64,000 nucleotides of DNA from NCBI GenBank assembly GCA_046331565.1, contig JAXLQP010000001.1, forward strand, positions 2,158,347 through 2,222,346. The letters run 5' to 3'. Numbering within the stretch: the first letter of the stretch is position 1; the number at the start of each line of letters is the position of its first letter. Made by a program: the position numbers and the translations under genes. The notes under the pieces are model-generated. The model was not told where the DNA came from. It did no database searches and saw only the letters and a list, made by a program, of their open reading frames with translations. This document shows, one piece after another, positions 1 to 64,000 of the stretch. Origin of the DNA: Blastocatellia bacterium. GTDB lineage: Bacteria > Acidobacteriota > Blastocatellia > RBC074.

Positions 1-430
1 TCGAGCAGAAACGGTTCATCATTCACCAGCGCCTCAACCAGCGCGACGGCCTGCGCCAGCAGATACCTCGCGCCCTGCTCGGCCTTGTATTCGATGGCCA
101 CGCGATACCAGCCGGGCTGTCCCGCCGCGCGAGTCTTGCCGTGACTGGCCGGAATGCCGCACTGCGAGGCCAGTTCCAGCGCGACGTGCTCGACGATGTG
201 ACCGAAGTAAGTGCCTTCATCAAGTCGCTCAAGCAGGCCGCCTGCGCTGCCTTTCGCGCAATGATGATCAGCCAGGCCGGGCAGCAGTTTCAGCAGTCGT
301 TCATTGAAGCCGGAAAGCTCGCAGCTTTCACGGCCAGCCAGTCGTTCCAGATCAAGCAGCATTAAAAGAACAGGACGATGACTGTAAATGTTCGGTCCCG
401 CCAGGGTGCGGATTTCACCGATTCTCATTG
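1..430 (-). CDS. cphA: Cyanophycin synthetase CphA, N-terminal fragment. The gene continues beyond the window start and is absent from the ORF track because it runs off the edge.
   Basis: Own translation of the minus strand from ATG (complement 428-430): MRIGEIRTLAGPNIYSHRPVLLMLLDLERLAGRESCELSGFNERLLKLLPGLADHHCAKGSAGGLLERLDEGTYFGHIVEHVALELASQCG... This matches the conserved CphA N-terminus pattern (LRGPNxWS..LDLE..PGF.E.L..LP.L.EH.C...GGFLERV.EGT..GHVVEHVALEL). Confidence 0.6.
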
Positions 431-567
431 AGTTTTTTCTCCGAAAATTAATCACCTTCCAGCCCGCTCAGGGCGCAGACAGTTGAGCAAGCTTAATGCC
501 AGCCTGCATCGTGCCGCCGTGCCCGGCGCGCTGGCATATCACTTGATTCAGAATCAGTGGAGGAAAT

Positions 568-954
568 ATGAGCAAAACCGCTAAGAAAAAAGTCGCAGAA
601 ACACGCCCTGATCAGACCGGCGTGACTGATCCTGAAGCTGCCCGCAAGGATCTGATGGCTGAAGCCGGTGGTCGCAAACTTGAGCAGGAAATGGAAGAGT
701 ACAATTCAGTCAGCCCTGAACTGACCGCCGGAGATATTGACGCTGACTGGCAGGGGGCCGAAGACAGCGGCGAGGAAACTCCGGGCGGTGACGTTCCCAC
801 GCCTGATCAGGACAACATTGATGAACTCGGTCGCGCCGTCGGACTGGAGTTTCAGGACAACCAGGAACTGGAGACTCACGATGAAGTGCTGGCCAGGCGC
901 GACCGCCATCGCTGGGAACTCAATCGCAGTTCGACTGATGGCGATTCCATCTGA
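568..954 (+). CDS. Hypothetical acidic protein (128 aa).
   Basis: ATG preceded by GGAGG about 7 nt upstream. The ORF is followed by a strong intrinsic terminator. No recognisable domain. Confidence 0.5.
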   Translation: MSKTAKKKVAETRPDQTGVTDPEAARKDLMAEAGGRKLEQEMEEYNSVSPELTAGDIDADWQGAEDSGEETPGGDVPTPDQDNIDELGRAVGLEFQDNQELETHDEVLARRDRHRWELNRSSTDGDSI

Positions 955-985
955 ATTACGCGCCTGCCGAATCGCAAGCCGGAAT

Positions 986-1020
986 GCAGTCCCGGAAAGA
1001 TAATCCGGGACTGCATTTTT
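986..1020 (+). terminator. Rho-independent terminator.
   Basis: gcagtcccgg-aaagataat-ccgggactgc, a perfect 10-bp stem, followed by attttt. Confidence 0.6.
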
Positions 1021-1072
1021 GCGTCTGCTGTCAGGATGGGTTGATGATGAATGGCGAAAAAATGTCCGGCAG

Positions 1073-1155
1073 TGTTGCGCGATTTGCCAGAATCGCGCGG
1101 TATCCATCATCAGCCCGTTGAGCGGGCCGCGCGATTCTGGCAAATCGCGCAACAC
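1073..1155. repeat. MITE-like palindromic element, family A, copy 1.
   Basis: 28-bp inverted arms gtgttgcgcgatttgccagaatcgcgcg ... cgcgcgattctggcaaatcgcgcaacac. Near-identical copies lie at 30909-30992 and 32295-32378. Track ORF 706..1215(-) is a translation artifact of this element. Confidence 0.7.
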
Positions 1156-1208
1156 TCGCGTTTTCTGTTCACCGGACTGAACTTCGATCTGATTGGTTTT
1201 CCATTCTG

Positions 1209-1263
1209 AAAACAAAACAGCGAGTCCGGTAAATCATCTGATTTACCGGACTCGCTGTTTTTG
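1209..1263. terminator. Bidirectional terminator hairpin between convergent genes.
   Basis: acagcgagtccggtaaat..atttaccggactcgctgt, flanked by aaaacaaaac on one side and ttttt on the other. Confidence 0.55.
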
Positions 1264-1302
1264 TGACCGTTCGCCTGAGCGGAGACAGCGCCACTGTTTT
1301 AG

Positions 1303-1716
1303 TTAGGAATGCGCCGTATGTCCGCCTTCGGTTGGAATGTGTGTAGTGTGTGGAGCGCGCGCAAATGCGCCAGCGAGGAAAATTATGCCCAGAATGACGT
1401 GTACCACATTATCCGGCGTCATCGAATTCATCGCGCCCGGCGCTTCGTGGGCATTAACCAGGGCCGCAACGGTGGCCGGTGAAGCGAATCCAATAATGCC
1501 CAGCAGCAGGTAAATCACGCCGAAAATAATGCTGAACGTGCGGGCGGCGGTATATGAAGCGGCGAAACCAAAATATAACGCCAGCACACCGCTGATCAGA
1601 TGAATGATGTTGTGCATGCCTGAGAGATGCATCCCCATCAGGTTCGGAGCCGCATAGCCCAGCAAGCCAACCAGAATAAAGACCACGCCCAGAATTTTAC
1701 AGATTGTTCTGGCCAT
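1303..1716 (-). CDS. DUF4383-like small membrane protein.
   Basis: 4 predicted TM helices. RBS AGGAGGAA upstream of ATG. Similarity to DUF4383 membrane proteins is from memory. Confidence 0.5.
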   Translation of the reverse strand: MARTICKILGVVFILVGLLGYAAPNLMGMHLSGMHNIIHLISGVLALYFGFAASYTAARTFSIIFGVIYLLLGIIGFASPATVAALVNAHEAPGAMNSMTPDNVVHVILGIIFLAGAFARAPHTTHIPTEGGHTAHS

Positions 1717-2416
1717 AATTCCTCCTTCTCCACATTACTCAGGGGCTGCATTAAAAAAAAGAAATGGCTGCCTGAACTTGTGGTCGCCCTCCCCATGACG
1801 ACTACTAACTCAGGCAGCCGCTCCACTCACGACGGAAAGGAACTTACTCCCCCACAAGTTCCAGTGAATGCAATGTTGCATTCGTTCCGTACCTGAGCCT
1901 GACCAGAATCGCAAATGAATCGGTCGCCCTTACTTCAGCAACTGCCATGCCACCGCTGCCCGCATCGAACGAAACGCTAACCCTTCTGAAATCACTTCAT
2001 CTTTACTGCCTCGCAACCGATTTGCACTGCCGTGCGCAAAGTGATGAATCGAACAGATGCAGCACGCTGTATCACTCGACAGCACAGTGTACTGTCAGGC
2101 ATACGCCGGGCCGGTGCAGCGTTTTCTGCCCTGCAACAGCCGGATCAATCAGATCTGATTCGAGGCCGGAGCCGGGGGCCGCGAGGATTGTGAAATTCCG
2201 GCATTTCGCGCCACCTGACTCTGATCTCAAATCAGGTCTGGTAATCGTCATCTGTGGCTTTCGGCTTGCTGGGTTAACAAATCGTTCACCTGTTGAGTGA
2301 CGACGCTGCCAGTCAATAAATCAGTCATTGAAACGATCACTGTGACAACTGGCAATTGCTGCGGCGGGTGATGATAAATTCAAACTCATCGCTGATGAAT
2401 ACCAACCGGAGGAGTT

Positions 2417-3676
2417 ATGTCACGCGGACAAATCAAAATGTGGATGCTCAGAAAAATGATTGCAGGCATGCTGCGAACTGACCGTGATCGCAACCCGGCG
2501 AACGAACTGCTCGCCCTGGGCGTGGCGGCTGGCGCGGGCGCCGGGCTGATGTACCTGCTTGATCCTGATCGCGGCAGGCGGCGGCGCGCCGTGTTGCGTG
2601 ATGCGGCAGTTCGTTCGGCAAGTGACATCGGTTGTGCGGTCACGACCAGTTCGCGTGATCTGACCAATCGCGTCAAAGGGCTGGCGGCGATCACTTCGGC
2701 GGCCTTCACACACGACGAAGCTGATGATGAAGTCATCCGCGCGCGTGTCAGAGCCAGACTGGGCCGCGTGGTTTCGCACCCCGGCGCCATCGAAGTCAGC
2801 GTTCACAATGGCCGGGTCACCCTGGCGGGCGCAGTGCTGGCCAGCGAAGCCGATGAATTACAGTCCGCTGTGTCAGCCGTGCGCGGCGTCACCGAAGTCA
2901 GCAGTCGGTTGCAGGTACACCAGCACGCCGGTGATGTGCCGTCATTGCAGGGCGGGCGCCAACGCCAGAGCGAAGGGTCTGCGTTATGGCACAGGCAGTG
3001 GTCACCGGCGATGCGCCTGGTTTCAACCCTGACCGGCGGCGCGCTGATGGGCGTGTGTCTGCGCCGTCGTGATGCCGTCGGCGTGGCGCTTGGCACGGCT
3101 GGCTTCTTTCTGACGCTGCGCGCCACGACCAACCTGGAAATGAAACGGCTGCTTGGCGTGGGCGGAGGCTGTCGCGCCTTTGATGTCTGCAAAACAGTCA
3201 ACATCAACGCGCCGGTCGAGCAGGTCTTTGAGTACTGGACGAATTACGAAAACTTTCCGCACTTCATGCACAATGTTCGCGCCGTCCGCGATCTGGGCAA
3301 CAGCCGTTCCCGCTGGACTGTCGCCGGTCCCGCCGGAGTTCCGGTGGAATGGAACGCCATCATCACCGATTACGAACCCGGTCACCTGCTGGCCTGGAAA
3401 AGCGAACCCGGATCAATCATCAGAAATGCGGGCCTGATTCATTTTGAATCGAACGGCGATCAGCAGACGCGGGTCACGATCAGAATGTCGTACAACCCGC
3501 CCGCCGGAGCCTTTGGTCACGCCCTCGCACGCTTGCTCGGCGCTGATCCGAAACACGAAATTGATCAGGATATGATTCGCCTGAAAACGATGATTGAAAC
3601 CGGACATCCACCACACGATGCCGCGCAGCCCATCACTGAAGCAGCCTTCAGCGCGCGTGGCATGCAGCAGCGATAA
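2417..3676 (+). CDS. BON-domain plus SRPBCC (polyketide cyclase/dehydrase-like) protein.
   Basis: BON-like segment VIRARVRARLGRVVSHPGAIEVSVHNGRVTLAGAV..AVRGVTEVSSRLQV. The C-terminal domain is paralogous to the protein at 30298..30876 (shared motifs FW.NFEN.P..M.H.., W.A.GPAG..VEW.A.IT). Confidence 0.6.
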   Translation: MSRGQIKMWMLRKMIAGMLRTDRDRNPANELLALGVAAGAGAGLMYLLDPDRGRRRRAVLRDAAVRSASDIGCAVTTSSRDLTNRVKGLAAITSAAFTHDEADDEVIRARVRARLGRVVSHPGAIEVSVHNGRVTLAGAVLASEADELQSAVSAVRGVTEVSSRLQVHQHAGDVPSLQGGRQRQSEGSALWHRQWSPAMRLVSTLTGGALMGVCLRRRDAVGVALGTAGFFLTLRATTNLEMKRLLGVGGGCRAFDVCKTVNINAPVEQVFEYWTNYENFPHFMHNVRAVRDLGNSRSRWTVAGPAGVPVEWNAIITDYEPGHLLAWKSEPGSIIRNAGLIHFESNGDQQTRVTIRMSYNPPAGAFGHALARLLGADPKHEIDQDMIRLKTMIETGHPPHDAAQPITEAAFSARGMQQR

Positions 3677-3704
3677 TGTTTTATCCACCAGGCCGAACGA
3701 AGGG

Positions 3705-3882
3705 CAGAAAGACAGGAGACAAGGAGAAGAGGAGAAGAGGAGAAAAGGGGAAAAGGGGAAGAGGAGAAAGGGAGAAGCGGGGAAAAGGAGAAAGAGAGGA
3801 CAAGGGCTGTCTGCTCTCTCTTTCTCCTCTTCTCCTTTTCTCCTCTTCTTTCTTCGTGCTTCTTCGTGTGGCTTAGTGGAGG
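3705..3882. repeat. Polypurine (GA-rich) run followed by its complementary polypyrimidine (CT-rich) run; potential long hairpin or H-DNA.
   Basis: About 95 bp gagaagaggagaaaagggg... followed by ctctcttctcctcttctccttttctcc..., lying between convergent genes. The 3' end (3853-3882, cttcgtgcttcttcgtgtggcttagtgga) recurs at 11229-11258. Track ORFs 3413..3895(-), 3594..3911(+) and 3676..3876(+) are artifacts. Confidence 0.6.
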
Positions 3883-3891
3883 AAATTCTGT

Positions 3892-4764
3892 TCAATCCCG
3901 CTCACGGCTGATCAGTAATCCGTTGCCGGGCAGTTGCCACGTCGGGCGCTCAGGGCCAAAGGGCAGCGCCAGCAGGTGCGGCAGTTTCACTTCATCTGTC
4001 CGGCGATAAGCAGGCACGCCAATCGTGATTTCACTTTGGGGCACATCCAGTCGCAGCGTGCCGTGCAGGTAATCCCACACCGTCAGCCCGCTTGACCAGT
4101 TGGCGTCAGTTTCACGCCGATAAATTGAATGATGAATGCCGTGCATGCGCGGCGTGACGATGAAACGATTCAGCCTGCGCTCGAAGCCGCGCGACAGTCT
4201 GACATTTGAATGATGAAACATCACCGACAGCATCAGCAGCGTCTGCCAGACCGATAACGCCAGCGGTGAAACGCCGATCAGCCGCACCTGCGCGGCGCGC
4301 CAGGGCACCGACAGCAGCAGCTCACCGAAATGAAAGCGCAGCGCCGTCGAAGCGTCCAGATCGAGATCAATGTGATGTACCACATGAAAACGCCACAACA
4401 ACGGCACACGATGCGTCAGGTAATGCCACACATAAAGCGTGTAATCCATCAGCGTCACGGCCAGCGGCGCTTCAATCCAGAGCGGCAGTCCGAGTTGCGG
4501 CAGTAATCCTTTGTTCCGGCGCGCCACCTGCCGCGCCAGCGGCTGCACCACAGGGCGTTCAGCCAGTTGCAGCGCGACCGCGCCGCAGGCGGCAATGGAC
4601 AGGTTGCGCGCAGCGCGCTCCGGCTTCGCTTCGACCGGATGGCGCAGCGGGCGACGCCGCTCGAACCAGACCAGCGCGCCGAATGCGCCGATGATCAGCG
4701 GCGTCGTCAGCCAGGCGGGCAAAGTGCAGGTGCTGATTTTGTTCATGACGGGCTGATGCAGCAA
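3892..4764 (-). CDS. Sterol desaturase / fatty acid hydroxylase superfamily membrane protein.
   Basis: His-box motifs HYLTH, HVVHH and HGIHH with multiple TM segments, typical of di-iron membrane hydroxylases. Confidence 0.7.
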   Translation of the reverse strand: MLHQPVMNKISTCTLPAWLTTPLIIGAFGALVWFERRRPLRHPVEAKPERAARNLSIAACGAVALQLAERPVVQPLARQVARRNKGLLPQLGLPLWIEAPLAVTLMDYTLYVWHYLTHRVPLLWRFHVVHHIDLDLDASTALRFHFGELLLSVPWRAAQVRLIGVSPLALSVWQTLLMLSVMFHHSNVRLSRGFERRLNRFIVTPRMHGIHHSIYRRETDANWSSGLTVWDYLHGTLRLDVPQSEITIGVPAYRRTDEVKLPHLLALPFGPERPTWQLPGNGLLISRERD

Positions 4765-4825
4765 CCATTATTCCAGCCCGGCTCTGGCGTGTTGCTTGCA
4801 GACCTGAACGTGAAAGGAGGCGTTA

Positions 4826-4971
4826 TGTCAGACAAGGATCGTCAGAAAAAAGACGGGCGTGACAAGAACAAAAAAAATCAGGCGCGCCGCGCGGACAATC
4901 AGCACAGTGGCGTCAAAGTGGCCGACACTGAACAGCGCGGCAAGGCGAATAAAAGTTCATCAGGATCATGA
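4826..4971 (+). CDS. Small basic protein (48 aa).
   Basis: RBS GAAAGGAGG 6 nt upstream of ATG. Stop overlaps the next gene's start (ATGA), which suggests translational coupling. Confidence 0.35.
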
Positions 4972-5243
4972 CTGAAGCCATCGGCTGGATCAGTTCAGTA
5001 ATCCTGCTGCTGACCATTGGCAAACAGGTCTGGAAGCAGTGGCAGGAAGGCTCAAGCCAGGGCGTCTCGAAGTGGCTGTTCATCGGACAGATTGCCGCTT
5101 CAACCGGCTTTTCGCTCTATAGCTGGCTGCTGCGCAATCCGATTTTTATCATCACCAATCTGCTGCTGCTTTTGAGCGCAGTGGCCGGTTTGTGCATCGT
5201 GTTGTGGCAGCGGCGGCGCACCGCGCAGCAGCGTTCGTCGTGA
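4968..5243 (+). CDS. Small membrane protein (91 aa, 3 TM; SemiSWEET/PQ-loop-like size class).
   Basis: Three hydrophobic helices. A truncated paralog remnant lies at 8331-8447. Confidence 0.4.
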   Translation: MTEAIGWISSVILLLTIGKQVWKQWQEGSSQGVSKWLFIGQIAASTGFSLYSWLLRNPIFIITNLLLLLSAVAGLCIVLWQRRRTAQQRSS

Positions 5244-5470
5244 GCCATACAGCGCGACTGGCACCGGCTTTGCTCTGTCTGTGGGCGGGATCAGCGCGAT
5301 CTCAACGACAGGGTGATTGTGAATAAACCATTCCGTCCCGATGCAGGCCGGGTGTTTCTGAAAAGAACAACCGGCTGCGCCGGGACGGGACACATTCATT
5401 CTGATCTTCATTGCACGTCAGAACAGGCCGCCACCAGCAGCAGTTACAAAATGAGCGCAGATAAGCGCTG
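5103..5470 (+). repeat. Paralogous segment A of a segmental duplication; partner at 8331-8972.
   Basis: About 300 bp near-identical to 8331-8620, plus tail homology 5441-5470 versus 8945-8972. In copy A the downstream gene is reduced to a roughly 30-bp scar. Confidence 0.7.
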
Positions 5471-5824
5471 CCCTGATTCAATCAAAACTTACCCCTGACC
5501 GGCGGAGTCCTGCCGGGTATGTGCCTGCACCTTTATGATGACATCGGCGTTACGCTTGACCGAACCCTGTTTGGCGCGTACCCTCAAAGAGTCTGCCATG
5601 TGGCAGAAAGCCATCCAGTCTGAGTGGTAGCGAGGATGACTCCACAAAATGCCACTTGTGGAATCATCTCATCATGCACAATCCAGCCAGCTACGATTTT
5701 CTTATTGACTCAGTCTTGTGCAAAAGCGCGACGGTGATCGGCGCGGCTGATTCCGGCGGTTTCCCGGTTTGAAATCTGATGACCATTCCCTGCCGACGAC
5801 GGATGAAAGAAGAGGTAAAGCATT

Positions 5825-6067
5825 ATGATACTCAGTCTGGCTGATCCCGAAGACGCAGGCCGCAGGCTGGCAGGCGGCGAACAGCCTTACGAATTCAAAA
5901 CCAGTGATTCCGGAATCCGCATTACCGGCCCCGCCTGCCAGTTCGGAGCGGAATATCTGCAACGTCGCCGGGCAAACGGATTGTTTGCCGCCACGCTCGA
6001 AGAGGCGCAGGCCATCGCGCACGCCAGAGGAATCACCATCACCGGCGTCTGGTTTGTCAAAGGGTAA
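5825..6067 (+). CDS. Hypothetical protein (80 aa).
   Basis: ORF with a purine-rich RBS; no recognised domain. Confidence 0.3.
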   Translation: MILSLADPEDAGRRLAGGEQPYEFKTSDSGIRITGPACQFGAEYLQRRRANGLFAATLEEAQAIAHARGITITGVWFVKG

Positions 6068-6117
6068 GGAGTGGATGTACTGATGCAGGTCAGGGTGAAG
6101 GAAGTTGAGGCAGGGGC

Positions 6118-6390
6118 ATGATCTTGTGTGAGTTTTGCACGATGCAGCAGGCAGGCGGATGTCGCTTCGGCCACAACACCCCGAAGAAAATGAAGTGCGC
6201 CGATTTTGCGCCGGGGATTGAGCGATTCTGCGCCACCCCGACAGATTACACCGGGCGCGACCAGTTGAAGCAGATGGCCGTCTTTTTCGGTATTTCCGGC
6301 AGGGAACTGACCCGGATTCTGACCATGCATGAAAGCTGGCAGGATGAGCGGGCTGCCGAAAACCCGGCCCGTTTATCAAATTCCAGATGA
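6118..6390 (+). CDS. Hypothetical Cys-containing protein (90 aa).
   Basis: ORF only. Confidence 0.3.
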   Translation: MILCEFCTMQQAGGCRFGHNTPKKMKCADFAPGIERFCATPTDYTGRDQLKQMAVFFGISGRELTRILTMHESWQDERAAENPARLSNSR

Positions 6391-6402
6391 AAAAGGGACA
6401 GT

Positions 6403-6714
6403 ATGTTCAGACGACATCAGCCTGATGACAGACGCAGAAAAGCACGACCGGCTGCGCCTGCCCGGCGACGACCGGCACCCGGTCGCCCGGTCACGCGTGC
6501 CATTCCTGACGATTCCGGCACCGGAGATGAAAGCCGTTATTTCACGCGGCTGATGGAAAGAGAAATCGAACTGATGATCGTCCTCAGAGCGGGCGAACAG
6601 ATTGAAGGCCGCCTGGCGTGGTATGACCGGGCCTGTCTGAAAATTGTGCCCGGCGACGGCACACCCAGTCTGATTATTCCCAGAACCAGCATCAAATATC
6701 TTTACGAAGTGTAA
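6403..6714 (+). CDS. Putative Sm-like (Hfq-like) RNA-binding protein with an R/P-rich N-terminal tail.
   Basis: C-terminal 60 aa [37 protein letters not shown]....[11 protein letters not shown] loosely follows the Hfq Sm1/Sm2 hydrophobic pattern. Weak. Confidence 0.3.
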
Positions 6715-6787
6715 ACCACGCACAGTTCCGTTCATTGCGTCCCGCCACCGGAACGGCGAGGCCACCGTATCTCAGGAGACGAATCAA

Positions 6788-7015
6788 GTGAAGGAAGAAA
6801 TGATCGAGATGGAAGGCCGGGTGATTGAAAAACTCCCCAATGCCAGTTTTCTGGTGGGTGTGGATATTGCCCGGCAAAAACATCAAATCACGGCGCACCT
6901 CAGCGGCAGAATGCGCAGAAATTCCATCAGGGTTCTGGTGGGCGACCGCGTCACCGTCGAACTGACACCTTATGACCTCAACAAAGGTCGCATTACCTTC
7001 CGGCATCGAAGCTGA
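6788..7015 (+). CDS. infA: Translation initiation factor IF-1.
   Basis: [61 protein letters not shown] is near-canonical IF-1. GTG start with AGGAG 9 nt upstream. Confidence 0.85.
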
Positions 7016-7088
7016 CTGCCGGTTGCGGCAGCGCGCTCCGGGGTCAGGTCAGGCAACTCAGCGGCACGAGGCCGCCGGGAGATTTTCC

Positions 7089-7424
7089 ATGATATTCAAA
7101 GGCACAGTGGCCCTCAGTCAGCGCGATCTGTTTCAGAAGACGATGGCGTTGCATCATTCCGGGCAAACGGATGATGACATTGCGGCGCGGCTGGGAATCA
7201 CCTGCTCGACGGTCAGATATATCACCTCGCTCTTTCTGACCAGTCAGCACCATCCACAACGCGATCAGCACCCCCGCGTCGCATACGAACTGCGACTGGC
7301 CGGGCGCAGTTTCACCGAGATCAGCCAGATGCTGAACATCAGCCGCGCGCGCGCCCATCAACTGGTCCACAAATACGAGTGGAGTCTGCGCCGCCTCAGG
7401 CCGGGCGGGTTACGTGCACACTGA
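7089..7424 (+). CDS. Small protein with two HTH motifs (sigma-70 region-4-like).
   Basis: DDDIAARLGITCSTVRYI and GRSFTEISQMLNISRARAHQL. Start moved to internal ATG 7089 because the 6972 start overlaps infA. Confidence 0.4.
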   Translation: MIFKGTVALSQRDLFQKTMALHHSGQTDDDIAARLGITCSTVRYITSLFLTSQHHPQRDQHPRVAYELRLAGRSFTEISQMLNISRARAHQLVHKYEWSLRRLRPGGLRAH

Positions 7425-7431
7425 CTGCACA

Positions 7432-7941
7432 ATGAAGCTGACTTTATCTGAAATAAAAATGAATGTGCTGCTGTGGTGGCGGCAACGCCAGCTCAGATCC
7501 GGGAACCGGCAGACACGGCAGCGCGCCATCAGAGGCATGAGCAACTCGGCTGATCCGCGCTGGCTGGCTCCGCTGATGTCTGCCCTGCGGGATGAATCCT
7601 GGCTGGTGCGCAGGGAAGCAGCACGGGCGCTGGGCAGGATTGGTGATGCGCAATCCGTCAGGCCGCTGCTCAATCTGCTCGGTGACAGCTTTCATCCGGC
7701 CATTGCCGCGACGACGGTCAGGGCGCTCGAAAAAGTTCTCAGCCGGACGCTCACCCGGACCCTGCCTGAAGATGTCAAAGCTGCGGCGAGTCTGGGCGAT
7801 ATCAGCGGCTTCAATCGTGAGTGCCGGGTCGGTATCGCCTGGTTTTCCAGCTCAGGCAATCCGAAAGGGTGGACAGCCGATTGTTCACGCATCAGGAAGC
7901 TGGCTCAGCAGGAATTGATTCGTCGCGGGCTGAATACCTGA
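7432..7941 (+). CDS. HEAT / PBS-lyase repeat protein.
   Basis: LVRREAARALGRIGDAQSVRPLLNLLGD and similar HEAT-like units. Confidence 0.5.
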   Translation: MKLTLSEIKMNVLLWWRQRQLRSGNRQTRQRAIRGMSNSADPRWLAPLMSALRDESWLVRREAARALGRIGDAQSVRPLLNLLGDSFHPAIAATTVRALEKVLSRTLTRTLPEDVKAAASLGDISGFNRECRVGIAWFSSSGNPKGWTADCSRIRKLAQQELIRRGLNT

Positions 7942-8104
7942 GCAGTGGACGGCCTCCTTCAGCGACTCCGCTTCTGACCTGAAAGTTTCTCTCTGCATCC
8001 GGTCACGACCCCGGCCCTCCGGCCTTAACCTGAAATCCGGGACGCATCAGCCATCATCTGTGTGTCAGGTGATGCGGCAGGATGCCACCGGAAGAAAGCA
8101 TCCG

Positions 8105-8293
8105 ATGAAAAAAACCATGATTGAAAACAAGTACCATAAGGTGCTGGCTATCGCTCAGCGTGCCAGACAGCTTCAGAAAGGCGCGCGCGCGCTCGTCCAT
8201 CTCTCCGGCGCAAGATTCACGCGCATTGCCTTTGAAGAAGTTGATCGCGGGCTGATCAGCTATGACACTGGCAACGCGACGGAAAAAGACTGA
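8105..8293 (+). CDS. rpoZ: DNA-directed RNA polymerase subunit omega.
   Basis: ENKYHKVLAIAQRARQLQKGARALV...IAFEEVDRGLI matches the omega signature (AxRARQ, helix, EE..GL). Confidence 0.7.
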   Translation: MKKTMIENKYHKVLAIAQRARQLQKGARALVHLSGARFTRIAFEEVDRGLISYDTGNATEKD

Positions 8294-8330
8294 TAAAAAT
8301 GCTGACGATCAGCGAATCTGTTCATCATTA

Positions 8331-8972
8331 ACCGGCTTTTCGCTGGCATTCCGATTTTCGTCAGCAGCCTGCTGCTGTTGAGCGCGGCGGGTCGGTTTGT
8401 GCATCGTGTTGTGGCAGCGGCGGCGCACCGCGCAGCAGCGTTCGTCGTGAGCCATACAGCGCGACTGGCACCGGCTTTGCTCTGTCTGTGGGCGGGATCA
8501 GCGCGATCTCAACGACAGGGTGATTGTGAATAAACCATTCCGTCCCGATGCAGACCAGGTGTTTCTGAAAAGAACAACCGGCTGCGCCGGGACGGGACAC
8601 ATTCATTCTGATCTTCATTTCATTCCATCAGACATTCAACCACGAAAGGAACAGACCGTTATGGCTAACGCAGGCAGAATGAGTTCCAGCAAACATTTCC
8701 CGCTCGACAACCTGACCTATGATCTGATTACCGTCATTCACGAAAAATCCAAAGCGCTCGAAGCCTATGATCAGTACCTTCAGGACGCGCAGAGCAATGA
8801 ACGGGTCAGACAGTCATTTGAAAAAATTCGCAAACAGGATGAGGAATGCATCAGTGAGTTGCAGCAGCATCTGGGCTTTCTGATCGGCCAGCAGCAGCAA
8901 AGCAGCAGCACGCAGTCAGGCACGTCAAGATCGGCCACCACCGGCAGCGGCAGCTCACAAAGTGAGCGCAGA
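8331..8972 (+). repeat. Paralogous segment B of the segmental duplication. Contains a 5'-truncated copy of the 4968..5243 gene plus an intact downstream gene.
   Basis: See segment A. Track ORFs 5100..5411(-) and 8361..8618(-) give near-identical peptides because of this repeat. Confidence 0.7.
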
Positions 8973-8975
8973 TAA
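8661..8975 (+). CDS. Hypothetical protein with a Q/S-rich tail (104 aa).
   Basis: ATG at 8661 with AAAGGA RBS. Intact only in segment B. Confidence 0.45.
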   Translation: MANAGRMSSSKHFPLDNLTYDLITVIHEKSKALEAYDQYLQDAQSNERVRQSFEKIRKQDEECISELQQHLGFLIGQQQQSSSTQSGTSRSATTGSGSSQSERR

Positions 8976-8983
8976 GCGCGGCA

Positions 8984-9088
8984 GATGGAGTGCGGCGAGT
9001 TCTCGCCGCTTTGCGTTCGGGGGCCGGGTCTTCATGGCAGGCCGCACCGCTGAAAACGAAAGCGGTGACGAGTCACCGCACTCCACAT
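8984..9088. repeat. Palindromic element, family B, copy 1.
   Basis: Arms gatggagtgcggcgagttctcgccgcttt ... aaagcggtgacgagtcaccgcactccacatc. A second copy lies at 42166-42236. Confidence 0.6.
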
Positions 9089-9101
9089 CACGGAATCAGC
9101 T

Positions 9102-9791
9102 TCAGAAAATGATGCCGACTGACAAACGGATGTTATCCTGCCGCTGACCTTCGAGCGTCACGGGTTGAATGGCGCCGGCGCTGCCCAGCACATTGATTGA
9201 ACGGTCGCGCAGGAAGACCGGCGCCCAGTCCACCTGCACCAGGCGCAGGCTGAATTTGTCGCCCAGCCTGACATTCACCCCGCCACCAAGCCCCATGGCA
9301 AAATCGGTCGTGCTGGTATCAAAGGAACTGGTGACTGTGCCATTCGTCACATTACGCACTGATTCAACATTGAAGTGGGTATTCGCGCCGCCGAACAACG
9401 CATGCACAAACGGCTCAATTCGGCTGGAATTGCGCAGCTTGAGTACCGGCCCGCCCATAAAATAAGTGACCCGGTGTTCCACCGAATCGCGCCCGTTGGT
9501 CACGGCAGTTGAATCCTCGTTGCGATGGAACGAGACATCACCCTTCAATCCGACGCCTGAATTAAAGAACCAGGAAAGAGAACCATCAACGCCGTGCAAT
9601 CCCTTGCGGCGATCAAAGAAATTGCTGTTGAAAACATTGGATGGATCGTTGCGATCAGGCACGCCTTCGGCCTGCAGGTTCGAGTAACCGATAAAAACTT
9701 CGGCGCGTTTGTCGCTGCCACTGCTGCTTTGCGCGAGCGCGGCGGTAGTCATCAGCATCAGACACACGGTCATAAGTAAAAGTTTGTTCAT
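9102..9791 (-). CDS. Outer-membrane beta-barrel protein (OmpW/OmpA-like small porin).
   Basis: Signal peptide MNKLLLMTVCLMLMTTAALAQ, alternating amphipathic beta-strand pattern, C-terminal ...SVGIIF. Confidence 0.6.
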   Translation of the reverse strand: MNKLLLMTVCLMLMTTAALAQSSSGSDKRAEVFIGYSNLQAEGVPDRNDPSNVFNSNFFDRRKGLHGVDGSLSWFFNSGVGLKGDVSFHRNEDSTAVTNGRDSVEHRVTYFMGGPVLKLRNSSRIEPFVHALFGGANTHFNVESVRNVTNGTVTSSFDTSTTDFAMGLGGGVNVRLGDKFSLRLVQVDWAPVFLRDRSINVLGSAGAIQPVTLEGQRQDNIRLSVGIIF

Positions 9792-10078
9792 ACCTCAGTT
9801 CTTCTCCTTTTTGATTTACTGTCTGTCGTTGGAATGCCTGCGCTGTCCACAGAACATTCACAGAGGTGTTAGCAAACAGTATTCCCTGATTAGAAACTGA
9901 GTTCAGCAGGCAGGTTTCAGGCGAATATTTGTGGCCTGAAATGCGAGGGGTGGAAAGGCAGACTGAGGGAACAATGACCTGGCGAAAGAAAGCAGGCCCT
10001 GTCCCCTCGTCCCCTTTGTCTTTGTTGCGTGCTGTTGCGGGTGGCTTCGTGCAGGAGTCTGTTCCTGAACTTCATCAT

Positions 10079-11131
10079 TCAGCGAACGCCCTTCATCTTT
10101 TTGATGTAATCGCCATCCACGCCGTGAATCCGCAGTTTGACCAGATCATCGGCTGAAAGATTGCTGTATCCGGCCTCACGCATCTCGCGGACGAACTGCG
10201 GGCTGACGCCGTGAATGCGAAACTGCACCAGTTTGTCTGCTGACAGATTGCTGTAACCAAGCTCGCTCATCGCTTTGACGTATTCCGGTTTGACGCCGTG
10301 AATGCGAAAGGCGATCAGTTTATCTGCCGACAGGTCACTGTAACCGAGCGTCTTCATCTCTTTGATAAAGGCCGCGCTGACGCCGTGAATGCGAAAGGCG
10401 ATGAGTTTATCAAGCGGCAGCTTGTCATACCCGAACGATTTCATTTCGTTGATGAACTCTTCGCTGACGCCGTGAATGCGCAGCGCGACGAGTTTGTCAG
10501 CCGGAATGTCGCTGTAACCGAGCGCCCGCATTTTGTTCACAAACTCGGCATTGACGTTGAAGATGCGAAACGAGATCAGTTTGTCGAGCGAGAGCTTGTC
10601 ATAACCGAGCGATTTCATTTCGGCCATGAACTTCGTGCTGACATCGTGAACCGCCATCGTAAACAGCTTTTCAGTCGAAGGAGCCTCAAAGCCCATCTGC
10701 TGCAACTGCGCTGCAAATGATGCATTCGGCGCGAAGCGGAATTCACCGACGCCTTTGCCTTCGCTGAACAGCCCGTCAAAAGTGACCGAACCGGCTTCGC
10801 GGTTGAGCGAGAACTGCACCTTTGAATTTGCGTTCGGGTTGAGGCCGGTGAAATCAGCAAGCGGCACCTCAAAGCCCCACTGTGACCACCGCTTCCGGCC
10901 TTCGCGGTCTACGGTCAGCGAAAGGTAAAGCTGCGGCCCGCGATCAGTGTTTCTGACCTTCGCCGTCCAGTCACCGGCAATCGGTTCATTCGCATTCTGA
11001 GCGGCGCGGTACGGACGCGATAAACCAGCGGCCACGAGCAGCGCCACAACGACGATCATCATTTTTCGCATAACCTGTTCCCTTCTTGTCCGACAGGAAG
11101 ATTTCATCCACCAGGGCACACGAAGGTTCAC
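10079..11131 (-). CDS. Secreted protein with 6 tandem 29-aa repeats shared with the BlaR1-like transducer. Likely true start at signal peptide MRKMMIVVVALLVAAGL (about 11071).
   Basis: Repeats LSLDKLISFRIFNVNAEFVNKMRALGYSD / IPADKLVALRIHGVSEEFINEMKSFGYDK / ... / LSADDLVKLRIHGVDGDYIKKMKGVR. Period is 87 bp in the DNA. Confidence 0.6.
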   Translation of the reverse strand: MNLRVPWWMKSSCRTRREQVMRKMMIVVVALLVAAGLSRPYRAAQNANEPIAGDWTAKVRNTDRGPQLYLSLTVDREGRKRWSQWGFEVPLADFTGLNPNANSKVQFSLNREAGSVTFDGLFSEGKGVGEFRFAPNASFAAQLQQMGFEAPSTEKLFTMAVHDVSTKFMAEMKSLGYDKLSLDKLISFRIFNVNAEFVNKMRALGYSDIPADKLVALRIHGVSEEFINEMKSFGYDKLPLDKLIAFRIHGVSAAFIKEMKTLGYSDLSADKLIAFRIHGVKPEYVKAMSELGYSNLSADKLVQFRIHGVSPQFVREMREAGYSNLSADDLVKLRIHGVDGDYIKKMKGVR

Positions 11132-11143
11132 GAAGAAGAATCA

Positions 11144-11218
11144 GACAGGATTAACAGGATAAACAGGATATTTCTGGTTGAAACAGTTCTGTTTATCCTG
11201 TCTTTCCTGTAAATCCTG
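11144..11218. repeat. Hairpin whose arms are 3 tandem 9-bp units (AACAGGATA x3 / TATCCTGTn x3).
   Basis: acaggattaacaggataaacaggata ... tatcctgtctttcctgtaaatcctgt. Intergenic between the blaR1-like stop and the repeat-protein gene. Confidence 0.6.
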
Positions 11219-11280
11219 TCAAAAATCTTCGTGCTTCTTCGTGTGGCTTAGTGGATAAGAAATGTGACTGAATCAGCGGT

Positions 11281-13722
11281 TCATTTCTTCAGCAGGATTT
11301 CGTCAATCCCGCGCATTTTCAGTTCAATCAACTGATTCGCTGAAACGTTTTTGAATCCGGCGGCGCGCATCTTTCTGATGTAATCGCCGGTGACGCCGTG
11401 CATTCGCATTTTGATCAGTTCGTCCACGGTCAGTTTGTCAAAGCCTGCGTCGCGCAGTTCTTTGATCCAGTCTTCAGTGACACCGAACATACTGAGCCTT
11501 GTCAGTTGCTCAGCGGTCAGATTGCTGTACCCGTTGCGGCGCAGGGCTTCCATAAAGGCGGGCGTGACGCCGTGCATGCGCATCTTCGTCAGATCATCAG
11601 CCGACAGGTTGCTGAAACCCGCGCTGCGCATCTCTTTGATGTAATTTTCGGTGACGCCGTGCATACGCAGGCGGGTGATCTGTTCGGCGCTGAGATTGCT
11701 GTAGCCGTTCCTGCGCAGCGTTTCAATGTACTCAGGCGTGACGCCGGACATGCGCATCCGGGCGAGCGATTTCAGCGGCAGGTCGTAACCGGCCTTCTTC
11801 ATTTCGCGGATGTAATCAGGGCTGATGCCTGACATTTTCAGTTGCACCAGGTCGCTGACCGTCAGCTTTTCACCGGTCTGACTGCGCGCTTCTTTGATGA
11901 AATCTTCAGTGACGCCGTGCATTTTCAACTGTACGACTTCCCTGATTTGCAGGTTGTCGTAACCCATCCTGCGCAGCATTTCGATGTATTCGGGCGTGAC
12001 GCCGTACATCTTCAACTGCACAATGTTCTCAGCCGTCAGCGCAGTTGATTCGCCTTTGCCCTGCTGTCCTGATGACTGTGCCAGCCCGTCAGCGAGCGCC
12101 CGCTCCTGAACTTTCCGCATCTCTCTGTCCAGTTTCGTCGCAATCCTGACCTCAATCTTTTCTCTGACCTGTGCGAGTTCCTGCTGCAATTCCTGAGAGA
12201 TCATCTGCGAAGTTGATTCACGCGCAGCGCGCTGCGCCATTGCTGCGATTTCAGCCTGAAGCTTTCCGATTTCGCGCTGAATCCTTTTCACTTCGGCGGC
12301 GCTGATCTTTTCAGCCGCGCCCCTGGCCTGAAGTTCAGCCAGTTCTCTGATCTGATCATTCAGTTCCTGACGCTTCTCATCCAGATCAGCACGCAGTTCT
12401 TCGGCGCGACTCTGCTCATCTGCGATGGCATCAGCAGCTTCATCCTGCGCGGCTTCCAGGTCGCGGCTGTCTGCGGGTTCGGCGGACTGTGCAGGCTGTG
12501 GCGGCTGCGGCGGCTGTGGTTTGTTCCCGGGTTGCGGCGTATCAAGTGGCGCGGCGGATTTCTCTGCTTTCTGCTTCTCCTGCGCTGAAGCATTTGCCCA
12601 GGGCTGCAACGCCGCCAGCGGAATAATGAAGCTGACCACCGCGCAGGTGATCAGCGTCGTGATGCGTCGCGTCATGCGCTGGCGTCTGACAGCCGGATCA
12701 AGAATCGCCCGCACGCGGCTTTCAAGCTGTGAACAGGCCATCCCCACCGCGACCGGCGAAACAGAGCTGACATCACTCATCGCCCGCGCAATGTTCACCA
12801 GATAACCGGCGTAATCAGAAGCCCGTGTACCGACCTCCAGCACGTAATCATCACAGGCCAGTTCGCGTTCGACGCGCAGCCGTCGCGCGCCGATCCAGAC
12901 CAGCGGATTGAACCAGTACAACGCGCACGCCACCTGCGCCAGCAACTGCGTCAGACAATCGCGCCGCCTGATGTGCGCCAGTTCGTGCAGCAGCACAATC
13001 TGACGCCATTCAGCCGACCATTCATCAGCGTCATCAGGCAGCAGCACGACCGGACGCCAGATGCCCCACGTCATCGGCATCGTGACCTGATCGCTTTTGA
13101 GCAGGGGAATGTGCCTGTCCAGATCAAGCTGCATTGCCAGCCGCTTCACGATGGCCGACCAGGCGTAACCGGTCAGCACTTCGGCATCACGCGCAATGGC
13201 CCAGACCCTGATCAGGCTGACGGCCAGCCGCGCCAGCACGATGAATGCGCCCGTCAGCCAGACGAGCAGCACAAGCTGCGGCCACTGCACTGAAGGCGTT
13301 GCATTACTCACCTGTGACGGCGCGGCGCTGGCTGTCGGCGCTTCATCCTTCAGTTCCTGCGCGGAGTTTTCAACCAGTGGCGGATAAGTCAGCCGCTGAT
13401 CTGTCGGATCAGTCGCGCTCAGTTCGGCTACATCCACCGGCGCTGCAATATCTGATGATGCCTGCGCGGTCATCAGTTCAGGCAGCAGCGGCAACTGCCA
13501 GCCCGGCAGCGCCATTGACAGCACGGGCAGCGCGAGCAGACTGATGACGGCCAGCGTCCAGACCAGATGCCGCGTTGCCGCCGCCGCGCGCCGCAGCGTT
13601 ACCACCAGCAGCGCCGTTGCGACCAGAATCAGCGCGCCTTTAAGCGTCACATCCAGCAGCATCTGAAACCTGACAACCGGCAGCGACGACAGCGCAAAGA
13701 AAGCGGGCAGTGTGGTCATCAT
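11281..13722 (-). CDS. BlaR1-type M56 metallopeptidase signal transducer with a non-canonical sensor: coiled coil plus 8.5 tandem 29-aa repeats.
   Basis: TM helices, HEXXH motif HELAHIRRRD, further TM, P/Q-rich linker, E/K/A/Q coiled-coil-like 140 aa, then repeats LTAENIVQLKMYGVTPEYIEMLRRMGYDN ... No PBP/transpeptidase-like sensor. Confidence 0.75.
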   Translation of the reverse strand: MMTTLPAFFALSSLPVVRFQMLLDVTLKGALILVATALLVVTLRRAAAATRHLVWTLAVISLLALPVLSMALPGWQLPLLPELMTAQASSDIAAPVDVAELSATDPTDQRLTYPPLVENSAQELKDEAPTASAAPSQVSNATPSVQWPQLVLLVWLTGAFIVLARLAVSLIRVWAIARDAEVLTGYAWSAIVKRLAMQLDLDRHIPLLKSDQVTMPMTWGIWRPVVLLPDDADEWSAEWRQIVLLHELAHIRRRDCLTQLLAQVACALYWFNPLVWIGARRLRVERELACDDYVLEVGTRASDYAGYLVNIARAMSDVSSVSPVAVGMACSQLESRVRAILDPAVRRQRMTRRITTLITCAVVSFIIPLAALQPWANASAQEKQKAEKSAAPLDTPQPGNKPQPPQPPQPAQSAEPADSRDLEAAQDEAADAIADEQSRAEELRADLDEKRQELNDQIRELAELQARGAAEKISAAEVKRIQREIGKLQAEIAAMAQRAARESTSQMISQELQQELAQVREKIEVRIATKLDREMRKVQERALADGLAQSSGQQGKGESTALTAENIVQLKMYGVTPEYIEMLRRMGYDNLQIREVVQLKMHGVTEDFIKEARSQTGEKLTVSDLVQLKMSGISPDYIREMKKAGYDLPLKSLARMRMSGVTPEYIETLRRNGYSNLSAEQITRLRMHGVTENYIKEMRSAGFSNLSADDLTKMRMHGVTPAFMEALRRNGYSNLTAEQLTRLSMFGVTEDWIKELRDAGFDKLTVDELIKMRMHGVTGDYIRKMRAAGFKNVSANQLIELKMRGIDEILLKK

Positions 13723-14108
13723 CGTCCTTCCTTTCTGGCCTTTTCGATCAGTTGCGACAGGCGGTCGAGTTCCTCACGCGAAAGCTGGCGGCGGTTCAGA
13801 TCAAGCAGCGCCGCGACAGCCTGTTCGGTCGAACCGTCAAAGAATGTTTCAAGCAGCGACCGCATGGCCGATTTGCGGGCCTTTTCGCGCGCGAGCGTCG
13901 GCAGGTAAATGTACCGCTGTCCGTCCTGCTCGTGCCGCAGGTACCCTTTCTCTTCCATCAGTCGCAGCAGCGCCCGCACTGCCGAATAGCTCGGAGGATC
14001 GGGCAGGTTTTCCATGACTTCCTGCGCCGTCGCCTGCCCGCGCTGATGAATGATGTCCATAATCTGCCGCTCGCGGCGGCTCAGATGAAGATGGGCCTGT
14101 CTGGTCAT
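13719..14108 (-). CDS. BlaI/MecI/CopY-family transcriptional repressor.
   Basis: LSRRERQIMDIIHQRGQATAQEV...YSAVRALLRLMEEKGYL winged-helix; C-terminal dimerisation helix. Stop overlaps the blaR1-like start (ATGA). Confidence 0.8.
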   Translation of the reverse strand: MTRQAHLHLSRRERQIMDIIHQRGQATAQEVMENLPDPPSYSAVRALLRLMEEKGYLRHEQDGQRYIYLPTLAREKARKSAMRSLLETFFDGSTEQAVAALLDLNRRQLSREELDRLSQLIEKARKEGR

Positions 14109-14170
14109 AAGTTTCAGCCTGTTGCGCCCGCCTGCAGCCGGGCTGGTTTTGTCTGGTGCCGTTCCAAAGG

Positions 14171-14230
14171 TGCTAAAAAATTAGCAGCACCGGTGCAGGC
14201 TGTCAAGCCTTTAATGCTAAATTTTTAGCA
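14171..14230. promoter_or_regulatory. Two 16-bp dyads TGCTAA-N4-TTAGCA (14171-14186 and 14215-14230) in the divergent promoter region; putative BlaI-type operators.
   Basis: tgctaaaaaattagca and tgctaaatttttagca, centres 44 bp apart, 63-120 bp upstream of the repressor start codon. Confidence 0.4.
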
Positions 14231-14639
14231 GGCCGTCAGCCGCGCAGGCTGCACTGCTGAAAGGTACGATGCCGGGTGTCGGCAGGTTTGGAATTTATGA
14301 CGGCTTCAGCCCGAAACCGCCCTGGCCCCGGCCCTGCGCCCGTGCCTCAATAACGCCGCGTTCGCCCCTGAAGGATCGGCCTGACAACAGCGCAGGACAA
14401 TCCATCATTCAAATCCATCAGCTCGAAAGCGCGCTGATGCGCGCCGCGCCTCGTCAAAGCAATTTGTCCGGCGCGCCTTCCACACTTCGCCGCTTCAGGC
14501 ATATAATCCGGGCATCGAATTCAGACAGAAAAATCATTCCGGCAGATCGGATCGCCTGCGACACTGACTCGTCTTCCCGCACCATCAAAGACGGGCGAAC
14601 ATCTGCGCGAACAGCATCAGAGTTCAAGTGAGGACTGGG

Positions 14640-16322
14640 ATGAGACTCAGCAGATCGCTCCTTTGCGGGATTTTGTCGCTGCTGGCAGCGATGGCGAGTG
14701 TGGCTGTTGTGAGAGCGCAGGAAGAACATCAGCACGACCATCAGCACGACGCTTCAGAAAAACTCGGCCAGGTCAGCTTTCCTGTTTCCTGCAACGCCGC
14801 CACGCAAAAACAATTCAATCGCGCGCTCGCGCTGTTGCATTCGTTTCAGTATGTCGAAGCCGGGCAGGCCTTCGCTGAGATTGCCGCGCGCGAACCGTCA
14901 TGCGCGATGGCCGAATGGGGCGTGGCAATGAGCAATTATCATCCGCTCTGGACGCCGCCGACTGCGGCAGAGTTGCAGAAAGGTCGTGAGGCAATTGAAC
15001 GGGCAAAGGCGGCCCGCGCCCGAACGCAGCGCGAGCAGGATTACATTGCCGCGCTTGCGACGTTTTATCAGGACAGCGACAAACTCGGCCATTACGAACG
15101 CGCCCGCGCTTATGCCGCAGCGATGGAACGCCTGAGCCGTCGCTGGCCGCAGGATCGTGAAGCCGCCATCTTTTATGCGCTGTCGCTCAACGGCGCTGCG
15201 CCCGCGAGCGAAGGGAATCTGGCTAATCGCCGGAAGGCCGCGCAGATTCTGTATCGCATCTGGCCGCGCGAGCCTCGTCATCCCGGCATCGCGCATTATC
15301 TGATTCACAGCTACGACTATCCGCAACTGGCGCGTCTGGCGCTGCCAGCGGCGCGGCGTTACGCCAGGGTTGCGCCGTCATCGGCTCACGCGCTGCACAT
15401 GCCTTCGCACATCTTCACGCGACTCGGCTTGTGGGAAGATTCGATTCAGTCAAATCTCGCTTCGGCGGCCACCGCAAAGCAAAAGGCGAACAAAACTCAT
15501 CCGGGCGCAGCGTCGCAGGATCAGCTTCACGCCATGGATTATCTCGCCTATGCCTACCTGCAAACCGCGCAGGATGAAAAAGCGAAAAGCGTGCTGGCCG
15601 AAGCGCTGAATTACAGCACCATTGATCAGGAAGTCTTTCAGGCGGCGTATGCGTGGGCGGCGATCCCGGCCCGGCTGGCGCTCGAAAGACATCGCTGGTC
15701 TGAAGCCGCGTCGCTCACGCTGCATCCGGCCTCATTCCCCTGGCCGCGATTTGGTTTTGCCGAAGCAATCACCCATTTCGCGCGGGCGGTCGGCGCAGCA
15801 CGCAGCGGCGACGCGGCAACGGCCCGGCAGGAAGTTGACGAGCTGGCCCGCCTTCATCAGGCGCTCAGTGAAAATCGCAACGGTTATGACTGGGCCACGC
15901 AGGTTGAGATTCAGCGCCAGGCCGCAGCGGCCTGGCTGGCGCACGCCGAAGGCAGGAACGATGAAGCCCTGCCACTGCTGCGCGCGGCGGCGGCGCTCGA
16001 AGATACAACCGACAAGCACCCGGTCACACCCGGCGCAGTCCTGCCGGCGCGCGAACAGCTTGGCGATCTGCTCCTTGAACTGAAGCAACCGGCGCAGGCG
16101 CTGAAGGAATTCGAGACCGCGCTTCAGTTCGCGCCGGGGCGTTTCAATAGTCTTTACGGCGCAGCGCGAGCCGCTGAGTTATCGGGACAGATGAAGAAAG
16201 CACACGCGCATTACGCCAGTCTGGTCACAGTCTGCAAACACGCCGACCACGACCGGGCCGGGTTGCAGGCCGCGCGAACATTTCTGGCACACTCGCAGCG
16301 AATGACGGCAGGCGGGCGCTGA
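14640..16322 (+). CDS. Secreted all-helical (TPR-like) protein with a His-rich N-terminus. Hypothetical.
   Basis: Signal peptide MRLSRSLLCGILSLLAAMASVAVVRAQ, then EEHQHDHQHD. Helical repeat character. Divergent from blaI. Confidence 0.5.
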   Translation: MRLSRSLLCGILSLLAAMASVAVVRAQEEHQHDHQHDASEKLGQVSFPVSCNAATQKQFNRALALLHSFQYVEAGQAFAEIAAREPSCAMAEWGVAMSNYHPLWTPPTAAELQKGREAIERAKAARARTQREQDYIAALATFYQDSDKLGHYERARAYAAAMERLSRRWPQDREAAIFYALSLNGAAPASEGNLANRRKAAQILYRIWPREPRHPGIAHYLIHSYDYPQLARLALPAARRYARVAPSSAHALHMPSHIFTRLGLWEDSIQSNLASAATAKQKANKTHPGAASQDQLHAMDYLAYAYLQTAQDEKAKSVLAEALNYSTIDQEVFQAAYAWAAIPARLALERHRWSEAASLTLHPASFPWPRFGFAEAITHFARAVGAARSGDAATARQEVDELARLHQALSENRNGYDWATQVEIQRQAAAAWLAHAEGRNDEALPLLRAAAALEDTTDKHPVTPGAVLPAREQLGDLLLELKQPAQALKEFETALQFAPGRFNSLYGAARAAELSGQMKKAHAHYASLVTVCKHADHDRAGLQAARTFLAHSQRMTAGGR

Positions 16323-16405
16323 TCGCATTTTTCAGGTCACTGAGACGAACCAGTCAATTCCAGCTCCCCACCAACTTCAACTCATTTTTTACGGAGGTAC
16401 AAAAC

Positions 16406-17485
16406 ATGTCAGCAGAAGCAGCAACTCAGACATTTGACGAAGCCAGACTGAACAAGTTGATGCAGCAGGCGGTGGTGGATTTCGGCGCAGTCTTTCACGC
16501 GGCGATGGTCAACATCGGCGACAGGCTGGGCATCTACAAGGCAATGGCCGGAGCGGGGCCGCTCACTTCGGCGGAACTCGCAAAGCGCACCGGCCTGGCT
16601 GAACGTTACGTGCGCGAATGGCTGGCCTCGCAGGCGGCGGGCGGTTATGTGGATTACGACGCACAAACCGGGTGTTATCAGCTCAGCCCGGAACAGGCCT
16701 TTGCGCTCGCTGATGAAAACAGCCCGGCCTTTCTGCCCGGCGCGTTTCAGGTGGCCACCTCAGCCATCAGGGCCGAGGGCAAAATCACTGAAGCCTTTCG
16801 CACCGGCGATGGCGTCGGCTGGCACGAACACGATCCGGGTCTGTTTCACGGCACTGAGCGATTCTTCCGGCCCGGTTATGCCGCCAACCTGATCAGTGCG
16901 TGGATTCCCGCGCTTGACGGAGTTGAAGCGAAGCTGAAAAAGGGCGCGCGGGTGGCCGATGTCGGTTGCGGGCACGGCGCGTCAACAGTGCTGATGGCGA
17001 AGGCGTATCCGGCCTCAACGTTTGTCGGCTTCGATTATCACGAACCTTCGATCAGGTACGCCCGCGATGCGGCGGCGCAGGCAGGCGTGGCTGATCGCGT
17101 GCAGTTTGAAGTCGCCAAAGCAAAGGATTATCCGGGCCGGGATTACGACTTCGTGACCTTCTTTGACTGCCTGCATGACATGGGCGATCCGGTCGGCGCG
17201 GCGGCGCACGTGCTTGAAACACTCAAACCCGACGGGACGTGGATGATCGTGGAGCCATTCGCCAACGATCAGGTTGAGCAGAACCTCAATCCGGTGGGCC
17301 GGGCCTTTTACAGCGCGTCAACGCTGATCTGCACACCGGCCTCGCTGTCGCAGGAAGTCGGCCTGGCGCTCGGCGCGCAGGCCGGTGAAGCGCGTTTGCG
17401 CGAGGTCGTCACCAGAGGCGGCTTCACGCGCTTCCGGCGCGCCACCGAAACGCCCTTCAATCTGGTGCTGGAAGCCAGACCATAA
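16406..17485 (+). CDS. Class I SAM-dependent methyltransferase (O-methyltransferase-like with N-terminal winged-helix dimerisation domain).
   Basis: Motif I VADVGCGHGAS, acidic D at end of beta-2 (GFDYHE), DVVFFDCLHD-like motif. Confidence 0.7.
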   Translation: MSAEAATQTFDEARLNKLMQQAVVDFGAVFHAAMVNIGDRLGIYKAMAGAGPLTSAELAKRTGLAERYVREWLASQAAGGYVDYDAQTGCYQLSPEQAFALADENSPAFLPGAFQVATSAIRAEGKITEAFRTGDGVGWHEHDPGLFHGTERFFRPGYAANLISAWIPALDGVEAKLKKGARVADVGCGHGASTVLMAKAYPASTFVGFDYHEPSIRYARDAAAQAGVADRVQFEVAKAKDYPGRDYDFVTFFDCLHDMGDPVGAAAHVLETLKPDGTWMIVEPFANDQVEQNLNPVGRAFYSASTLICTPASLSQEVGLALGAQAGEARLREVVTRGGFTRFRRATETPFNLVLEARP

Positions 17486-17502
17486 ATCACCACACACTGA
17501 CG

Positions 17503-17556
17503 CGCTCTCTGCGTCTCTGCGTGAGATTCTGGTTTCACGCAGAGGCGCAGAATCGC
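17503..17556. repeat. Hairpin element, family E, copy 1.
   Basis: ctgcgtctctgcgtgaga ... tttcacgcagaggcgcag. A related copy lies at 29249-29320. Confidence 0.5.
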
Positions 17557-17666
17557 AGTGAGCGCATCAGTGTTGTGCATTTCAATTCAGTTTGCGTAAC
17601 ATCAGCCGGAAATCAGTCCCGGTTCACTTTTTCACCTTTACTTTTCAGAGAGGAGGATCGAAGACC

Positions 17667-17990
17667 ATGGCTTACACTTACGAGGAACTGAGACACAAAA
17701 CCGTCGCACAGTTGCGCGAGATTGCAGCGGGCCTTGACCACGAAGCGGTCAAAGGCTACACGCAACTCAACAAGGAACATCTGCTGGCGGCAGTCTGCCA
17801 GGCGCTCAACATTGAGATGCACGCGCATCATCACGTCGAAGGCGTCAACAAATCCATGCTCAAGACACAGATCCATGATCTGAAAAAGAAGCGTGATGAA
17901 GCGCTCGCCGCCCACGATCACAAAATGCTCAAAGAGGTGCGGCGCGAAATTCATCACATCAAGACCCGCCTGCACCGCGCCACCATCTGA
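17667..17990 (+). CDS. Small protein with a Rho-N (Rho termination factor N-terminal-like) domain.
   Basis: ELRHKTVAQLREIAAGLDHEAVKGYTQLNKEHLLAAV. RBS AGAGGAGG upstream of ATG at 17667. Confidence 0.45.
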   Translation: MAYTYEELRHKTVAQLREIAAGLDHEAVKGYTQLNKEHLLAAVCQALNIEMHAHHHVEGVNKSMLKTQIHDLKKKRDEALAAHDHKMLKEVRREIHHIKTRLHRATI

Positions 17991-18060
17991 TCATCACTGA
18001 CTGCCGGGCTTCGCAGGCCGCCCCTTTCACGCAATGGCATCAAGTCAGGAAGTTTTGAAG

Positions 18061-18166
18061 AAAACCCGGATCACCCGCGTAGTAACGAATTCATTCGTTC
18101 TGCTGCTGAATCAGCGCGATGGCGGAAACAGAACGAATGAATTCGTTACTACGGGATGATCCGGGT
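18061..18166. repeat. Large imperfect palindrome (about 41-bp arms), family F.
   Basis: aaacccggatcacccgcgtagtaacgaattcattcgttctg ... cagaacgaatgaattcgttactacgggatgatccgggttt. The arm is related to the element at 42255-42335. Confidence 0.6.
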
Positions 18167-18417
18167 TTCACTATGAAGCTTTAAGCCAGAGCATTGGAAC
18201 TTTGGCTTCGTGTGAAGCCCGGCTTTAATCATCAGCCGCCACTTTATTAAAGCCACTGCGCCCGCATCGCGCAGACTTCCCTTCACCTGACCGGTTGCCG
18301 CTAAACTCACTGCCGTTGCGGACGACCCCGAATCCTCATCCGCAATCTCAGCAGCCCTCGGACTCATCACTGACAATCTGCGCCACCGGCTCAGCCAGGC
18401 CGCCGGGAATCTTTCGC

Positions 18418-19520
18418 ATGAAACGAAACACTGTCATCACTGCGTTCATTGCCATCCTCATCATCCTTGTCCTGACCACTTTCATCGCCAGGCATTCAGT
18501 CAGAAAACCGGACACTCAGCCGTCGTCTGGGCTGGTGCAGAAACCTGCTCTGCCTGACAGCGGCGAACCGCACATCGCCACGACCTCTGCAACGCCGACT
18601 GAGATTGGGCAAAGTTCCGGTCACGCAGGAACGCCGAAGCCCGTTCACGATTCAGCCGAACTGAGCGACGCCATCACCCGCGAAGCGTCAGAAGCCGGTC
18701 ATCAGCGCGAAGCTTATGATCAGCCCGGCGAGGCCGCTGAGTTCTATCGCCTCAAACGTGTGCCTGAAGGTGAAAAGTACGTGCCGGTCGAACGTTACGG
18801 GCCGCCACGACCGTTTCAGCCGCGAGCTACGCGAGTTCTGAACTTTCAGGCGAAGCGATTGCCGCCGCTTTCGGAACCGGCCTGGCAACAGGGACACAGG
18901 ACGCGACGACGCTGCCGCTGCCGACCACGCTGGCCGGAACGACCGTCAGAGTGCGCGACAGTCGCGGCATTGAACGACTCGCTCCGCTCTTTTTCGTCTC
19001 ACCATTGCAGGTCAATTATCAGCTTCCAGCCGGAACCGCTGCCGGGCCTGCGACTGTGACCATCACCAATGCCGACGGCAGCATTACGACCGGAGCAGTA
19101 AATGTCATCGCGGCTTCGCCAGGACTGTTTTCCGCCAACGCATCGGGCAGCGGCATCGCTTCAGCACTGGTCTTCAGAATCAAAGCCGACGGGTCGCAGA
19201 GTTATGAACCCGTCGCGCGATACGATGCAGCGCAGAAAAAATTCATCGCCGTGCCGATTGATCTGAGCAACGCTTCAGAGCAGGTCTTTCTGGTGCTCTT
19301 TGGCACAGGCATTCGCGGGCGCAGCGCGCTCTCAGCCGTCACAGCACAAACTGGTGGCGCTGATTGTGAAGTGACCTGCGCCGGGCCGCAGGGCGGTTTT
19401 GTCGGACTCGATCAGGTCAATGTGCGGCTGCCGCGCACGCTCGCCGGTCGCGGCGAGGTGAATATTCAACTCACAGTTGATGGGAGAACAGCAAATCCTG
19501 TCCAGGTCAGAGTTCAGTAA
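18418..19520 (+). pseudogene. Frameshift-disrupted gene: N-terminal membrane anchor (frame A, 18418 to about 18800) plus C-terminal TIGR03437-like 'Solibacter C-terminal' domain (frame B, about 18774 to 19520).
   Basis: Track ORFs 18295..19059 and 18951..19520 are in different frames. Frame B is open from 18774 and reads ...[52 protein letters not shown]..., which is the domain start. The frame-A tail becomes Arg-rich nonsense. Confidence 0.45.
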
Positions 19521-19838
19521 TCTGATCAGCCCACAGAAGTGATGTCGGGCACGCACTGACAACCGATTGATCTGAATCCGGGGAACGAGATCGTGCAGAA
19601 CAAAGTGCGGGCAGGATCTGGCAACCAGACCTTATTGATCAGCTATGAGGTTGTGCACGCCTGATCAGGCCGCGAAAACGGAGACCTGAAACTATTCTTC
19701 TTCCTGCACTCGTTAATGACGGAAGACTGGCAGACACTACAGGCCGGGCGTCGCAGCCGGACGGCCTGTGCCGCAGAAAGATTGTTCCGGCTGGTTTCGC
19801 AGCTCCGGCCTGATAATCTGTTTCGGGTAATGCTGAAA

Positions 19839-20606
19839 CTATTTTGCAGCCTCTCTGACACCGGGCTGTTTTTTATTCTCCTGCAATTGCACCTGCAAGC
19901 CTTCCTGACCGGTTCTGAGCTGATTGCTGATGTCCTGCACGCCCGACACTGATTCGGCCAGGTCTTCAGCCAGGCGTTTTGACTGCCTGGTATCAACTCT
20001 GCCGGTCAGGGTCACCAGACCATCGCTGACACGCACTTCAATATCCGCAGCGTCAAGGTCAGGATGCCCGGTCAGCCGGTCGTTGATGTCTTCAGCAATG
20101 CGCTCATCCGGGCGTTTGTAATTCTTCGGCCCGCGTCCGGCGTAATTTCCCTGCCTGCGGCGATCATCACGGCGAGCCGTTTCTGAAGCTCCGGCGTAGC
20201 GGCCTTCGGGACTGTAGTAACCACCGACGATGCCCCGGCTGCCTTCACCGCGCGCTCCGCCGTAAATGTTTGAATTGCCCGGATCGTAACCCCGGCCTGT
20301 CACTTCACCAAAAGCCCCGCCCCAGGAGCTTTCGCGGCCATAACCCGCGCCTTCCGATTCACCGTAAGTTCCGCTGTAACCTTCGCGCCCGTAACCGGTG
20401 TCGCGCCGGTACTGCTCTGCGGCCTCTTCATCAAAATCATAGCGGCCACGAAATGCGCCGCGTGATTCAATGCCCTGCAATGGCCTGCGGCCAAAGCCCT
20501 GACGGTCATCCTGAAGTTCCCGCCGCCGCTGCCGCTCACTTTCTGATCGTTCAGCCTCATAGCCGCTGCTGTAACCGCGTTCGTGATTATCGTAACGATT
20601 CACCAT
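19839..20606 (-). CDS. BON-domain protein with a G/Y/R/E-rich low-complexity N-terminal region.
   Basis: C-terminal DINDRLTGHPDLDAADIEVRVSDGLVTLTGRVDTRQSKRLAEDLAESVSGVQDISNQL is a BON domain. The N-terminal 160 aa are GYGRE/GRGY-rich. Confidence 0.55.
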   Translation of the reverse strand: MVNRYDNHERGYSSGYEAERSESERQRRRELQDDRQGFGRRPLQGIESRGAFRGRYDFDEEAAEQYRRDTGYGREGYSGTYGESEGAGYGRESSWGGAFGEVTGRGYDPGNSNIYGGARGEGSRGIVGGYYSPEGRYAGASETARRDDRRRQGNYAGRGPKNYKRPDERIAEDINDRLTGHPDLDAADIEVRVSDGLVTLTGRVDTRQSKRLAEDLAESVSGVQDISNQLRTGQEGLQVQLQENKKQPGVREAAK

Positions 20607-20791
20607 AATCTGCTCTGCCTTTCAATCGCGCCGAAAAGTGCCAGGCGAAACACACGTGCAGCATCGCCGTGCAGACACCTGTCGGCGCTTCATTCACATT
20701 CAGGGAACAACCTGCCCGTCTGGTGACGGTGCAAGATCAGGGCCACAGACCATCGGCAGCAATCAGGCGATTTGTGATCGGGCAGGTGAGG

Positions 20792-21451
20792 TCAGTCAGT
20801 TGCCTGCCATCGTTCGTGCAGGCGCAGCGAGTTGAGGTAATCGTGAATGAGGCCGCTGTCAGTGCTTTCCAGCAGCGCGGCAATGTCGGCAGGGTCGTCA
20901 ATATCAAGCGCGATGCGCGGCAGATCGAGCAGTTCACAACGGGCGTTGCAGTGTTTCGCTTCAGCCTGGTGTTTGCTCAGACTGTGCGGGCCGAAATGTG
21001 ACGGGAACAGATCAGGCGGCGTGCGCGCAATGGCATTGGTTCCCGTGCCGTCACGCGATGGCGCCATCACGGTCGAAGGCTCATCACGCAGGCGCGCAAG
21101 AATCGCTTCAATATCGGCTGCCCTGACCAGCGGCAGGTCAATCGGCAGCCGCAGCACCGACCGCACGCCGCGCCCGGCCAGCACCCGCGAGCCGTAATCA
21201 ACCGATACGCTTTCTGAAATCTGCTCAGTCTCGGCAATCACTTCAAAGCCCGCCTGCCGCGCCAGGCGAATCGCCGGTTCATAAACCGTAACAATGGCCA
21301 CACCATCAATGCCACGCACCGCACGAGCTTCAGCAAAAGTCCGCTCCATCATCAGCCGCGCCAGTTCGGTGCGCTCCGGCTGAGTCATCAGTTTCTGCAA
21401 TCGCTGCTTGGCGCGCGCGAGGTCTTTGACAGGAATCAGCAGGTATTTCAT
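20792..21451 (-). CDS. cofC: 2-phospho-L-lactate / PEP guanylyltransferase CofC/FbiD-like (F420 biosynthesis), MobA-like NTP transferase fold.
   Basis: MKYLLIPVKDLARAKQRL..., RDGTGTNA, D.D.P.D motifs typical of CofC. Confidence 0.55.
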   Translation of the reverse strand: MKYLLIPVKDLARAKQRLQKLMTQPERTELARLMMERTFAEARAVRGIDGVAIVTVYEPAIRLARQAGFEVIAETEQISESVSVDYGSRVLAGRGVRSVLRLPIDLPLVRAADIEAILARLRDEPSTVMAPSRDGTGTNAIARTPPDLFPSHFGPHSLSKHQAEAKHCNARCELLDLPRIALDIDDPADIAALLESTDSGLIHDYLNSLRLHERWQATD

Positions 21452-21627
21452 CGGCGCTCAGAGTGCGACAGGCTCACCAGCGTGTCGCAGTTTTAATCAG
21501 ACTATTCTTTCCAAAGTCAGCGACAAGCTGCCAGCCAGAGAAAGCTGTCCAAAATCGTCGCGTCAGCGACTGAATGAGTTTAGCCCGGTCTTTCAAGGCC
21601 GGAACCAGGATGCTCACTGCCGACAGT

Positions 21628-21682
21628 CGCGTCAGCGACGGTTGAGTCTGCGCACCAGCCCGGCTCAACCGTCGCTGACGCT
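21628..21682. repeat. Perfect 18-bp-arm hairpin.
   Basis: gcgtcagcgacggttgag - 17 nt loop - ctcaaccgtcgctgacgc. A solo family-D half arm (gtctgttccgtcatc) lies nearby at about 21810-21830. Confidence 0.5.
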
Positions 21683-21854
21683 ACTTTCCCAATTTGCCAC
21701 TGGCTTCTTCCCGACTTGAAAGACCAGACTGAAGTCAGATGCCGCTTCAGCGGCGGGGAAGCAGACACCGTCCGGGTTCGGGCAGAGACTATCGGCTGCC
21801 AGCTTGTCGAACTTTCTGTTTCGTCTGTTCCGTCATCCCTGCTTTTCTTTTGGC

Positions 21855-23249
21855 CTACAGCGGCAACTTCAGTTTCGCTTCGCAGCCCGTGCCTGATTCA
21901 CTGTTTTCCAGCGTCAGCGTGCCGCCGTGCGCTTCGGCAATCTGACGACTCAGAACCAGGCCGATGCCGGAACCGCCGGGTTTGGTGGTAAAGAACGGCA
22001 CAAACAAATTCGATGTGCCTGACAGGCCAGGGCCTTCATCGGCAATGGTGATTTCCAGACGGCCTCTTTGTTTTGTCCAGTTCACCTGCACATTGCCGCC
22101 GGTTTCAAGCGAAGCTTCGACGGCGTTGCGCAGCAGGTTGATGAGCAGTTGTTCGAGTTGATCACCATCGGCCTGAATGGTCATTTCAGGCCCCGGCTGC
22201 AACTGCACCGTCAGGCGACGTTCGAGCGCGACGACGCGACTGATCAGTGCCGCAACATTCACCGGTTTGAAAGTCGGCTGCGGCAGGCGGGCGAGTTGCG
22301 CGTAGGCGCTCATAAAACGGCTGAGGGCTTCGGCCCGCGTTGAAATGACTTCCAGCCCGCGCCGCATATCCGCTTCCCAGTCATCAGCGCGGGGCGCACG
22401 CGACATAATCGAAGCCAGGCTGCCCGCAATTGATTTGATCGGAGTCAGCGAATTGTTCAGCTCATGCCCAAGCACCCGCACGATGCGCTGCCAGGCCTGA
22501 CGCTCTTCGTCGCGCAGCGCCTGGCTCAGATCGGTCAGCACCAGCAGGTGATGCGGGATGCCGTTTTCGTGAAACGTGCCGTGCCGCACGCCCCAGCGGC
22601 CAGCGCCACCGGGAAAGTTCAGTTGCCGCGTCGCCGGTTCGGTGTGACTGAGACAATCGCTCAGACCGAGTTCATCAGCGCGCAGACCGAGCAGGCGTTC
22701 TGCCGCGCGACCGAGCAGCTTTTCTCCGGCGCGATTGACCAGCCGCAACCGCTGTTCGCCATCAAAGGCAAAGACCGCGACTTCGATTTCGGCCATCACC
22801 GCCCGCAGCAGCGTGGTCGCCGCCAGCGCGTCCATCTTCTGCGCGCGCAGCGTGGTGTTGAGCGCATTCACTTCAGCCAGCAGTTCACCGAGCGCATCAT
22901 CAGGAACCGCATCGCGGGCGCGAATCGAATAATCCTCTTCGTGCAGGGCGGCAATCAGATTCGACACCGTTTGCAGCGGGCGAACCACGCGCTCACGCAA
23001 AGTCAGCGCAAACCCAAGCCAGCAACCCGTCATCAGCAGCGTCAGCGTCCATTGCACCTTGGCTGAAAAATCACCGCTCCATAACAAAACCAGCGCCACG
23101 ATGAGCGCGGGCAATCCCGCCAGCAGCGCCAGCATCAGCACCCGCTGATCGTGACTCAGTTTGCGGCGTGGACGCCTGCGCGCGCGCGCAGGAGCGCGTG
23201 ACGAAGCACGAACCACACTGGCCGGATTGTCGAGTTCGGATGACGCCAT
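21855..23249 (-). CDS. Sensor histidine kinase (NtrB/AtoS-like; 2 TM plus HAMP/PAS-like segment plus HisKA plus HATPase).
   Basis: H-box HELNNSLTPIKS; ATP-lid motifs DEGPG, GSGIGL. Confidence 0.75.
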   Translation of the reverse strand: MASSELDNPASVVRASSRAPARARRRPRRKLSHDQRVLMLALLAGLPALIVALVLLWSGDFSAKVQWTLTLLMTGCWLGFALTLRERVVRPLQTVSNLIAALHEEDYSIRARDAVPDDALGELLAEVNALNTTLRAQKMDALAATTLLRAVMAEIEVAVFAFDGEQRLRLVNRAGEKLLGRAAERLLGLRADELGLSDCLSHTEPATRQLNFPGGAGRWGVRHGTFHENGIPHHLLVLTDLSQALRDEERQAWQRIVRVLGHELNNSLTPIKSIAGSLASIMSRAPRADDWEADMRRGLEVISTRAEALSRFMSAYAQLARLPQPTFKPVNVAALISRVVALERRLTVQLQPGPEMTIQADGDQLEQLLINLLRNAVEASLETGGNVQVNWTKQRGRLEITIADEGPGLSGTSNLFVPFFTTKPGGSGIGLVLSRQIAEAHGGTLTLENSESGTGCEAKLKLPL

Positions 23250-23463
23250 GAAAAATTCAGCAGTGACACCGCAGGAAATCGCGCCTGAAAAAAGAGGGGT
23301 GAATTCACCACATAACGCTCAAAAGGTCAGGACAGGCCAGGAATATTTTTGCACCTTCTGCGCATTTTTGCGGTGAAACTGCTGTCCTGGATTCAGCGCG
23401 CATCCAGAGAATATGGCAGGCGGGAGTTGCTTTCAATCTGCCGTGCTTCATCCGCGCTCAGCT

Positions 23464-24840
23464 TCAGAGGCCGTATTTTTCGAGGCGGCGATACAGCGCG
23501 CTGCGGCTCAGGCCCAGGGCTTCAGCGGCCCGGCTGACGTTGCCATCGGCGCGAGCGAGAGCTTTTCTGATCAGCAGGCATTCAACTTCTTCAAGGCTCA
23601 GTTCCTCGATGCGCGTGGCGTGATCGCTTTCGCCGCGCAAGCCAAGATCAGTGGCGCGCACCCTGTGGCCGTTCGACATCAGCACGGCGCGCTCGACAGC
23701 GTGTTCAAGTTCGCGCACATTGCCGGGCCAGTGATATTCCCACATTGCCTGTATCGCGGCGGGTTCAAAGCCTTCGATCTTCTGCCGGTAACGATGCGAC
23801 TGCTGGCGCAGAAAGTAAGTGGCGAGCGGCGCAATGTCTTCGCGGCGTTCGCGCAGCGGCGGCAGGTGAATCTCAATCGTATTGAGCCGGAAAAACAGAT
23901 CGCGCCGGAAGTGTCCGGCTTCAACTTCGCCGCGCAGATCGGCATTGGTTGCTGAAATGATGCGCACATCAACGCGGCGCGTCTTTGATGAACCAACGCG
24001 CTCGAATTCGCCTGTTTCCAGCACACGCAGCATTTTCGGCTGCTGTGTGATCGGCACATTGGCGATTTCATCCAGAAACAGCGTGCCGCCATCAGCGAGT
24101 TCAAAACGCCCGACGCGATCAGCCCGCGCATCAGTGAACGCGCCTTTGACGTGGCCAAAGAGTTCGCTTTCAAACACGCCTTCGCTCAGACCGCCGACGT
24201 TGACCGTCACCAGCGGTTTGACGGCGCGTGATGAAGCCGCGTGCAGCGCCCTCGCCACGACGCCCTTGCCGGTGCCGTTTTCACCGGTAATCAGCACATT
24301 GGCATCTGACGGCGCGACGCGCGCAATGACTTCAAGCACGGGCTGCATGGCCGGAGATTCGGCAATCAGCGCGGGGCCGCGACTTTCACGCAGCACTTCA
24401 TTTTCGGCCTGCAATCGCTGTCCGTGCCGCAAAGCGCGGCTCAGTTCAATCTGCGTGCGCAGAATCGTCAGCAGCCGCGCATTTTCCCAGGGCTTCTGAA
24501 TGAAATCGCGCGCGCCGCGCCGCATCGCTTCAACGGCCACATCCACGCTGCCCCACGCCGTCATCACGACAATCGGCAGCGAAGCGTCAAGCTCATTCAT
24601 GCGCGTCATCAGATCCAGCCCTTCGCGGCCTGAGGTCGTGTCGCGGGCATAATTGAGATCAATCAGCGCGACATCAAATTCCTGTCCGGTCAGCAGGCTG
24701 ATGACTGCCGCCGGTGAAGCCGCCGATTCAATCTGCCAGCCTTCGCCCTTGAGCAGCAATCGCAGCGCCTCAAGCACGTCCTGCTGATCATCAGCAATCA
24801 GAATCCTGGGAGTCGTCGAGTTTTGAGAACCTGTTTTCAT
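23464..24840 (-). CDS. Sigma-54-dependent response regulator (NtrC family: REC plus AAA+ plus Fis-HTH).
   Basis: Receiver domain ILIADDQ..D..DLNY; Walker A GENGTGKG; GAFTDA motif; ESELFGH; C-terminal HTH. Confidence 0.85.
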   Translation of the reverse strand: MKTGSQNSTTPRILIADDQQDVLEALRLLLKGEGWQIESAASPAAVISLLTGQEFDVALIDLNYARDTTSGREGLDLMTRMNELDASLPIVVMTAWGSVDVAVEAMRRGARDFIQKPWENARLLTILRTQIELSRALRHGQRLQAENEVLRESRGPALIAESPAMQPVLEVIARVAPSDANVLITGENGTGKGVVARALHAASSRAVKPLVTVNVGGLSEGVFESELFGHVKGAFTDARADRVGRFELADGGTLFLDEIANVPITQQPKMLRVLETGEFERVGSSKTRRVDVRIISATNADLRGEVEAGHFRRDLFFRLNTIEIHLPPLRERREDIAPLATYFLRQQSHRYRQKIEGFEPAAIQAMWEYHWPGNVRELEHAVERAVLMSNGHRVRATDLGLRGESDHATRIEELSLEEVECLLIRKALARADGNVSRAAEALGLSRSALYRRLEKYGL

Positions 24841-24948
24841 TGGAGAAATTCCGGCGCAGTACCGGGAGCGTCAGCGACCTGGCCTCTTCAGCAGGCCGTT
24901 TCCGCCAGCACCAGGTCGCTGACGCTCCCGGTACCGCGCCACCTGTTT

Positions 24949-25620
24949 TTATGCCTGTTCGTTGACGATCCAGCCGTCGCGCAGCCTGATGACGCGGTTG
25001 CCGTAAGCGGCATTCGCTTCCGAGTGCGTCACCTGAATAATCGTCGTCCCCTGCGCGTTCAGCTTTCTGAACAGTTCCATAATTTCCTGTCCCTGAGCGG
25101 TGTGTAAGTTGCCGGTCGGTTCGTCGGCCAGAATCACTTTCGGGCTGGCGATAATGGCCCGCGCCACGCCGACCAGTTGCTGCTGACCGCCCGAAAGCTG
25201 ATTCGGGTAAAGATCCTTTTTCCCCACAATCTGAAACCGGTCGAGAATGTCACCCACGATGGCATCACGCTCGGATTTTTTGTAGTTGCGATAAGAGAGC
25301 GGAATTTCCAGGTTTTCAGCCACCGTCAGATGATCGAGCAGGTGGTAGCTTTGAAAAACAAAGCCGATATTCCGGTTGCGCACTTCGGCGCGATCCTTTG
25401 GTTTGAGTTTGTGAATCGGCTGCTCGAAGAAAGTGTATTCGCCCTGCCACACGTTGTCGTGCATGCCCAGAATGTGCAGCAGCGTTGATTTGCCCGCGCC
25501 CGACGGCCCCATAATCGAAACGAACTCGCCTTCTCTGATTTCAGCGTCAACGCGGCGCAGTACCCAGAATTTATTGACTCCGTGTTCATAGACCTTTTCG
25601 ATGTTGCGAAGTGTAATCAT
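24949..25620 (-). CDS. ABC transporter ATP-binding protein (LolD/MacB-type ATPase).
   Basis: Walker A GPSGAGKST, signature LSGGQQQ, Walker B ILADEPTGNL, H-loop. Confidence 0.8.
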   Translation of the reverse strand: MITLRNIEKVYEHGVNKFWVLRRVDAEIREGEFVSIMGPSGAGKSTLLHILGMHDNVWQGEYTFFEQPIHKLKPKDRAEVRNRNIGFVFQSYHLLDHLTVAENLEIPLSYRNYKKSERDAIVGDILDRFQIVGKKDLYPNQLSGGQQQLVGVARAIIASPKVILADEPTGNLHTAQGQEIMELFRKLNAQGTTIIQVTHSEANAAYGNRVIRLRDGWIVNEQA

Positions 25621-25641
25621 GCTTAAGCTCCGGTGTGGTGT

Positions 25642-26589
25642 TCAGTGCTGTGGTAAATGATCGTCGGGCCGTCCCGCCAGCCAGTGCATGACGTTGAGCA
25701 GGAACTGATGGTTCTGTTTTGCTGCGGGCGCATTCATCCCCATCGGCTGACGCTGCGGCCCGGCAAGCTGCGCCGAAAACATCGCGGCCTCGCCAAACAC
25801 GGCGACGCGGCCTTTACCGGCATTCAGCGTGGCACCCTGCAACCAGCCTTTGAGCGGCACGCGCTTCGTCTGTTCAGTGAACTGCCACGCTACTTCAGGT
25901 TCCAGCGAAACGAACGAATCGCTGAGCGTCATCAGCGGCCTCGCTGCGCCTTCGACGCGAAAGGCCGAACCGGTGAAGGATGCAACAGTATCAATTTTTT
26001 CAGCGGCGACGCTGCCATTGGTAATCGGATGATCGGCGAGCGAACCGTCAGCGCGGCGAAAGATATCAGGGCCGCCCTGCGTTTTGTCGCTGCGCGCAAA
26101 ACCATTGCTGAATCTGATGCCGAAAGCCGAAGCCAGTTTATCGGCTGCGCCGGGAAAGGGCATATGATCAACGATCAGCAGCAGCGCGCCGCCGCTTTGC
26201 ACCCATTCGCGCACGGCGGCAACTTCATCGTCAGTGAAGGCCGATGGTGTGGGCAGCGACCAGTCGCCTTTGCCGTTGCGTTCATTGAGCGCATTGGCAA
26301 TCACCAGAATTTTCGCCTCGCGCAGCGAATCTCTGGAAAATTTCGCGGCTGAACCTTTGACCACAAAACCATCGCGCCTGAGCAGTTCGGCAAAAGGCAG
26401 ATAACGCCCGCTCGCCGTGTGAAAGTTGAAATGCGCCTCATCAATCAGCACCAGCGGCCCTTTGCCCTGACCATAAGCCGGGCGCTCAATCGGCGGGCGA
26501 TAATCAGTATCAGCGACCTGCTGCGCCATCACAAATGCACACAGCGAGAGCAGCGCCGCAACTGTCACAAGGATTTTCCGGTGTGTCAT
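25642..26589 (-). CDS. Secreted DUF4350-like protein (ABC-system accessory, GldG-like).
   Basis: Signal peptide [24 protein letters not shown]. Immediately upstream of the ABC ATPase in the same orientation. Family assignment from memory, weak. Confidence 0.4.
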
Positions 26590-26651
26590 CAACAGTTCTC
26601 CTGACGATTTCATTCTGAACGTTCGCACCACAGCGATTCGCCGCCTGACAG

Positions 26652-26675
26652 CCTGTTCCAACCCGTGTGCCACGA
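26652..26675 (-). promoter_or_regulatory. Possible sigma-54 promoter (TGGCAC-N5-TTGG on the minus strand) upstream of the DUF4350-ABC-RR-HK gene string.
   Basis: Minus strand reads tcgTGGCACacgggTTGGAacagg about 60 nt upstream of the start codon. The -12 element has GG instead of the consensus GC. Confidence 0.2.
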
Positions 26676-26858
26676 CATTAACTGCGGCTAAATCCAATGC
26701 CTGAGTTGAGTCTGTTCACGATTATAAAACCCGCCGCCGAAAAAGTGTCCGTTTTTGGGATGACTGAATCCCGGAAACGAGAGTCACACCCGGATGTTCG
26801 CCAATTCAAAGCTCCCGACACAAACCAACCGGCTGATTATCCGGCCTCACTGTCTGCG

Positions 26859-26992
26859 GAGCGGGCGACAGAACAGGCATTTCCAGCGCAAAGAGACAAA
26901 GAGACACAGACAAACTGTCAGCCCTTTTGCGTTCTTTGTTTCTTTGCACTGGAGATGTCTCCGGTGACCGGGTCATTGAATGCTTATCACTA
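26859..26992. repeat. MITE-like element, family C, copy 1 (intergenic).
   Basis: gagcgggcgacagaacaggcatttccagcgcaaagagacaaagagaca...ttttgcgttctttgtttctttgcactgg...cattgaatgct. Second copy at 47667-47800. Track ORF 26697..27305(+) is an artifact spanning it. Confidence 0.65.
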
Positions 26993-27237
26993 CAAGACGA
27001 ATACCTCACAGTCCGCAGTTTTGAATCACGACCTGATTTATTTTCGCGCTGATTTCGGTTCGGTTCGTTGGCGTACTGACTGGCAGGCCGCCCTCAGGGC
27101 AGCATGCGCCCAACACGAGGAACAAAGGAAAGCACCAGGCTTAAGGCTGGACGACCTGACGACCTTCTGTGCAGTCCAGCCAGTCCGACCCGCCTGCGGT
27201 GCTTTCCTTTTGATTTATTCGCCGGAGGTTTTCATTT

Positions 27238-28161
27238 ATGACCGAAGTGCAGGATCAGCCGAAACCACCCTTCCCCGCGCAGCATCAGCGCAAGCCGGGC
27301 CTTGAATCCGAACTTGACCCGCGTCCGCATTACGAGGCTCCCGAATACAAAGGTTCGGGAAAATTGCAGGGCCGGGTGGCGCTGATTACGGGCGGCGATT
27401 CGGGCATTGGCCGCGCCGTCGCCGTGCTGTTTGCGCGCGAGGGCGCAGATGTGGCGATTATTTATTACTCCGGTGAACAGCGCGATTATTACGCCGATGC
27501 CGATGGCGCGCCGCTGCCGCCTGAACAGAGCGACGCCGAAGAGACACGCAATGCCATTGAGATTGAAGGCCGCCGCGCCCTGCTGCTGCCCGGTGATGTG
27601 AGCGATCCGGCCTTCTGCACTGAAGCGGTCGAACGGACGGTCGGTGAATTCGGGAAACTTGATATTCTGGTCAACAACGCGGCCTTTCAGCAGCATCAGC
27701 CGGGCCTCGAAGCGTTGTCGGATGAACAGTGGGATCACACATTCAAAACGAACATCTACGGTTACTTTCATCTGTGCAAAGCCGCGCTGCCGCACCTTGC
27801 GCCGGGCAGCGCCATCATCAACACCAGTTCCACCACCGGACTTGAAGGCAGCAGCCACCTGCTCGATTATTCGGCCACCAAAGGCGCAATCAACGCCTTC
27901 ACCAAATCGCTGGCGCAGAACCTGACCGAAAAAGGCATCCGCGTTAATGCCGTCGCGCCTGGCCCGGTGTGGACGCCGCTCAATCCTGCCGATCAGTCGC
28001 CCGACAAAGTGGCGAAATTCGGTCAGGACACGCCGATGAAACGCCCGGCTCAGCCCGAAGAGATTGCTCCGGCCTATGTCTTTTTTGCGTCACCGGCTGA
28101 TTCGAGTTACATCACGGGTGAAGTGCTGACGCTGACCGGAGGCGAAACGATGGCTGCGTGA
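27238..28161 (+). CDS. SDR-family oxidoreductase (YghA/YdaD general-stress type).
   Basis: Rossmann TGGDSGIGRA, NNAAF, catalytic YSATKGAI..K motif. N-terminal extension typical of the YghA family. Confidence 0.8.
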   Translation: MTEVQDQPKPPFPAQHQRKPGLESELDPRPHYEAPEYKGSGKLQGRVALITGGDSGIGRAVAVLFAREGADVAIIYYSGEQRDYYADADGAPLPPEQSDAEETRNAIEIEGRRALLLPGDVSDPAFCTEAVERTVGEFGKLDILVNNAAFQQHQPGLEALSDEQWDHTFKTNIYGYFHLCKAALPHLAPGSAIINTSSTTGLEGSSHLLDYSATKGAINAFTKSLAQNLTEKGIRVNAVAPGPVWTPLNPADQSPDKVAKFGQDTPMKRPAQPEEIAPAYVFFASPADSSYITGEVLTLTGGETMAA

Positions 28162-29203
28162 GCTGCGCGTAAACTTTCAGATACTGCTCAGTCATTCGCT
28201 GCGCTGAAAAATCCGTGCGGGCAGCTTCACGACAGTTTTCCGATTTGAGCGCGCCTGCGGCGGCAATGGCATCGGCCATTTCAATTTCATCACGCACCAG
28301 AAACCCCGTCACACCGTCCTCAATGATTTCAGCCAGCGCGCCTGCTTTGAAGGCAATCACCGGAGTCCCGCAGGCCATCGCTTCCATCGCCACCAGCGAA
28401 CTTGTTTCAGCCACCAGGCTTGGAGCAAGCAGGCAGCGCGCCGCCGTCAGCAGTCGCCGCTTGCGCGCAAATCCGACCGGCCCGATGAAACGCCGCCGAT
28501 GATCAAGACGCGGAACGATCTGTTCGTGAAAGTAAATTTCATGCGCGGCGTAAGGAAAAACCTGCCCCGCCAGCAGCATTGAAACACCGGCACGCGCCGC
28601 TGCCTCAAGCGCCAGGTGAAAACCTTTTTCGGGACAGATGCGACCGAGCGCAAAAACAAGCCCGCGCCTGCTGAGCCTGAGTTGCAGCCGGTCAATCGCC
28701 ACTCCGTTGGGAATCTCCGGCAGCAGTTGCGCGTCAGGCGGGCAGGCGCGCCGCTGCGTGGCCGAAACACAATGCAGAAATGTCTGTGGCCGCGACAGGC
28801 TGAAGAGTTGCGGCGGATACCATGCAGGCGGCAGATGCAGCGTGACCAGAACCGGCGCACCCGGCGGCGGCAGGTAATTGAAACAATCAATGCCGTGCAG
28901 GTGAATCAGATCAACCGCTGATTCAGACAAAGCGCGGGCGATGAGTCCACGCACCGCCTGATAAGTTCGCTCGCGCTCGCCATCACCGATCTGTTCACGC
29001 ACTTCCGGCAGGGCCAGCAATTCACCTGTGACCTGTGAAGCCTCGCTGGCAATCACCAGCGAACGATGCCCGGCCCGCGTCAGCGCTTCATCAAGCAGGC
29101 TGAGTATCTGTTCAGCCCCGCCTGCCGCATCCGCGCTGACCGGAGCGAACGGATAAGCCACACTCAGGATCGTCAGCCTCATCATCAAACACCCGCTGCT
29201 CAC
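28112..29203 (-). CDS. GT4-family (GT-B) glycosyltransferase.
   Basis: C-terminal EAMACGTPVIAFKAGALAEIIEDGVTGFLV (EX7E-type motif). True start probably internal (MRLTIL...). Confidence 0.7.
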   Translation of the reverse strand: MSSGCLMMRLTILSVAYPFAPVSADAAGGAEQILSLLDEALTRAGHRSLVIASEASQVTGELLALPEVREQIGDGERERTYQAVRGLIARALSESAVDLIHLHGIDCFNYLPPPGAPVLVTLHLPPAWYPPQLFSLSRPQTFLHCVSATQRRACPPDAQLLPEIPNGVAIDRLQLRLSRRGLVFALGRICPEKGFHLALEAAARAGVSMLLAGQVFPYAAHEIYFHEQIVPRLDHRRRFIGPVGFARKRRLLTAARCLLAPSLVAETSSLVAMEAMACGTPVIAFKAGALAEIIEDGVTGFLVRDEIEMADAIAAAGALKSENCREAARTDFSAQRMTEQYLKVYAQLTQPSFRLRSASALHP

Positions 29204-29204
29204 A

Positions 29205-29340
29205 TTGCAGAATCATCTCTCTTTCTCCTTCCATCTCTTCTTTCTCTTCTCTGTGACTCTGCGCCTGCGGCGTGAAACTTATTCTCACGCAGAGGCGCAG
29301 AGTCACAGAGAAGAGAGAGAAAAAGAGAGTCAGTGATTTG
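29205..29340. repeat. CT-rich/AG-rich mirror hairpin containing a family-E core.
   Basis: ctcttctctgtgactctgcgcctgcg - gcgtgaaacttattctcacgc - cgcagaggcgcagagtcacagagaagag. Nested hairpins between the PIG-L and GT4 genes. Confidence 0.55.
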
Positions 29341-29363
29341 TGTCCTGGTTCTGCTGCGTGAAT

Positions 29364-30170
29364 TTATCTTTCTGCGATGTCCAGTTCTCTCATTGCTGAT
29401 GCCGCCTGTTTGCGCCACTGAGCGCCGTTCGTGCCCCAGTTGAACTGCTCATAAAACAGCCGTCCTTCATGCGGCGGCTGCGTGTAATCGTAAGCCGGAG
29501 CGGCGCGGAATTTTTCAAAACTCGTCGGAAACACGCGCAGCATTTCGCGCTGCGTGGTGAAGCAGTCAATCATCTGCTGCTTCAGATCGCGCTGCGCTGC
29601 TGATAACGTCAGCGTCAGTTCGCGGCTGTCCTGACGCGCCAGAAATTCGCCCGTGATCATTCTGCCTGCGCTATTGTGATACGAGGTCATCTCAACAACT
29701 GTCGGCACATTCGCCTGCTGCTGTCGCAGCAAATGACACGCCGCCGCCACGGCAAACGAAGTGGCATCGTGATCGGGATGACCGCCTTCGTAAGGATGCG
29801 TCAGCACGACGCGGGGCCGGTATTCAGCAAGCAGCCTGGCGATTTCACGCGCCGCTGAAACCAGATTGAATGTGGCTTCCTGGTCAATAATTCCGAGTTG
29901 TCGCGTCTGTGCGGCGGTGATGCCTGCCAGGGCCAGCGCACATTGCAGTTCAGCGCAGCGCGCTTCAGCGTATGCTTTTCTGGTATCAAATCCGGCAGCC
30001 CGTGCATCGCTCGGATTGCGCGGCGAACCGTCGGTCACGTGAATGATGACAGCCTCTCGCAACCGTGTGAGTTGTCCGCCGACTCCGATGGTTTCATCAT
30101 CAGGATGCGCCACAATCACGGCAGTCGCAGGCGGGAAGCAGGGCAGCCATTCAGCTTCATCAACTTTCAT
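29364..30170 (-). CDS. PIG-L / LmbE-family N-acetylglucosaminyl deacetylase.
   Basis: AHPDDETIG zinc-binding motif; HPDH. Confidence 0.7.
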   Translation of the reverse strand: MKVDEAEWLPCFPPATAVIVAHPDDETIGVGGQLTRLREAVIIHVTDGSPRNPSDARAAGFDTRKAYAEARCAELQCALALAGITAAQTRQLGIIDQEATFNLVSAAREIARLLAEYRPRVVLTHPYEGGHPDHDATSFAVAAACHLLRQQQANVPTVVEMTSYHNSAGRMITGEFLARQDSRELTLTLSAAQRDLKQQMIDCFTTQREMLRVFPTSFEKFRAAPAYDYTQPPHEGRLFYEQFNWGTNGAQWRKQAASAMRELDIAER

Positions 30171-30297
30171 CTTTCAACCCTCCGTGATTGTGGCAGCCAG
30201 GCATACAAGTTGCCGCGCAGATGACGGGCTGTACCTGCGCCGGACACCTGCGACGCGGTGACCGCCGTAATTCATTAAATCAGACAAGGAATCAGCC

Positions 30298-30876
30298 ATG
30301 CCGAAAACAGAACCACGCCGGAATGAAACAATGAACCAGCCGGAACCTGATGCCCCGATGGCTGGCGCGGATGAACTGGTCACTGACCTGAGCGGCATCA
30401 GAGTGGAAAAGAGTATTATTATCAGCCGCGCCCGCAAAGACCTGTATCAGTTCTGGCGCAATTTTGAAAATCTGCCGCGCCTGATGAGCCATCTTGAACA
30501 GGTGCAGATTCTCAGTCCGACGCGCTCGCACTGGGTCGCCAAAGGCCCGGCGGGGACATCTGTTGAATGGGATGCTGAAATTACGACTGATCACGAAAAC
30601 GAACTGATCGCCTGGCGTGCGCTGACTGGCTCTGAAGTAGCCAATGCCGGTTCGGTGCGCTTTCTGCACTTTGCTGAAGGTCAGACCGAAGTGCGCGTGG
30701 CTCTTGAATACGCCCCACCCGGCGGTCGCCTCGGCGCCTGGATCGCCAGCCTGTTCGGTGAAAACCCCGAACAACAGATCACCGAAGACCTCGCCCGCTT
30801 CAAACGCCTCATGGAAATTGAAGTCAGACGCGCTGTGCGCGATTCAGATGAAGATGAAACTGACGAGGTGATCTGA
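30298..30876 (+). CDS. SRPBCC-family (cyclase/dehydrase-like) protein.
   Basis: Paralog of the C-terminal domain of 2417..3676. Confidence 0.6.
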   Translation: MPKTEPRRNETMNQPEPDAPMAGADELVTDLSGIRVEKSIIISRARKDLYQFWRNFENLPRLMSHLEQVQILSPTRSHWVAKGPAGTSVEWDAEITTDHENELIAWRALTGSEVANAGSVRFLHFAEGQTEVRVALEYAPPGGRLGAWIASLFGENPEQQITEDLARFKRLMEIEVRRAVRDSDEDETDEVI

Positions 30877-30908
30877 GCCGGATCAGATTTCAGATCAGTA
30901 TCCAGGAA

Positions 30909-31026
30909 GTGTTGCGCGATTTGCCAGAATCGCGCGTCATCCGTTATTGGCCCATTGCGTGAACTGCGCGATTCTGGCAAATCGCGCAACACTCCAGCCG
31001 CGCGACTGCGGGCAAATCGCGCAACA
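30909..31026. repeat. MITE family A, copy 2, with an extra partial right arm.
   Basis: Full element 30909-30992, then a duplicated half-site gcaaatcgcgcaacac at 31011-31026. Track ORF 30681..31160(-) is partly artifact. Confidence 0.7.
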
Positions 31027-31080
31027 CTTCTGACAGATCGCCGGACAGTTCCCTGAAATTCCTGGTCTTTGCCGTGTCGG

Positions 31081-31263
31081 TCAGTGCCGCGCGGTCTGAG
31101 TCTGTTTTGTGGCGGTCGCGCAATCGGCGTGGCCGCAGCCACAGGTCGTGCGGGTGTCAATATTGTCGTTGGCGTGCATGCAATGATCGCTGCAATAGGG
31201 CTGGCCTGACCGTGCCGGACAATTGCAGTTCGGATTGGCGCATTTGTCAGTCATCTCTGCCAT
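31081..31263 (-). CDS. smtA: Bacterial SmtA-type metallothionein.
   Basis: KCANPNCNCP....YCSDHC....CGCGHADC. The Cys/His spacing parallels cyanobacterial SmtA (KCACEPCLC...YCSEAC..GCGHTGC). Confidence 0.55.
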   Translation of the reverse strand: MAEMTDKCANPNCNCPARSGQPYCSDHCMHANDNIDTRTTCGCGHADCATATKQTQTARH

Positions 31264-31452
31264 CTTGATTCCTCCGAAAGTAATTCACGAAACCACACGA
31301 AAAGACACGGGACTCAGCGGCCACGCCGTCCGTGTCAGTTCGTCTGACTTCGTGAATGGTTCAAGCCTGATTCATGCAGGCATTAACCCGCCCCGACTTG
31401 ATAGGTTAATGCCTGCATCTCTTTCCTCACCAACCTCACTGAGGAAAGAAGC

Positions 31453-31998
31453 TCAGCGCGAAGCCAGATCGCCGCCCAGTTGTTTCCATTCGCGTTCGAT
31501 CTGTTCGGCTTCGGCAGCGGTGCGCGGTGTCACGCTGATCAGAATGCCGCCGCCTTTGATGCCTTCTTCATAGATTCGCGCGTGTTCTTCGGGAATGCCT
31601 GAACCAACCAGCGCACCAATCAGTCCGCCGGCAATCCCGCCCGCTCCGGCCCCGGCCAGTCCGGCGGCCAGCGGCCCGGCTACAACAATGCCCAGACCAG
31701 GCAAAGCAATAAAAGTTCCGATTGCGGCGAGCGCGCCCAGCAGTCCGCCAACGACCACACCGATGCCGCCGCCGACTCCCGCGCCTTCGAGCGCCTTGTT
31801 GCCCAGTTCGGTGGTGTTGGCGTTCGTGTCGCCGAAATAACGATTGCGCGTTTCATCAGACATCACGACGCTGGTGTCTTCGCGGCTGTAGCCCAGATCC
31901 ATCAGATAGTCATAGGCTCGTTCGGCGGCTGATTTGTCTCTGAACAGACCGCTGACGGTCGGCTGCCTGGCGGTTGAGGTGCTGCTGTTGTCTGCCAT
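31453..31998 (-). CDS. General-stress-protein-like (YflT/17M-type N-domain) protein with a glycine-zipper membrane segment.
   Basis: N-terminal AAERAYDYLMDLGYSREDTSVV; central GxxxG-rich hydrophobic segment; C-terminal IYEEGIKGGGILISV. Confidence 0.45.
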   Translation of the reverse strand: MADNSSTSTARQPTVSGLFRDKSAAERAYDYLMDLGYSREDTSVVMSDETRNRYFGDTNANTTELGNKALEGAGVGGGIGVVVGGLLGALAAIGTFIALPGLGIVVAGPLAAGLAGAGAGGIAGGLIGALVGSGIPEEHARIYEEGIKGGGILISVTPRTAAEAEQIEREWKQLGGDLASR

Positions 31999-32294
31999 TA
32001 TTTACTGCTCCTGCTGAGAGTTGATTAACTACGATCCGGGCGCGGGTTCACATCAAACCCGCCGGACGTGATTCAGTCGAAGTGCAAGCCTCATACCATC
32101 CCGCCCCCTCTGACGCCGCCGCGCTACCGCATTACTCCGTAACGCCTCAGAGTCACACCCGCGCACGGTCGTCCAACGCCTGTTCTGAATAAGAACAGCC
32201 ATTCGTCAAAGCAGCCTCTGAAACATTCTCACAGATGCCATTCATTCCAGCACGACAGTTGCTCACCAGTCGCACCGTCTGTCTGAAACAAGCA

Positions 32295-32378
32295 GTGTTG
32301 CGCGATTTGCCAGAACCGCGCGGATTACGCAATGAGCCGATGACGGATGCCGCGCGATTCTGGCAAATAGCGCAACAC
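32295..32378. repeat. MITE family A, copy 3.
   Basis: gtgttgcgcgatttgccagaaccgcgcgg ... cgcgcgattctggcaaatagcgcaacac. Track ORF 32235..32426(+) is an artifact. Confidence 0.7.
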
Positions 32379-32535
32379 ACGTTGGTTCAGGTTACTGATT
32401 TGAAATCTGATCCGGGTCGGGTGTGATGAAGAAACTCGAACTCGTAATCACGAATGTCTTCGCCATCGGCGGGGTGCGTCTGGTTTCGCTCCGGCGCCCG
32501 GCTTAAGGCTGCCGGATGACAGAAGGAGAACAAAC

Positions 32536-33549
32536 ATGCACAGGTCAGATGCAGTGCTGACTGGCTGGTTATTTTTTTTCGGACTGATGCTGACGAGCAT
32601 CAGCGCGCAGTGTCAAAGCACGAGCAGCGAGGCTTATCGTCACGCGCTTGATGAGTATAACCAGGGCAATCTGGACGCGGCGATTGCGGGCTTCACGCAC
32701 ATCATTGAGGCCGGACTGAGTGATGCGGCGGCCACTGGTCAGAGCCAGGAGGCCCGGCAGCAGGATGATGGTCTGGTCATTGATTACGAAGATGAAATCG
32801 TCATCGTCCCGCGCGTGGCTGCTTCTTATTACGGGCGCGGGCTGGCGCATTACCGCAGGCATGATTTCACGCTGGCCGTTGATGATTTCAAAGCGGCGGT
32901 CGGCATGGTTGCGCGGTATGCCGATGCCTGGACGAATCTGAGCGCGGCGCTCTTTGCCGCTGGTGAACTGAAGGCCGCACTGGCAGCGGCTGACCAGTCA
33001 ATCAGCATCAGGCCGCGCAATGCGACGGCTTATCACAACCGGGGACTGGCGTGGTATCAGATGAATGAATATGACCGGGCCATTGCTGATTTCAATCAGT
33101 CTTTGTCATTCAATCCGAAATCAGCCATGACGTGGCTCAATCGCGGCAATGCCTGGCTCAGCAAACGCGAATGGGACAAGGCGGTGGATGATTACAACCA
33201 GGCGCTGAAACTCAACCCGCAGCTCGCCGCAGCTTATAACAACCGGGGCAATGCGCAGTTCAACCAGGATCACATTGCAGCTTCGCTGCGCGATTACAAT
33301 CAGGCGCTGCAACTCAATCCGCATTTTGCCGAAGCGTTTTTTAATCGCGGCCTCGCCTTTGTTTACCTGGGCCGCGAACGCGAAGCGGCGGCTGATTTCA
33401 ATCAGTGCCGACAGCTCGATCAGCGCATGGGCGCGATGATTGAAGAACGCGCGGCAAAAATCAGGGCGAAGCGTGAACGCGCCGGTCAGAGCGCCGTGAG
33501 TTACAAAAAATCGGATGAGAATTTATCAGGAATCCGAAATCCTGAATGA
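32536..33549 (+). CDS. TPR-repeat protein (secreted).
   Basis: Multiple 34-aa TPR units (AYNNRGNAQ.., AFFNRGLAF..). N-terminal signal/TM. Confidence 0.7.
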   Translation: MHRSDAVLTGWLFFFGLMLTSISAQCQSTSSEAYRHALDEYNQGNLDAAIAGFTHIIEAGLSDAAATGQSQEARQQDDGLVIDYEDEIVIVPRVAASYYGRGLAHYRRHDFTLAVDDFKAAVGMVARYADAWTNLSAALFAAGELKAALAAADQSISIRPRNATAYHNRGLAWYQMNEYDRAIADFNQSLSFNPKSAMTWLNRGNAWLSKREWDKAVDDYNQALKLNPQLAAAYNNRGNAQFNQDHIAASLRDYNQALQLNPHFAEAFFNRGLAFVYLGREREAAADFNQCRQLDQRMGAMIEERAAKIRAKRERAGQSAVSYKKSDENLSGIRNPE

Positions 33550-33862
33550 AGATCACCATCAGCCATATCTGCCGCTCAGCTTCAGACAAACTGAAATCAT
33601 ATCAGCCAAAGATTTTGCGCGTTTGATTTCAGCGATCCAATTACCTGGCGCAGTCGTTGCATTAAAGCGGCTCTCTCCCGCAACAAACCAACTCCCCGAT
33701 CAACAACCTGTGAGGTGCCGCAGGCCGAATGCGCTGTCTGCCTGTTGTCTGTCAGGCCGCAAGGCCCGGACAGCAGAAGCTGATTCGACAGCAGAGGTCG
33801 AAGTGTGCGCAGCGAAAGCCGTCGGCTGAAAGCCTGGCTGGCGACACAGGATATTCCAGGTA

Positions 33863-36800
33863 ATGGAGGATCAAATGTTACATTCAGTCAGAAACTGGAA
33901 GTCAGTGAGCCGGGCAGTCGTGACTGTCCTCTTCACACTGCTGATCTTCCCGGCTGTGCTGTGGGCGCAGACTGAAACCGGGCAGATTATCGGCAAGGTG
34001 ACTGATCCCGCGGGAGCGCTGGTGGCTGGCGCGACCATCACCATCAAATCAGTTGATACCGGAGCCACCCGCACCGCAACGAGCAACGATCAGGGCCAGT
34101 TTGTGATCGCCAATCTGCAACCCGGACTCTATGACGTGACGATTCAGGGAACGGGCTTCGCGCCGAAAACACGACGGGTGCAGGTCACAGTCGGCTCTCA
34201 GGTCTCGCTCGACACGGCGCTGACCGTGCAGGCTGAAAGCGTGACGGTGGATGTCGTCGCCAGCGGCGGCGTTGAAGTCAACACGCAGAATCAGGAACTG
34301 TCGAATGTGGTGTCAGGCAATCAGATTCGTGAACTGCCTTCGCTGACGCGCAATCCTTACGATTTCGTTTCACTCTCCGGCAACGTTTCACCGGCTGATC
34401 CGTCAGCGCGCGGCGTGGGCTTTGCCATCAACGGGCAGCGCGCGGCTTCGACCAACATTCTGCTCGATGGCGGCGAGAACGTGGACACTTTTACGGCCAC
34501 TGTCGGCCAGAGTGTGCCGCTCGATTCAGTGCAGGAATTTCGCGTCATCACCAGCAACTTTTCCGCCGAGTATGGCCGCGCTTCGGGTGGCATTGTGAAT
34601 GTGGCGACCCGCGCCGGCAGCAACAATTTTCACGGCTCGGTTTATGAATTCAATCGCGTCTCGCGGTTTGCCTCGAACGATTTTGACAACAATGCCAACG
34701 GCATCGCCAAAGGCCTGTTTACGCGCAATCAGTTCGGTTATTCGGTCGGCGGCCCCATCGTGCCGGACAAGCTGTTCTTCTTCAACAGCACTGAATGGAT
34801 TCGCGTTCGCAGTTCTGAAAACATCATCAACTATGTGCCGACGCCGCAACTGCTCACGGCGGCAGCGCCTGCGACCCGGACGTTTTTCAACGCCTTCCCG
34901 TTGCAGACGCCGATCAATGGCCCGACTCTGACAGTGGCTGATGTGATCAGCAGCGTGGGCGCATCGAACTTTGCGCCGGGCAATCCGTTTCTGGCGCTGC
35001 CGGGAACGACTCCGGCATTCGGCCAGGTCAGCTATCGCATTCCGAGCGATGTGGGTGCGGGGCTGCCGCAGAATTCCTATCAGATCGTCACGCGCTTCGA
35101 TTACAACCTGACTGAAAAGACCCAGATTTACGGGCGGCACGCGCTCGAAAGCCAGGATTTTCAGATCGGCACCAATTCCTTCAGCCCGTATCAGGGGTTC
35201 AATACCGGCATCGAAGCATTCAATAACAACGTGCTGGTGTCACTGACGCATTCGTTCTCACCGCGCCTGGTGTCACAGACGAAGCTGGTTTACAACCGCC
35301 TCAACAACCAGCAGCCGCTCGGTAATCAGGCTCCGAGTCCGACGCTCTATATGCGCACCACGCGGACGCGACTCAATAACTTCCTCGTGGCGCTGCCGGG
35401 TTATCTGCCCTTCAATCCGGGCAGTGCGATTCCGTTTGGCGGGCCGCAGAACCTGTTCCAGCTTTATCAGGATTTCAACTCAACCTTTGGCAATCACCAG
35501 TTCCGTTACGGCGGCACTTACGTTCACATTCAGGACAACCGCACGTTTGGCGCATATCAGACAGCGGTTGAAACGCTCGGCGCCAATACCGGCCAAGCGC
35601 TCGGCAATCTGGTCGCCGGACAGTTGCGCGCCTTCCAGGCGGCGATTGATCCGCGCGGCTCGTTTCCGGGACAGAGTGTTTCGCTGCCGCTGGGGCCGCC
35701 GAATTTCAGCCGCAGCAATCTCTACAACGAGTTCGGTCTGTACGTGCAGGATAACTGGCGCTTCAGGCCGCGCCTGACGGTCAACCTCGGACTGCGTTAC
35801 GACTATTTCGGCGTGCAGCACAACCGACGCCCGGAACTCGACTCGAATTTCTTTTTCGGTTCAGGCAGCACATTGCAGGAACGCATCCGCAACGGCAGTG
35901 TGCAACTGGCAGAAAACAGCCCGGTGGGCGGGCTGTGGGAACCTGACAAAAATAATTTCGGGCCGCGTGTGGGCTTTGCTTATGACGTGTTTGGTGATGG
36001 CAAGACAAGCGTGCGTGGCGGCTACGGCATCAGCTACGAACGCAACTTTGGCAACGTCACTTTCAACGTCATTCAGAACCCGCCGAATTATGCGGTCATC
36101 AACATTCTGCCGGGCGTGACGCCGGGCTTCCCGGTCGGCTCGCTCCTGATTACGCCGAGCAATGTCGGCCCGTTTGCCGGAACGACCGGCTCCATCACGC
36201 TGCCGCAGACGAGCCTGCGTCACGTGCGCGAGGACATCAACACCGCTTATGCCCATTTCTGGAGCCTGTCAGTTGAACGCGAACTGCTGCCGGGCACGGT
36301 CGCGTCAGTGCAGTACAGCGGTTCTGCCGGGCGCAATCTCTACTCGCTGGAAAACATCAATCGTCCGGGCACAGGGTTCATTTACCTGGGTGACACCGAC
36401 CCGTTCTCACGTCTGAATAACCAGTATTCAGGCATCAACACGCGCGGCAAGGCGGGCTTCTCGAATTACAACGCGCTGATTGCGGACATCGTGACCAGCA
36501 AATTCCGCTCAATCGGTCTGTCGTTTTCGGCCCGCTACACTTACTCGAAGGCGCTCGACAATCTGAGTTCGACCTTCAGCGAAAGCGCCAACAACTTCAA
36601 CCTCGGCCTGCTCGACCCGTTCAATCCGAAGCTGGATTACGGCCCGGCGGATTTCGACGTGCGTCACCGCTTCACGACCGGCTTCAACTGGGAAGTGCCA
36701 TTCAACAAGATCGGTGATCGCTTCTTCGGCGGCACCGGGACGGCGGTTTCGCGGCAGATTTTCGGCGGCTGGGAACTGACGGGCATTTTCACGGCTCGTT

Positions 36801-37270
36801 CCGGTTCACCGTTCACCGTCTTTGACTGCTCGAACGCGGCGACTTCTGAATCGGCCTGCCCGCGTGTCTTTGCGACCGGCACTCTGCCGACTGATACGCG
36901 TGACAATCCCACCCCTGACGCTTCGGTTCCGAACCGGTTCAATTTCCTTGACCTGACCGGTCTCGTCGCGCCTGGTTCATACGTCAATCCGCGCACCGGT
37001 AACTCAGACTTCGGCCCGTACCCGAACAACATGATCGGGCGCAATCGTTTTCGCGGGCCTGGCTTGTGGAATCTGGATGCCGGTTTGTACAAACGCTTCA
37101 AGTTCACTGAGACACTGAGTCTGCAACTGCGAGCTGAACTCTACAACGTATTCAATCACGCCAATATGTTCGTGATCGGCGACGAAGCCGATGTCAGCTC
37201 CGGCACGGTCATTCCTTCGCGCCGACTGGGCCGACGCAACCTGCAACTCGCGGCGAAGTTTATTTTCTGA
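33863..37270 (+). CDS. TonB-dependent receptor with N-terminal carboxypeptidase-regulatory-like domain (Acidobacteria-type TBDR).
   Basis: Signal peptide; GQIIGKVTDPAGALVAGATITIKSVDTGATRTATSNDQGQFVIANLQPGLYDV; plug/barrel features; C-terminal aromatic residue. Confidence 0.75.
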   Translation: MEDQMLHSVRNWKSVSRAVVTVLFTLLIFPAVLWAQTETGQIIGKVTDPAGALVAGATITIKSVDTGATRTATSNDQGQFVIANLQPGLYDVTIQGTGFAPKTRRVQVTVGSQVSLDTALTVQAESVTVDVVASGGVEVNTQNQELSNVVSGNQIRELPSLTRNPYDFVSLSGNVSPADPSARGVGFAINGQRAASTNILLDGGENVDTFTATVGQSVPLDSVQEFRVITSNFSAEYGRASGGIVNVATRAGSNNFHGSVYEFNRVSRFASNDFDNNANGIAKGLFTRNQFGYSVGGPIVPDKLFFFNSTEWIRVRSSENIINYVPTPQLLTAAAPATRTFFNAFPLQTPINGPTLTVADVISSVGASNFAPGNPFLALPGTTPAFGQVSYRIPSDVGAGLPQNSYQIVTRFDYNLTEKTQIYGRHALESQDFQIGTNSFSPYQGFNTGIEAFNNNVLVSLTHSFSPRLVSQTKLVYNRLNNQQPLGNQAPSPTLYMRTTRTRLNNFLVALPGYLPFNPGSAIPFGGPQNLFQLYQDFNSTFGNHQFRYGGTYVHIQDNRTFGAYQTAVETLGANTGQALGNLVAGQLRAFQAAIDPRGSFPGQSVSLPLGPPNFSRSNLYNEFGLYVQDNWRFRPRLTVNLGLRYDYFGVQHNRRPELDSNFFFGSGSTLQERIRNGSVQLAENSPVGGLWEPDKNNFGPRVGFAYDVFGDGKTSVRGGYGISYERNFGNVTFNVIQNPPNYAVINILPGVTPGFPVGSLLITPSNVGPFAGTTGSITLPQTSLRHVREDINTAYAHFWSLSVERELLPGTVASVQYSGSAGRNLYSLENINRPGTGFIYLGDTDPFSRLNNQYSGINTRGKAGFSNYNALIADIVTSKFRSIGLSFSARYTYSKALDNLSSTFSESANNFNLGLLDPFNPKLDYGPADFDVRHRFTTGFNWEVPFNKIGDRFFGGTGTAVSRQIFGGWELTGIFTARSGSPFTVFDCSNAATSESACPRVFATGTLPTDTRDNPTPDASVPNRFNFLDLTGLVAPGSYVNPRTGNSDFGPYPNNMIGRNRFRGPGLWNLDAGLYKRFKFTETLSLQLRAELYNVFNHANMFVIGDEADVSSGTVIPSRRLGRRNLQLAAKFIF

Positions 37271-37381
37271 GCCGTCTCTGATCTCTCAGACAGAGGCCGG
37301 GCACGCACCTTGCCTCAACTGAAGTACCGATTCACGGCAGGCCGCAAGGCCTGCCGCACTTTATGACAGGAGAAAAAAATC

Positions 37382-38158
37382 ATGAGACTCAAACCCATTC
37401 TGCACCTGATGACGTTCGGTGTGCTGGCGCTGACCCTGAGCCTGAGCGTCCAGGCCCAGGAGCGCATGGCCAGCAACAGCAAATCCAAAATGCAGGACAA
37501 GCATCCACAGATGGCGAACCGCGAAAACAGCAAGGATTTCAAGGACGCCATTCATCAGTCTGAGAAGGCGGCCAAAGTATTCAACGAAATCATGAATGCG
37601 CCGGACAGCGCGATTCCGCAAAACCTGATTGACAAGGCTGAGTGCGTCGCGGTCTTTCCCGATGTCATCAAGGCCGGGTTCATCGTCGGTGGTCGCGGCG
37701 GTCGCGGCGTGGCGAGTTGCCGCACCGCGAGCGGCTGGAGCGCGCCTGCCTTCTTTGATATTGGCGGCGGCGATTTCGGGGCGCAGATCGGGGTTCAGGC
37801 CACCGACTTTGTGCTGCTGTTTATGTCCAAAAACGGCATTGACAGCCTGCTCTCGAACAAATTCGAGATCGGCGGCGAAGCATCTGTTGCCGCCGGGCCG
37901 GTGGGCCGCACGGCTTCGGCAGCCACTGATGCCGCGCTGAATGCGCAGATTCTTTCGTATTCGCGCAGCAAGGGACTGTTTGCCGGCGCCGTGATCAAGG
38001 GCGCAGCCGTGACCAAGGACGACAGCGCCATGAATGCCGTCTATGGTGACGCCACATTAAAGGACGTGTTGCAGGACAGCAAATTCACGGCTCCTGCCGC
38101 GACCAGAGCGTTCCCGAATACCCTGGCTAAATATTCCACGCGCAAAGCCGGAAAATAG
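37382..38158 (+). CDS. SYLF (DUF500/Ysc84-like) lipid-binding domain protein, secreted.
   Basis: Signal peptide; YSRSKGLFAGAVIKGAAV; GGEASVAAGPVGR motifs. Confidence 0.6.
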   Translation: MRLKPILHLMTFGVLALTLSLSVQAQERMASNSKSKMQDKHPQMANRENSKDFKDAIHQSEKAAKVFNEIMNAPDSAIPQNLIDKAECVAVFPDVIKAGFIVGGRGGRGVASCRTASGWSAPAFFDIGGGDFGAQIGVQATDFVLLFMSKNGIDSLLSNKFEIGGEASVAAGPVGRTASAATDAALNAQILSYSRSKGLFAGAVIKGAAVTKDDSAMNAVYGDATLKDVLQDSKFTAPAATRAFPNTLAKYSTRKAGK

Positions 38159-38480
38159 TTTTGCGTGACTGCATCAGCAGATGGATGCCCGTCGGCCACA
38201 GCCTTCGCCCTGGGAACGCAAACCCCGCTGTTCATCAGCGTCCGGCGCGTGTTCTCAGGTCCTGGCTGTGGTTGGAATTGCATCCGTTTCAAATGACTCT
38301 GAAGCCGGTGTCCTGATCCGATTCCGGTGTCCGGTCGGCAGGCAGGCGACTGTCTGTGCCTGAGACACCGGCTTCAACATCTCCTGTTATTCCTCATTAT
38401 CTGCCCATCTTCCCGCACTGTGGCCTGTCGGCATTGCCTGCCGCTGATTGAACCGATCTTTTGAAGTAAGGAGAGTTCGA

Positions 38481-41400
38481 ATGAATACCGTGAGAAGCTT
38501 TGTTCTGACCTGTTGTGCGCTGCTTGTTGTCGCGGTGGTCAGCCTTGCGCAGTCCAATACCGGACGACTGGTCGGCACTGTGATCAGCCCTGATGGTGGC
38601 GTCGTACCTGGCGCTCAGGTCGTCGTCATTGACAATCAGACAGCGAAGGAAAGAAATCTGGTGACGAGCGGCGAAGGCACCTTCCTGGTGCCGCAACTCG
38701 ACATCGGCAATTACACTGTCCGCGTTACGGCGCCGGGTTTCAAAACCTTCGTCGCCAATGATGTCAAGATTGATGTGGGGCGTGAATACACGCTCAACGT
38801 GAAGCTTGAAATCGGCCAGACGCAGGACAGCGTCAGCGTCACTGCCGGGGCCGATGTCGTCAACGCCACTAACGCTGAACTGAGCAGTTCAGTCAGCCCG
38901 CGCCAGATTGTCGAACTGCCGCTCAACGGGCGCGACCCGACATCGCTGATTACGTTGCAGGCAGGGACGGCTTCCAACGGCGCAACCAATACCTCAATCA
39001 ATGGCCAGCGTCCGGCCTTTACCAACATCACGCGCGACGGCATCAACATTCAGGACAACTTCATTCGCGCCAACGCCTCTGATTTCACGCCGCAGCGTCC
39101 GACGGTTGATGACGTGGCCGAATTCACAATCACGACGCAGAACGCGAGCGCCGACCAGGGTTATGGCGCTTCGCAGGTGCAGATGGTCACGCCGCGCGGG
39201 CAGAACGCCTTTCACGGCGCGCTGTTTGAATACAACCGCAACTCGGAATTTGCGGCCAACGACTTTTTCAGCAATGCCAGCAATACGCCGAAGCAGTTTC
39301 TCAACCGCAATCAGTTTGGCGGCAGAATCGGCGGCCCGATTGTGCCGAACAAACTGTTCTTCTTTTTCAGCACTGAGTTCTTTCTGCTGCGCACGCAGGC
39401 TTCGCAACTGCGCACGATTCTGACGCCGTCAGCGCGCCAGGGCACTTTTACTTATGTGCGTGCCGACAACGGGCAGCTTCAGACCGTCAATCTGTTCACG
39501 CTCAACCCGCAGGTGACGGGCATTGATCCGACCGTGCAAAGCCGCATCCTGGCGAACCTGCCAGCGGTCGGCAACACGTCAGACCGGGGCGATCAGCGCA
39601 ACACGACGGGGCTGCGGTTCAATCAGCGCGCCAATCTTGACCGCAAGACCTTTACCGGGCGGCTTGATTACGATCTGAACGAACGCAACACCTTCAGCGG
39701 CGTTTACAGCTTTGTCCGCGAAGATCCGAATGACCGGCCCGATGTTGATGGCACCGCCGGGTTCGCACCCGTGCCGGTCGTCAACCAGCCGGCTGATCGT
39801 CGCTTTCTCTCGACGGCGTGGCGCTGGTCGCCCACCAACCGGCTGACCAACGAAGTGCGCGGCGGATTTTTCAAAACCAATCCGACCTTTTTGCGCACGG
39901 TGGCGGAACCGTCCTTCTTTCTGACGCTGCCGCTGGTCAGCAGTCCCGAAGTGAACTTTCAGAACCAGGGGCGTCACACGCACACTTACAGCGCGCAGGA
40001 CACGGCTGATTACACTTTCGGCAATCACGCTTTCAGATTCGGCGGACAGGCGCAGTTTTTCAGAATCTCGCCGTTCGCTTCATTTGACACGCTTCCGCGC
40101 TTCACGCTCGGCACCAATCAGAACACGCCGCAGATCACGACCGCGCAGTTCACCAATCCGGCGCTCTTTCCCGGCGGCATTTCAACGGCGCAGCGGAGCA
40201 CGGCCAATTCCCTGCTCGCGCTGCTTGGCGGCATCGTCGGCAGCGCCACGCAGACTTTCAATGCGACGAGCCGCACGTCAGGTTTTGTGCCGGGCGCGCC
40301 GTTCGAACAGAAATTCGCTTACGAAAACCTCTCGCTTTACTTTGCCGATCAGTGGCGCATCTCGCCGCGTTTCAGCCTGAACCTGGGTCTGCGGTATGAA
40401 TACTTCACACCGCTCAGAGAGGAGCATGGGCTGGCGCTCGAACCGCTGCTGCTCTCAGCCGATGTGGTCGGAGCCGCGCTCAACCGCAATGGCGTGGTTG
40501 ATTTCATCGGCAACAATGCCGGCAGCAAAAATTTCTTTGAAGCCGACACGGACAATTTCGCTCCGGTCGTCAGCTTCGCGTGGTCACCGCAATTCGAGAA
40601 CAAATTCCTGGGTCACGTTTTCGGCAACAGCGGACGCACGGTGTTGCGTGGCGGCTTCAGAATGAGTTACGTCAACGACGATTACCTGCGTTCAGCCGAT
40701 AACGCGCAGGGCGGTAACTCAGGCCTCTCATCCACCGTGACGCTGCCAGCCATCAGTGGGCGGCTGAGTACTCTGAACGCGACGGTGCCGACTCCGGCCT
40801 TCGGCATTCCGCGCACATTTGCCGAAGGCAATCTGCGGTCGGGCAATTTCTTCTCGACCGTCTTTGCGATTGATCCGACGATTCAGGTGCCGCGCCTCTT
40901 TGAATACAACTTCGGCATTCAGCGCGAACTCGGATTTCAGACCGTCTTTGAAATCCGCTACGTCGGCAGCTTCAGCAACCAGTTGATTCGCGGCATTGAC
41001 TTCAACCAGGTCAACATTCGCAGCAACGGTTTTCTGACTGATTTCAATAACGCGCGGGCGAACCTGCTGCTGACGGGCAATCCGGCCTGTACGACGGCGC
41101 AGAATGCGGGCTGTCAGCCGCTGACGGTCTTTCCGCAACTTGGCGGCAGTGGTTTTCTGAGCAATGCCACCGTGCAGGCCAATCTGATCAACGGCACACC
41201 GGCTGATCTGGCGATCTTTTACGTCACCAACGGAGTGTCGGGCGCAGGGCCGCTGTTCCTCGCCAACCCGAACGCGGGGCCGGTGGACTTTCTGACCAAT
41301 GCCGGCAAGTTCCGTTACAACGGTTTGCAGGTCGAAGTGCGCAAGCGGTTCTCTGACGGGCTGTCATTCCAGGGCAACTACACGTTCCAGAAAACGCTGA

Positions 41401-42119
41401 CGAACGCTTCCGGCATTGGCCAGACGCGCTTTGAGCCGAGTCTTGATCTGTTCAATGAGGCGCTGGAATATGCCCGCGCTGATTACGATCAGACGCACGT
41501 TTTCAATCTCAATGCGATTTATGAACTGCCGTTCGGCCCCGGCAAGCGGTGGCTGAATGAAGGACTGGTGTCGCGGTTGCTGGGCGGCTGGCAACTGACG
41601 ACGATCATCCGCGCAGGCAGCGGCGCACCGATCACGATTGTGGATGCGCGCGGCACGCTCAATCGCGCCGGACGCTCAGGACGGCAGACGCCGCAGACTT
41701 CGCTGACGAAAGATCAGATCAAGGATCTGATCGGCATCTTCAAGCGGCCTGACGGAGTCTTTTTCATCAACCCGTCAGTCATCAATCCGGCCACAGGTCG
41801 CGGCGCTGAAGGCTTCGGCCAGCCAGCGTTCCCCGGCCAGGTCTTTTTCAATAACGCACCCGGACAGACCGGCAGTCTGGAACGCGCCTTTATCAACGGC
41901 CCGATCTTTTTCAACTGGGATGCGGGCATCTTCAAGAACTTCAAGATCACGGAACGGGCACGGTTCCAGTTCCGCGCTGAACTTTTCAATGTGCTGAACC
42001 GGGCCAATTTCTTTGCCAGTCAGTTCGGCACGCTCAACATCAACAGCACGAATTTCGGGCGCATCGTCTCAACCTTTGACCCGCGCATCGTGCAATTCGC
42101 CGGACGCCTGGAGTTCTGA
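38481..42119 (+). CDS. TonB-dependent receptor with CarboxypepD_reg-like N-domain (second paralog).
   Basis: ATG 38481 with AAGGAG 8 nt upstream; GRLVGTVISPDGGVVPGAQVVVIDNQTAKE.. ; ends ...GRLEF. Confidence 0.75.
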   Translation: MNTVRSFVLTCCALLVVAVVSLAQSNTGRLVGTVISPDGGVVPGAQVVVIDNQTAKERNLVTSGEGTFLVPQLDIGNYTVRVTAPGFKTFVANDVKIDVGREYTLNVKLEIGQTQDSVSVTAGADVVNATNAELSSSVSPRQIVELPLNGRDPTSLITLQAGTASNGATNTSINGQRPAFTNITRDGINIQDNFIRANASDFTPQRPTVDDVAEFTITTQNASADQGYGASQVQMVTPRGQNAFHGALFEYNRNSEFAANDFFSNASNTPKQFLNRNQFGGRIGGPIVPNKLFFFFSTEFFLLRTQASQLRTILTPSARQGTFTYVRADNGQLQTVNLFTLNPQVTGIDPTVQSRILANLPAVGNTSDRGDQRNTTGLRFNQRANLDRKTFTGRLDYDLNERNTFSGVYSFVREDPNDRPDVDGTAGFAPVPVVNQPADRRFLSTAWRWSPTNRLTNEVRGGFFKTNPTFLRTVAEPSFFLTLPLVSSPEVNFQNQGRHTHTYSAQDTADYTFGNHAFRFGGQAQFFRISPFASFDTLPRFTLGTNQNTPQITTAQFTNPALFPGGISTAQRSTANSLLALLGGIVGSATQTFNATSRTSGFVPGAPFEQKFAYENLSLYFADQWRISPRFSLNLGLRYEYFTPLREEHGLALEPLLLSADVVGAALNRNGVVDFIGNNAGSKNFFEADTDNFAPVVSFAWSPQFENKFLGHVFGNSGRTVLRGGFRMSYVNDDYLRSADNAQGGNSGLSSTVTLPAISGRLSTLNATVPTPAFGIPRTFAEGNLRSGNFFSTVFAIDPTIQVPRLFEYNFGIQRELGFQTVFEIRYVGSFSNQLIRGIDFNQVNIRSNGFLTDFNNARANLLLTGNPACTTAQNAGCQPLTVFPQLGGSGFLSNATVQANLINGTPADLAIFYVTNGVSGAGPLFLANPNAGPVDFLTNAGKFRYNGLQVEVRKRFSDGLSFQGNYTFQKTLTNASGIGQTRFEPSLDLFNEALEYARADYDQTHVFNLNAIYELPFGPGKRWLNEGLVSRLLGGWQLTTIIRAGSGAPITIVDARGTLNRAGRSGRQTPQTSLTKDQIKDLIGIFKRPDGVFFINPSVINPATGRGAEGFGQPAFPGQVFFNNAPGQTGSLERAFINGPIFFNWDAGIFKNFKITERARFQFRAELFNVLNRANFFASQFGTLNINSTNFGRIVSTFDPRIVQFAGRLEF

Positions 42120-42165
42120 GCAGGAACGCGCCTGAGGGCCATCAACCCGGCCCTCAGGCCTGAAT

Positions 42166-42236
42166 ATGGAGTGCGGCGAGTTCCCGCCGCTTTTGACTTT
42201 CAACCAGTCAAAAGCGGCGAGAACTCACTCCACATC
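42166..42236. repeat. Palindromic element, family B, copy 2, preceded by a perfect 10-bp-stem hairpin at 42131-42158.
   Basis: atggagtgcggcgagttcccgccgcttttgac-tttcaacc-agtcaaaagcggcgagaactcactccacat. Confidence 0.6.
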
Positions 42237-42254
42237 CTCAAACAACAGGCCGCT

Positions 42255-42335
42255 CCCTGTAGTCAACAATTTATTCGTTCTGATTTCCGTCATCGCGCCG
42301 GTTCAGACCTGAACGAATAAATTTACGGCTACGGG
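42255..42335. repeat. Palindromic element related to family F (18061-18166).
   Basis: ccctgtagtcaacaatttattcgttctg ... gaacgaataaatttacggctacggg. The loop carries the ttccgtcatc motif seen in family D. Confidence 0.5.
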
Positions 42336-42380
42336 CAGCGGCCTGGCTCATTATTTGATGCTTTTTTCAGGCAGTGACTG

Positions 42381-43748
42381 GTGACAGTCCGATTAGTGAT
42401 GGTTATGAAAGATGTGATGAGTCAGGCTCAGATGCCGGTGTTTTCATTGTTCAGATTTGTCGTCAGCGCCACGCTCACCATGTTCCTGCTCGCCGGTTGC
42501 GCCACGCACCAGCAGAATAACGATTCAGCCGGTGACACATCAGCCAGTCCTTCACCCGCTGCTTCTCCGGTTCCGGTTGCCGTTGCCACTGCCATCACGC
42601 GACAGGTTTCAGCTTTTATTCCCGCCACCGGCAGCTTTGCCGCTGACGAGTCATCCGATGTGGCGCCCGAAGTTTCAGGACAGGTCACTGCCACGCCGGT
42701 TGATGTCGGCGATTTCGTGCGCGAAGGCGCAGTCATCGCGCGCCTTGATGATCGTGACGCGCAGTTGAAACTGGCGCAGGCGCAGGCTTCGGAACGCCAG
42801 GCCGCTGCCGCCGTCCGGCAGGCTCAGGCGCGGCTCGGCATCGGTCAGGGCGAAACTTTCGATGTCAGCGAAGTGCCGGAAGTGCGCGCGGCGCGCCGTC
42901 AGTATGAAGCCGCTGAAGCGCAGGCGCGGCTGGCTGAAACCAATGCGCGACGTTACGAAAAGCTGATTGAAACCGGCGACGTTTCGCGCAGCGTCTACGA
43001 TCAGGCGCGCGCGCAGGCCGAAACCGCCAGAGCACAGGCCCAGGCTGCGCGCCAGCAGTATGAAGCTGCGCTCAATAATGCGCGCCAGGGCAATCAGAAC
43101 ATTGCCGGAACCGAGGCCGCGCTCGCAGCCGCCCGCGCCCAGGTTGCCATTGCGCGCAAGGCCGTCAGCGATACGATCATCAGAGCGCCCATTTCAGGTT
43201 ATGTCAGCGACCGCCCTGCCGCGCCCGGCGAAGCGGTTTCGCCCGCAACCAAAGTAGCCACGATTCAGCGGATCAATCCGATCAAACTGCGCCTGCAATT
43301 ATCTGAAGCCGATGCAGGCAGGTCGCGCATCGGCATGCCGGTCAAAGCCAGCGTGGCCGCTTACCCGGAACGCGAATTTACCGGACGAGTCACTGCCATC
43401 AATCCGGCCATTGACCCGAATTCGCGCACCGTGACCGTTGAAGCGCAGATTGATAATCCCGACACGCTGCTGCGACCAGGGATGTTTGCCACCGCGCAAC
43501 TGATTCAGCCCGGCGGCGAACAGGCAGTCTTTGTTCCGCGCGCAGCGGTCATCAACGATCCGGCCACCAATTCCGCGCACGTCTTTGTCATCGAAAACAA
43601 CACGGCCCGGGTGCGCGTGGTGCAGACCGGCGAAACTGAGAACGATCTGATTCGCATCACGACAGGTCTTGGCAGCGGTGAGGTGATTGCGGTCAGCCAT
43701 CTCGAACAACTCTTTGATGGCGCGCCGGTCAGCGCGCAGCGTCAGTGA
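42381..43748 (+). CDS. Efflux RND periplasmic adaptor (membrane fusion protein, HlyD/AcrA family).
   Basis: Lipoprotein-like LLAGCATHQQ; long coiled-coil hairpin (AQAQ.. repeats); C-terminal beta-barrel/MP domain. Confidence 0.75.
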   Translation: MTVRLVMVMKDVMSQAQMPVFSLFRFVVSATLTMFLLAGCATHQQNNDSAGDTSASPSPAASPVPVAVATAITRQVSAFIPATGSFAADESSDVAPEVSGQVTATPVDVGDFVREGAVIARLDDRDAQLKLAQAQASERQAAAAVRQAQARLGIGQGETFDVSEVPEVRAARRQYEAAEAQARLAETNARRYEKLIETGDVSRSVYDQARAQAETARAQAQAARQQYEAALNNARQGNQNIAGTEAALAAARAQVAIARKAVSDTIIRAPISGYVSDRPAAPGEAVSPATKVATIQRINPIKLRLQLSEADAGRSRIGMPVKASVAAYPEREFTGRVTAINPAIDPNSRTVTVEAQIDNPDTLLRPGMFATAQLIQPGGEQAVFVPRAAVINDPATNSAHVFVIENNTARVRVVQTGETENDLIRITTGLGSGEVIAVSHLEQLFDGAPVSAQRQ

Positions 43749-43823
43749 AGCTGCTGCGGAACAGTAGTTGCCGTGCTACAGGCTGATTATCAAGCCTGTG
43801 AGTGAACAGGATAAAGGGTTGTT

Positions 43824-44258
43824 TTGAATTTGCAGGAAAGGGGTACACCACAGTGTATGGAACCGCAACGCAATGTCTTTGCCCTGGTCATTGATGATGA
43901 TCATGACCAGTATGAAATCATTAAAGCAGTTCTGTCACTTGAGGGGTATTCGGTGTTGACCGCTGACAATGCAGAAGATGCGCTGAAACTTTACAGCCGC
44001 TACCGGCCTTTCGTCATCATCACAGATTTCAGCATGCCGGATGTTGATGGCGCCGAACTGATTGAACTGCTGAGATCAGACGGAGCAAAGGATATCCCGA
44101 TTGTGATCGTTTCTGCCTACTCACCTGATTACGTGCAGGAAAAGATGCATCCGGGTTACGAACCCGACGCGATTCTGCCCAAACCGCTGGATTTTGATCT
44201 GTTGTTGAGGCGGGTCAGAAATTACCACCAGCATCGCCGCGAACTGTGTTACGCCTGA
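43824..44258 (+). CDS. Stand-alone receiver (REC) domain response regulator.
   Basis: DD...D (FVIITDFSMPDVDG) acid pocket, conserved K (LPKP). No output domain. Confidence 0.6.
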   Translation: MNLQERGTPQCMEPQRNVFALVIDDDHDQYEIIKAVLSLEGYSVLTADNAEDALKLYSRYRPFVIITDFSMPDVDGAELIELLRSDGAKDIPIVIVSAYSPDYVQEKMHPGYEPDAILPKPLDFDLLLRRVRNYHQHRRELCYA

Positions 44259-44330
44259 GAATTCTCAGGCGTAACGTTGATTCCTGACACTTCCTCCTGA
44301 ACATCGGTTTCCCTGGCGTTTGATGACCGC

Positions 44331-47300
44331 ATGCAGAAGCTGGCCGAAATCTGTGTTCGCCGTCCGGTTTTCGCCACAATGCTGATTCTGGCGCTGACTG
44401 TGGTCGGCGTCTTCTCTTTCTTCACCCTCGGCGTTGATCTTTTTCCGCGCGTTGATTTCCCGACCATCACTGTTTCCGTCCTCAATCCCGGCGCTTCGCC
44501 GCAGGAAATCGAAACCGAAATTACCGACAAGGTTGAAGCCTCGGTCAACACCATCAGCGGCATTGATGAATTGCGCTCGACCTCGATTGAAGGCGTCTCG
44601 CAGGTCTTTATCACGTTCGTTCTCGAAAAGGATGCCGATGTGGCCGCGCAGGAAGTGCGCGACAAAGTTAACCTGATTCTCGACGAACTGCCCGAAACCG
44701 CCGAAACGCCGATCATTCAGAAACTCGACACCGAGGCTGCTCCGGTGCTGCGCATCGTGATTTCGGCCCCGCGCCCGTTGCGCGAAGTCAATGACATTGC
44801 CGACAAACAGATTGGTGAAAAGCTTGAAAGCATCAGCGGCGTCGGTCAGGTGCAGATCATCGGCGGCAGCGAACGCGAAATTCAGATTCAGGTTGATCCT
44901 GACCGGATGCGCGCCTTCAACATCACCATCAACGATGTCGTCAATGCCGTCCGCGCGCAGAACATCGAAGTGCCGGGCGGGCGCATTGATCAGGGCACAC
45001 GCGAGCTGACGGTGCGCACGCTCGGACGCATCCGCGACATCGAAGGCTTCAATAACCTGGCCATCGCCAATAAAAATGGGTTTGCCGTCAAGGTGCGCGA
45101 CATTGGCCAGGCCGTTGACACCGCCGCTGAACAGCGCACTGCCGCGCTTTTTGACGGCAAACCGGCGGTCAGCATTCTGGTGTCAAAACAATCAGGCCAG
45201 AACACCGTCGCCGTTGCCGATGCAATCAGAGAAAGGCTGAATGAAATCAAACCGACGCTGCCGCCCGATGTGCATTACGAAATCGCGGGCGATCAGTCCG
45301 TCTACATTCGCGCCGCTGTCGAATCAATCGAAACGCACCTGATCGAAGGCAGCATTCTCGCTTCAATCGTCGTCTTTCTCTTTCTCTGGAACTTTCGCTC
45401 GACGCTGATTTCAGCCATCGCCATTCCGACTTCAATCATTTCAACCTTCGGCCTGATGGCGGCGATGGGTTACACGCTCAATCAGATCACGATGCTTGCG
45501 CTGACGCTGATGGTCGGCATCGTGATTGATGATGCGATTGTGGTGCTTGAGAACATTTATCGTTATATCGAAGAGAAAGGCCTGTCGCCGTTTCAGGCCG
45601 CCATCGAAGGCACGCGCGAAATCGGCCTTGCCGTCATGGCCACGACGCTTTCACTGCTCGCCGTCTTTCTGCCGGTCGGATTTATGGGCGGCATCGTCGG
45701 GCGGTTTATGTCTTCGTTCGGCCTGACGGCTTCGTTTGCAATTGCGGTTTCGCTGCTCGTTTCATTCACGCTGACGCCGATGCTGTCAGCCAGACTCATC
45801 AAACGCCGCGATCCTGAAACAGCCGCAGGCGGCAGCGAAGGCGCGCCCGAACGCACGCCGGGGCCGGAACCGAGCGCGCACGAAACCGTCGCGCAGATGC
45901 CGCCAGCACCCGCGCACGAACCGGCACACGCTTCAAAGGAAGGCCGCATTTACCGCCGCATTGATCGCAACTACACGCGCCTGCTTGAGTGGTCAATGGA
46001 ACATCGCAAGGTGATTGTCGCCCTGAGCGCGCTGACAATCATCAGCATCGTGCCGCTCTTTATGCTGATCGGCAAAAACTTTCTGCCCGTTGATGACCAG
46101 TCACAATTTGAAATCACTGTGCGCGCCGCTGAAGGCACGACATTGCCCGCGACACTGACCATCTTTCAGCGCATTGCCACTGAAGTGCGCAAACTGCCCG
46201 GCGTGACCGACACGCTGACAACTGTTGGCGGCGGTCAGCAGTCGCCGGTCAACAGCGGTTCGATTTACGTCAAACTCGCGCCCATCGAAGACCGCGAACT
46301 GTCGCAGCAGGAACTGATGCTGCGCGCGCGTGAACTGCTGAAAAAATTTCCATCAGAACTGCGCACCAGCGTGCAGCAGGTCGCAGGCATTTCAGGGGGC
46401 GGCTTTCGCAACGCCGATATTCAGTATCTCATCGGCGGCCCCGACATTCAGAAACTGACGCAGTATGCCGACACTCTGCGCCAGAAGATGCAGACCATTC
46501 CCAACGTGGTTGACGTGGACACATCAGTAGTCACGGGCAAGCCCGAACTGCGCGTGGTAATTGACCGGCAGCGCGCCGCTGATCTGGGCGTGCGGGTGGC
46601 CGACATTGCGCAGGCGCTGAACACGCTGATCGCCGGTCAGCGCGTCGGCACATTCAATGTCGGAAAGGATGATTACGACGTGCGCGTGCGCGCTGCTGGT
46701 GAATTTCGCAAAAGCGTCGAAGACCTCAAACGCATGACCGTTGCATCAAATCGCGGCGGCCAGATCACGCTTGATAACGTCGTGCACATCGAACCCGGAA
46801 CCGGCCCGTCCTCAATTGACCGGCTCAACCGTCAGCGACAGGTCACCATCACCGCCAACGTCACGCCCGGCGGTTCGCAATCGGAGGTGATTCAGCGTAT
46901 GAACGAATTTGTCAGTCAGATGAAACTCGACCCCGGATATACAACGGGCCTCGCCGGAAGATCGAAGGAACTGGGCCGCGCCGGTTATTACTTCGTTCTC
47001 GCCTTCGCGCTGTCATTCATCTTTATGTACATGGTGCTGGCCGCGCAGTTTGAATCGTTCATTCATCCGATCACGATTCTGCTGACGCTGCCGCTGGCGA
47101 TTCCCTTCGGCATCATCTCGCTGCTGATTTTCGGGCAGACGGTCAACATCTTTTCCGGCCTCGGCCTGCTGCTGCTGTTTGGCATCGTCAAGAAGAATGC
47201 GATTTTGCAGATAGATCACACCAACGGTTTGCGCGCGAAGGGACTGGAACGCCACGCCGCGATCATTCAGGCCAACCGCGACCGCCTGCGACCGATTCTG

Positions 47301-47591
47301 ATGACGACGATTGCGCTGGTGGCAGGCATGCTGCCGCTCGTCATTTCAAGCGGCCCCGGTTCAGGCACCAATCGTTCAATCGGAGTGCTGGTCGTTGGCG
47401 GCCAGTCATTGTGCCTGCTGCTCACGCTGCTCGCAGTGCCGGTCTTTTATTCATTGTGGGAGGATTTGCTTGAACTGCCGGTGTGGCGTTATCTCGGTCA
47501 TCGTTACACCCGCATCAAATCAGGCCTGCGCGAACGTGCGGTCGGTTATCTCTCGCCGCTCATCAATTCATTTCGCCGCCGACCGCGACAA
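44331..47591 (+). CDS. Efflux RND transporter permease (AcrB/CzcA superfamily). No stop codon before the next gene in this frame; reads through into the OMF.
   Basis: 12-TM RND architecture with two large periplasmic loops. Canonical N-terminus MQKLAEICVRRPVFATMLILALTVVGV. Confidence 0.8.
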
Positions 47592-49958
47592 ATGAGCATC
47601 ATCATCGGCCTTATTGCATTGATGTCAGCACCGACGATGACAGATGCCGCGCCGCTTGATCCGCGTGAGCGGGCGACAGCACAGACATTTCCAGCGCAAA
47701 GACACAAAGAGACAAAGAAGGTTTTATGCTCTCTTTGCGTTCTTTGTCCCTTTGCGCTGGAAATAAACCCGCTGACTGGTGCATTGAATGCTCGCCATGA
47801 CTTTGCGCTGTCATCCGCGCCGCAGCCTGTCGAACAGCAACAGCAGCAATCTCAGCAGCCGGGCCGTCGTGAACAGAAACCGCCGCGTCCTGGCGAGCAG
47901 CAGCCGTCGCAGCAGGAACAACCGCCCAATTCAAACTCGGCTCCGATTCGCCCGCGCAACGAGGCGCAGCAGAGCGCGCAGCCGCAGACCGGCCCGCAAC
48001 AGCAGCGACAGCAGACGCAGCCTGACACGACCGGCCCGCGCCCCGTCACTCCGCAATCGCCGACCACCACGCAACCCGCGCCTGGCAGCGCAGGCAGTCG
48101 CACAACTCAGCCCGGCACGAATCAGCAGCCTGGCGCGACGCCGCCAGCAGGCGCGCAACCAGGCGTGCCAGCCACGCCGGGTCAGGATGTGGGCATCACG
48201 CCGGGCATCGCTCCGGCACAGTTGCCGCCTCAGCCGCCGGTCGTTGCGCCCGATTACAAAGCGCCGCTGCGCCCGCTGCCTCCGGCTGAACGAGTCGGCG
48301 TTGACGTGCGCGAACACACGCCGCTGAGCCTGGAAGAGGCTGTGATGATGGCGCTCAATAACAACAAGGACATCAACATCTCGCGCATTGACACGCTGCT
48401 CGCCGGATATGATCTGAGCGCAGCGCGCGGCATTTACGATCCGAACATCACTTCTGAAAGTTATTATGAACATCGCGTGACGCCGGTCAGTTCAGTTATC
48501 GGCGGCGGCAGGAATGGTTCAGTCACGCAGAAAGATTTGACCGGCAGCGCAAGACTCGGCGGCTTTACGCCATTCGCCGGTGGCGCTTATCAGCTTGATT
48601 TTTCGTCCACGCGGCTGACCACCAACAATCAGTTCGTTTCGCTCAACCCGCAATTCCCTGCCGCGCTGACGGTGACTTACACACAACCGCTCTGGCGCGG
48701 GCTGCGGTTTGATGACAATCGCCGCCGCATCGAAGTTGCCAAAAAGAATCTGACGCTGACCGACGCTCAGTTCCGGCAGCGCGTGATTGAAATCATCACC
48801 CGCGTCGAGCAGGCTTACTGGGATCTGGTCTTTTCGCTCAGGAATCTTGACGTGCAGATCGAAGCCGTCAAACAGGCGCGGCGACAAAGCGAAAGCAATC
48901 GCCGGATGGTGCAGGAAGGATTGCTGGCGCCGATTGACATTGTGGCCGCTGACACTCAGGTAGCGACTTTCGAGCAGAATGTTTACACCGCGCAGGAATC
49001 AGTCACCCGCGCTGAAAACACGCTCAAGACGCTGCTGCTGGCTGATCGCACGTCGCCGCTCTGGTCGCAGGCCTTGTGGCCGACTACGCCGGTCACGCTG
49101 GAACCACCACGCCTTCAGCCTGGCGAAGCCGTTTCATCGGCGCTGGCGAGTCGGCCTGAATTGCAGCAGTTGCAGGCCTCAGCCGAAATCAACGAAATCA
49201 ATTCGCGTTATTACCGCGATCAGACCAGACCGCAGATTGATCTGGTCGGCACGTACACAAGTTCAGGGCTGGCCGGTTCGCCGGTTGACACCGGCCCTAA
49301 TCCTTTCACCCAGGGACTGGCCGGGCTGCAACAGCGCATCAACGACCTGTCGCGTCTGGCAGGGCTTGATCCGCTGCCGCCGCTGAGTTCAGGCGGAGGC
49401 ACAGTTTCCGACCTGCTCATTGGCGGCTATGGCCAGTCGCTCAGTAACCTGCTGCAACAGAACTATCCGACCACTCGTGTCGGGCTGCGCATCACGCTGC
49501 CGATTTTCAACCGCACGGCTGAAGCACAACTTGGCCGCTCACTGACTGAAGCAACGCGCATCATCAATCAGCGCGAACAGCTCGAAATACTGATCGAAGC
49601 TGAAGTCCGCAATACCATTCAGGCTGTGCGCTCAGCCGAAGCAAAGCTGGCCGCCGCCGCTTCGGCGCGCTCATCAGCCGAACAGCAGTTCGCCAGCGAA
49701 GAGCGACGTTTGCAGGCCGGGTTGTCCACGGTCTTTCTGGTGCTGCAACGTCAGACCGATCTGCTTGCCGCGCGTGGCCGCGAATTGCAGGCGCAGACTG
49801 ATCTGAATAAATCCATCGCTGAACTGCGCCGCGTTACGGGCGTCACGCTGCAATCACATCACATCACTTTGCAGGGTGAGAATCCCGGCAGGGCTACCGG
49901 AGAACGCATTTCAGCCGCACTGCTGCGCCAGCTTCAACTGACCAGCACACGCCGCTGA
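47592..49958 (+). CDS. TolC-like outer membrane factor with signal peptide and a long P/Q-rich linker. A MITE copy is embedded at 47667-47800.
   Basis: MSIIIGLIALMSAPTMTDA signal peptide. OMF repeats from about 48320 (LSLEEAVMMALNNNKDINISRIDTLLAGYDLSAARG..., second repeat ...AELRRVTGV). In frame with the RND gene. Confidence 0.6.
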   Translation: MSIIIGLIALMSAPTMTDAAPLDPRERATAQTFPAQRHKETKKVLCSLCVLCPFALEINPLTGALNARHDFALSSAPQPVEQQQQQSQQPGRREQKPPRPGEQQPSQQEQPPNSNSAPIRPRNEAQQSAQPQTGPQQQRQQTQPDTTGPRPVTPQSPTTTQPAPGSAGSRTTQPGTNQQPGATPPAGAQPGVPATPGQDVGITPGIAPAQLPPQPPVVAPDYKAPLRPLPPAERVGVDVREHTPLSLEEAVMMALNNNKDINISRIDTLLAGYDLSAARGIYDPNITSESYYEHRVTPVSSVIGGGRNGSVTQKDLTGSARLGGFTPFAGGAYQLDFSSTRLTTNNQFVSLNPQFPAALTVTYTQPLWRGLRFDDNRRRIEVAKKNLTLTDAQFRQRVIEIITRVEQAYWDLVFSLRNLDVQIEAVKQARRQSESNRRMVQEGLLAPIDIVAADTQVATFEQNVYTAQESVTRAENTLKTLLLADRTSPLWSQALWPTTPVTLEPPRLQPGEAVSSALASRPELQQLQASAEINEINSRYYRDQTRPQIDLVGTYTSSGLAGSPVDTGPNPFTQGLAGLQQRINDLSRLAGLDPLPPLSSGGGTVSDLLIGGYGQSLSNLLQQNYPTTRVGLRITLPIFNRTAEAQLGRSLTEATRIINQREQLEILIEAEVRNTIQAVRSAEAKLAAAASARSSAEQQFASEERRLQAGLSTVFLVLQRQTDLLAARGRELQAQTDLNKSIAELRRVTGVTLQSHHITLQGENPGRATGERISAALLRQLQLTSTRR
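47667..47800. repeat. MITE family C, copy 2, inside the OMF coding region.
   Basis: Near-identical to 26859-26992. Translated in-frame as RERATAQTFPAQRHKETKKVLCSLCVLCPFALEINPLTGALNARHD. Confidence 0.65.
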
Positions 49959-49976
49959 ATCCCGGAAACGAAAAAG

Positions 49977-50160
49977 AGAGATGACGGAACAGACGGAAAT
50001 AACGGAATAAACTGAAAGCTTCAGAGCAGATTTATGTCTTCTTTCGTGTGTTCCGTTATTTCCGTCTGTTCCGTCATCTCTCTTCTTTCTCTTCTTCCTT
50101 ACTCTTCGTTCTCTTCTTCCTTATCTGTTTCCTCTTCCTCGTTCCGGGTCACATCTGACG
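49977..50160. repeat. Family D hairpin, copy 1 (perfect 32-bp arms of 9-bp TTCCGTnnn units), followed by a CT-rich run.
   Basis: gagagatgacggaacagacggaaataacggaa ... ttccgttatttccgtctgttccgtcatctctc, then cttctttctcttcttcctt... Confidence 0.65.
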
Positions 50161-50326
50161 GCGCTGCCGGTTGCGCGCCGGGGATCAGATTTTCAGGAGC
50201 CTTGCCTGCTCCGGCTCTGGCCTGCGTGTACTTTTGTTTTTCCAGTTCCTGCGTTCCCGGATCGCCCTGCCGCAGGCGGCCAGCGGTTTTGTAATGGTCG
50301 GGATTGACGTTGTTTTTGCTGCTCAT
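50099..50326 (-). CDS. Small protein (76 aa) with an acidic tail encoded by the CT-rich run.
   Basis: ATG 50326 with GGAG 7 nt upstream. C-terminal NEEEETDKEEENEE derives from the polypyrimidine repeat. Confidence 0.35.
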   Translation of the reverse strand: MSSKNNVNPDHYKTAGRLRQGDPGTQELEKQKYTQARAGAGKAPENLIPGAQPAAPSDVTRNEEEETDKEEENEE

Positions 50327-50358
50327 AATCAATGCTCCATCAGAGATGAATCTTTATT

Positions 50359-51489
50359 TCAGGCGGTGGCGCTTTGCAGGCTGAACCGCAGTTTCGCGCT
50401 GACGCCGCCATAAGGTTCCAGCAGGCTGTTGTCTTCGATGAATGTAATGCGCGCATCGGTGCAGTGAGCGCGGCGAATCAGTTCATCAGCAATCATCACC
50501 CTGCGATCAGCGTCCGTCTGACTGAGCGCCGTCTCAACAAATGGCATATCGTCCTGCACCAGATCGTCCGTCACGCTTTGCGGTGCAGCGGTCAGAAAGA
50601 GTTCTTCGACCTGACCGCGAATCAGCGCCTGCAACGTCTCGTGCGCGCCTGAGACTGACAAGCCTTTGCCCAGATCCTTGTCAAAAAGTTTTTCGATGCG
50701 GCCCGCGTCATCTCTGGCATTTTGCGCGCGCACGGCTTCAAGGCCCGCTTTCATCACTTCCTGCTCAGGCGTGCTGATGTCGAGCCGGAGGACATCAATG
50801 ACTGAATCCTCAAGCTGCTTCGGCAACTGTTCGCGCAGCAGCGGAATGATGACTTCATCACCGGCCAGCACAATCCAGCGAATGTCCTCGCGGCTCATCA
50901 GGACGGTCAGTTCATCAATGACTTCTTTGGCGTGCTGGTGATGAAAGTTGTCAACGTGACGCTGGTAGCGCGCCTGCGACCAGCCGCCGACCTGAGAACG
51001 GTTTATATTGACGCCGGTCACGTCCTGCTGCTCGATCTTTTCGCCCAGCCCGAACACATACAGATGCGCTGTATTGGTGTCGGCCACCAGCACGGCAAAC
51101 GACGGGTACTGATCGTTGACCAGTTCAAGCGGGAACAGATAAGGCTGGCGTCCGGTAAAAAGCTGACTCTCACCAATCGGCACATCAAGCTGCACAGCTT
51201 CAAAGAAATCATTCGCACCGGCACAGGCAAAGACTGCTGCGCCATTTGCTGAAGCGCGCAATTCATCGCGCAGCCACGCATTGATGCGCTCGCAGTCGCG
51301 GTCAAAGCTTTCGCGCTCAGGTGACCTCAGTTCAAACTCATCAGCGCGCGCCTTGAACTCCTTGCGCAGATAAGCCTCAAAGTGATCGCGCCCGGTGTTA
51401 TCAGGCTGCGTGTTGAGATAAAGGCTGATGAATGGCGAATCAGCGGGTTCAATTGCGGCCAGCCTGTCCAGTAATTTATTCAGCGGCAT
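50359..51489 (-). CDS. baeRF10-like (eRF1/Dom34-fold release-factor-like) protein.
   Basis: N-terminal LDRLAAIEPADSPFISLYLNTQPD pattern typical of bacterial/archaeal eRF1-like families. Family assignment from memory. Confidence 0.45.
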   Translation of the reverse strand: MPLNKLLDRLAAIEPADSPFISLYLNTQPDNTGRDHFEAYLRKEFKARADEFELRSPERESFDRDCERINAWLRDELRASANGAAVFACAGANDFFEAVQLDVPIGESQLFTGRQPYLFPLELVNDQYPSFAVLVADTNTAHLYVFGLGEKIEQQDVTGVNINRSQVGGWSQARYQRHVDNFHHQHAKEVIDELTVLMSREDIRWIVLAGDEVIIPLLREQLPKQLEDSVIDVLRLDISTPEQEVMKAGLEAVRAQNARDDAGRIEKLFDKDLGKGLSVSGAHETLQALIRGQVEELFLTAAPQSVTDDLVQDDMPFVETALSQTDADRRVMIADELIRRAHCTDARITFIEDNSLLEPYGGVSAKLRFSLQSATA

Positions 51490-51828
51490 GATTAGTGATC
51501 ACTCCTTTCACAGCGGTTCGATAACAGTTCACTGTGATGAATCAATGTGCAACTGTCGCGCCACGAACGCCTGAGGCAGATCACTTTAACCGGGATCAGC
51601 AGGGACTGGTTTTCGCCCCGGAGGGGCTGGTGAAAATAGCGCGGCAATTCATTGCCGGGAACAATGGAAAACAGGCGCGAGTCCCGTCAGGGACGGTTGA
51701 TGAATGCTGCTTCAGCCGTCCCTGACGGGACTCGCGCTTTATCCGGGATTCTTTTCCCGGCAATGAATTGCCGCGCTATTTTCGATTGTCCCTGCCGGGA
51801 CAGCAGAAGTGTTCTGAGTTCGACGGCC

Positions 51829-53100
51829 TCAGTTCTCACCTGTCAGCAGCGGGCCGACGCTTTCTTCAGGATGGTGAATGTAAGTCTGAATCTGTTCGAC
51901 CAGCGGCGTGGCTTTCCACCGTCGCCCACCGGCCTGATCGTTGATTTTGTAAAGGCCCAGATCAATGTAATAACGCTCGACCGGACGACGGCCCAGCCGA
52001 TAACGCCAGTCCACCATCGTAAAGAGCGGAAACCACGTATAGCCCAGCACCGGAATGCCCGAGGCGCGCAACTGCCGGATCATCGCCACTGACGCGCGCA
52101 TCCAGCGTGAACGCACTTCATCGTGGCCGAGGGCGCTGGTTTCGGTAATGATGATGGGCGTTTTGTAACGATGATAATAATCCTCGATCAGCGCGGCGAA
52201 ACCGTCGCCGTCGTGTTCGATGGAGCGATAAGAGATGCGGCCCTTGTGGTCAACGTAAATCTGTTTGGTTGACCATTGCGGATAGAAATTCATCCCCAGC
52301 ACTTCAATCGGAATGCGCCGTTGCACAATGTCGGCCAGTTCATCGGGCGAGGCCCCGTTGCGCAGCAGCCAGCCGAACAGCGGATGATCGTGCGTGACCA
52401 TCCCGGCAATCAGGTCAAAGAAAAGATAACCGCGCCGCTGATCTTCGAGTGCCAGCACTTCCAGTTCCTGCCGAATCGCGCGGCTCAGACCCGTCGCTTC
52501 GACCTGCACCATCACCGCATTCGGATCAACTGTTTTCAGCGCCTCAACCGTGTTGATGACGCCTCTGACAATTTGCAGCATGATCCGAATGTAACCCGCA
52601 TCGCCGCGCAGATAGGGCGGCCAGAGGCCGCGCCTGCCGCACATCAGCGCATTGACGAGCGGTTCATTAAGCGGCGTGTACCATCTCACCAGACTGCCGT
52701 AACGGCGCGCAAAGGCGGCGGCGTATTCGGCCACTGCGACCGGGTATTCATCGCTCGCAAATTCGCGCCGCAGCCAGAATGGGCAGCCGTAATGCATCAG
52801 GTCAATGATCGGCACAATGCCGAGTTCTTCGACAATGTGCGGGATGACCTCATCAGTCCAGCGCCAGTCAAAATTGCCCGGTGTGGGTTCGACGCGATAC
52901 CAGGGCACACCCCAGCGCGCCGCTTTGACGCCGACTTCGGAGAGCAGCGCCAGGTCTTCGCGCCAGTGTTCGTAATGGCCCATCAGTTCGTATTCATCAA
53001 GCGCACGATGACCGAGCCTCGTCTGCGGCACAAACGTATCCTCAATGCCGCTGGCCCAGATGAAATCCTTTGCGTGCTGGCTCAAGACCAGTTGATTCAT
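51829..53100 (-). CDS. GH1-like glycoside hydrolase (short, about 420 aa form).
   Basis: TIM-barrel GH1-like motifs YTPLNEP (acid/base) and IIITETS (nucleophile region). Paralog of 61460..62617. Start taken at MNQLVLSQ. Confidence 0.5.
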   Translation of the reverse strand: MNQLVLSQHAKDFIWASGIEDTFVPQTRLGHRALDEYELMGHYEHWREDLALLSEVGVKAARWGVPWYRVEPTPGNFDWRWTDEVIPHIVEELGIVPIIDLMHYGCPFWLRREFASDEYPVAVAEYAAAFARRYGSLVRWYTPLNEPLVNALMCGRRGLWPPYLRGDAGYIRIMLQIVRGVINTVEALKTVDPNAVMVQVEATGLSRAIRQELEVLALEDQRRGYLFFDLIAGMVTHDHPLFGWLLRNGASPDELADIVQRRIPIEVLGMNFYPQWSTKQIYVDHKGRISYRSIEHDGDGFAALIEDYYHRYKTPIIITETSALGHDEVRSRWMRASVAMIRQLRASGIPVLGYTWFPLFTMVDWRYRLGRRPVERYYIDLGLYKINDQAGGRRWKATPLVEQIQTYIHHPEESVGPLLTGEN

Positions 53101-53131
53101 AGTGGCGTGGAGGTTTTGAAGGAAATGTTCG

Positions 53132-55138
53132 TCAGTCCAGCGCAGTGACGCGCACCTGATCGAAGACCGCGACCACCCGGTAACCGTACAATCCCAGTAA
53201 TCCGGCCTCGCCCTGCACTTCGATTTCACCGAGCGGCTGCGCTTCGTGCTGCATCAGCAGCCGGTTGCCGACGCGGCGAAAGCGGAACTGCTGAAATTCA
53301 AACGGCTCGAAATTCGGCGGCAGCGGAAAGATTTGTCTGTCAGTCGCCGTGTCGTAACAGAGCGACCAGCGTTTGTCCTGACACTCAACCGTCAGCAGCG
53401 GGCTGTTGCCGGTGGTATTGAGCGCGGGCAGAAAGCCGTAACATTCACCCGGCTTCGGCTCGCCAATCAGCTTTGCATTGATGACGACTTCGTAATTTTC
53501 AGGCAGCGGCCCTTTGGTCAGAATCGAACTTTCACCGTGCGGCCCGATGTACCAGAGCTGCTGCTCACTGATCTGCCAGCGGTCGTCATCGGCAGTCGTC
53601 ACCCAGTTGAACGCAGCCGGATCAGTGCGCGAGCCGGTGAATAAATCTTCCCAGCCTCTGGTCAATGCAAACCCGGCAAACTCAGCCCGCGCATCGCGTG
53701 TCATCAATGCTGCCGCCGATGGCGTCACGCTCAGTTCACCTGTCCACTGCAACGCCGTGCCGTCAACCGAAAGCGTAACCAGGCGTCCGTTGACTTCGAG
53801 GCGCAGCAGATGAAAGGCTGAATAATCGAAATGCGGCAGCGGCAGCGCCTGTTGCGACAACTGTTCGTCCACCTCGAAAGTCACGACCGCCTCACCTGTG
53901 TTCGGATGCAGCAGAAAGATCAGCGCCGTTTCCTCGTCGCTGACCAGTTTGATTCCCGCGCCGCCCCCGGCTGGCGGCAACTCAGTCAGGCGCAGGCTGA
54001 CTTCGGCCAGGAAATACGGAGTGTCGGCTGAAGACAACGCTTCGGCTTCGCCTGCGGGAACATTCTGGCTCGCAATCCCGCTGGTCGCGCTCCAGTGACC
54101 GCCGGTACAGAACCAGTGTTCACCCAGGCCGTGTGCATAATCAGTCTCGAAATAATCGGCGAACGAGGGCGTAACGGGTGCGGGCTGCGGCGTATAGCTC
54201 GGCCCCTGCACAAACATTCGTTCACCGGCAAAATCGAGCGGATCAACGCACAGCACGCGGTCATTCACATCGGCTGACCAGCGATGATAGATGCAATACA
54301 ACTGCCGGTTGTCAGGCCCGCGCACGACTGAGTTGTGACCTGGCCCGATCACTTCGCCGGGAATCGTGCGCAGGATCGGCAGAATGCGCTCACCATCGGC
54401 GGCCTGTGTCCATTCATCCGGCACTTCAAGATTCGGCGTCGTGGCGAAGCTGACCCCGTAAGTTTCATTCTGCCAGTTGCCCGCGCTGAACATTTCGTAA
54501 TAACGGCCTTTGCGTTTCAGCACAAACGGCCCTTCGACCGTGTGCCAGCGCGCGCCGCCCTTTGACTGCCGCTGCGGGTCATAAATCTGCCAGTCAAATC
54601 GCGCTCTGGTAATCGGGCGCGGATTGCCTTCAAGCGTGAAGGGATCAATCATCCGGTCGCAGACGGTACCGGTGCCGATGTGTGAATGGGTCAGAAAATC
54701 GGTGGCGTAAAAGAGCCAGCGGGTGCCGTCGTCATCGGCAAAAACGTGTGCGTCAATGGCGAATTCCTCAGTCGTCAGCCGCACTCCGCAATCGGTGAAC
54801 GGGCCAGCCGGGTGGTCGGCGCGAGCCACGCGGATTTGCATGTGTTCCTCGTCGCCGACGCTGTAATACATCAGAAAGGCGCCCTGTTCGCACCAGACTT
54901 CAGGCGCCCACCAGCACGGATCCAGTCTGCCGCCGGGATCAAGCGCCCCGCCGATTTCACGCCAGTGAATCAGATCGCGGGAATGCAGCACTCCGAAACA
55001 ACGCCCGTCAGGCTGAATCCCGGTCGAGTAACACCAGTATTCGTTCAGGTGCTTCAGCACAAACGGGTCAGGACAGGGACGCGGACAGACCGGATTCAGA
55101 TAAGTCATCCGGTCGGTTGCTTGTTCGACGGCATTCAT
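53132..55138 (-). CDS. GH43-family glycoside hydrolase with a roughly 330-aa C-terminal extension.
   Basis: PDPFVL (catalytic base Asp), AIDAHVF (modulator Asp), EGPFVL (catalytic acid Glu). Confidence 0.55.
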   Translation of the reverse strand: MNAVEQATDRMTYLNPVCPRPCPDPFVLKHLNEYWCYSTGIQPDGRCFGVLHSRDLIHWREIGGALDPGGRLDPCWWAPEVWCEQGAFLMYYSVGDEEHMQIRVARADHPAGPFTDCGVRLTTEEFAIDAHVFADDDGTRWLFYATDFLTHSHIGTGTVCDRMIDPFTLEGNPRPITRARFDWQIYDPQRQSKGGARWHTVEGPFVLKRKGRYYEMFSAGNWQNETYGVSFATTPNLEVPDEWTQAADGERILPILRTIPGEVIGPGHNSVVRGPDNRQLYCIYHRWSADVNDRVLCVDPLDFAGERMFVQGPSYTPQPAPVTPSFADYFETDYAHGLGEHWFCTGGHWSATSGIASQNVPAGEAEALSSADTPYFLAEVSLRLTELPPAGGGAGIKLVSDEETALIFLLHPNTGEAVVTFEVDEQLSQQALPLPHFDYSAFHLLRLEVNGRLVTLSVDGTALQWTGELSVTPSAAALMTRDARAEFAGFALTRGWEDLFTGSRTDPAAFNWVTTADDDRWQISEQQLWYIGPHGESSILTKGPLPENYEVVINAKLIGEPKPGECYGFLPALNTTGNSPLLTVECQDKRWSLCYDTATDRQIFPLPPNFEPFEFQQFRFRRVGNRLLMQHEAQPLGEIEVQGEAGLLGLYGYRVVAVFDQVRVTALD

Positions 55139-55253
55139 CGTGCTGGCCTGCTCCTGCCTGCGGGAACGCGGTCTGCCTGCCCGATTTTCTGGAAAGCATG
55201 ATGACAATCAGGCGGGCGCGACAACCGCGCTCCCGAATATTTTCGGCTGATTT

Positions 55254-55454
55254 TTATTCGGGCATGGGCTGAGCGAACAGCGCCGCAAATCTTTCCCGTG
55301 CATTCGGGGTTTCGCTCCGGCGTTTCTCTCTGGCCCAGCGGACAACCGACTCCACCGTAGTCTGAATGACTGATGCCTGTGCCGCCTCGCGGCGTTCCTG
55401 CTGTTGTTGTTGTTCAGTAATTTCGTTTCGTTTGATCAGTCTCGCTTTGCTCAT
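55254..55454 (-). CDS. Small hypothetical protein (66 aa).
   Basis: GGAGG 9 nt upstream of ATG. Confidence 0.4.
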   Translation of the reverse strand: MSKARLIKRNEITEQQQQQERREAAQASVIQTTVESVVRWAREKRRSETPNARERFAALFAQPMPE

Positions 55455-55786
55455 GGTGATTTCCTCCGGCCAAACGTGCTTGTCAGCCTGAAGTCAGGGC
55501 AACTGCCGTACCAGCCTGTTTACCCCATTCAATCGGGCCATTTGCGGCCCGGTCTGAGTTTCAGCCGCCGGATTCGCACGAAGGAAATACGCCGCAGTGT
55601 CCGTCCCTCGAACGCACGCCAGCACCGGCAGCGTCATGATTTCGTCGCCTGACTGGCATTCGGTTTGCTCCATCAACAGGTGAACAATTGTGTGATTCTG
55701 CAAACTGAAAATGACAGGCTGAGGAAAGGCAGCCGGGACCTTCGGCGGACTGGTCGAGAATACGCCGGGTCTGAAACACAAGAATT

Positions 55787-56317
55787 ATGGAAAGCAAAGC
55801 CAAATTACTGGGGCATCCCATTCATCCCATGCTGATCGTTTTCCCGCTCGGATTACTGACGATGGCGGTCATCTTTGACCTGATCCATCTGAGTACGACG
55901 AATGGTTACTGGGCAGGCATCTCATTTTATCTGATCGCTGCCGGTGTGATCGGCGGTCTGCTGGCGGCGCTCTTTGGCCTGATTGACTGGGTCGCCATTC
56001 CGCGAGGCACGCGAGCCAAAAACATCGGGCTGGTTCACGGACTGGGCAATGTGGCGGTCATCGTGCTTTTCATTGTCAGTTGGCTGATGCGGCGCAACCT
56101 GCCTGAAAGCCCGTCGCTGGTGGCGATTCTGCTCGGCCTGATCGGGCTGGGCCTGTCGCTGATAACAAGCTGGCTGGGCGGTGAACTGGTTGACCGGATG
56201 GGCGTCGGCGTTGACAACGGCGCGCACCTGAACGCTCCCAATTCACTCTCAGGCCGACCGGCGAGCGATGACATTTCGCGCGTCAGATCAATGCCGACCA
56301 CGCACCGGACGGCTTAA
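55787..56317 (+). CDS. DUF2231-like membrane protein.
   Basis: 4 TM helices; HPIHPMLIVFP motif. Confidence 0.5.
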   Translation: MESKAKLLGHPIHPMLIVFPLGLLTMAVIFDLIHLSTTNGYWAGISFYLIAAGVIGGLLAALFGLIDWVAIPRGTRAKNIGLVHGLGNVAVIVLFIVSWLMRRNLPESPSLVAILLGLIGLGLSLITSWLGGELVDRMGVGVDNGAHLNAPNSLSGRPASDDISRVRSMPTTHRTA

Positions 56318-56330
56318 CCAGAAAGCAGAA

Positions 56331-56432
56331 GAGAGATGACGGAACACACGGAAAGAATGGAACAGACGAAAATAAACTCAGGCAGGGTGATCTGTTCCGT
56401 TATTTCCGTTCTTTCCGTGTATTCCGTCATCT
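56331..56432. repeat. Family D hairpin, copy 2 (4 x TTCCGTnnn units per arm).
   Basis: gagagatgacggaacacacggaaagaatggaacagacg ... ctgttccgttatttccgttctttccgtgtattccgtcatctc. Confidence 0.65.
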
Positions 56433-56463
56433 CGCTGTCTCTCACTGAGCGAATGAAAACAAA

Positions 56464-57471
56464 ATGCGAGTAATGGTGACCGGCGGAGCCGGATACATTG
56501 GCAGCGTCGTGACCGAAGTTCTCATCCGGGACGGGCACGAGGCCGTCGTTTATGACAACCTGTCGAAAGGCCATCGCGCCGCCGTCGTGCCGCAGGCGAA
56601 ATTCGTCTGCGGTGAACTGCGTGACGGCGATCTGTTGCGGCGCGCGCTGGTTGATCACCGCGTCGAAGCGGTCATTCACATGGCTGCTTCATCGCTGGTC
56701 GGCGAATCGGTGCTGCATCCGGCGAAGTATTATCACAACAACCTGCTGACGGGCCTGACGCTGCTCAATGCCATGCGCGATTGCGACGTGGCGCGGCTGG
56801 TCTTTTCTTCGACTGCGGCGGTGTACGGCGAACCGGCCAGACAGCCGATTGAAGAAAGTGATCCGACCGCGCCGACCAATCCTTACGGTGAAACCAAGCT
56901 GGCCTTTGAGCATGCGCTGCGCTGGTTCAGTCAGGCTTATGAGCTGCGCTATGTGTCGCTGCGTTATTTCAATGCCGCCGGAGCGACGGCGCATTGCGGC
57001 GAACATCACCAGCCGGAAACTCACCTGATTCCGATTGTGCTGCAGGCGGCGGCGGGACAGCGCGAATTTGTCGAGGTGTTCGGTGATGATTACCCGACCC
57101 GCGACGGAACCTGTGTGCGCGATTACATTCACGTTGCCGACCTTGCCCGCGCACACGTGATGGCGCTGGAACTGACCGCCGAACGCAGCGGCATTTACAA
57201 CCTGGGTTGCGGCGGCGACGGGTACACGGTGCTGGAAGTCCTCAATGCCGCGCGCGAAGTCACCGGACAGCAGGTCAGTGTGCGCAACAGTGCACGACGC
57301 CCCGGCGATCCGGCAGTGCTGATTGCCAGTTCCGACCGCATCAGAGAGGAACTCGGCTGGCAGCCTGAACAGCAGGATTTGCGCGCCATCATCGCTTCAG
57401 CGTGGCAGTGGATGCAGCGACACCCGCACGGTTACGAAGCCGGGGCGCAGCCCGCAGACAGCAGCAGATGA
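56464..57471 (+). CDS. galE: UDP-glucose 4-epimerase.
   Basis: VTGGAGYIGS; YGETK catalytic Tyr-x3-Lys. Confidence 0.85.
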   Translation: MRVMVTGGAGYIGSVVTEVLIRDGHEAVVYDNLSKGHRAAVVPQAKFVCGELRDGDLLRRALVDHRVEAVIHMAASSLVGESVLHPAKYYHNNLLTGLTLLNAMRDCDVARLVFSSTAAVYGEPARQPIEESDPTAPTNPYGETKLAFEHALRWFSQAYELRYVSLRYFNAAGATAHCGEHHQPETHLIPIVLQAAAGQREFVEVFGDDYPTRDGTCVRDYIHVADLARAHVMALELTAERSGIYNLGCGGDGYTVLEVLNAAREVTGQQVSVRNSARRPGDPAVLIASSDRIREELGWQPEQQDLRAIIASAWQWMQRHPHGYEAGAQPADSSR

Positions 57472-58637
57472 ATCACGGGCAGCAACAGGCAGAACGATTA
57501 CGACGCGAATTTCAGACGCGATATGGCCGAAGCGCCAGAATCTTTCGCGCGCCGGGCCGCGTCAATCTGATCGGTGAACATACCGATTACAACGACGGCT
57601 TTGTGCTGCCGATGGCGATTGATCGTTCGACCTTTGTGGCAGCGGCTGAACGCGCTGACCGCCTGATTCGTGTTTATTCACTCACGCTCGCTGAGCAGTT
57701 TGAATTCGACCCTGATCTGCCGCCGATGCCGCGCCGGGGCATCTGGCCCGATTATGTCGAAGGGGTGGCGCGGGTGCTTGAAGAAAATGGCCAGCGGCTG
57801 ACCGGCGCCGATCTGCTGATTGATTCGGAGGTGCCGACCGGCGCGGGCCTGTCATCTTCTGCCGCGCTGGAAGTATCGGCTGGTCTGGCGCTGCTCTCGC
57901 TGGCCGGAGCCACGATTGACCGCACGGCGCTCGCCCTGGCCGGACAGCAGGCCGAACACAAATATGTCGGCGCGAACGTCGGCATCATGGATCAGATGGC
58001 CGCCGTTCACAGTCGCGCGGGTAATGCCATTCTGCTTGACTGTCGCACGCTGGCGATTACTTACCTGCCGCTTGATCAGCCTGAGATGTCAGTTGTCGTT
58101 TGTGATTCGCGGGTCAGGCACAAGCTGGCTTCGTCGGAATACAACACGCGCCGCGCCGAATGCGAACAGGGCGTCAGGATGCTTCAGCAGTTTCTGCCTT
58201 CGATTCAGGCGCTGCGTGATGTCAGCGTTGATGAGTTCAGACAATACGAAGCGCAGTTGCCCGAAGTGATTCGCCGCCGCTGCCGTCACGTCATTACCGA
58301 AAATGCGCGCACGCTGGCGGCGGCCAGTGCGCTCTGGTCAGGCCGACTCAATGAAATGGGGCGGCTGATGATCGCGTCGCACCAGTCGCTGCGTGATGAT
58401 TACGAAGTCAGTTGCCCGGAACTCAACCTGCTGGTGGATACCGCGCTGGGTGTCAGCGGCGTGTTCGGATCGCGGATGACCGGCGGCGGTTTCGGCGGTT
58501 GCACGGTCAGTCTGGTGCGCAATGATGCGCTGACGGCTTTTACTGAAACCATCACGCGCGCTTATCAGCCGACATTCGGCCAGACGCCGGGCATCTATGT
58601 GGTCAGCGCGGGCGAGGGAGCAACTGAACTGACCTGA
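57468..58637 (+). CDS. galK: Galactokinase.
   Basis: GRVNLIGEHTDYNDG; PTGAGLSSSAALEV. ATGA overlap with the galE stop. Confidence 0.8.
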   Translation: MNHGQQQAERLRREFQTRYGRSARIFRAPGRVNLIGEHTDYNDGFVLPMAIDRSTFVAAAERADRLIRVYSLTLAEQFEFDPDLPPMPRRGIWPDYVEGVARVLEENGQRLTGADLLIDSEVPTGAGLSSSAALEVSAGLALLSLAGATIDRTALALAGQQAEHKYVGANVGIMDQMAAVHSRAGNAILLDCRTLAITYLPLDQPEMSVVVCDSRVRHKLASSEYNTRRAECEQGVRMLQQFLPSIQALRDVSVDEFRQYEAQLPEVIRRRCRHVITENARTLAAASALWSGRLNEMGRLMIASHQSLRDDYEVSCPELNLLVDTALGVSGVFGSRMTGGGFGGCTVSLVRNDALTAFTETITRAYQPTFGQTPGIYVVSAGEGATELT

Positions 58638-58893
58638 TTTTATTTCATTAAAATTCCTGCACGAATCTCATTCACTACATACCGTTCCAGAACGTACATC
58701 CCGCATACAAATCCTGCACTGGAAATACCTGCCTCGCCCTGGCAACCACTCATTAATCCGGCGGCAAATGCTGGTGTCATTCGGTTCTTCAACATCCGCT
58801 GCGCATCGCCGCGCAACTGGCACATTCGTTGCACCTGCCTGTAATGCATACTTGCCTGAAAAATAAATTTAGTCATTCCGGTGAAGGAGAGAT

Positions 58894-60240
58894 ATGAAAA
58901 AACATACGACAGGAACGCAGAGCGGAGAGTCTGGAGTGAATGCGGCCAGGTCAGGACAGGCGAAGAGTGGATTCAGTCGCCAGTCTCGCAAGGTTCCGCT
59001 GATTAATAATTACGCTGAGACTTCGCTTTCGTTTTCTCAGGGACTGCCCGATCTGGTGTGCCTGTCACATCTGCGCTGGGATTTCGTCTATCAGCGCCCG
59101 CAGCATCTGCTGAGCCGCTGCGCCCTGGAGCGCCGCGTCTTTTTTATTGAAGAACCAATCTATGACGAAACCGCCCCGCGCCTGGACATCAGCCAGCGCG
59201 AATGCGGCGTCTATGTCGTCGTGCCGCATCTGCCCAAAGGACTCAACGAAGCTGAAACCGCAGCGATTGAACAATCACTGCTGATTGACGAACTCTTTCT
59301 GGAACATTCGATCACCGATTACATCTGCTGGTATTACACGCCGATGGCGCTCAGCTTCACGCGCCACCTGGAACCGCTGGCGATTATTTACGACTGCATG
59401 GATGAACTCTCGGCTTTCAAAAACGCTCCGCCCGAATTGCGGCAGCGCGAAGCCGAACTGCTCGAACGCGCCGATCTGGTCTTCACGGGCGGTTACAGTC
59501 TGTATGAAGCCAAATGCCGCCGTCACTCCAACGTGCACCCGTTTCCGAGCAGCATTGACGGGCCGCATTTTCGCAAGGCGCGGCGCGAAATCGCCGACCC
59601 GGCAGATCAGGCCGGGATTCCGCACCCGCGTCTGGGTTACTGCGGCGTGATTGATGAACGCATGGACAGAGAGCTGATTGCCGCCATTGCTGAAGCGCGG
59701 CCTGACTGGCATCTGGTCATGCTGGGGCCGGTTGTCAAAATTGATCCGGCTGAACTGCCGCAGCGTCCGAACATTCATTACCTCGGCGGCAGGAGTTACC
59801 AGGAACTGCCGAATTATCTGGCGAACTGGGACATTGCGATGCTGCCGTTTGCGCACAACGAATCAACGCGCTACATCAGCCCGACCAAAACGCCTGAATA
59901 TCTGGCGGCGGGCATCCCGGCCATCTCAACGGCGATTCGTGACGTGGTGCATCCCTGGGGACAGCAGGGGCTGGTGAAGATTGCCGATACGGCGCCGGAA
60001 TTCATCGCGGCGGCTGAGTACCTGATGAGTCCCGAATTCAATTACAACGCCTGGCTGCGCCAGGTTGACGAAGCCCTGGCCTTCAATTCGTGGGATCGCA
60101 CCTGGGCACGGATGATGCACCTGGTCAATCTCACGGTCAGAAATCGTTACCCCGATCTGTTCACGACAGACGCCTTCCCTCAGGCCACTGTCAGCACTTC
60201 AACTGCAACCGCATCAATCTCCCCGGTCACTGGCGATTAG
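58894..60240 (+). CDS. GT-B glycosyltransferase (GT4-like), possibly a galactofuranosyl transferase by context.
   Basis: RBS GAAGGAGAG; C-terminal E..PTKTPEYLAAGIPAIST motif. Adjacent to glf. Confidence 0.55.
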   Translation: MKKHTTGTQSGESGVNAARSGQAKSGFSRQSRKVPLINNYAETSLSFSQGLPDLVCLSHLRWDFVYQRPQHLLSRCALERRVFFIEEPIYDETAPRLDISQRECGVYVVVPHLPKGLNEAETAAIEQSLLIDELFLEHSITDYICWYYTPMALSFTRHLEPLAIIYDCMDELSAFKNAPPELRQREAELLERADLVFTGGYSLYEAKCRRHSNVHPFPSSIDGPHFRKARREIADPADQAGIPHPRLGYCGVIDERMDRELIAAIAEARPDWHLVMLGPVVKIDPAELPQRPNIHYLGGRSYQELPNYLANWDIAMLPFAHNESTRYISPTKTPEYLAAGIPAISTAIRDVVHPWGQQGLVKIADTAPEFIAAAEYLMSPEFNYNAWLRQVDEALAFNSWDRTWARMMHLVNLTVRNRYPDLFTTDAFPQATVSTSTATASISPVTGD

Positions 60241-60260
60241 CGTGAAAGGGGAGGCACCTG

Positions 60261-61370
60261 ATGTTTGATTATCTGATTGTCGGAGCCGGGTACGCCGGAA
60301 GTGTGCTGGCCGAACGGCTGGCGCGTGAGGCGGGCAAAAAAGTGCTGATCGTGGACAAGCGGCCTCACATTGCCGGCAACGCTTATGATCATTACAACGA
60401 CGCGGGCCTGCTGGTGCATAAATACGGCCCGCACATCTTTCATACCAACTCACGCGAAGTCTTTGATTACCTGTCGCGCTTCACCGGGTGGCGACAGTAT
60501 GAACATCGCGTGCGCGCCAGTGTTGACGGGCAGTTGCTGCCGATTCCGATCAACCTGGACACGGTCAACCGGCTCTATGGTCTGCATCTGACTTCGTTTC
60601 AACTTGAGGAATTCTTTGCCTCAGTGGCTGAGAAAAAAGAACATATTCGCACTTCAGAGGATGTGATTGTCAGCAAGGTAGGCCGCGAACTGTACGAAAA
60701 GTTCTTTCGCCACTACACGCGCAAACAGTGGGGTCTCGATCCGTCAGAACTCGATGCTCAGGTGACGGCGCGCGTGCCGGTGCGAACAAACCGCGACGAC
60801 CGTTACTTCACCGACACCTACCAGGCGATGCCGAAGCACGGTTACACGCGGATGTTCGAAAACATGCTCGATCACGCGAATATCAGAATCATGCTCAATA
60901 CCGATTACCGCGAAATCGAGCGCGTGATTCCGTTCCGCGAAATGATTTATACGGGGCCGGTGGATGAATTCTTTGATTTCAGGTTTGGCAAACTGCCTTA
61001 CCGTTCACTTGAATTCAAACACGAAACGCTCGATCAGGAAGTCTGGCAACCGGCACCGGTGGTCAACTATCCGAACGAGCATGCCTACACGCGCATCACC
61101 GAGTTCAAGTATCTGACCGGGCAGGATCACAAAAAAACGAGTATTGTTTATGAATTTCCGCGCGCTGAGGGTGATCCGTACTATCCCGTACCGAGACCAG
61201 AGAACACAGAGTTGTATAAGAAGTATCAGGCGCTTGCGGAAGCGACCCCTGGGGTGCATTTCGCCGGACGGCTGGCGACATACAAGTATTACAACCAGGA
61301 TCAGGTCGTGGCGCAGGCACTGACACTGTACCGAAAGATTACCGGCGCAAGGCCGACACCAGTGAAGTAA
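60261..61370 (+). CDS. glf: UDP-galactopyranose mutase.
   Basis: MFDYLIVGAGYAGSVLAERLA FAD motif; HIFHT; conserved UGM C-terminus. Confidence 0.85.
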   Translation: MFDYLIVGAGYAGSVLAERLAREAGKKVLIVDKRPHIAGNAYDHYNDAGLLVHKYGPHIFHTNSREVFDYLSRFTGWRQYEHRVRASVDGQLLPIPINLDTVNRLYGLHLTSFQLEEFFASVAEKKEHIRTSEDVIVSKVGRELYEKFFRHYTRKQWGLDPSELDAQVTARVPVRTNRDDRYFTDTYQAMPKHGYTRMFENMLDHANIRIMLNTDYREIERVIPFREMIYTGPVDEFFDFRFGKLPYRSLEFKHETLDQEVWQPAPVVNYPNEHAYTRITEFKYLTGQDHKKTSIVYEFPRAEGDPYYPVPRPENTELYKKYQALAEATPGVHFAGRLATYKYYNQDQVVAQALTLYRKITGARPTPVK

Positions 61371-61459
61371 CTGAGTCCACGATTGGGCAGTGATTGAGCA
61401 GCGCTGTCTGCCGAACAGCAGTCAGCCTGAGCGCTGAATCACAACCCACGATTTCAATC

Positions 61460-62617
61460 ATGGCACTGTTCAGAAGCTTCTTTCAGGCCGGCTTTGAAGG
61501 AGCAACCGGCTACAACCGGCACGGTGAATGGATAGATCAGATTGCCGCCACCGAACACGATCTGTTCGCCGATGAGGATTATCGCCGTCTGCGCGAAGCG
61601 GGCCTGCTGACGGTGCGCGAGGCTGTGCGCTGGCCGCTTGTTGATCGCAACCGTGATTATGATTTCTCGTTATACGATCCGTTTTTAGCGGCGAGCGAAC
61701 GACACGGCATCGAAATCATTCACGATCTTTTTCATTTCGGGTTTCCTGATTACCTCGATCTGTTTTCGGCTGATTTTCCGAAGCGGTTTGCTGATTACTG
61801 CTTCGCGGCGGCTGATTACATTACGCGGCAGATGCCCGGCGTCTGTTATTTCACGCCGGTCAACGAACCGTCGTTCTTTTCGTGGGCAGCGGGCGAAGTC
61901 GGCTTGTTCGCCCCGCACGCGGTCGGTCGCGGATGGGAACTGAAGGTGCGGCTGATCGAGGCCGCCATTCAGGGCATCAATGCGATTCACGCCGCCAGTC
62001 CCGTCGCGCGGATCGTCAATGCTGATCCGCTCTGTCGCGTCACGGCTCCGCAAGGGAACACGGAGTCGTGGCGCGAAGTGGAATTTTTCAATTCCAGCGT
62101 GGTCTTTCAAAGCTGGGATATGCTCAGTGGCCGCCTGATGCCGGAACTCGGCGGCAGCCCGCGCCACCTTGATATTGTCGGCATCAATTACTACTGGACG
62201 AATCAGTGGGAATGGGGCAGCGCCGGGGTGCCGCTTGACAGCGCCGACCCGCGCCGCGCCCGGCTGAGCGAACTGATTGGCTCGGTCTGGCAGCGATACG
62301 GCCACGAAATGCTGGTGACTGAAACCAGCGAAGTGAATGAATCCCGCCCGGTCTGGTTACGTGAACTGACTCGGGAAGTCAGCACCGTCCTGGCTGAAGG
62401 CATGCGGTTGCACGGCATCTGTCTCTATCCGATTCTCGGCATGCCCGAATGGCACGCCCGCGACGAATGGACACAGATGGGACTGTGGGAACTCAGACAC
62501 GGTGACAACCGGCTGGAACGTGTGCTGCATGAACCAATGATGAAAGCCCTGCGCGAAGCACAGTGGCTGGAGGAACACCAGGCCCGGTCAGCAACGCTGA
62601 CACCATCACATTTTTGA
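61460..62617 (+). CDS. GH1-like glycoside hydrolase (paralog of 51829..53100).
   Basis: YFTPVNEP and LVTETSEV motifs. Start at MALFRSFFQAGFEGATG. Confidence 0.5.
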   Translation: MALFRSFFQAGFEGATGYNRHGEWIDQIAATEHDLFADEDYRRLREAGLLTVREAVRWPLVDRNRDYDFSLYDPFLAASERHGIEIIHDLFHFGFPDYLDLFSADFPKRFADYCFAAADYITRQMPGVCYFTPVNEPSFFSWAAGEVGLFAPHAVGRGWELKVRLIEAAIQGINAIHAASPVARIVNADPLCRVTAPQGNTESWREVEFFNSSVVFQSWDMLSGRLMPELGGSPRHLDIVGINYYWTNQWEWGSAGVPLDSADPRRARLSELIGSVWQRYGHEMLVTETSEVNESRPVWLRELTREVSTVLAEGMRLHGICLYPILGMPEWHARDEWTQMGLWELRHGDNRLERVLHEPMMKALREAQWLEEHQARSATLTPSHF

Positions 62618-62644
62618 GCAGGCCGCAAACGATCTTTTGACGCT

Positions 62645-62800
62645 ACCAGGGGAGACGACAGAGAAAAGAAGAAGAACAGCGGAAGTGTGCTTTCCTTATC
62701 TTCTTTCCTCTTTTCTTCTCCTTTTCCCCTTTTCCCGCTCCTGCGTTCACTTCCTGCTGTTTTCCCTGTGGCATCCCCTTCGACTCCTTCCCTGTTGAAG
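62645..62800. repeat. AG-rich then CT-rich mirror/hairpin low-complexity element.
   Basis: agagaaaagaagaagaacagcggaag ... cttatcttctttcctcttttcttctccttttcccc. Track ORFs 62425..63021(-) and 62687..62893(+) are artifacts. Confidence 0.5.
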
Positions 62801-62811
62801 CAGAGGCAGAT

Positions 62812-63471
62812 ATGTCTCAGATCTTCCATCGCAGCACCAACACGATTGCGCGGGTCAGCATCTTCGGTTCGCTCTTTATTCTGGCGGCGCTGACCTGGGC
62901 AGCCTATGGCATCAACGGTTCGACCTATGTCACACAGACCTTCGTGCCCCGTGAACAGCCGGTGCAGTTTTCGCACAAGCATCACGTCGGTGATGACGGC
63001 ATTGACTGCCGCTATTGTCACACTTCGGTCGAGCAGTCATCGTTTGCCGGTATCCCGCCGACCAAAACCTGCATGAACTGTCATTCGCAGTTATTCCTCA
63101 ACAGTTCATATCTCGAACCGGTGCGGGCAAGCTGGCGCGACAACAAGCCGCTGCAATGGACGCGGGTGCATGACCTGCCCGATTTCGTTTACTTCAATCA
63201 CAGCATTCATGTGAATAAGGGCGTCGGCTGTTCGACCTGCCACGGACGGGTTGATCAGATGCCGCTGGTGTATCAGGTCAATTCGCTGCAAATGGAATGG
63301 TGTCTGGGCTGTCACCGGCAACCCGAAAAATTCGTCCGCCCGCGTGACCAGATTTTCAATATGGCCTGGCAGCCGCCGCCCGATCAGACAGAGCAGGGCC
63401 GCCGCCTCGTCAGTGAATACAAAATTCAGGATGCCCGCACGCTGTCGAGTTGTTCGACCTGTCATCGCTGA
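62812..63471 (+). CDS. actA: Alternative complex III pentaheme cytochrome c subunit.
   Basis: N-terminal TM anchor; five CxxCH motifs (CRYCH, CMNCH, CSTCH, CLGCH, CSTCH). Confidence 0.7.
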   Translation: MSQIFHRSTNTIARVSIFGSLFILAALTWAAYGINGSTYVTQTFVPREQPVQFSHKHHVGDDGIDCRYCHTSVEQSSFAGIPPTKTCMNCHSQLFLNSSYLEPVRASWRDNKPLQWTRVHDLPDFVYFNHSIHVNKGVGCSTCHGRVDQMPLVYQVNSLQMEWCLGCHRQPEKFVRPRDQIFNMAWQPPPDQTEQGRRLVSEYKIQDARTLSSCSTCHR

Positions 63472-63495
63472 TCAACATCGCAAGAGGTATCGAAG

Positions 63496-64000
63496 GTGGA
63501 AGAGATTGCGCATCAGGATAACGCAAATCACGAACACGCCAGGCCACCGCGCAGCCTGCCCGTGCTGAATACTCAGTCAGAATCTCATCGCTCAATCCTC
63601 GACCTGGCAGGTCAGGTGCAGCGCCACGCCTCCACAGCCGATGATTACTGGCGCAGCCTGGATGAACTGGCCGACACGCCGGAATTCCGCGCGCTGCTGC
63701 ACCGCGAATTCCCGCCCGAAGCGTCTGAATGGCCACAGGCGTCTGAATGGAATGACGCGCTCAGCCGCCGCCGCTTTCTGCATCTGATGGGCGCATCGCT
63801 CGCGCTGGCCGGGCTGACCGCCTGCACGCAGCAGCCAACTGAACTGATTGTCCCTTACGTCAAACCACCCGAAGGCATCATTCCCGGCAAGCCGCAGTAT
63901 TACGCGACTGCGATGCCTTTCAGCGGCGCGGCAATGGGGTTGCTGGTTGAAAGCCGCGAAGGTCGCCCGATCAAGATCGAAGGCAATCCCGATCATCCGG
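63496..64000 (+). CDS. actB: Alternative complex III ActB (molybdopterin-oxidoreductase-like / FeS subunit), 5' fragment running off the window.
   Basis: GTG 63496 with AAGAGG 8 nt upstream; twin-arginine signal SRRRFLHLMGASLALAGLTAC. Open to the window end, so absent from the ORF track. Confidence 0.6.
   Translation, partial: MEEIAHQDNANHEHARPPRSLPVLNTQSESHRSILDLAGQVQRHASTADDYWRSLDELADTPEFRALLHREFPPEASEWPQASEWNDALSRRRFLHLMGASLALAGLTACTQQPTELIVPYVKPPEGIIPGKPQYYATAMPFSGAAMGLLVESREGRPIKIEGNPDHP

Follow-up and report, generated by a model that had tools for sequence, protein, structure and literature searches.

Gene organization at the locus

A short palindromic repeat occurs twice in the window, the whole 64-kb stretch of DNA that was analysed: once inside an open reading frame (ORF) that encodes an RND permease fused to an OMF, and once in an intergenic region (Table 1). 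The host ORF is identical to NCBI MFN7945363.1, for which PGAP annotates one CDS. It opens with a complete RND permease, whose basic tail is followed by a signal-peptide-like segment, then by the element, a P/Q-rich linker and the OMF. The first-pass annotation had placed copy 1 in the continuous frame of an OMF gene, directly after an OMF signal peptide. The frame is indeed uninterrupted through copy 1, but the gene is the 1875-codon fusion rather than an OMF gene. Since RND and OMF share one ORF, the cleavable-looking segment that adjoins the element is internal, following the RND tail with no stop codon between. An exact look-up of the host protein returned only a 6.4-kb Logan contig.

Table 1. 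Positions in the window of the two repeat copies, their hairpins and the parts of the host gene
Feature	Position	Strand	Remarks
RND-OMF ORF, 1875 codons	44331..49958	+	ACR_tran at residues 6-1042, OEP at residues 1599-1837 (Pfam)
RND C-terminal tail	47457..47591	+	ends in the basic cluster RRRPRQ
Signal-peptide-like / 13th transmembrane segment MSIIIGLIALMSAPTMTDA	47592..47648	+	T-D-A↓A signal-peptidase-type site
Element copy 1	47667..47792	+	inside the fused RND-OMF ORF, frame 0; from repeat and boundary comparison
Copy 1 hairpin	47687..47764	+	5' arm 47687-47718, loop 47719-47733, 3' arm 47734-47764
P/Q-rich linker before the OMF core	47799..48392	+	conserved in orthologues, omega 0.16
Element copy 2, intergenic	26859..26984	+	between gene 25642-26697 (-) and SDR gene 27238-28161 (+), divergently transcribed
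Copy 2 hairpin	26879..26956	+	loop 26911-26925, sequence unrelated to the copy 1 loop

Unlike the unfused orthologues, the RND tail has neither the KDxYxDQxSGD-stop ending nor a stop codon. Its basic cluster lies upstream of ATG 47592, in the RND frame, and a protein starting at that ATG would have no basic n-region. The signal-like segment has the h-region IIIGLIALM, followed by T-D-A↓A (A-D-A↓A in the related locus L208), and resembles the signal peptide of the orthologue P0094 (..MLVSAPGAALA↓Q). A true OMF start downstream of the element, which had been offered as a possibility, is unlikely: past the element there is no start codon that leads into a signal peptide, the first in-frame one being a TTG giving LNARHDFALSSAPQ..., which has none. 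Since the upstream RND frame has no stop, ribosomes read through the element, and in the absence of such a downstream start its 44-46 codons must be translated each time the OMF part is produced. The ATG of an ‘M.IK.Q’ motif in the orthologues was considered as an OMF start and rejected. The RND C-terminal motif KDxYxDQxSGD-stop overlaps it and accounts for its conservation, and in locus L084 a stop follows the ATG, so it says little about the start.

The fusion itself is widespread. Many other Acidobacteriota ORFs are the same RND-OMF fusion without the element, and the architecture is common in Pyrinomonadaceae and Bryobacteraceae. More than 40 proteins from independent assemblies carry both Pfam domains, and the element is present in none of them. 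The fusion junction has the same pattern in more than 15 inspected relatives: PVFYS, a basic cluster, a hydrophobic stretch of 12-17 aa, and A-x-A↓Q or FGQ. No published description of an RND-OMF fusion with an internal signal peptide was found.

Structure of the repeat unit

The two copies are co-linear and on the same strand, with two matching blocks that are both spaced 20808 nt apart in a self-comparison of the window. Because identity between the copies drops to 34-38% beyond 47792, the repeat unit is 126 nt long, not 134. Its boundaries are sharp at both ends in both contexts, and within it a 78-nt hairpin is flanked by 20 nt on the 5' side and 28 nt on the 3' side. The two copies of about 130 bp reported at first pass are real, but the identity given for them, above 85%, holds only outside the loop: it is 77% ungapped (97/126) and reaches 86% (95/111) once the 15-nt loop is omitted. 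The loop is identical at 2/15 positions, the arms at 86-92%. A 27-nt core pattern has only two sites in the window, the two copies, with none expected in shuffles; nhmmer detects no third copy in the 64 kb, and arm sequence is found nowhere else in the window.

Each copy does contain the internal inverted repeat that had been described; in copy 1, 47687-47710 and 47741-47764 are 92% complementary. The 5' arm is A/G-rich, and the arms, of the ATTTCCAGCGCAAAGA type, are made of 8-nt CAAAGA/TCTTTG sub-repeats. Both copies form a 78-nt hairpin and, on the + strand, fold at energies between -57 and -59 kcal/mol, with z scores between -4.7 and -5.9; for copy 1 the energy is -40 kcal/mol for the 78 nt alone and -58.9 kcal/mol in a 141-nt context (z -5.9). 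Scans for promoter and terminator consensus gave nothing at either copy. The features of an intrinsic terminator are likewise missing from both, the stem being A/U-rich with no T-run after it. No Rfam family reaches its gathering score anywhere in the window, and around the element only generic miRNA-precursor models appear, far below threshold, at E <= 10. Such models match in this sub-threshold way with any long hairpin.

Copy 1 and its adjoining codons make up 46 codons (47661-47798). The peptide of copy 1 is RERATAQTFPAQRHKETKKVLCSLCVLCPFALEINPLTGALNARH, in which a basic stretch, RHKETKK, comes from the A/G-rich arm and a hydrophobic one, VLCSLCVLCPFAL, from the T/C-rich arm. Copy 2 is also open in the equivalent frame, as had been pointed out, but this is weak evidence because the hairpin core is free of stop codons in all six frames of both copies. 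The reading frames through the 126-nt unit are solely that of the host ORF or spurious ones, with no transposase gene inside. A 202-aa ORF around copy 2 (26697-27305) has no Pfam match and a non-coding-like GC3; the GC3 of the element is 0.43, compared with 0.64-0.72 in genes. As to the neighbours of copy 2, described earlier as DUF4350 and SDR genes, the SDR assignment is solid, but DUF4350 depends on sub-threshold Pfam matches (20 bits against a cut-off of 30).

Relatives and selection

Of the approximately 240 homologues listed, fused or unfused, at 51-68% identity, none has an element-like segment in the interval from the signal-like segment to the P/Q linker; these orthologues run directly from signal peptide to P/Q linker. 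The segment is therefore an insertion relative to orthologues, as first proposed. It is present in L208, whose locus is 94.3% identical in nucleotide sequence, at 9945-10070, in the same site and frame and with 12/126 nt different. At two sites, copy 1 of L208 shares its state with copy 2 of the window, as expected if both copies come from one source sequence. Measured against the refutation test set at first pass, the result is mixed: the segment is coding in L208, yet its protein sequence is not conserved, and all of the more distant orthologues lack it.

In L001, a sister lineage and the closest other relative, a 1126-bp deletion spans the RND/OMF junction and two 1-nt indels lie in the RND part, and no empty site for copy 1 was found. 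None was found for copy 2 either, the DUF4350-SDR neighbourhood being kept in 0/80 SDR loci of relatives (<= 74% aa identity). Other relatives carry palindromes of their own at the junction. In L003 an unrelated 205-nt palindromic element occupies the same place and an 807-codon ORF reads through it in frame, while L002 and L084 have smaller unrelated inverted repeats there.

The fusion is intact over 1875 codons in the window and 1873 in L208, at a dS of 0.20. Between the two, omega is 0.06 in the RND part, 0.06 in the OMF core, 0.16 in the linker and 0.74 in the signal-like segment; between the window and L001, dN/dS is 0.11 and 0.06. The 46 codons of the element have 11 non-synonymous and three synonymous changes, an omega of 1.21 compared with 0.10 in the rest of the ORF (Fisher p = 1.8e-5). 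The peptide of the element evolves neutrally, while both flanking domains are under strong purifying selection. Because its peptide evolves neutrally, the element appears to be a tolerated passenger rather than a new functional part, and these values do not support the earlier suggestion that it could have been exapted.

Mobility and copy number

Neither copy is bordered at its two ends by a direct repeat, as it would be by a target-site duplication. The 7-nt ATCCGCG (47659-47665 and 47813-47819) was considered for this role and rejected, since its second occurrence is 20 nt past the 3' boundary; excising the 154 nt between the two repeats would break the frame and extend RND by about 240 codons. 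Terminal inverted repeats are also missing from both copies, the unit extending beyond the inverted repeat on either side. The flanks are non-complementary save for a 6-nt AGCGGG/CCCGCT match, itself degraded in copy 2. The window yielded no partner IS. The MITE label of the first-pass annotation agrees with the short length and the lack of a transposase gene, but not with the lack of target-site duplications and terminal inverted repeats, and with two paralogous copies it is unproven.

The copy count of two applies to the 64-kb window, the source genome lying outside the DNA collections scanned. A stringent two-anchor DNA pattern has no match in GTDB representative genomes or in JGI metagenomes, two patterns have none in IMG/VR, and the 1.4 Mb of fetched loci from relatives contain no further copy. 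The 17-mer CATTTCCAGCGCAAAGA was tried as a copy marker and discarded. It has at least 120 metagenome matches, and because nhmmer found the rest of the element in none of those listed, the listed matches are chance ones. A six-frame profile of both copies finds nothing at E <= 10 among 5.8e9 protein cluster representatives; a four-row peptide profile searched against 1.84e9 representatives finds four weak matches, each either to a tandem-repeat protein or to the translation of a hairpin from another family. These protein searches are weak negatives, because they cover cluster representatives only and missed the window's own protein, which is filed under a 592-aa representative.

Comparison with known palindromic repeats

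The element resembles in layout the Rickettsia palindromic elements (RPEs), which reach dozens of copies and ten families per genome, many of them intragenic (PMC10969869). Like RPEs, and like the in-frame fusions of ERIC, BOX and Correia repeats, the element is a palindromic repeat of about 100-150 bp with an open frame, found in both intergenic and intragenic positions. It adds a few dozen residues that orthologues lack, and it is in frame in the gene both here and in L208. It differs from RPEs in having two paralogous copies, only one of them intragenic, in its host, a free-living soil Acidobacterium, and in its position, the disordered linker of a fused transporter rather than a folded enzyme. 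The likeness is one of layout, and no sequence relationship is expected.

REPINs, the RAYT-mobilised REP doublets, share with the element two inverted arms around a short spacer that is far more variable than the arms; they total about 80-110 nt and are usually intergenic. REP sequences are imperfect palindromes of 20-40 nt with a tag at one end; the arms of the element, in contrast, are not imperfect palindromes themselves, and the copy number is not high. REP superfamilies are defined by tags such as GTAG or CGTC (PMC3733652), and on inspection neither GTAG/CTAC nor CGTC/GACG tags are present in the 126-nt unit. Classical MITEs are similar in being small, non-coding and dispersed, with an inverted repeat; here the inverted repeat is internal instead of terminal, and neither target-site duplication nor partner IS is seen. 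REP/BIME hairpins between cistrons stabilise upstream mRNA in operons, with malEFG as the paradigm. The present hairpin is likewise a stable one between functionally linked coding regions of one transcript, with unrelated hairpins at the same junction in related operons, but it sits inside a stop-free ORF and has no covariation. Finally, hairpins with CTTTGCG-type sub-repeats are seen in soil bacteria (L007, L014, L025, L206, P0123 and P0124). Their purine-rich arm is made of 8-9-nt sub-repeats (..GCAAAGA..) and is matched across a loop by a complementary arm rich in pyrimidines; on translation they give peptides such as ..QRRKGAK.. / ..LRLCAFALEM... Their likeness to the element is at class level only (nhmmer E >= 0.004, no shared flanks), and they are different families.

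Origin and role of the element

The explanation that we consider the most probable, though by no means certain, is that a palindromic interspersed repeat, low in copy number and specific to the lineage, was inserted here, and that it is of necessity translated and is tolerated rather than exapted. One copy would have landed in the divergent intergenic region and the other in the RND-OMF linker, a few codons past the signal-like segment and before the P/Q-rich disordered linker, where only a frame-keeping, stop-free insertion could have survived. Its arrival would have been by transposition or another copy mechanism, and the element probably has no function of its own. The fused precursor would be cleaved after T-D-A, so that the peptide ends up at the mature N-terminus of the OMF. 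Against mobility stand the number of paralogous copies, two only, and the absence of both target-site duplications and terminal inverted repeats. Nor does simple divergence from a single insertion-competent master account for a loop that matches at 2/15 positions between arms that match at 86-92%.

This contrast between loop and arms also speaks for a reading in which the hairpin is a selected cis-acting nucleic-acid element, such as an mRNA stabiliser, an RND/OMF processing or pause site, or a protein-binding palindrome, with the unconstrained peptide as a by-product. The window and L208 differ at 4/63 arm sites, compared with 15.5% of 4-fold degenerate sites (P = 0.025), which leaves room for a constraint at the nucleic-acid level; however, the rate of change in the arms does not differ significantly from that of the rest of the element (Fisher p = 0.36). 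None of the 29 pairs has a compensatory change between the window and L208, and one G-C pair in which both partners changed has become a C/U mismatch, with the L208 fold weaker by about 10 kcal/mol. At the same junction, L002, L003 and L084 have unrelated hairpins, and most other long hairpins of the window begin 9-120 nt past stop codons, one of them being 93% conserved with L001 where the surrounding alignment is 83% identical. Copy 2, on the other hand, is at no gene's 3' end, neither copy has a U-tract, a promoter consensus or an Rfam family, and fused relatives manage without such a hairpin. A cis-acting role is on balance unlikely, though still the strongest of the competing explanations. 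Less likely again is a non-mobile local duplication or gene conversion, in which a 126-nt piece was copied once between the two sites and no repeat family exists. The number of copies, their common strand, their 20.8-kb separation, the lack of target-site duplications and the absence of others in the searches would all suit such an event. A single copy event does not, however, produce an unrelated central 15 nt between similar sides; in either context the unit begins and ends sharply, and other multi-copy hairpin families of the same build abound in the window.

Decay of the locus accounts poorly for the data. According to this idea, the insertion and the lost RND stop put the OMF part, or all of the operon, out of action and left the open frame as a remnant. 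The L001 operon, with its indels and its deletion across the junction, provides a precedent, and with translation from ATG 47592 the signal-like segment would lack its own basic n-region. Yet RRRPRQ lies immediately upstream in the same frame, both domains have an omega of 0.06 with the frame intact in two genomes at dS 0.20, and fusions with an internal signal-like segment are common and evidently maintained, which makes a degenerate junction very improbable. A protein function for the element, in which RHKETKK and VLCSLCVLCPFAL together would serve as a spacer or as a second signal or anchor, is the least credible of all. It is true that the peptide is basic and then hydrophobic exactly where orthologues have their signal peptide; but its omega is above one, the hydrophobic stretch of L208 begins VSFSLCVLCPFAL and the basic part has changed, no in-frame start lies inside the element, the TTG after it leads to no signal peptide, and the better signal-like segment, the one resembling that of P0094, is upstream. 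The hydrophobic stretch was rejected as a real signal peptide on its omega and the missing start codon.

A broader form of the favoured insertion reading can be put forward tentatively, with somewhat less than even confidence. In this form, the gene would be a true RND-OMF translational fusion whose precursor is split by signal peptidase at the internal signal peptide; the palindrome would be an RPE-like selfish in-frame insert, the first outside obligate intracellular bacteria; and the junction would be a recurrent landing site for palindromes.

Biological significance

Taken alone, the element is a modest addition to the known palindromic repeats that survive in genes by virtue of an open frame. 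It is nevertheless a clean natural example, in which two genomes at a dS of 0.2 have kept the frame while the peptide drifts at an omega of about 1.2 between domains at 0.06. The context outweighs the element: what had been called an OMF gene is the 3' half of an 1875-codon fusion that is widespread in Acidobacteriota assemblies. If the fusion is real at the protein level, the annotation of this group, whose OMFs are often named ‘HAE1 family exporter’, needs correcting, and the fusion would bear on the assembly of tripartite efflux pumps at fixed stoichiometry.

The repeat unit and its hairpin

The genic and intergenic copies of the element, at a constant spacing of 20808 nt, align without gaps as two blocks, the first of 52 nt with 92% identity and the second of 59 nt with 80%, which bears out that they are true repeats of each other. 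The 15 nt loop between the blocks is unrelated in the two copies (2/15 identical). The identity of more than 85% given in the first-pass annotation therefore holds without the loop (95/111, 86%), but not over the full 126 nt (97/126, 77%). Because identity falls to 24-38% just beyond these limits, the unit is 126 nt rather than about 130 nt in a span of 134. A 27-nt core pattern with at most three mismatches matches only the two copies in the window and nothing in 100 shuffles, and a nhmmer profile built from both copies finds no third one there. The internal inverted repeat described earlier is confirmed in each copy, with arms that are 92% complementary in the genic one. These arms are made of 8-nt sub-repeats (GCGCAAAGA-CACAAAGA-GACAAAGA in one arm, the complement in the other). 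The plus strands of the genic and intergenic copies fold with -58.9 kcal/mol (z -5.9) and -56.6 kcal/mol (z -4.7), and the complementary strands fold about as well.

Positions of the features, with omega (Nei-Gojobori) between the window and contig L208 where calculated; positions refer to the window unless a locus is named
Feature	Position	Omega	Remarks
Fused RND-OMF ORF	44331-49958	0.10	1875 codons
RND domain	residues 6-1042	0.06	complete AcrB-type domain (Pfam)
RND tail		0.20	45 residues after RND domain, ending RRRPRQ
Signal-like segment		0.74	MSIIIGLIALMSAPTMTDA; hydrophobic, ends at T-D-A↓A signal-peptidase-type site
Spacer			five residues, signal-like segment to element
Element, genic copy	47667-47792	1.21	46 codons; 11 non-synonymous, 3 synonymous changes
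Hairpin arms, genic copy	47687-47710 / 47741-47764
P/Q-rich linker		0.16	about 200 residues, then OMF core
OMF core		0.06	OEP repeats up to residue 1837
Element, intergenic copy	26859-26984
Hairpin after fused ORF	49971-50087 (49974-50092 for the comparison with L001)		93% identical in L001 (surrounding alignment 83%)
Other long hairpins	56330-56436, 29238-29321, 24853-24940, 18078-18153, 8986-9085, 30908-30993, 1071-1156, 32283-32390, 3714-3849, 42171-42345, 21575-21737, 51616-51799
Hairpin spacer	42120-42380		between TonB-type receptor gene and MFP gene
Direct repeat	5183-5415 / 8390-8622		233 nt, 98% identity
Tandem-repeat genes	10079-13722 (-)		two adjacent genes
L001 operon	7282-11779		DATMAG010000079.1
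L002 junction	604-658		55-nt inverted repeat
L003 junction	5776-5815 / 5941-5980		40-nt arms of 205-nt palindromic element
L003 ORF	5692-8115		807 codons; annotated start at 6001
L084 junction	3864-3978		inverted repeat with 29-nt arms in 144-nt spacer
L206	73-600		ENA ERZ15185895; five tandem hairpins

The host reading frame

What had been taken for an OMF reading frame of its own is the 3' part of a single RND-OMF ORF, in which no stop codon separates the permease from the channel. The product is identical to NCBI protein MFN7945363.1; in the PGAP annotation it is a single 1875-aa 'efflux RND transporter permease subunit', encoded on a 3.29-Mb contig from a Blastocatellia MAG.

The ATG at 47592 (MSI..) lacks a basic n-region and also a Shine-Dalgarno-like AGGA such as the related loci L002 and L003 have; RRRPRQ lies directly upstream of it in the RND frame, a layout shared with fused relatives. 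For these reasons we read the hydrophobic segment as lying inside a fusion precursor, either as an internal signal peptide or as its 13th membrane span. The element would then be translated as part of this precursor, which would be cleaved at the signal-like segment. A true OMF start downstream of the element, the other possibility raised, is opposed by the first in-frame start codon there, a TTG (LNARHDFALSSAPQ..) without a hydrophobic segment; judged by its sequence, an OMF product begun at this codon could not be exported.

Age of the element at the genic site

In the orthologous OMFs, of which about 240 were listed and about 30 read (51-68% identity), the cleavage site runs directly into the P/Q-rich region, as in P0002 (..VSQA↓QSSAPTQQQ) compared with ..HDFALSSAPQPVEQQQ in the window, and a BLASTP search of them gives no match resembling the element peptide, so that the segment is an insertion relative to these orthologues. 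The next closest genome, the syntenic sister L001 (GCA_035560235.1; 80-92% nucleotide identity), cannot be used to score the element, since window 47068-48193 is missing from it, deleted at a CATC microhomology; its RND gene has two 1-nt indels. The operon there looks broken, the 1126-bp deletion having taken the RND end, junction and P/Q linker. Since its dN/dS against the window is still low (0.06-0.11), the damage must be put down either to recent decay or to an artefact of assembly.

Cluster look-up yielded a much closer relative, P0196 on ENA contig L208, which is 94.3% identical to window 37683-50016. The fused ORF is present there too (1873 codons), and in it the element occupies the same site and reading frame (12/126 nt differ). 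The element was thus at the genic site before the two lineages split (dS 0.20), and no lineage more distant than L208 among those examined has it. Two positions of the L208 copy match the intergenic copy of the window and not the genic one (CAGAACAGGCA), the pattern to be expected if both copies descend from a single source sequence.

Selection on the peptide and on the hairpin

The element contrasts with the rest of the ORF in its excess of non-synonymous changes (Fisher p = 1.8e-5), and its GC3 is 0.43 against 0.64-0.72 in real genes. Together with its omega, these values indicate that the peptide drifts freely, which opposes exaptation; the segment is in frame in L208, but not as conserved coding sequence. 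Only the reading frame and its freedom from stops are kept, which is what selection on the downstream OMF domain would produce. An open frame is by itself weak support: of the three forward frames only one runs open through the genic unit, so that a random insertion had about a 1-in-3 chance, and no stop occurs in any of the six frames of the hairpin core in either copy.

The case that the hairpin itself is selected as nucleic acid is thin. The loop is free to differ between the paralogues, and the arms of the window and L208 differ at 4/63 positions, compared with 15.5% of 4-fold degenerate sites (P = 0.025). However, the difference from the rest of the element (8/63) is not significant (p = 0.36), and other intergenic stretches of the alignment are as conserved or more so (1-5% changed). 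None of the 29 hairpin pairs shows compensatory changes; in L208 one G-C pair has become a mismatch through changes in both partners, and the structure is about 10 kcal/mol less stable. Neither a U-tract, a promoter consensus nor an Rfam family was found at the copies. The idea is kept alive by unrelated palindromes at the RND/OMF junction of other lineages (L002, L003, L084). In L003 (GCA_046331525.1, another Blastocatellia MAG), the ATG of the ORF overlaps the RND end and the frame crosses the different, 205-nt palindromic element of that locus before the OMF signal peptide, the annotated start being 3' of this palindrome.

Classification and related repeats

The name MITE-like fits a small, non-coding element with an inverted repeat, but this repeat lies inside the conserved unit rather than at its ends, the flanks lack complementarity and neither copy is bordered by a target-site duplication. 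Searches of GTDB representatives, JGI metagenomes, IMG/VR, 1.4 Mb of related loci and two protein collections gave no further copy, negatives that are weak because the DNA collections lack the source genome and the protein searches cover cluster representatives only, the 1875-aa protein being hidden behind one of 592 aa. The complete loop replacement is reminiscent of REPINs and of MITE families whose interiors vary, although the unit has no REP tag; a single duplication does not fit it. The element is best read as a low-copy palindromic repeat, translated and functionally neutral in the fused RND-OMF linker and of unproven mobility, an acidobacterial counterpart of the in-frame Rickettsia palindromic elements (PMC10969869).

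The weak protein and nhmmer hits did show that similarly built hairpins, whose CTTTGCG-type sub-repeats translate to ..LRLCAFALEM.., occur commonly in soil Acidobacteriota, where they form many unrelated families. On L206, five in tandem (about 120 nt each) are called as the 221-aa protein P0124, an example of these repeats annotated as a gene. The window has more than 12 other long hairpins of several repeat families (arms 25-46 nt, loops about 7-90 nt). Nearly all are intergenic and most begin 9-120 nt past a stop codon; none has a U-tract, and they may be the organism's terminators or 3'-end stabilisers. The spacer at 42120-42380 has 41 gapped positions against L208, although the two genomes are 94% identical and their other intergenic stretches are free of indels; insertions and deletions may be how hairpin spacers turn over. 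The copies of the direct repeat are 3.2 kb apart with four small ORFs between them, and the tandem-repeat genes consist largely of 87-nt (29-codon) units, at least 12 in number, with 60-85% identity.

The RND-OMF fusion in relatives

The junction-region search finds dozens of ORFs with both Pfam domains in Pyrinomonadaceae and Bryobacteraceae, from independent Illumina and long-read assemblies. All fused relatives inspected among them share the order PVFYS, tail, basic cluster (RVRRR, RFKK), 12-17 hydrophobic residues, A-x-A↓Q or FGQ, and OMF, and none contains the element. In unfused relatives the RND ends in a conserved KDxYxDQxSGD motif and a stop codon, and the OMF then starts with its own signal peptide. 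Carriers of the fusion include a subset of the relatives P0125-P0189 and the contigs L207 and L208; the fusion is probably the source of the JGI name 'HAE1 family exporter' for many OMFs of the group. No description of an RND-OMF fusion with an internal signal-like segment was found in the literature searched. This fusion, a by-product of the element analysis, is more notable than the element itself and, as predicted from these sequences, is widespread in Acidobacteriota.

Follow-up and report, generated by a model that had tools for sequence, protein, structure and literature searches.

What are the intergenic hairpins of a Blastocatellia (Acidobacteriota) genome whose arms consist of tandem 9-bp units, and what might they do beside its genes? 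We analyzed a window of 64,000 nucleotides, the whole stretch of DNA considered here, in which an initial annotation had reported two such hairpins at 49977-50083 and 56331-56432. Both were present, with arms 93% and 83% complementary, respectively, and a periodicity far above chance. Their arms of approximately 42 bp are made of three to four exact 9-bp units (ACGGAAnnn / nnnTTCCGT), and the ACGGAA family to which they belong is a dispersed repeat in this genome.

Periodic hairpins in the window

None of the hairpins was assigned a strand. The first ACGGAA copy spans positions 49971-50087, with 42-nt arms at 49971-50012 (gatgACGGAAcagACGGAAataACGGAA) and 50046-50087 (TTCCGTtatTTCCGTctgTTCCGTcatc) and a loop at 50013-50045. 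Each arm contains three good 9-bp units and a decayed fourth, on a purine-rich base (AGAGAGA / TCTCTCT). The two strands fold at -74.5 and -71.4 kcal/mol. This copy is flanked by convergent genes, one at 44331-49958 on the plus strand and a small ORF at 50099-50332 on the minus strand. The second copy (56330-56436) has 42-nt arms of four units each. It starts 13 nt past the stop codon of a DUF2231 gene (55787-56317), and 27 nt separate its end from galE (56464).

The sequence TTCCGTNNNTTCCGT, with at most one mismatch, was matched 13 times in the window against 0.35 expected, a number reached in 0 of 100 shuffles, and ACAGGATNNACAGGAT was matched four times against 0.00 expected. Solo half-arms had been noted near 21815 and 42286, and both were recovered. 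The former (21806-21836, ctgtttcgtctgttccgtcatc) has two to three units with the terminal GATGACGGAAC on the minus strand, lies 19 nt past the stop codon of a minus-strand gene (21855-23249) and has no partner arm. The latter is a single terminal unit on the plus strand (42286-42296; TTTCCGTCATC, tttccgtcatc) in the loop of a hairpin at 42246-42345. It is probably a remnant; by arithmetic, an 11-mer like it is expected about 0.03 times per 128 kb of two-strand sequence.

An element of the same architecture had also been placed at 11144-11218. We confirmed a hairpin at 11144-11220 with 27-nt arms, 89% complementary, each made of three 9-bp CAGGAT units (GACAGGATT AACAGGATA AACAGGATA versus TATCCTGTC TTTCCTGTA AATCCTGTC). 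It sits in the loop of an outer CACGAAG hairpin (11106-11256; ends TCCACCAGGGC / GGCTTAGTGGA) of approximately 10-bp period that the initial annotation had missed. This outer hairpin begins 25 nt past the stop codon of a BlaR1-like gene on the minus strand (11281-13722) and extends to 35 nt upstream of the next ATG (11069-11071). A composite hairpin between convergent genes (3680-3880), also missed, has the same outer ends and an inner array of 8-bp units (AGGAGAAG), with 10 units on the left (3714-3793) versus 3.5 on the right (3822-3849). A further relative that had escaped notice, of the form CACGAAnnnn with a 10-bp period, occupies 31283-31357 between the minus-strand genes 31453-31998 and 31081-31263, and folds at -40.6 kcal/mol (z = -5.2). 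As RNA, the elements reach -60 to -75 kcal/mol on both strands (z = -9 to -12). The arms themselves, tandem arrays rich in purines, lack self-complementarity. All elements are intergenic, as first described.

A dispersed family with paired arms

We collected 17 full copies of the ACGGAA family from at least 12 contigs, with a mean column identity of 89%. They have in common the unit order (spacers CAR / AKA / CAR) and the ends, (A)GAAGAGAGATGACGG...CCGTCATCTCTCTTC; their 33-nt arm cores are separated by 21 to 52 nt. The ACGGAA cores hardly vary, while mid-spacer positions are variable. The family is thus neither rare nor irregular in architecture, and its copy number and distribution support the leading guess of the initial annotation, that of a REP/MITE-like repeat class. 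Loops differ strongly between most copies but are conserved within subfamilies. In L015, three left-arm modules occur in tandem; they are not cargo.

In the alignment, 89% of the cells pair, compared with 42 to 52% in slid controls. Changes on both sides were found at 10 of 41 pairs, and the observed covariation was reached in 0 of 500 shuffles. Arm pairing is clearly under constraint, through compensatory changes.

Conservation and turnover at orthologous sites

An exact match to the GalE protein of the window was absent from the record, and relatives were found by homology search. At the galE locus, the element was kept at 97% and at 81% protein identity, and at the BlaR1 locus at 89%; in each case the changes were compensated. 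The first ACGGAA copy is conserved at the same site in the relatives L120 and L121. The orthologue of the second copy pairs more perfectly in L120 than in the window, and in L121 its slot holds an unrelated perfect palindrome instead. L121 also has a hairpin of 7-nt units between galE and galK, which overlap in the window and in L120.

The CAGGAT family was also found in L037 (2842-2932). Comparison of the window with the CAGGAT orthologue in L364 showed that all units had changed in concert on both arms, and in L365 the slot orthologous to the window element is occupied by an unrelated hairpin. The slots of relatives thus sometimes hold a different periodic hairpin, and no clean empty site for the ACGGAA family was found among the relatives compared. 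Some kind of hairpin is maintained at the slot.

Position relative to genes

All ACGGAA copies are intergenic, and nearly all of them start 4 to 60 nt past a stop codon, in either orientation. In the window, the elements place a stable stem-loop 13 to 25 nt downstream of stop codons. Periodic hairpins of all families are enriched in convergent intergenic regions (16/51 versus 78/389) and depleted in divergent ones (6/51 versus 87/389). Of 35 gene ends in the window, approximately 10 have a downstream hairpin of -60 kcal/mol or stronger per 130 nt, compared with a mean of -43.8 (standard deviation, 8.3) for coding sequence.

The stems are preceded by purines (7.4 of 8 positions on average) and followed by the tail TCTCTTCY. 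A 7- to 9-nt U-tract is absent directly past the stem: the tail averages 4.2 T in 8 and is broken by C, and therefore it is not a canonical U-tract. Stem and loop are also far longer than those of a canonical intrinsic terminator. Canonical hairpin-plus-U-tract sites are not enriched in the 44- to 64-kb part of the window, with 21 found versus 21.9 expected. A strand test comparing G-U with A-C mismatches on the sense strand gave 29 versus 22, which is not significant, and asymmetric copies lie in both orientations with respect to genes, without bias. Mixed orientation would be expected of a DNA-level or orientation-blind element. Proximity to stop codons could also come from selection removing insertions elsewhere.

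Distribution across phyla and signs of mobility

The initial annotation had considered a genome-specific class, which does not hold: the ACGGAA and CAGGAT families are shared among Blastocatellia genomes, and the architecture is found in at least five phyla. A CACGGAA core with a 9-bp period and the same architecture is present in PVC bacteria, Proteobacteria, Bacteroidota, Gemmatimonadota and viral contigs. The ends of these arrays are lineage-specific, and solo arrays without a partner arm also occur. One viral contig carries two copies that are 86% identical, including the loop. Elements are also nested in the loops of other hairpins.

Across the 17 copies, flanks of 40 nt showed no direct repeat indicative of a target-site duplication; these flanks continue the palindrome, and a palindromic duplication may nevertheless be present. 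In approximately 3 Mb of loci, no arm pairs 250 to 4000 nt apart enclosed transposase-like cargo, and the sole cargo between arm pairs was a GxxExxY gene in L081. No transposase-like genes were found among the small intergenic ORFs of the window or in an NCBIfam scan of element-adjacent genes, and a BLAST search of the first copy against plasmids yielded no match. One contig ends inside an element and long pure arrays lie at contig ends; the elements break short-read assemblies.

Possible roles and origins

We favor, with about even confidence, the view that these are REP/MITE-like palindromic elements that function as strong RNA hairpins in both directions at the 3′ ends of genes. They form dispersed families of non-coding palindromes, each element being a single long hairpin whose arms are mirror-image arrays of 8- to 10-bp units; in the ACGGAA family the array has four units of 9 bp, and the ACGGAA core is invariant. 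Their location in the short space past stop codons implies co-transcription with the upstream gene from either strand. The transcript would contain a 30- to 45-bp RNA stem with a purine run on its 5′ side and a U/C-rich run on its 3′ side. We infer that such a stem acts as RNA to mark or protect the 3′ end of the transcript, possibly as a bidirectional terminator-like barrier, as a block to 3′-exonucleases or as the target of a double-strand-specific RNase. Either mode would insulate neighboring genes. The families would move to new locations, frequently the loops of other hairpins, and unit slippage or conversion, together with correction between arms or selection for pairing, might keep the arrays uniform. 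Should the hairpins terminate or protect transcripts, this would contribute to explaining how transcription is punctuated in genomes where canonical terminators are not enriched, and searching for the cores would be a simple way to annotate gene ends in Acidobacteria and PVC bacteria.

The combination of near-invariant cores and freely varying spacers suggests recognition of a specific sequence, which a role as RNA structure alone leaves unexplained. Each arm may instead be a contiguous set of DNA sites for a sequence-specific protein of the nucleoid-associated, “global regulator” or gyrase type, bound as duplex or as cruciform, a reading that we consider unlikely. The initial annotation had argued from helical phasing that a 9-bp period does not suit simply phased binding sites. 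That argument is weak: contiguous tandem units of 7 to 8 bp are bound cooperatively by protein in the MetJ metboxes and by omega of pSM19035, and thus a 9-bp period leaves protein binding possible. Recurrence of the CACGGAA core and its period in several phyla with lineage-specific ends, the solo arrays and the absence of strand and orientation bias are consistent with binding, and IHF/HU-type binding was proposed for paired 7- to 9-nt arrays in Geobacter (Aklujkar et al. 2009, BMC Microbiol 9:109, PMC2700814). However, no known protein offers a candidate, and regulator sites are expected at promoters, whereas the elements follow stop codons and are rarer than expected between divergent genes. 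In addition, spacer bases covary between arms while the arm-to-arm distance ranges from 13 to 56 nt and more, which argues that the arms matter as mutual partners rather than as two independent duplex sites. Somewhat less likely still would be purely selfish miniature transposable elements without host function, with the arms as terminal inverted repeats and the subrepeats as transposase sites, on the model of the ends of Tn7, Mu and IS21 and of the eukaryotic Foldback elements. The position past stop codons would then be where insertions are tolerated. Dispersed homologous copies in both orientations, loops conserved within subfamilies, nesting in other palindromes, presence/absence differences among relatives, copies in viral contigs and assembly breaks all fit such elements. 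Yet no target-site duplication is visible, the approximately 3 Mb of loci contained no longer version of the element in which these ends enclose a transposase, the GxxExxY gene being the only cargo, and the loops of most copies differ strongly. Moreover, the elements persist at orthologous sites at protein identities as low as 81%, their pairing preserved by compensatory changes, and a lost element gives way to another hairpin rather than to an empty site.

It is very improbable that the hairpins are only local by-products of mutation, produced in place by slippage (tandem duplication) and template switching without any spreading family. The concerted change of every unit on both arms relative to L364, the unequal arms at 3714-3849, the long pure arrays at contig ends and the different periodic hairpins in the same slot among relatives are what such processes would leave. 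Nevertheless, the 17 copies have common ends, unit order and flanks at unrelated loci, for which independent local origin cannot account. As a sole explanation, local mutation is largely refuted by the family alignment; slippage explains the maintenance of the arrays, not the origin of the family. Small-RNA genes or protein sponges, for instance GGA arrays that titrate a CsrA-like protein, have an equally slim chance. Every unit of the purine-rich arms does contain GGA, AGGA or GGAG, but these motifs are buried in the stem rather than exposed in loops, no promoter-like sites lie alongside the elements, Rfam offered nothing except sub-threshold generic models, and phyla in which CsrA is not general have the architecture as well.

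The (C)ACGGAA cores every 9 bp on hairpin stems may, as a tentative suggestion to which we give slightly more weight than to DNA-level binding arrays, be the recognition array of a widespread factor, either a hairpin-targeting mobilization enzyme or a dedicated protein that reads 3′-end hairpins in termination or processing. Such a factor would explain why core and period recur across phyla and viruses with lineage-specific spacers and ends, and why elements insert into the loops of each other. With a mobilization enzyme of this kind, the elements would constitute a new class of foldback-type mobile elements in bacteria. If a protein reads the periodic cores, that protein is apparently widespread.

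Relation to known repeats and sites

Palindromes of the REP and MITE kind are familiar. REP, BIME and REPIN sequences are high-copy extragenic palindromes at gene 3′ ends or between co-transcribed genes of Proteobacteria that stabilize upstream mRNA, bind gyrase and IHF, serve as targets of insertion sequences and persist vertically over long times. A REP is a self-complementary unit of 20 to 40 nt headed by GTAG or CGTC, two such units make up a REPIN, and the repeats flank an associated RAYT (Y1 transposase) gene. In contrast, the present elements are single 100-nt hairpins whose arms are tandem arrays without self-complementarity, so that the REP unit itself is lacking; CGTC appears only within the terminal unit CCGTCATC. 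The Correia/NEMIS elements of Neisseria and the ERIC sequences of enterobacteria are 100 to 150 bp long, have terminal inverted repeats and lie in transcribed intergenic DNA; once transcribed, they fold into long hairpins that undergo processing (by RNase III for Correia) and alter mRNA levels. Unlike the arms described here, their inverted repeats are plain and contain no internal tandem units, and a TA target duplication is typical of Correia elements, whereas none was found here. Like MITEs, the 17 copies are short non-coding multicopy elements bounded by terminal inverted repeats.

Terminal inverted repeats built of short tandem subrepeats are described for the Foldback and Galileo elements of Drosophila (PMC3573991). 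These elements are eukaryotic, with kilobase-scale arms and, for some, a known transposase; the likeness is one of architecture only, with no sign of a relationship. The cyanobacterial STRR and the TAACTGA repeats of Beggiatoaceae are abundant 7-nt intergenic tandem repeats across distant lineages (PMC4679880). However, they are direct repeats, mostly located in 5′ leaders that end beside start codons, and have an inverted partner in only 1 of 170 sets (PMC4679880).

Literature searches with the literal unit strings gave no match, and word searches surfaced only work on REP, STRR and TAACTGA and a Geobacter paper. Arms made of a tandemly repeated, conserved short core are not established in the literature searched, and this class, found directly past stop codons in several phyla and viral contigs, is almost undescribed. 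The one prior description found concerns classes 1 to 3 of the “putative global regulator binding sites” of Geobacter metallireducens (PMC2700814). As in the window, these are multicopy intergenic pairs on opposite strands at variable distance, with three to five tandem repeats of 7 to 9 nt (GTTGCTYN x4, TCTCCGTS[Y] x3 and MTYCTGA x5). The window family has the same array organization, with three to four contiguous 9-bp units and sister families of 8- and 10-bp units. With CTCCGTG as its core, class 2 differs by a single base from the TTCCGTG found here, although phylum and unit sequences are different. A pair between proB and proA is replaced by a different repeat in Geobacter sulfurreducens, similar to the slot turnover described above (PMC2700814). 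The Geobacter sites are given in supplementary alignments only and read as IHF/HU-type binding sites without tests, and pairing, covariation and proximity to stop codons are not analyzed; in its class 3 alignment, the arms look less strictly complementary (PMC2700814).

At the gathering threshold, Rfam gave 0 matches in the whole window. A permissive scan returned only eukaryotic miRNA-precursor models below threshold, which we rejected as a generic long-hairpin signal, and no tRNA or tmRNA was found in the window. The initial annotation had called the arrays iteron-like, a visual analogy only: no replication gene or origin lies nearby. Iterons are direct repeats of approximately 17 to 22 bp at a replication origin, beside an initiator gene, whereas the present units are 9 bp long, contiguous and in inverted arrays next to unrelated chromosomal genes, and that identification was therefore rejected. 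Integron attC sites are imperfect hairpins past a cassette ORF with RYYYAAC / GTTRRRY ends. They were rejected as well, as the ends here are GATGACGG / CCGTCATC and GTTCCGT does not fit GTTRRRY. Anti-Shine-Dalgarno and CsrA-sponge readings were rejected on sequence grounds. The core is complementary to a conserved 23S rRNA segment (GACGGAAAGACC), an 8-mer coincidence. A DnaA box was rejected because no more than 6 of 9 positions in TTTTCCGTG agree with the consensus TTWTNCACA. As a curiosity, the outer ends TTATCCACC / TTATCCACT match the same consensus at 8 of 9 positions.

Hairpins with periodic arms in the window

The initial annotation had described three hairpins whose arms are built from 9-bp units. 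That description was borne out by an inverted-repeat scan, by motif counts and by Tandem Repeats Finder, which found the 9-bp periods independently. Two of the hairpins belong to the ACGGAA family, named after the core of its arm units. The arms of copy 1 (49971-50012 and 50046-50087) and copy 2 (56330-56371 and 56395-56436) are 42 nt long and 93% and 83% complementary, respectively, and they consist of gatgACGGAA cagACGGAA ataACGGAA and its complement, with a spacing of exactly 9 bp. The third, the CAGGAT hairpin, has 27-nt arms (11144-11170 and 11194-11220) that are 89% complementary. Within the window, TTCCGTNNNTTCCGT with at most one mismatch has 13 occurrences where 0.35 are expected, and ACAGGATNNACAGGAT has four where 0.00 are expected. 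For the RNAs of both strands, predicted folding energies lie between -60 and -75 kcal/mol (z-scores between -9 and -12). The solo pieces reported earlier are also real (21806-21836 and 42286-42296).

Several features had been overlooked. An outer hairpin (11106-11256), with arms of CACGAAG units and the ends TCCACCAGG... and ...GGCTTAGTGGA, encloses the CAGGAT hairpin in its loop. An element at 3680-3880 shares these outer ends and has a different inner array, AGGAGAAG, with an 8-bp period; its left arm has 10 units and its right arm 3.5. A relative with 10-bp units lies at 31283-31357. A single architecture is thus present in at least four unit types in the window. The outer ends of the composite hairpins (3682-3690 and 11248-11256, with 11107-11115 and 3872-3880) read TTATCCACC / TTATCCACT and agree at 8 of 9 positions with the 9-bp DnaA-box consensus, TTWTNCACA, possibly by coincidence.

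Conservation of sequence and pairing in the ACGGAA family

We collected family members by scanning metagenomes for GATGACGGAACNNACGGAA, the matches being a lower bound, and by adding loci fetched earlier. The resulting set comprises at least 17 full hairpins spread over at least 12 contigs. After trimming of the loops, 17 copies gave a gap-free alignment with a mean column identity of 89% and the constant unit order ACGGAA-CAR-ACGGAA-AKA-ACGGAA-CAR-ACGGAA. They also have common flanks: the stem is preceded by a purine run (7.4 of 8) and followed by TCTCTTCY. The cores vary hardly or not at all, and variation is concentrated in the middles of the spacers.

Pairing is present in 89% of the cells of the 41-pair stem and falls to 42-52% when the partner is slid by one to three columns. 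Ten of the 41 pairs show two-sided changes, as in columns 21/66, which are AU in six copies, GC in six and CG in two. None of 500 shuffles reached the observed covariation. On the sense strand, the excess of G-U over A-C mismatches (29 versus 22) was not significant. Nearly all copies start 4 to 60 nt past a stop codon, and those with asymmetric ends (GATGACGG versus GAATACGG) can face either way with respect to the flanking genes. Several are nested within the loop of another palindrome family.

Persistence and turnover at orthologous sites

Two comparison loci, L120 (GalE 97% identical) and L121 (GalE 81%), are syntenic with the window from 49.9 to 64 kb; the best matches of the window GalE itself are annotated Blastocatellia or Pyrinomonadaceae, which places the window in an acidobacterial genome of the Blastocatellia. 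Copy 1 is retained at the same site in both loci, with compensated spacer changes (cag/ctg to caa/ttg) and unrelated loops. Copy 2 is found in L120, where it pairs better than in the window, and its slot in L121 is occupied by an unrelated perfect palindrome next to a downstream flank that remains alignable. Between galE and galK, L121 has a hairpin of 7-nt units (11045-11136; CATTCTC x4 / GAGAATG x4), whereas the two genes overlap by ATGA in the window (57468-57471) and in L120, a presence/absence difference within an operon.

At the site of the composite hairpin, next to a BlaR1-like gene, L364 (89% identical) carries the same nested composite as the window. Its inner units differ by the same change in all units of both arms (CAGGATA/TATCCTG against CAGGATG/CATCCTG), which is concerted evolution of units and arms. 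At the same site, L365 (62%) carries another hairpin, one whose array is AGCAAAnnn x4, and in L366 (100%) the contig terminates within the element. The CAGGAT and CACGAAG families also adjoin each other in another Blastocatellia MAG (L037). Besides L366, four contigs (L007, L026, L113 and L119) start inside elements or long pure arrays of 9-bp units; the repeats break short-read assemblies, and arrays can grow beyond 10 units.

Gene neighborhood of the window copies

Copy 1 lies between convergent genes, a 1875-aa ORF ending at 49958 and a small ORF on the minus strand (50099-50332; 77 aa as listed) with the acidic C-terminal tail EEEETDKEEENEE. The small ORF had no family match; it precedes a baeRF/ribosome-hibernation-factor-like gene, an adjacency conserved in L120 and L121. 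Copy 2 starts 13 nt past a DUF2231 gene and ends 27 nt ahead of galE. The composite at 11106-11256 starts 25 nt past the stop codon of the BlaR1-like M56 gene and ends 35 nt ahead of the next ATG. Between 44 and 64 kb, the number of canonical hairpin-plus-U-tract terminators (21) shows no enrichment over the expected 21.9. Structure of -60 kcal/mol or lower per 130 nt follows about 10 of the 35 gene ends in the window, compared with an average of -43.8 (sd 8.3) for coding windows.

The spacer between the baeRF-like and GH1 genes exists in three states: two nested non-periodic hairpins in the window (51616-51799; 339 nt), two additional small genes, one of them a DUF433 gene, in L120 (1687-2468), and just 74 nt in L121 (5342-5415). 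It has the appearance of an insertion hot spot. The ORF downstream of the composite hairpin contains a tandem repeat (10139-10622) of 87 bp (174 bp) with approximately 3 to 5 copies, some 75% identical, which therefore represents a repeated protein segment.

Occurrence in other phyla and in viruses

A genome scan for (TTCCGTNNN)3 returned at least 119 stretches. In many of those listed, plus- and minus-strand matches are separated by 40 to 200 nt, the same hairpin design, and CACGGAAnn is the commonest unit among the listed hairpin stretches. The ends are typical of lineages: AACCAC...GTGGTT in Planctomycetota and Verrucomicrobiota, GCCCAC...GTGGGC in Opitutaceae, GTCCAC...GTGGAC in Betaproteobacteria and TCTCAC...GTGAGA in Bacteroidota. 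Carriers include isolates (Wenzhouxiangella, Thiohalobacter and an Opitutaceae strain). A nested form with CACGAA units outside and CACGGAA units inside recurs in Opitutaceae and Verrucomicrobia, and solo arrays occur. A separate scan for periodic hairpins found many further unit types of 7 to 10 nt in the same loci. Convergent regions held 16 of 51 intergenic periodic hairpins (background, 78/389), and divergent regions held 6 (background, 87/389).

Such hairpins are also present in viral contigs. In one (L331), two CACGGAA hairpins (3705-3812 and 4408-4511), which share 86% identity with the loop counted in, lie on either side of a small-terminase-like gene that immediately precedes the large terminase gene; each hairpin lies approximately 20 to 26 nt past a stop codon, with the same flanks and with the loop inverted between copies. 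In a Vicinamibacterales MAG (L081, 1040-1790), inverted CACGGAA arrays surround a GxxExxY gene (TIGR04256, E = 5e-31), the only protein-coding cargo seen between such arms. In Oceanisphaera ostreae (L015, 5490-6125), three left-arm arrays lie in tandem, each with a similar module of about 200 nt behind it, and a single right-arm array comes after them; the whole set lies between convergent genes. CACGGAA-type hairpins in MAGs labelled Methanosarcinaceae and Methanobacteriota (L060, 6005-6084; L021, ~5500-5650) reflect either cross-domain occurrence or binning contamination.

Literature searches with literal sequences and with words returned no paper naming this class, except the Geobacter metallireducens genome paper (PMC2700814). 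The part of that paper dealing with these repeats describes sites that come in pairs, one on each strand, with a varying distance between them, each site having 3 to 5 tandem repeats of 7 to 9 nt, of the types GTTGCTYN (24 pairs), TCTCCGTS[Y] (class 2; 21 pairs) and MTYCTGA (8 pairs). Some pairs have insertion sequences at a fixed distance, one is located in the proB-proA interval, a position taken by a different repeat in G. sulfurreducens, and binding by IHF/HU is the authors' speculation (PMC2700814). The architecture is that of the elements described here, and the class 2 core differs by one base from the TTCCGTG core found here. Our elements match a descriptive class recorded once before, in Geobacter.

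Nature of the elements

Our analyses firmly establish that the window hairpins belong to dispersed families of palindromic repeats whose arms are built from tandem subrepeats, that their pairing is under constraint, that they occupy the space directly past stop codons, and that they are retained at orthologous sites while also turning over and nesting in each other. The REP/MITE-like class proposed in the initial annotation holds, given at least 17 full hairpins, but its genome-specific character does not, as the architecture crosses phyla. The elements are best filed as intergenic palindromic repeat elements of a further sort; the window copies are ordinary members of a class that is widespread and barely described.

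Most likely, the elements are co-transcribed, and at the 3' ends of transcripts they work as strong RNA hairpins regardless of orientation. They could serve as terminator-like barriers, block exonucleases, or be substrates for double-strand-specific cleavage. Such barrier, protection and cleavage roles are known for REP and Correia elements. Structure alone leaves the invariant periodic cores and the cross-phylum recurrence unexplained, and these point to sequence-specific recognition by a putative mobilizing enzyme or binding protein. Rival readings make the elements a DNA-binding array, a purely selfish MITE, a product of local mutation or a small-RNA sponge. Slippage and arm-to-arm correction, as indicated by the concerted changes in L364, explain the uniformity of the arrays, but these processes fail to account for the family sequence shared across the alignment.

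Non-periodic hairpins

The inverted-repeat scan also revealed many non-periodic hairpin families in the window. One, with AGTGTTGCGCGATTTGCCAGAATCGCGCGG arms and loops of 26 to 30 nt, has three copies (1071-1156, 30908-30993 and 32283-32390), two of them 100% complementary. Another hairpin (24853-24940) has the arm GGCGCAGTACCGGGAGCGTCAGCGACCTGG, with 97% complementarity; an unrelated Acidobacteria MAG (L073, 3982-4060) carries a counterpart with 79% identity, the two representing a further shared repeat family that contains CGTCAGCGAC(G).

Follow-up and report, generated by a model that had tools for sequence, protein, structure and literature searches.

The DNA between positions 51829 and 62617 of the 64,000-nucleotide Blastocatellia stretch that we analyzed (the window) encodes a UDP-galactopyranose mutase (UGM) together with two proteins resembling glycoside hydrolase family 1 (GH1). 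This raises the question of whether the locus directs the synthesis of a galactofuranose (Galf)-containing glycan and whether the GH1-like proteins act on it. The initial annotation had said yes to the first part, on the grounds that glf, galE, galK, and a GT-B glycosyltransferase gene occur together, and had named the GH1-like proteins as candidate Galf-active hydrolases, transglycosylases, or remodeling enzymes. We found that the first claim is supported, with the supply steps resting on family assignment and the transferase step inferred. The second is supported as far as pathway membership is concerned; that the GH1-like proteins cleave or transfer Galf is unproven.

Layout of the locus

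The gene order in the cluster is GH1-like A, a GH43 hydrolase, a DUF2231 membrane protein, GalE, GalK, a GT-B glycosyltransferase, UGM, and GH1-like B. GH1-like A (here A; 51829 to 53100, minus strand; 423 amino acids) has the same orientation as the GH43 gene (53132 to 55138, minus strand) and lies immediately downstream of it. GH1-like B (here B; 61460 to 62617, plus strand; 385 amino acids, in a reading frame that opens at 61394) lies directly downstream of glf. All of the genes and coordinates named in the initial annotation held, and the family assignments were borne out by profile scores. It had omitted the DUF2231 gene (55787 to 56317, plus strand; Pfam DUF2231, 126.5 bits), which also lies within the cluster. 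This gene is present in four of the related loci (L001, L005, L016, and L095) and absent in other phyla. It is thus a conserved neighbor only within the Acidobacteriota, and we doubt that it belongs to the module described below.

None of the cluster enzymes has a signal peptide or a transmembrane segment, and among the cluster proteins a hydrophobic segment was present in the DUF2231 product alone. A search of the window revealed no GalT, GH2, eukaryote-type UGM, flippase, or exporter near the cluster, no lipid-carrier priming transferase, ABC exporter, polymerase, or ligase in or adjoining it, and no acceptor-priming enzyme anywhere. Scanning positions 51400 to 63000 for promoters and terminators gave counts at or below shuffle level, and operon boundaries could not be called.

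Galactofuranose supply and the candidate transferase

GalE (56464 to 57471, plus strand; TIGR01179, 408 bits versus a cut-off of 262), GalK (57468 to 58637, plus strand; TIGR00131, 366 bits versus 227), and Glf (60261 to 61370, plus strand; TIGR00031, 392 bits versus 304; Pfam GLF, 272 bits) all scored above their equivalog cut-offs, so that the criterion of a UGM together with a UDP-galactose supply was met. The GalK reading frame opens at 57402; its probable start is the ATG at 57468, giving 389 amino acids. Family assignment shows that GalE supplies UDP-galactopyranose and that Glf converts it to UDP-galactofuranose; by family assignment, too, GalK captures free galactose. The galK gene recurs in related loci of Acidobacteriota (including L001) and Methylomagnum, and galT and galK share the same operons in Methylomagnum and Microcoleus. 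From these salvage genes we infer a cytoplasmic release of free galactose.

No galactofuranosyltransferase of a known family is encoded in the cluster. The sole transferase (58894 to 60240, plus strand; Pfam Glyco_trans_1_4) is a TuaH-like, GT4-like GT-B protein whose match to TuaH itself is weak (74.5 bits versus a cut-off of 550). It belongs to a very large, highly conserved family (at least 8,000 homologs) with the motif LSHLRWDFVYQRPQH, and it always adjoins a UGM or is fused to one. It has no sequence match in the PDB. The folds nearest to its AF2 model (pLDDT 80) are those of retaining GT4 enzymes such as MshA, ManT, and BshA, and the structural neighbors include lipid- or small-molecule-directed GT4 enzymes (PimA, WaaG, MshA, BshA, and ManT). 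We regard this protein as a candidate galactofuranosyltransferase; its use of UDP-Galf is inferred from the fusions to UGM and has not been shown. Systematic misannotation also came to light here, with the transferase called "UDP-galactopyranose mutase" and a trifunctional relative called "FAD-dependent oxidoreductase."

The GH1-like proteins A and B

A and B are remote paralogs, with 25% identity (BLASTP E value of 1e-17; hhalign E value of 4e-27). The observation in the initial annotation that TETS stands in place of TENG in the nucleophile region held for both: the sequence reads IITETS in A and LVTETS in B. The acid/base motif NEP is also kept (LNEP in A and VNEP in B). Both catalytic Glu residues are invariant in the A and B types, and the residues that follow the nucleophile are TS or TG, not the canonical NG. 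Every subfamily and every fusion protein retains the His, N-E, N-x-Y, E-T, and C-terminal Trp motifs. From these motifs we infer that B is a catalytically competent retaining glycosidase-type enzyme, the activity of which is unassayed.

How close are these proteins to GH1? A, by sequence a divergent retaining glycosidase of the GH1 type, aligned to solved GH1 structures over residues 37 to 372 with both catalytic motifs in register; the best matches to solved GH1 enzymes had E values of 5.5e-16 for A and 3e-6 for B, at approximately 13 to 25% identity. With respect to the gathering threshold of Pfam GH1 (PF00232; 22.6 bits), A passes (53.3 bits) and B fails (15.9 bits); most B orthologs carry no precomputed Pfam domain. 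The AF2 model of B is a (beta/alpha)8 barrel (pLDDT 88; pTM 0.90) for which the top 50 Foldseek matches were all GH1 enzymes (TM scores of 0.70 to 0.75), the closest being beta-glucosidases (0.72 to 0.75; 13 to 18% identity). Thus, B is GH1-like by fold and is not a family member by the Pfam test. Neither protein reached the NCBIfam beta-glucosidase equivalog TIGR03356 (83.4 bits for A and 24.8 for B versus a cut-off of 478.5), and a crude tree placed A and B with their relatives in clades apart from the two canonical GH1 enzymes included. Clustering with characterized beta-glucosidases, which would have counted against a Galf role, was therefore not seen in distances, equivalog scores, or the tree.

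Among the glycone-binding residues, the His, N-x-Y, and C-terminal Trp are conserved, with E-W in B and D-W in A. The N-terminal Q-I-E-G reads G-F-E-G in B and G-I-E-D in A, the register coming from motif alignment only. The glycone-binding Gln of canonical GH1 enzymes is therefore apparently Gly in both proteins, an inference from that alignment which suggests a changed glycone. Proven Galf-ases (beta-D-galactofuranosidases, EC 3.2.1.146) are known from GH2, GH5_13, GH43, GH117, and GH159; GH1 is absent from these families, so neither A nor B satisfies the criterion of membership in one of them. We found 2,601 homologs of A, mostly in Acidobacteriota, and B is 56 to 87% identical across at least six phyla.

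Recurrence of the gene linkage across phyla

We examined the surroundings of B in a set of 80 species-level genomes covering at least six phyla; 71 loci had enough upstream sequence. In 66 of these 71, B was immediately preceded on its own strand by an A-like gene (48 loci) or by glf (18 loci). Where both flanks reached 7 kb or more (46 loci), the GT gene lay within 10 kb in 26 and glf in 23, and about half of the adequately flanked B loci had the GT gene plus a UGM gene of some kind within that distance. By our own estimate, the linkage expected by chance for a single-copy gene is well under 1%. GH43 adjoins A in 35 of 51 related loci, and UGM, GT, and B genes lie near A in about half of the well-flanked ones.

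Where glf is missing, a eukaryote-type UGM gene comes after the GT gene or forms a fusion with it (E value of 1e-51 to the Trypanosoma cruzi and Aspergillus fumigatus UGM structures), which we interpret as nonorthologous replacement. Such a UGM gene lies directly upstream of A in loci L145, L156, L168, and L172. Overall, linkage to a UGM was found in Acidobacteriota, Verrucomicrobiota, Alpha- and Gammaproteobacteria, Chloroflexota, and Cyanobacteria. The arrangement is not due to chance, because it recurs across phyla. A lack of linkage to glf in other genomes would also have refuted the initial annotation; it fails as an objection, since the linkage is cross-phylum and reinforced by fusions. 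The bracketing of the cluster by the two GH1-like paralogs is true here but specific to Acidobacteriota; elsewhere, A-like and B genes adjoin.

Incomplete linkage counts against a Galf role. About half of the B loci, as well as a set of A-GH43 pairs, have no UGM gene within 10 kb, a result that covers the flanks and not whole genomes. Distant B-like domains without a UGM also exist, one example being a Deinococcus protein that combines such a domain with an acyl-coenzyme A dehydrogenase-like domain and is encoded beside a PIG-L deacetylase gene, and others are fused to ordinary GT4 enzymes. The B-like domain is therefore not intrinsically Galf specific. Some neighbors of hopanoid or stress type are lineage specific and are weak hints only: an HpnE-like N terminus (seen by eye in L060 only), a radical SAM protein (Pfam), and BON/YflT, MscS, and bet genes.

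Gene fusions and exporters in related loci

The module components are fused to one another in several ways. In P0254, a B-like domain is joined to a TuaH-like GT half that is 56% identical to the window GT, and glf follows; in P0287, the B-like domain, GT, and UGM form one protein. Proteins of this triple type, approximately 1,260 amino acids long, are found in Chimaeribacter, Pantoea, and Erwinia (context taken from plasmid records). The fusion of the B-like domain to GT occurs in either order. GT-UGM fusions lie beside a B-like gene in Azospirillum, Sinorhizobium, and Methylomagnum, and in Cyanobacteria the gene that comes after GT and glf encodes a fusion of an A-type GH1-like domain with an RmlD-like domain. 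The minimal systems consist of only the B-like domain, GT, and UGM (L084, and Pantoea as a single gene). ABC exporters resembling MsbA, HepA, or NdvA share the operon in Azospirillum, Chimaeribacter, and Methylocystis, all scoring below the cut-offs, and the product is apparently exported in some Proteobacteria. An ABC transporter gene lying 7 kb away in Microvirga was rejected as a module member: it encodes a bona fide NdvA cyclic-glucan exporter (902 bits versus a cut-off of 733), and its proximity is probably coincidental.

The fusions and exporters bear on one alternative, which we consider very unlikely: that B is mainly a biosynthetic transglycosidase and not a hydrolase, with a Galf glycolipid or a soluble Galf oligosaccharide, which may be cyclic, as the product, exported where an ABC exporter is present. 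The models, by analogy, would be the GH-like domains of cyclic beta-1,2-glucan synthase, which set chain length and cyclization, and SFR2. GH1 does include transglycosidases such as SFR2, which makes oligogalactolipids from a monoglycosyl lipid. In favor of this view are the fusion of the B-like domain to GT in both orders and to GT plus UGM, the exporters in the three operons just named, and the lipid- and small-molecule-directed GT4 enzymes among the fold neighbors of GT. However, the window contains no exporter, B has no membrane anchor, and galK and galT argue for net hydrolysis to free galactose. Nothing in the sequence distinguishes a transglycosidase from a hydrolase.

Hydrolase partners of the GH1-like proteins

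The GH43 protein has an N-terminal five-bladed domain (Pfam GH43, 137.6 bits, residues 36 to 327) followed by a C-terminal stretch of approximately 340 amino acids with no Pfam or PDB match. Its reading frame extends up to 55207, and its probable start is the ATG at 55138, giving 668 amino acids. The best solved relative is 4qqs, a GH43 arabinofuranosidase of Halothermothrix orenii (E value of 2.9e-39). Several GH43 enzymes and subfamilies have been shown to be beta-D-galactofuranosidases, and a GH43_32 enzyme of Opitutus terrae has weak activity on pNP-Galf. The co-encoded GH43 therefore belongs to a family with Galf-ases, at the family level only. In other phyla, a GH2 enzyme is linked to the module; its three best solved relatives are 7sf2, 7xyr, and 9j6n, the last of which is the Galf-specific enzyme ORF1110. 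The recurrent partners of the module beyond its core are thus a GH2 of the ORF1110 Galf-ase clade, GalK and GalT, and occasionally an ABC exporter.

It could be argued that the hydrolases merely serve the catabolism of oligosaccharides (arabinofuranosides and galactosides) taken up from plants or fungi and that the Galf operon adjoins them by chance or through loose coregulation. GH43, a GH1-type enzyme, GalK, and GalE do look like an intracellular sugar utilization cluster, the nearest solved relative of the GH43 is an arabinofuranosidase, and A-GH43 pairs occur without a nearby UGM. However, no sugar importer or regulator was found in this cluster or in its counterparts at related loci; six or more phyla show the linkage, which several gene fusions of independent origin have made permanent; and A and B are distant from every characterized catabolic GH1 enzyme. 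We consider this explanation all but excluded.

Proposed pathway

We favor, with modest confidence, the reading that this cluster represents, in Acidobacteriota, a module spread across phyla whose enzymes build, process, and recycle an intracellular glycan or glycoside containing Galf. By family assignment, GalK and GalE feed UDP-galactopyranose to Glf, which turns it into UDP-galactofuranose, and the TuaH-like GT-B protein is predicted, from adjacency and fusion, to place Galf from UDP-Galf onto an unknown acceptor. On the same grounds, B may work directly on the GT product or acceptor by trimming, chain length control, primer generation, or transglycosylation. A would act with GH43, and in other phyla with the Galf-ase-clade GH2, to degrade the glycan to free galactose, and GalK would recapture it. 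The pairing of synthesis with hydrolases points to a sugar polymer or solute, of unknown identity, that is both produced and recycled by the cell.

It is very likely that A and B are functionally part of the Galf pathway. We put the odds at about even that the bond on which they act is itself a beta-D-galactofuranoside; substrate, product, and stereochemistry are untested. An alternative that we think unlikely is that A, B, or both act in this pathway on a non-Galf bond, such as a backbone beta-galactopyranosyl or beta-glucosyl linkage, a primer, or the aglycone link that frees the finished chain, and that GH43 and GH2 are the real Galf-ases. In its favor, A and B partly keep the -1 subsite features of pyranoside-specific GH1 enzymes (the His of H-x-G-x-P, N-E, N-x-Y, and either E-W, in B, or D-W, in A), and B-like domains are also seen joined to ordinary GT4 enzymes or lacking a UGM. 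Reports of a Galf-ase in GH1 are lacking, and if the GT4-like fold of the transferase signifies retention, the bond concerned has to be something other than beta-Galf. Against this, the minimal systems (L084 and Pantoea) encode locally no other sugar-activating enzyme or second transferase, and the canonical glycone Gln is, by inference, replaced in A and B.

Further points weigh against the favored pathway. Retaining GT4-like transfer from UDP-alpha-D-Galf would give alpha-Galf, whereas the action known for GH1, GH2, and GH43 enzymes is on beta-D-Galf or alpha-L-Araf-type bonds, a mismatch that remains unresolved. Also, co-encoded synthesis and hydrolysis would be a futile cycle unless regulated, and an acceptor-priming enzyme, GalT, and an exporter are all missing from the window. 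There are no biochemical data for any module member, and in the open literature that we searched we found no description of the module, of GT-UGM fusions, or of a GH1 protein linked to glf.

A bolder reading is possible but less likely than not: that UGM, a new GT4-like galactofuranosyltransferase, and the GH1-like domain form a widespread three-component "Galf machine," which comes as separate genes, as two-domain fusions, or as a single protein of about 1,260 amino acids, sometimes with an ABC exporter. The B-type domain might then be a built-in transglycosidase or chain length controller, and the product a soluble compound not known so far, whether a Galf oligosaccharide, polysaccharide, or glycoside, that is located in the cytoplasm or periplasm and may be related to stress. 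If this were true, new GH families or subfamilies would be needed for A and B, which would also be the first enzymes of GH1 type known to act on galactofuranosides.

Mammals lack Galf, the pathway that makes it is a target for drugs and diagnostics, and the number of known hydrolases and transferases specific for Galf is small. The module would add a new type of Galf transferase (GT-B, GT4-like) and two new GH1-related glycosidase families, likely of new specificity. It would also point to a Galf glycan made and turned over intracellularly in very common soil bacteria (Acidobacteriota, Verrucomicrobiota, Rhizobiales, and cyanobacteria) and in the plant-associated Pantoea and Azospirillum. Because fusion proteins and culturable hosts exist, the hypothesis is directly testable.

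Comparison with known systems

Like the GH1 beta-glycosidases Thermotoga maritima BglA (1OD0) and Thermus Ttb-gly (4BCE), A and B have the (beta/alpha)8 fold, the NEP acid/base Glu, and the strand 7 nucleophile Glu; they are likewise, as far as the sequence shows, cytoplasmic, and a retaining mechanism is expected. They differ in being shorter (385 to 423 versus approximately 450 amino acids), in their low identity (13 to 25%), in having TETS or AETG in the A and B types where GH1 has TENG, and in lying with UGM and a glycosyltransferase rather than with sugar uptake genes.

The known Galf-ases are the GH2 enzyme ORF1110 of Streptomyces sp. JHA19 (PDB 9J6N), GH43 enzymes including Aspergillus niger XynD (GH43_34), the GH5_13 enzyme GlfH1, and members of GH117 and GH159. 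The module shares two of these families, having GH43 here and an ORF1110-clade GH2 in other phyla, and GlfH1 of Mycobacterium tuberculosis, an endogenous Galf-ase by which the galactan of its own cell is remodeled, provides a precedent. GH2 and GH5 belong to the same clan as GH1. However, none of the known Galf-ases is in GH1 or a GH1-like family, and they are secreted or act on the cell wall, whereas the module enzymes are apparently cytoplasmic.

Cyclic glucan synthase (Cgs/NdvB) is a cytoplasmic glycosyltransferase fused to GH-type domains for length and closure, and it works with the half-size ABC exporter NdvA/ChvA. The B-like-GT-UGM protein with an MsbA/NdvA-like exporter resembles it by analogy, not homology, and only in the relatives; the window itself lacks this architecture, having individual genes and no exporter. 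The families differ as well (GT84, GH94, and GH189 versus GT4-like and GH1-like), as does the sugar.

In the mycobacterial methylmannose polysaccharide (MMP) system and in compatible-solute synthase/hydrolase pairs, as in the module, a cytoplasmic GT4 synthase is co-encoded with a hydrolase for product recycling or priming. ManT acts with a dedicated hydrolase in the MMP system, and its structure (7QSG) is among the closest structural neighbors of the window GT. Unlike the module, that system uses mannose and not Galf, and its hydrolase is of a different family; the module has no methyltransferases.

Finally, the window GT shares with GlfT1 and GlfT2 (GT2), WbbI, the GT111 domain of WbbM, and fungal GfsA (GT31) a place beside glf and, by inference, a dependence on UGM. 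It differs from these characterized enzymes in having a GT-B fold nearest to retaining GT4 and no solved sequence relative. To our knowledge, no characterized galactofuranosyltransferase is of the GT4-like GT-B type; thus, the window GT, if it is a Galf transferase, would be a new type.

RESULTS

The initial annotation had described a galactofuranose (Galf) cluster in the window, and its gene list held for every named gene when we compared it with an open reading frame (ORF) list and with Pfam and NCBIfam scans. The minus strand carries a GH43 gene at 53132-55207, with a probable start at 55138, and the gene for GH1-like A at 51829-53100, 32 nt downstream of GH43. The plus strand carries a DUF2231 gene (55787-56317), galE (56464-57471), galK (57468-58637), the gene for a GT-B (TuaH-like) glycosyltransferase (GT; 58894-60240), glf, encoding UDP-galactopyranose mutase (UGM; 60261-61370), and the gene for GH1-like B (61460-62617). 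GalE, GalK, and Glf each score above the curated equivalog cut-off. We conclude that the window holds a rearranged form of a cross-phylum module, probably for Galf synthesis and hydrolysis, to which galE and galK have been added.

A profile scan for B, with one genome per species, returned 192 relatives, and we took the best 80 (56 to 87% identity) for locus mapping. These come from Acidobacteriota, Verrucomicrobiota (Opitutaceae, Limisphaerales, and Pedosphaera), Alphaproteobacteria (Microvirga and Methylocystis), Steroidobacteraceae, Armatimonadota, Anaerolineae, and Planctomycetota. Window proteins were mapped onto these loci, each label being taken from the best tblastn hit. Where at least 1.5 kb lay upstream, the immediate same-strand upstream neighbor of B was an A-like gene (A'; about 40% identity to A) in 48 of 71 loci and glf in 18 of 71. 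In the 46 loci flanked on each side by 7 kb or more, we observed A-like genes in 39, GT in 26, glf in 23, and GH43 in 10. When all ORFs of the B loci were clustered, a cytoplasmic GH2 emerged as a further recurring partner (26 loci). The typical gene order is GT-glf-GH2-A'-B in Opitutaceae. In Microvirga it is GT-glf-A'-B, and a convergent GH2 lies downstream; Microvirga loci without GT-glf have a divergent GH2 upstream. It is a fused GT-UGM gene followed by GH43-A'-B in Steroidobacteraceae and other Proteobacteria, and GH43-A-GT-glf-B-galE in some Blastocatellia (locus L036). The suggested linkage of the GH1-like genes to glf/UGM held, and it extends beyond Acidobacteriota, with the qualification that about half of the loci had no UGM within 10 kb (flanks only; whole genomes were not covered). 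Two loci, L004 and L011, lie on MAG contigs labeled "uncultured Heliobacteriaceae," and their glf and B are 66 to 95% identical to those of the window. The gene order of L011 is that of Acidobacteriota; both contigs are likely mis-binned or mislabeled.

A metagenome scan with the A profile gave 80 loci at 60 to 82% identity. Of the 51 loci whose flanks were long enough, 35 have GH43 adjoining A. When at least 7 kb was available on both sides (n = 16), GH43 was present in 14 loci, B in 8, GT in 6, and glf in 5. In four further A loci (L145, L156, L168, and L172), the gene directly upstream of A encodes a eukaryote-type UGM, and B and a convergent GH2 follow. The A and GH43 pair stands alone in a subset of loci, for example in Thermoanaerobaculia.

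The strongest evidence that the GH1-like domains, GT, and UGM belong to one pathway is that they have been fused independently. Searching 1.84 billion representatives with the B profile returned 401 relatives at E < 1e-30, many of them 700 to 1,280 aa long, and fusion architectures were assigned by Pfam scans and direct comparisons. In one relative (P0254), a B-like domain is joined to a TuaH-like GT sharing 56% identity with that of the window, and glf is the next gene. The opposite domain order, GT4 and then B-like, occurs in P0283, Sinorhizobium, and Rhizobium. A B-like domain, GT, and eukaryote-type UGM form one chain in P0287 and in trifunctional B-like-GT-UGM proteins of about 1,240 to 1,270 aa, which are encoded by large plasmids from Chimaeribacter, Pantoea agglomerans and relatives, and Erwinia; an Ewingella plasmid carries a split version. 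Azospirillum brasilense Sp7 has an operon of fused GT-glf, B-like, and ABC exporter genes, and the Methylomagnum operon consists of fused GT-UGM, GH2, galT, galK, and B-like genes. In Microcoleus (L085, 12710-14911) and another lineage (L086, 12607-14880), GT-glf is followed by a 733- to 757-aa fusion of an A-type GH1-like domain with an RmlD/epimerase-like SDR domain, which resembles a nucleotide-sugar reductase. The GH1-like part is 31% identical to A and has NEP and T-E-V motifs, and GH2, an epimerase, and GalT are encoded nearby. Where GT has no neighboring glf, a flavoprotein of about 500 aa is found downstream or fused. The T. cruzi and A. fumigatus structures of eukaryote-type UGM match this flavoprotein at E of about 1e-51, and the GT-UGM partnership is thus kept with a non-orthologous mutase. 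It remains conceivable that the hydrolases are an unrelated catabolic set. However, the fusions and the cross-phylum synteny oppose this explanation, and we consider it unlikely.

Some distant B-like domains are found without UGM. For example, a Deinococcus radiodurans plasmid record (L088, 8932-11971) encodes such a domain fused to an acyl-CoA-dehydrogenase-like domain, then a PIG-L family deacetylase. We found no UGM near this fusion, and another relative of B (P0264) has the identical architecture. Therefore, the B-type domain also serves other, unidentified pathways.

Against the Pfam GH1 threshold of 22.6 bits, A scores above (53 bits) and B below (15.9 bits); both are far under the 478-bit cut-off of the beta-glucosidase equivalog (83 and 25 bits, respectively). 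A and B are 25% identical and homologous over their full length (hhalign E of 4e-27), and the nearest database proteins to both are from Blastocatellia (Acidobacteriota). The top 50 solved neighbors of the AlphaFold2 model of B (pLDDT 88, pTM 0.90) were GH1 beta-glucosidases only, at TM 0.70 to 0.75 and 12 to 18% identity. The alignment of A with solved GH1 enzymes spans about 330 residues and brings both catalytic motifs into register. The T-E-T-S nucleophile motif that had been reported for A and B was confirmed, and both have an N-E-P acid/base motif. We aligned 15 representatives covering all subfamilies and the fusion forms. The His of H-[YFH]-G-x-P, the N-E acid/base pair, and the N-x-Y motif are conserved in nearly all of them. 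So is the nucleophile Glu, with Thr after it in 14 of 15, and a C-terminal Trp is also present in 14, the exception being P0283, which is truncated and lacks the region. Because the catalytic motifs are conserved, we infer, without assay data, that A/B-type domains are active enzymes rather than degenerate ones. Judging from the alignment register, the glycone-binding Gln of canonical GH1 enzymes is apparently replaced by Gly in A and B; the position reads G-F-E-G in B and G-I-E-D in A.

A phylogeny of the paralogs against characterized GH1 enzymes had been proposed. In a crude neighbor-joining tree, A with A-like proteins, B with B-like proteins, and the RmlD-fused type fell in clades separate from two canonical GH1 6-phospho-beta-glucosidases. 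As these were the only outgroup sequences, the tree is indicative only. A third GH1-like gene, whose 438-aa product shares 29% identity with A, is present in some Acidobacteriota modules (L001, 4108-5424, minus strand, and also L009, L016, and L038) but not in the window. In L001, the only locus in which its position was examined, it lies between galK and a Rieske/FAD oxidoreductase gene. In the same tree, its product falls in the A clade and not with canonical GH1.

The GT family has at least 8,000 hits and is conserved at about 60 to 70% identity between Acidobacteriota and cyanobacteria. A PDB sequence search found no solved relative. The GT model has disordered tails and an overall pLDDT of 80. 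Its closest structural matches are retaining GT4 enzymes (MshA, BshA, sucrose-phosphate synthase, GlgM, and the methylmannose-polysaccharide ManT), and many of these produce metabolites or polymers in the cytoplasm; there is also a resemblance to PimA and WaaG. If GT is retaining, its product would be alpha-Galf. Such a product is hard to reconcile with partners of GH1, GH2, and GH43 type, for which beta-D-Galf or alpha-L-Araf-type bonds are the known targets, and the conflict is unresolved.

Known Galf-ases fall in GH2, GH5_13, several GH43 subfamilies, GH117, and GH159; no GH1 member is among them. The initial annotation had offered the GH1-like proteins as candidate Galf-active enzymes; A and B might instead cleave a non-Galf bond of the same glycan, and B could function mainly as a transglycosidase. 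Among solved structures, the linked GH2 is most closely related to 7SF2, 7XYR, and 9J6N. The last is the Galf-specific ORF1110, whose authors name 7SF2 and 7XYR as its nearest structural neighbors; D-iminogalactitol has served as a Galf-ase inhibitor for ORF1110. The window GH43 has the H. orenii arabinofuranosidase 4QQS as its nearest solved relative and is assigned at the family level, without a subfamily. Its C-terminal 340 aa or so (53135-54151, minus strand) had no Pfam or PDB sequence match, and the GH43 partners in other phyla, at about 330 to 450 aa, are without this extension. Signal peptides and hydrophobic segments are absent from A, B, GH43, GT, Glf, GalE, and GalK, and the N termini of counterparts in other phyla look alike. 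From the recurrent galK (with galT elsewhere), we infer that galactose is set free in the cytoplasm and then recaptured. No exporter was found near the cluster in the window; the in-operon MsbA/HepA/NdvA-like exporter of some Proteobacteria scores under all curated cut-offs.

Directly adjoining the module is a gene for an aRF1/eRF1-like protein (50359-51489, minus strand), which matches baeRF family 10; its match to the Rv2629-type ribosome hibernation factor model is weak (77 bits; cut-off, 320). In other lineages, stress or dormancy genes (BON, YflT, DUF883, SRPBCC, MscS, and bet genes) also lie close to the module. The interval between GH1-like A and the release-factor-like gene holds two copies of a 26-nt hairpin and T-tract element, CGGCAATGAATTGCCGCGCTATTTTC, which face opposite ways and are separated by about 100 nt (51642-51657, minus strand, and 51758-51773, plus strand), possibly as a bidirectional terminator pair. 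A single 1,875-aa ORF (44331-49958, plus strand) comprises an AcrB-type RND pump (Pfam ACR_tran, residues 6 to 1042) and a TolC-like outer-membrane factor (Pfam OEP, up to residue 1837) connected by a Pro/Gln-rich linker, with an HlyD-type adaptor gene upstream (42381-43748, plus strand). Such an in-frame union of inner-membrane pump and outer-membrane channel is unusual and may be real or may reflect a missed stop or frameshift.

DISCUSSION

By their family assignments, GalK and GalE supply UDP-Galp and Glf makes UDP-Galf. We propose the further steps by inference. GT would transfer Galf to an unknown acceptor, and B would act directly on the GT product or acceptor. Breakdown would fall to A and GH43, joined by GH2 in other phyla, and GalK would recycle the galactose. 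In some Proteobacteria, the exporter within the operon suggests that export may also occur.

No description of the module was found in the literature searched. The folds of the enzymes and the general logic are of familiar kinds. Uncharacterized are the GH1-like families, the candidate Galf transferase of GT4-like type, the architectures in which they are fused, and the product. Mis-annotation of the module proteins is systematic. Relatives of A and B have generic database names ("beta-glucosidase" or "glycoside hydrolase"), and the trifunctional protein is misnamed "FAD-dependent oxidoreductase" or "NAD(P)-binding protein" (L091, 9001-12792; L173, 7001-10756). GT-UGM fusions are named "glf" (L092, 6556-8859), and many stand-alone GT family members are misnamed "UDP-galactopyranose mutase" by JGI.

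By analogy, rather than homology, the logic of the module is like that of cyclic-glucan synthase with NdvA. It is also like that of cytoplasmic synthase-hydrolase pairs, such as the mycobacterial methylmannose polysaccharide or compatible-solute systems, and this likeness is again one of analogy.
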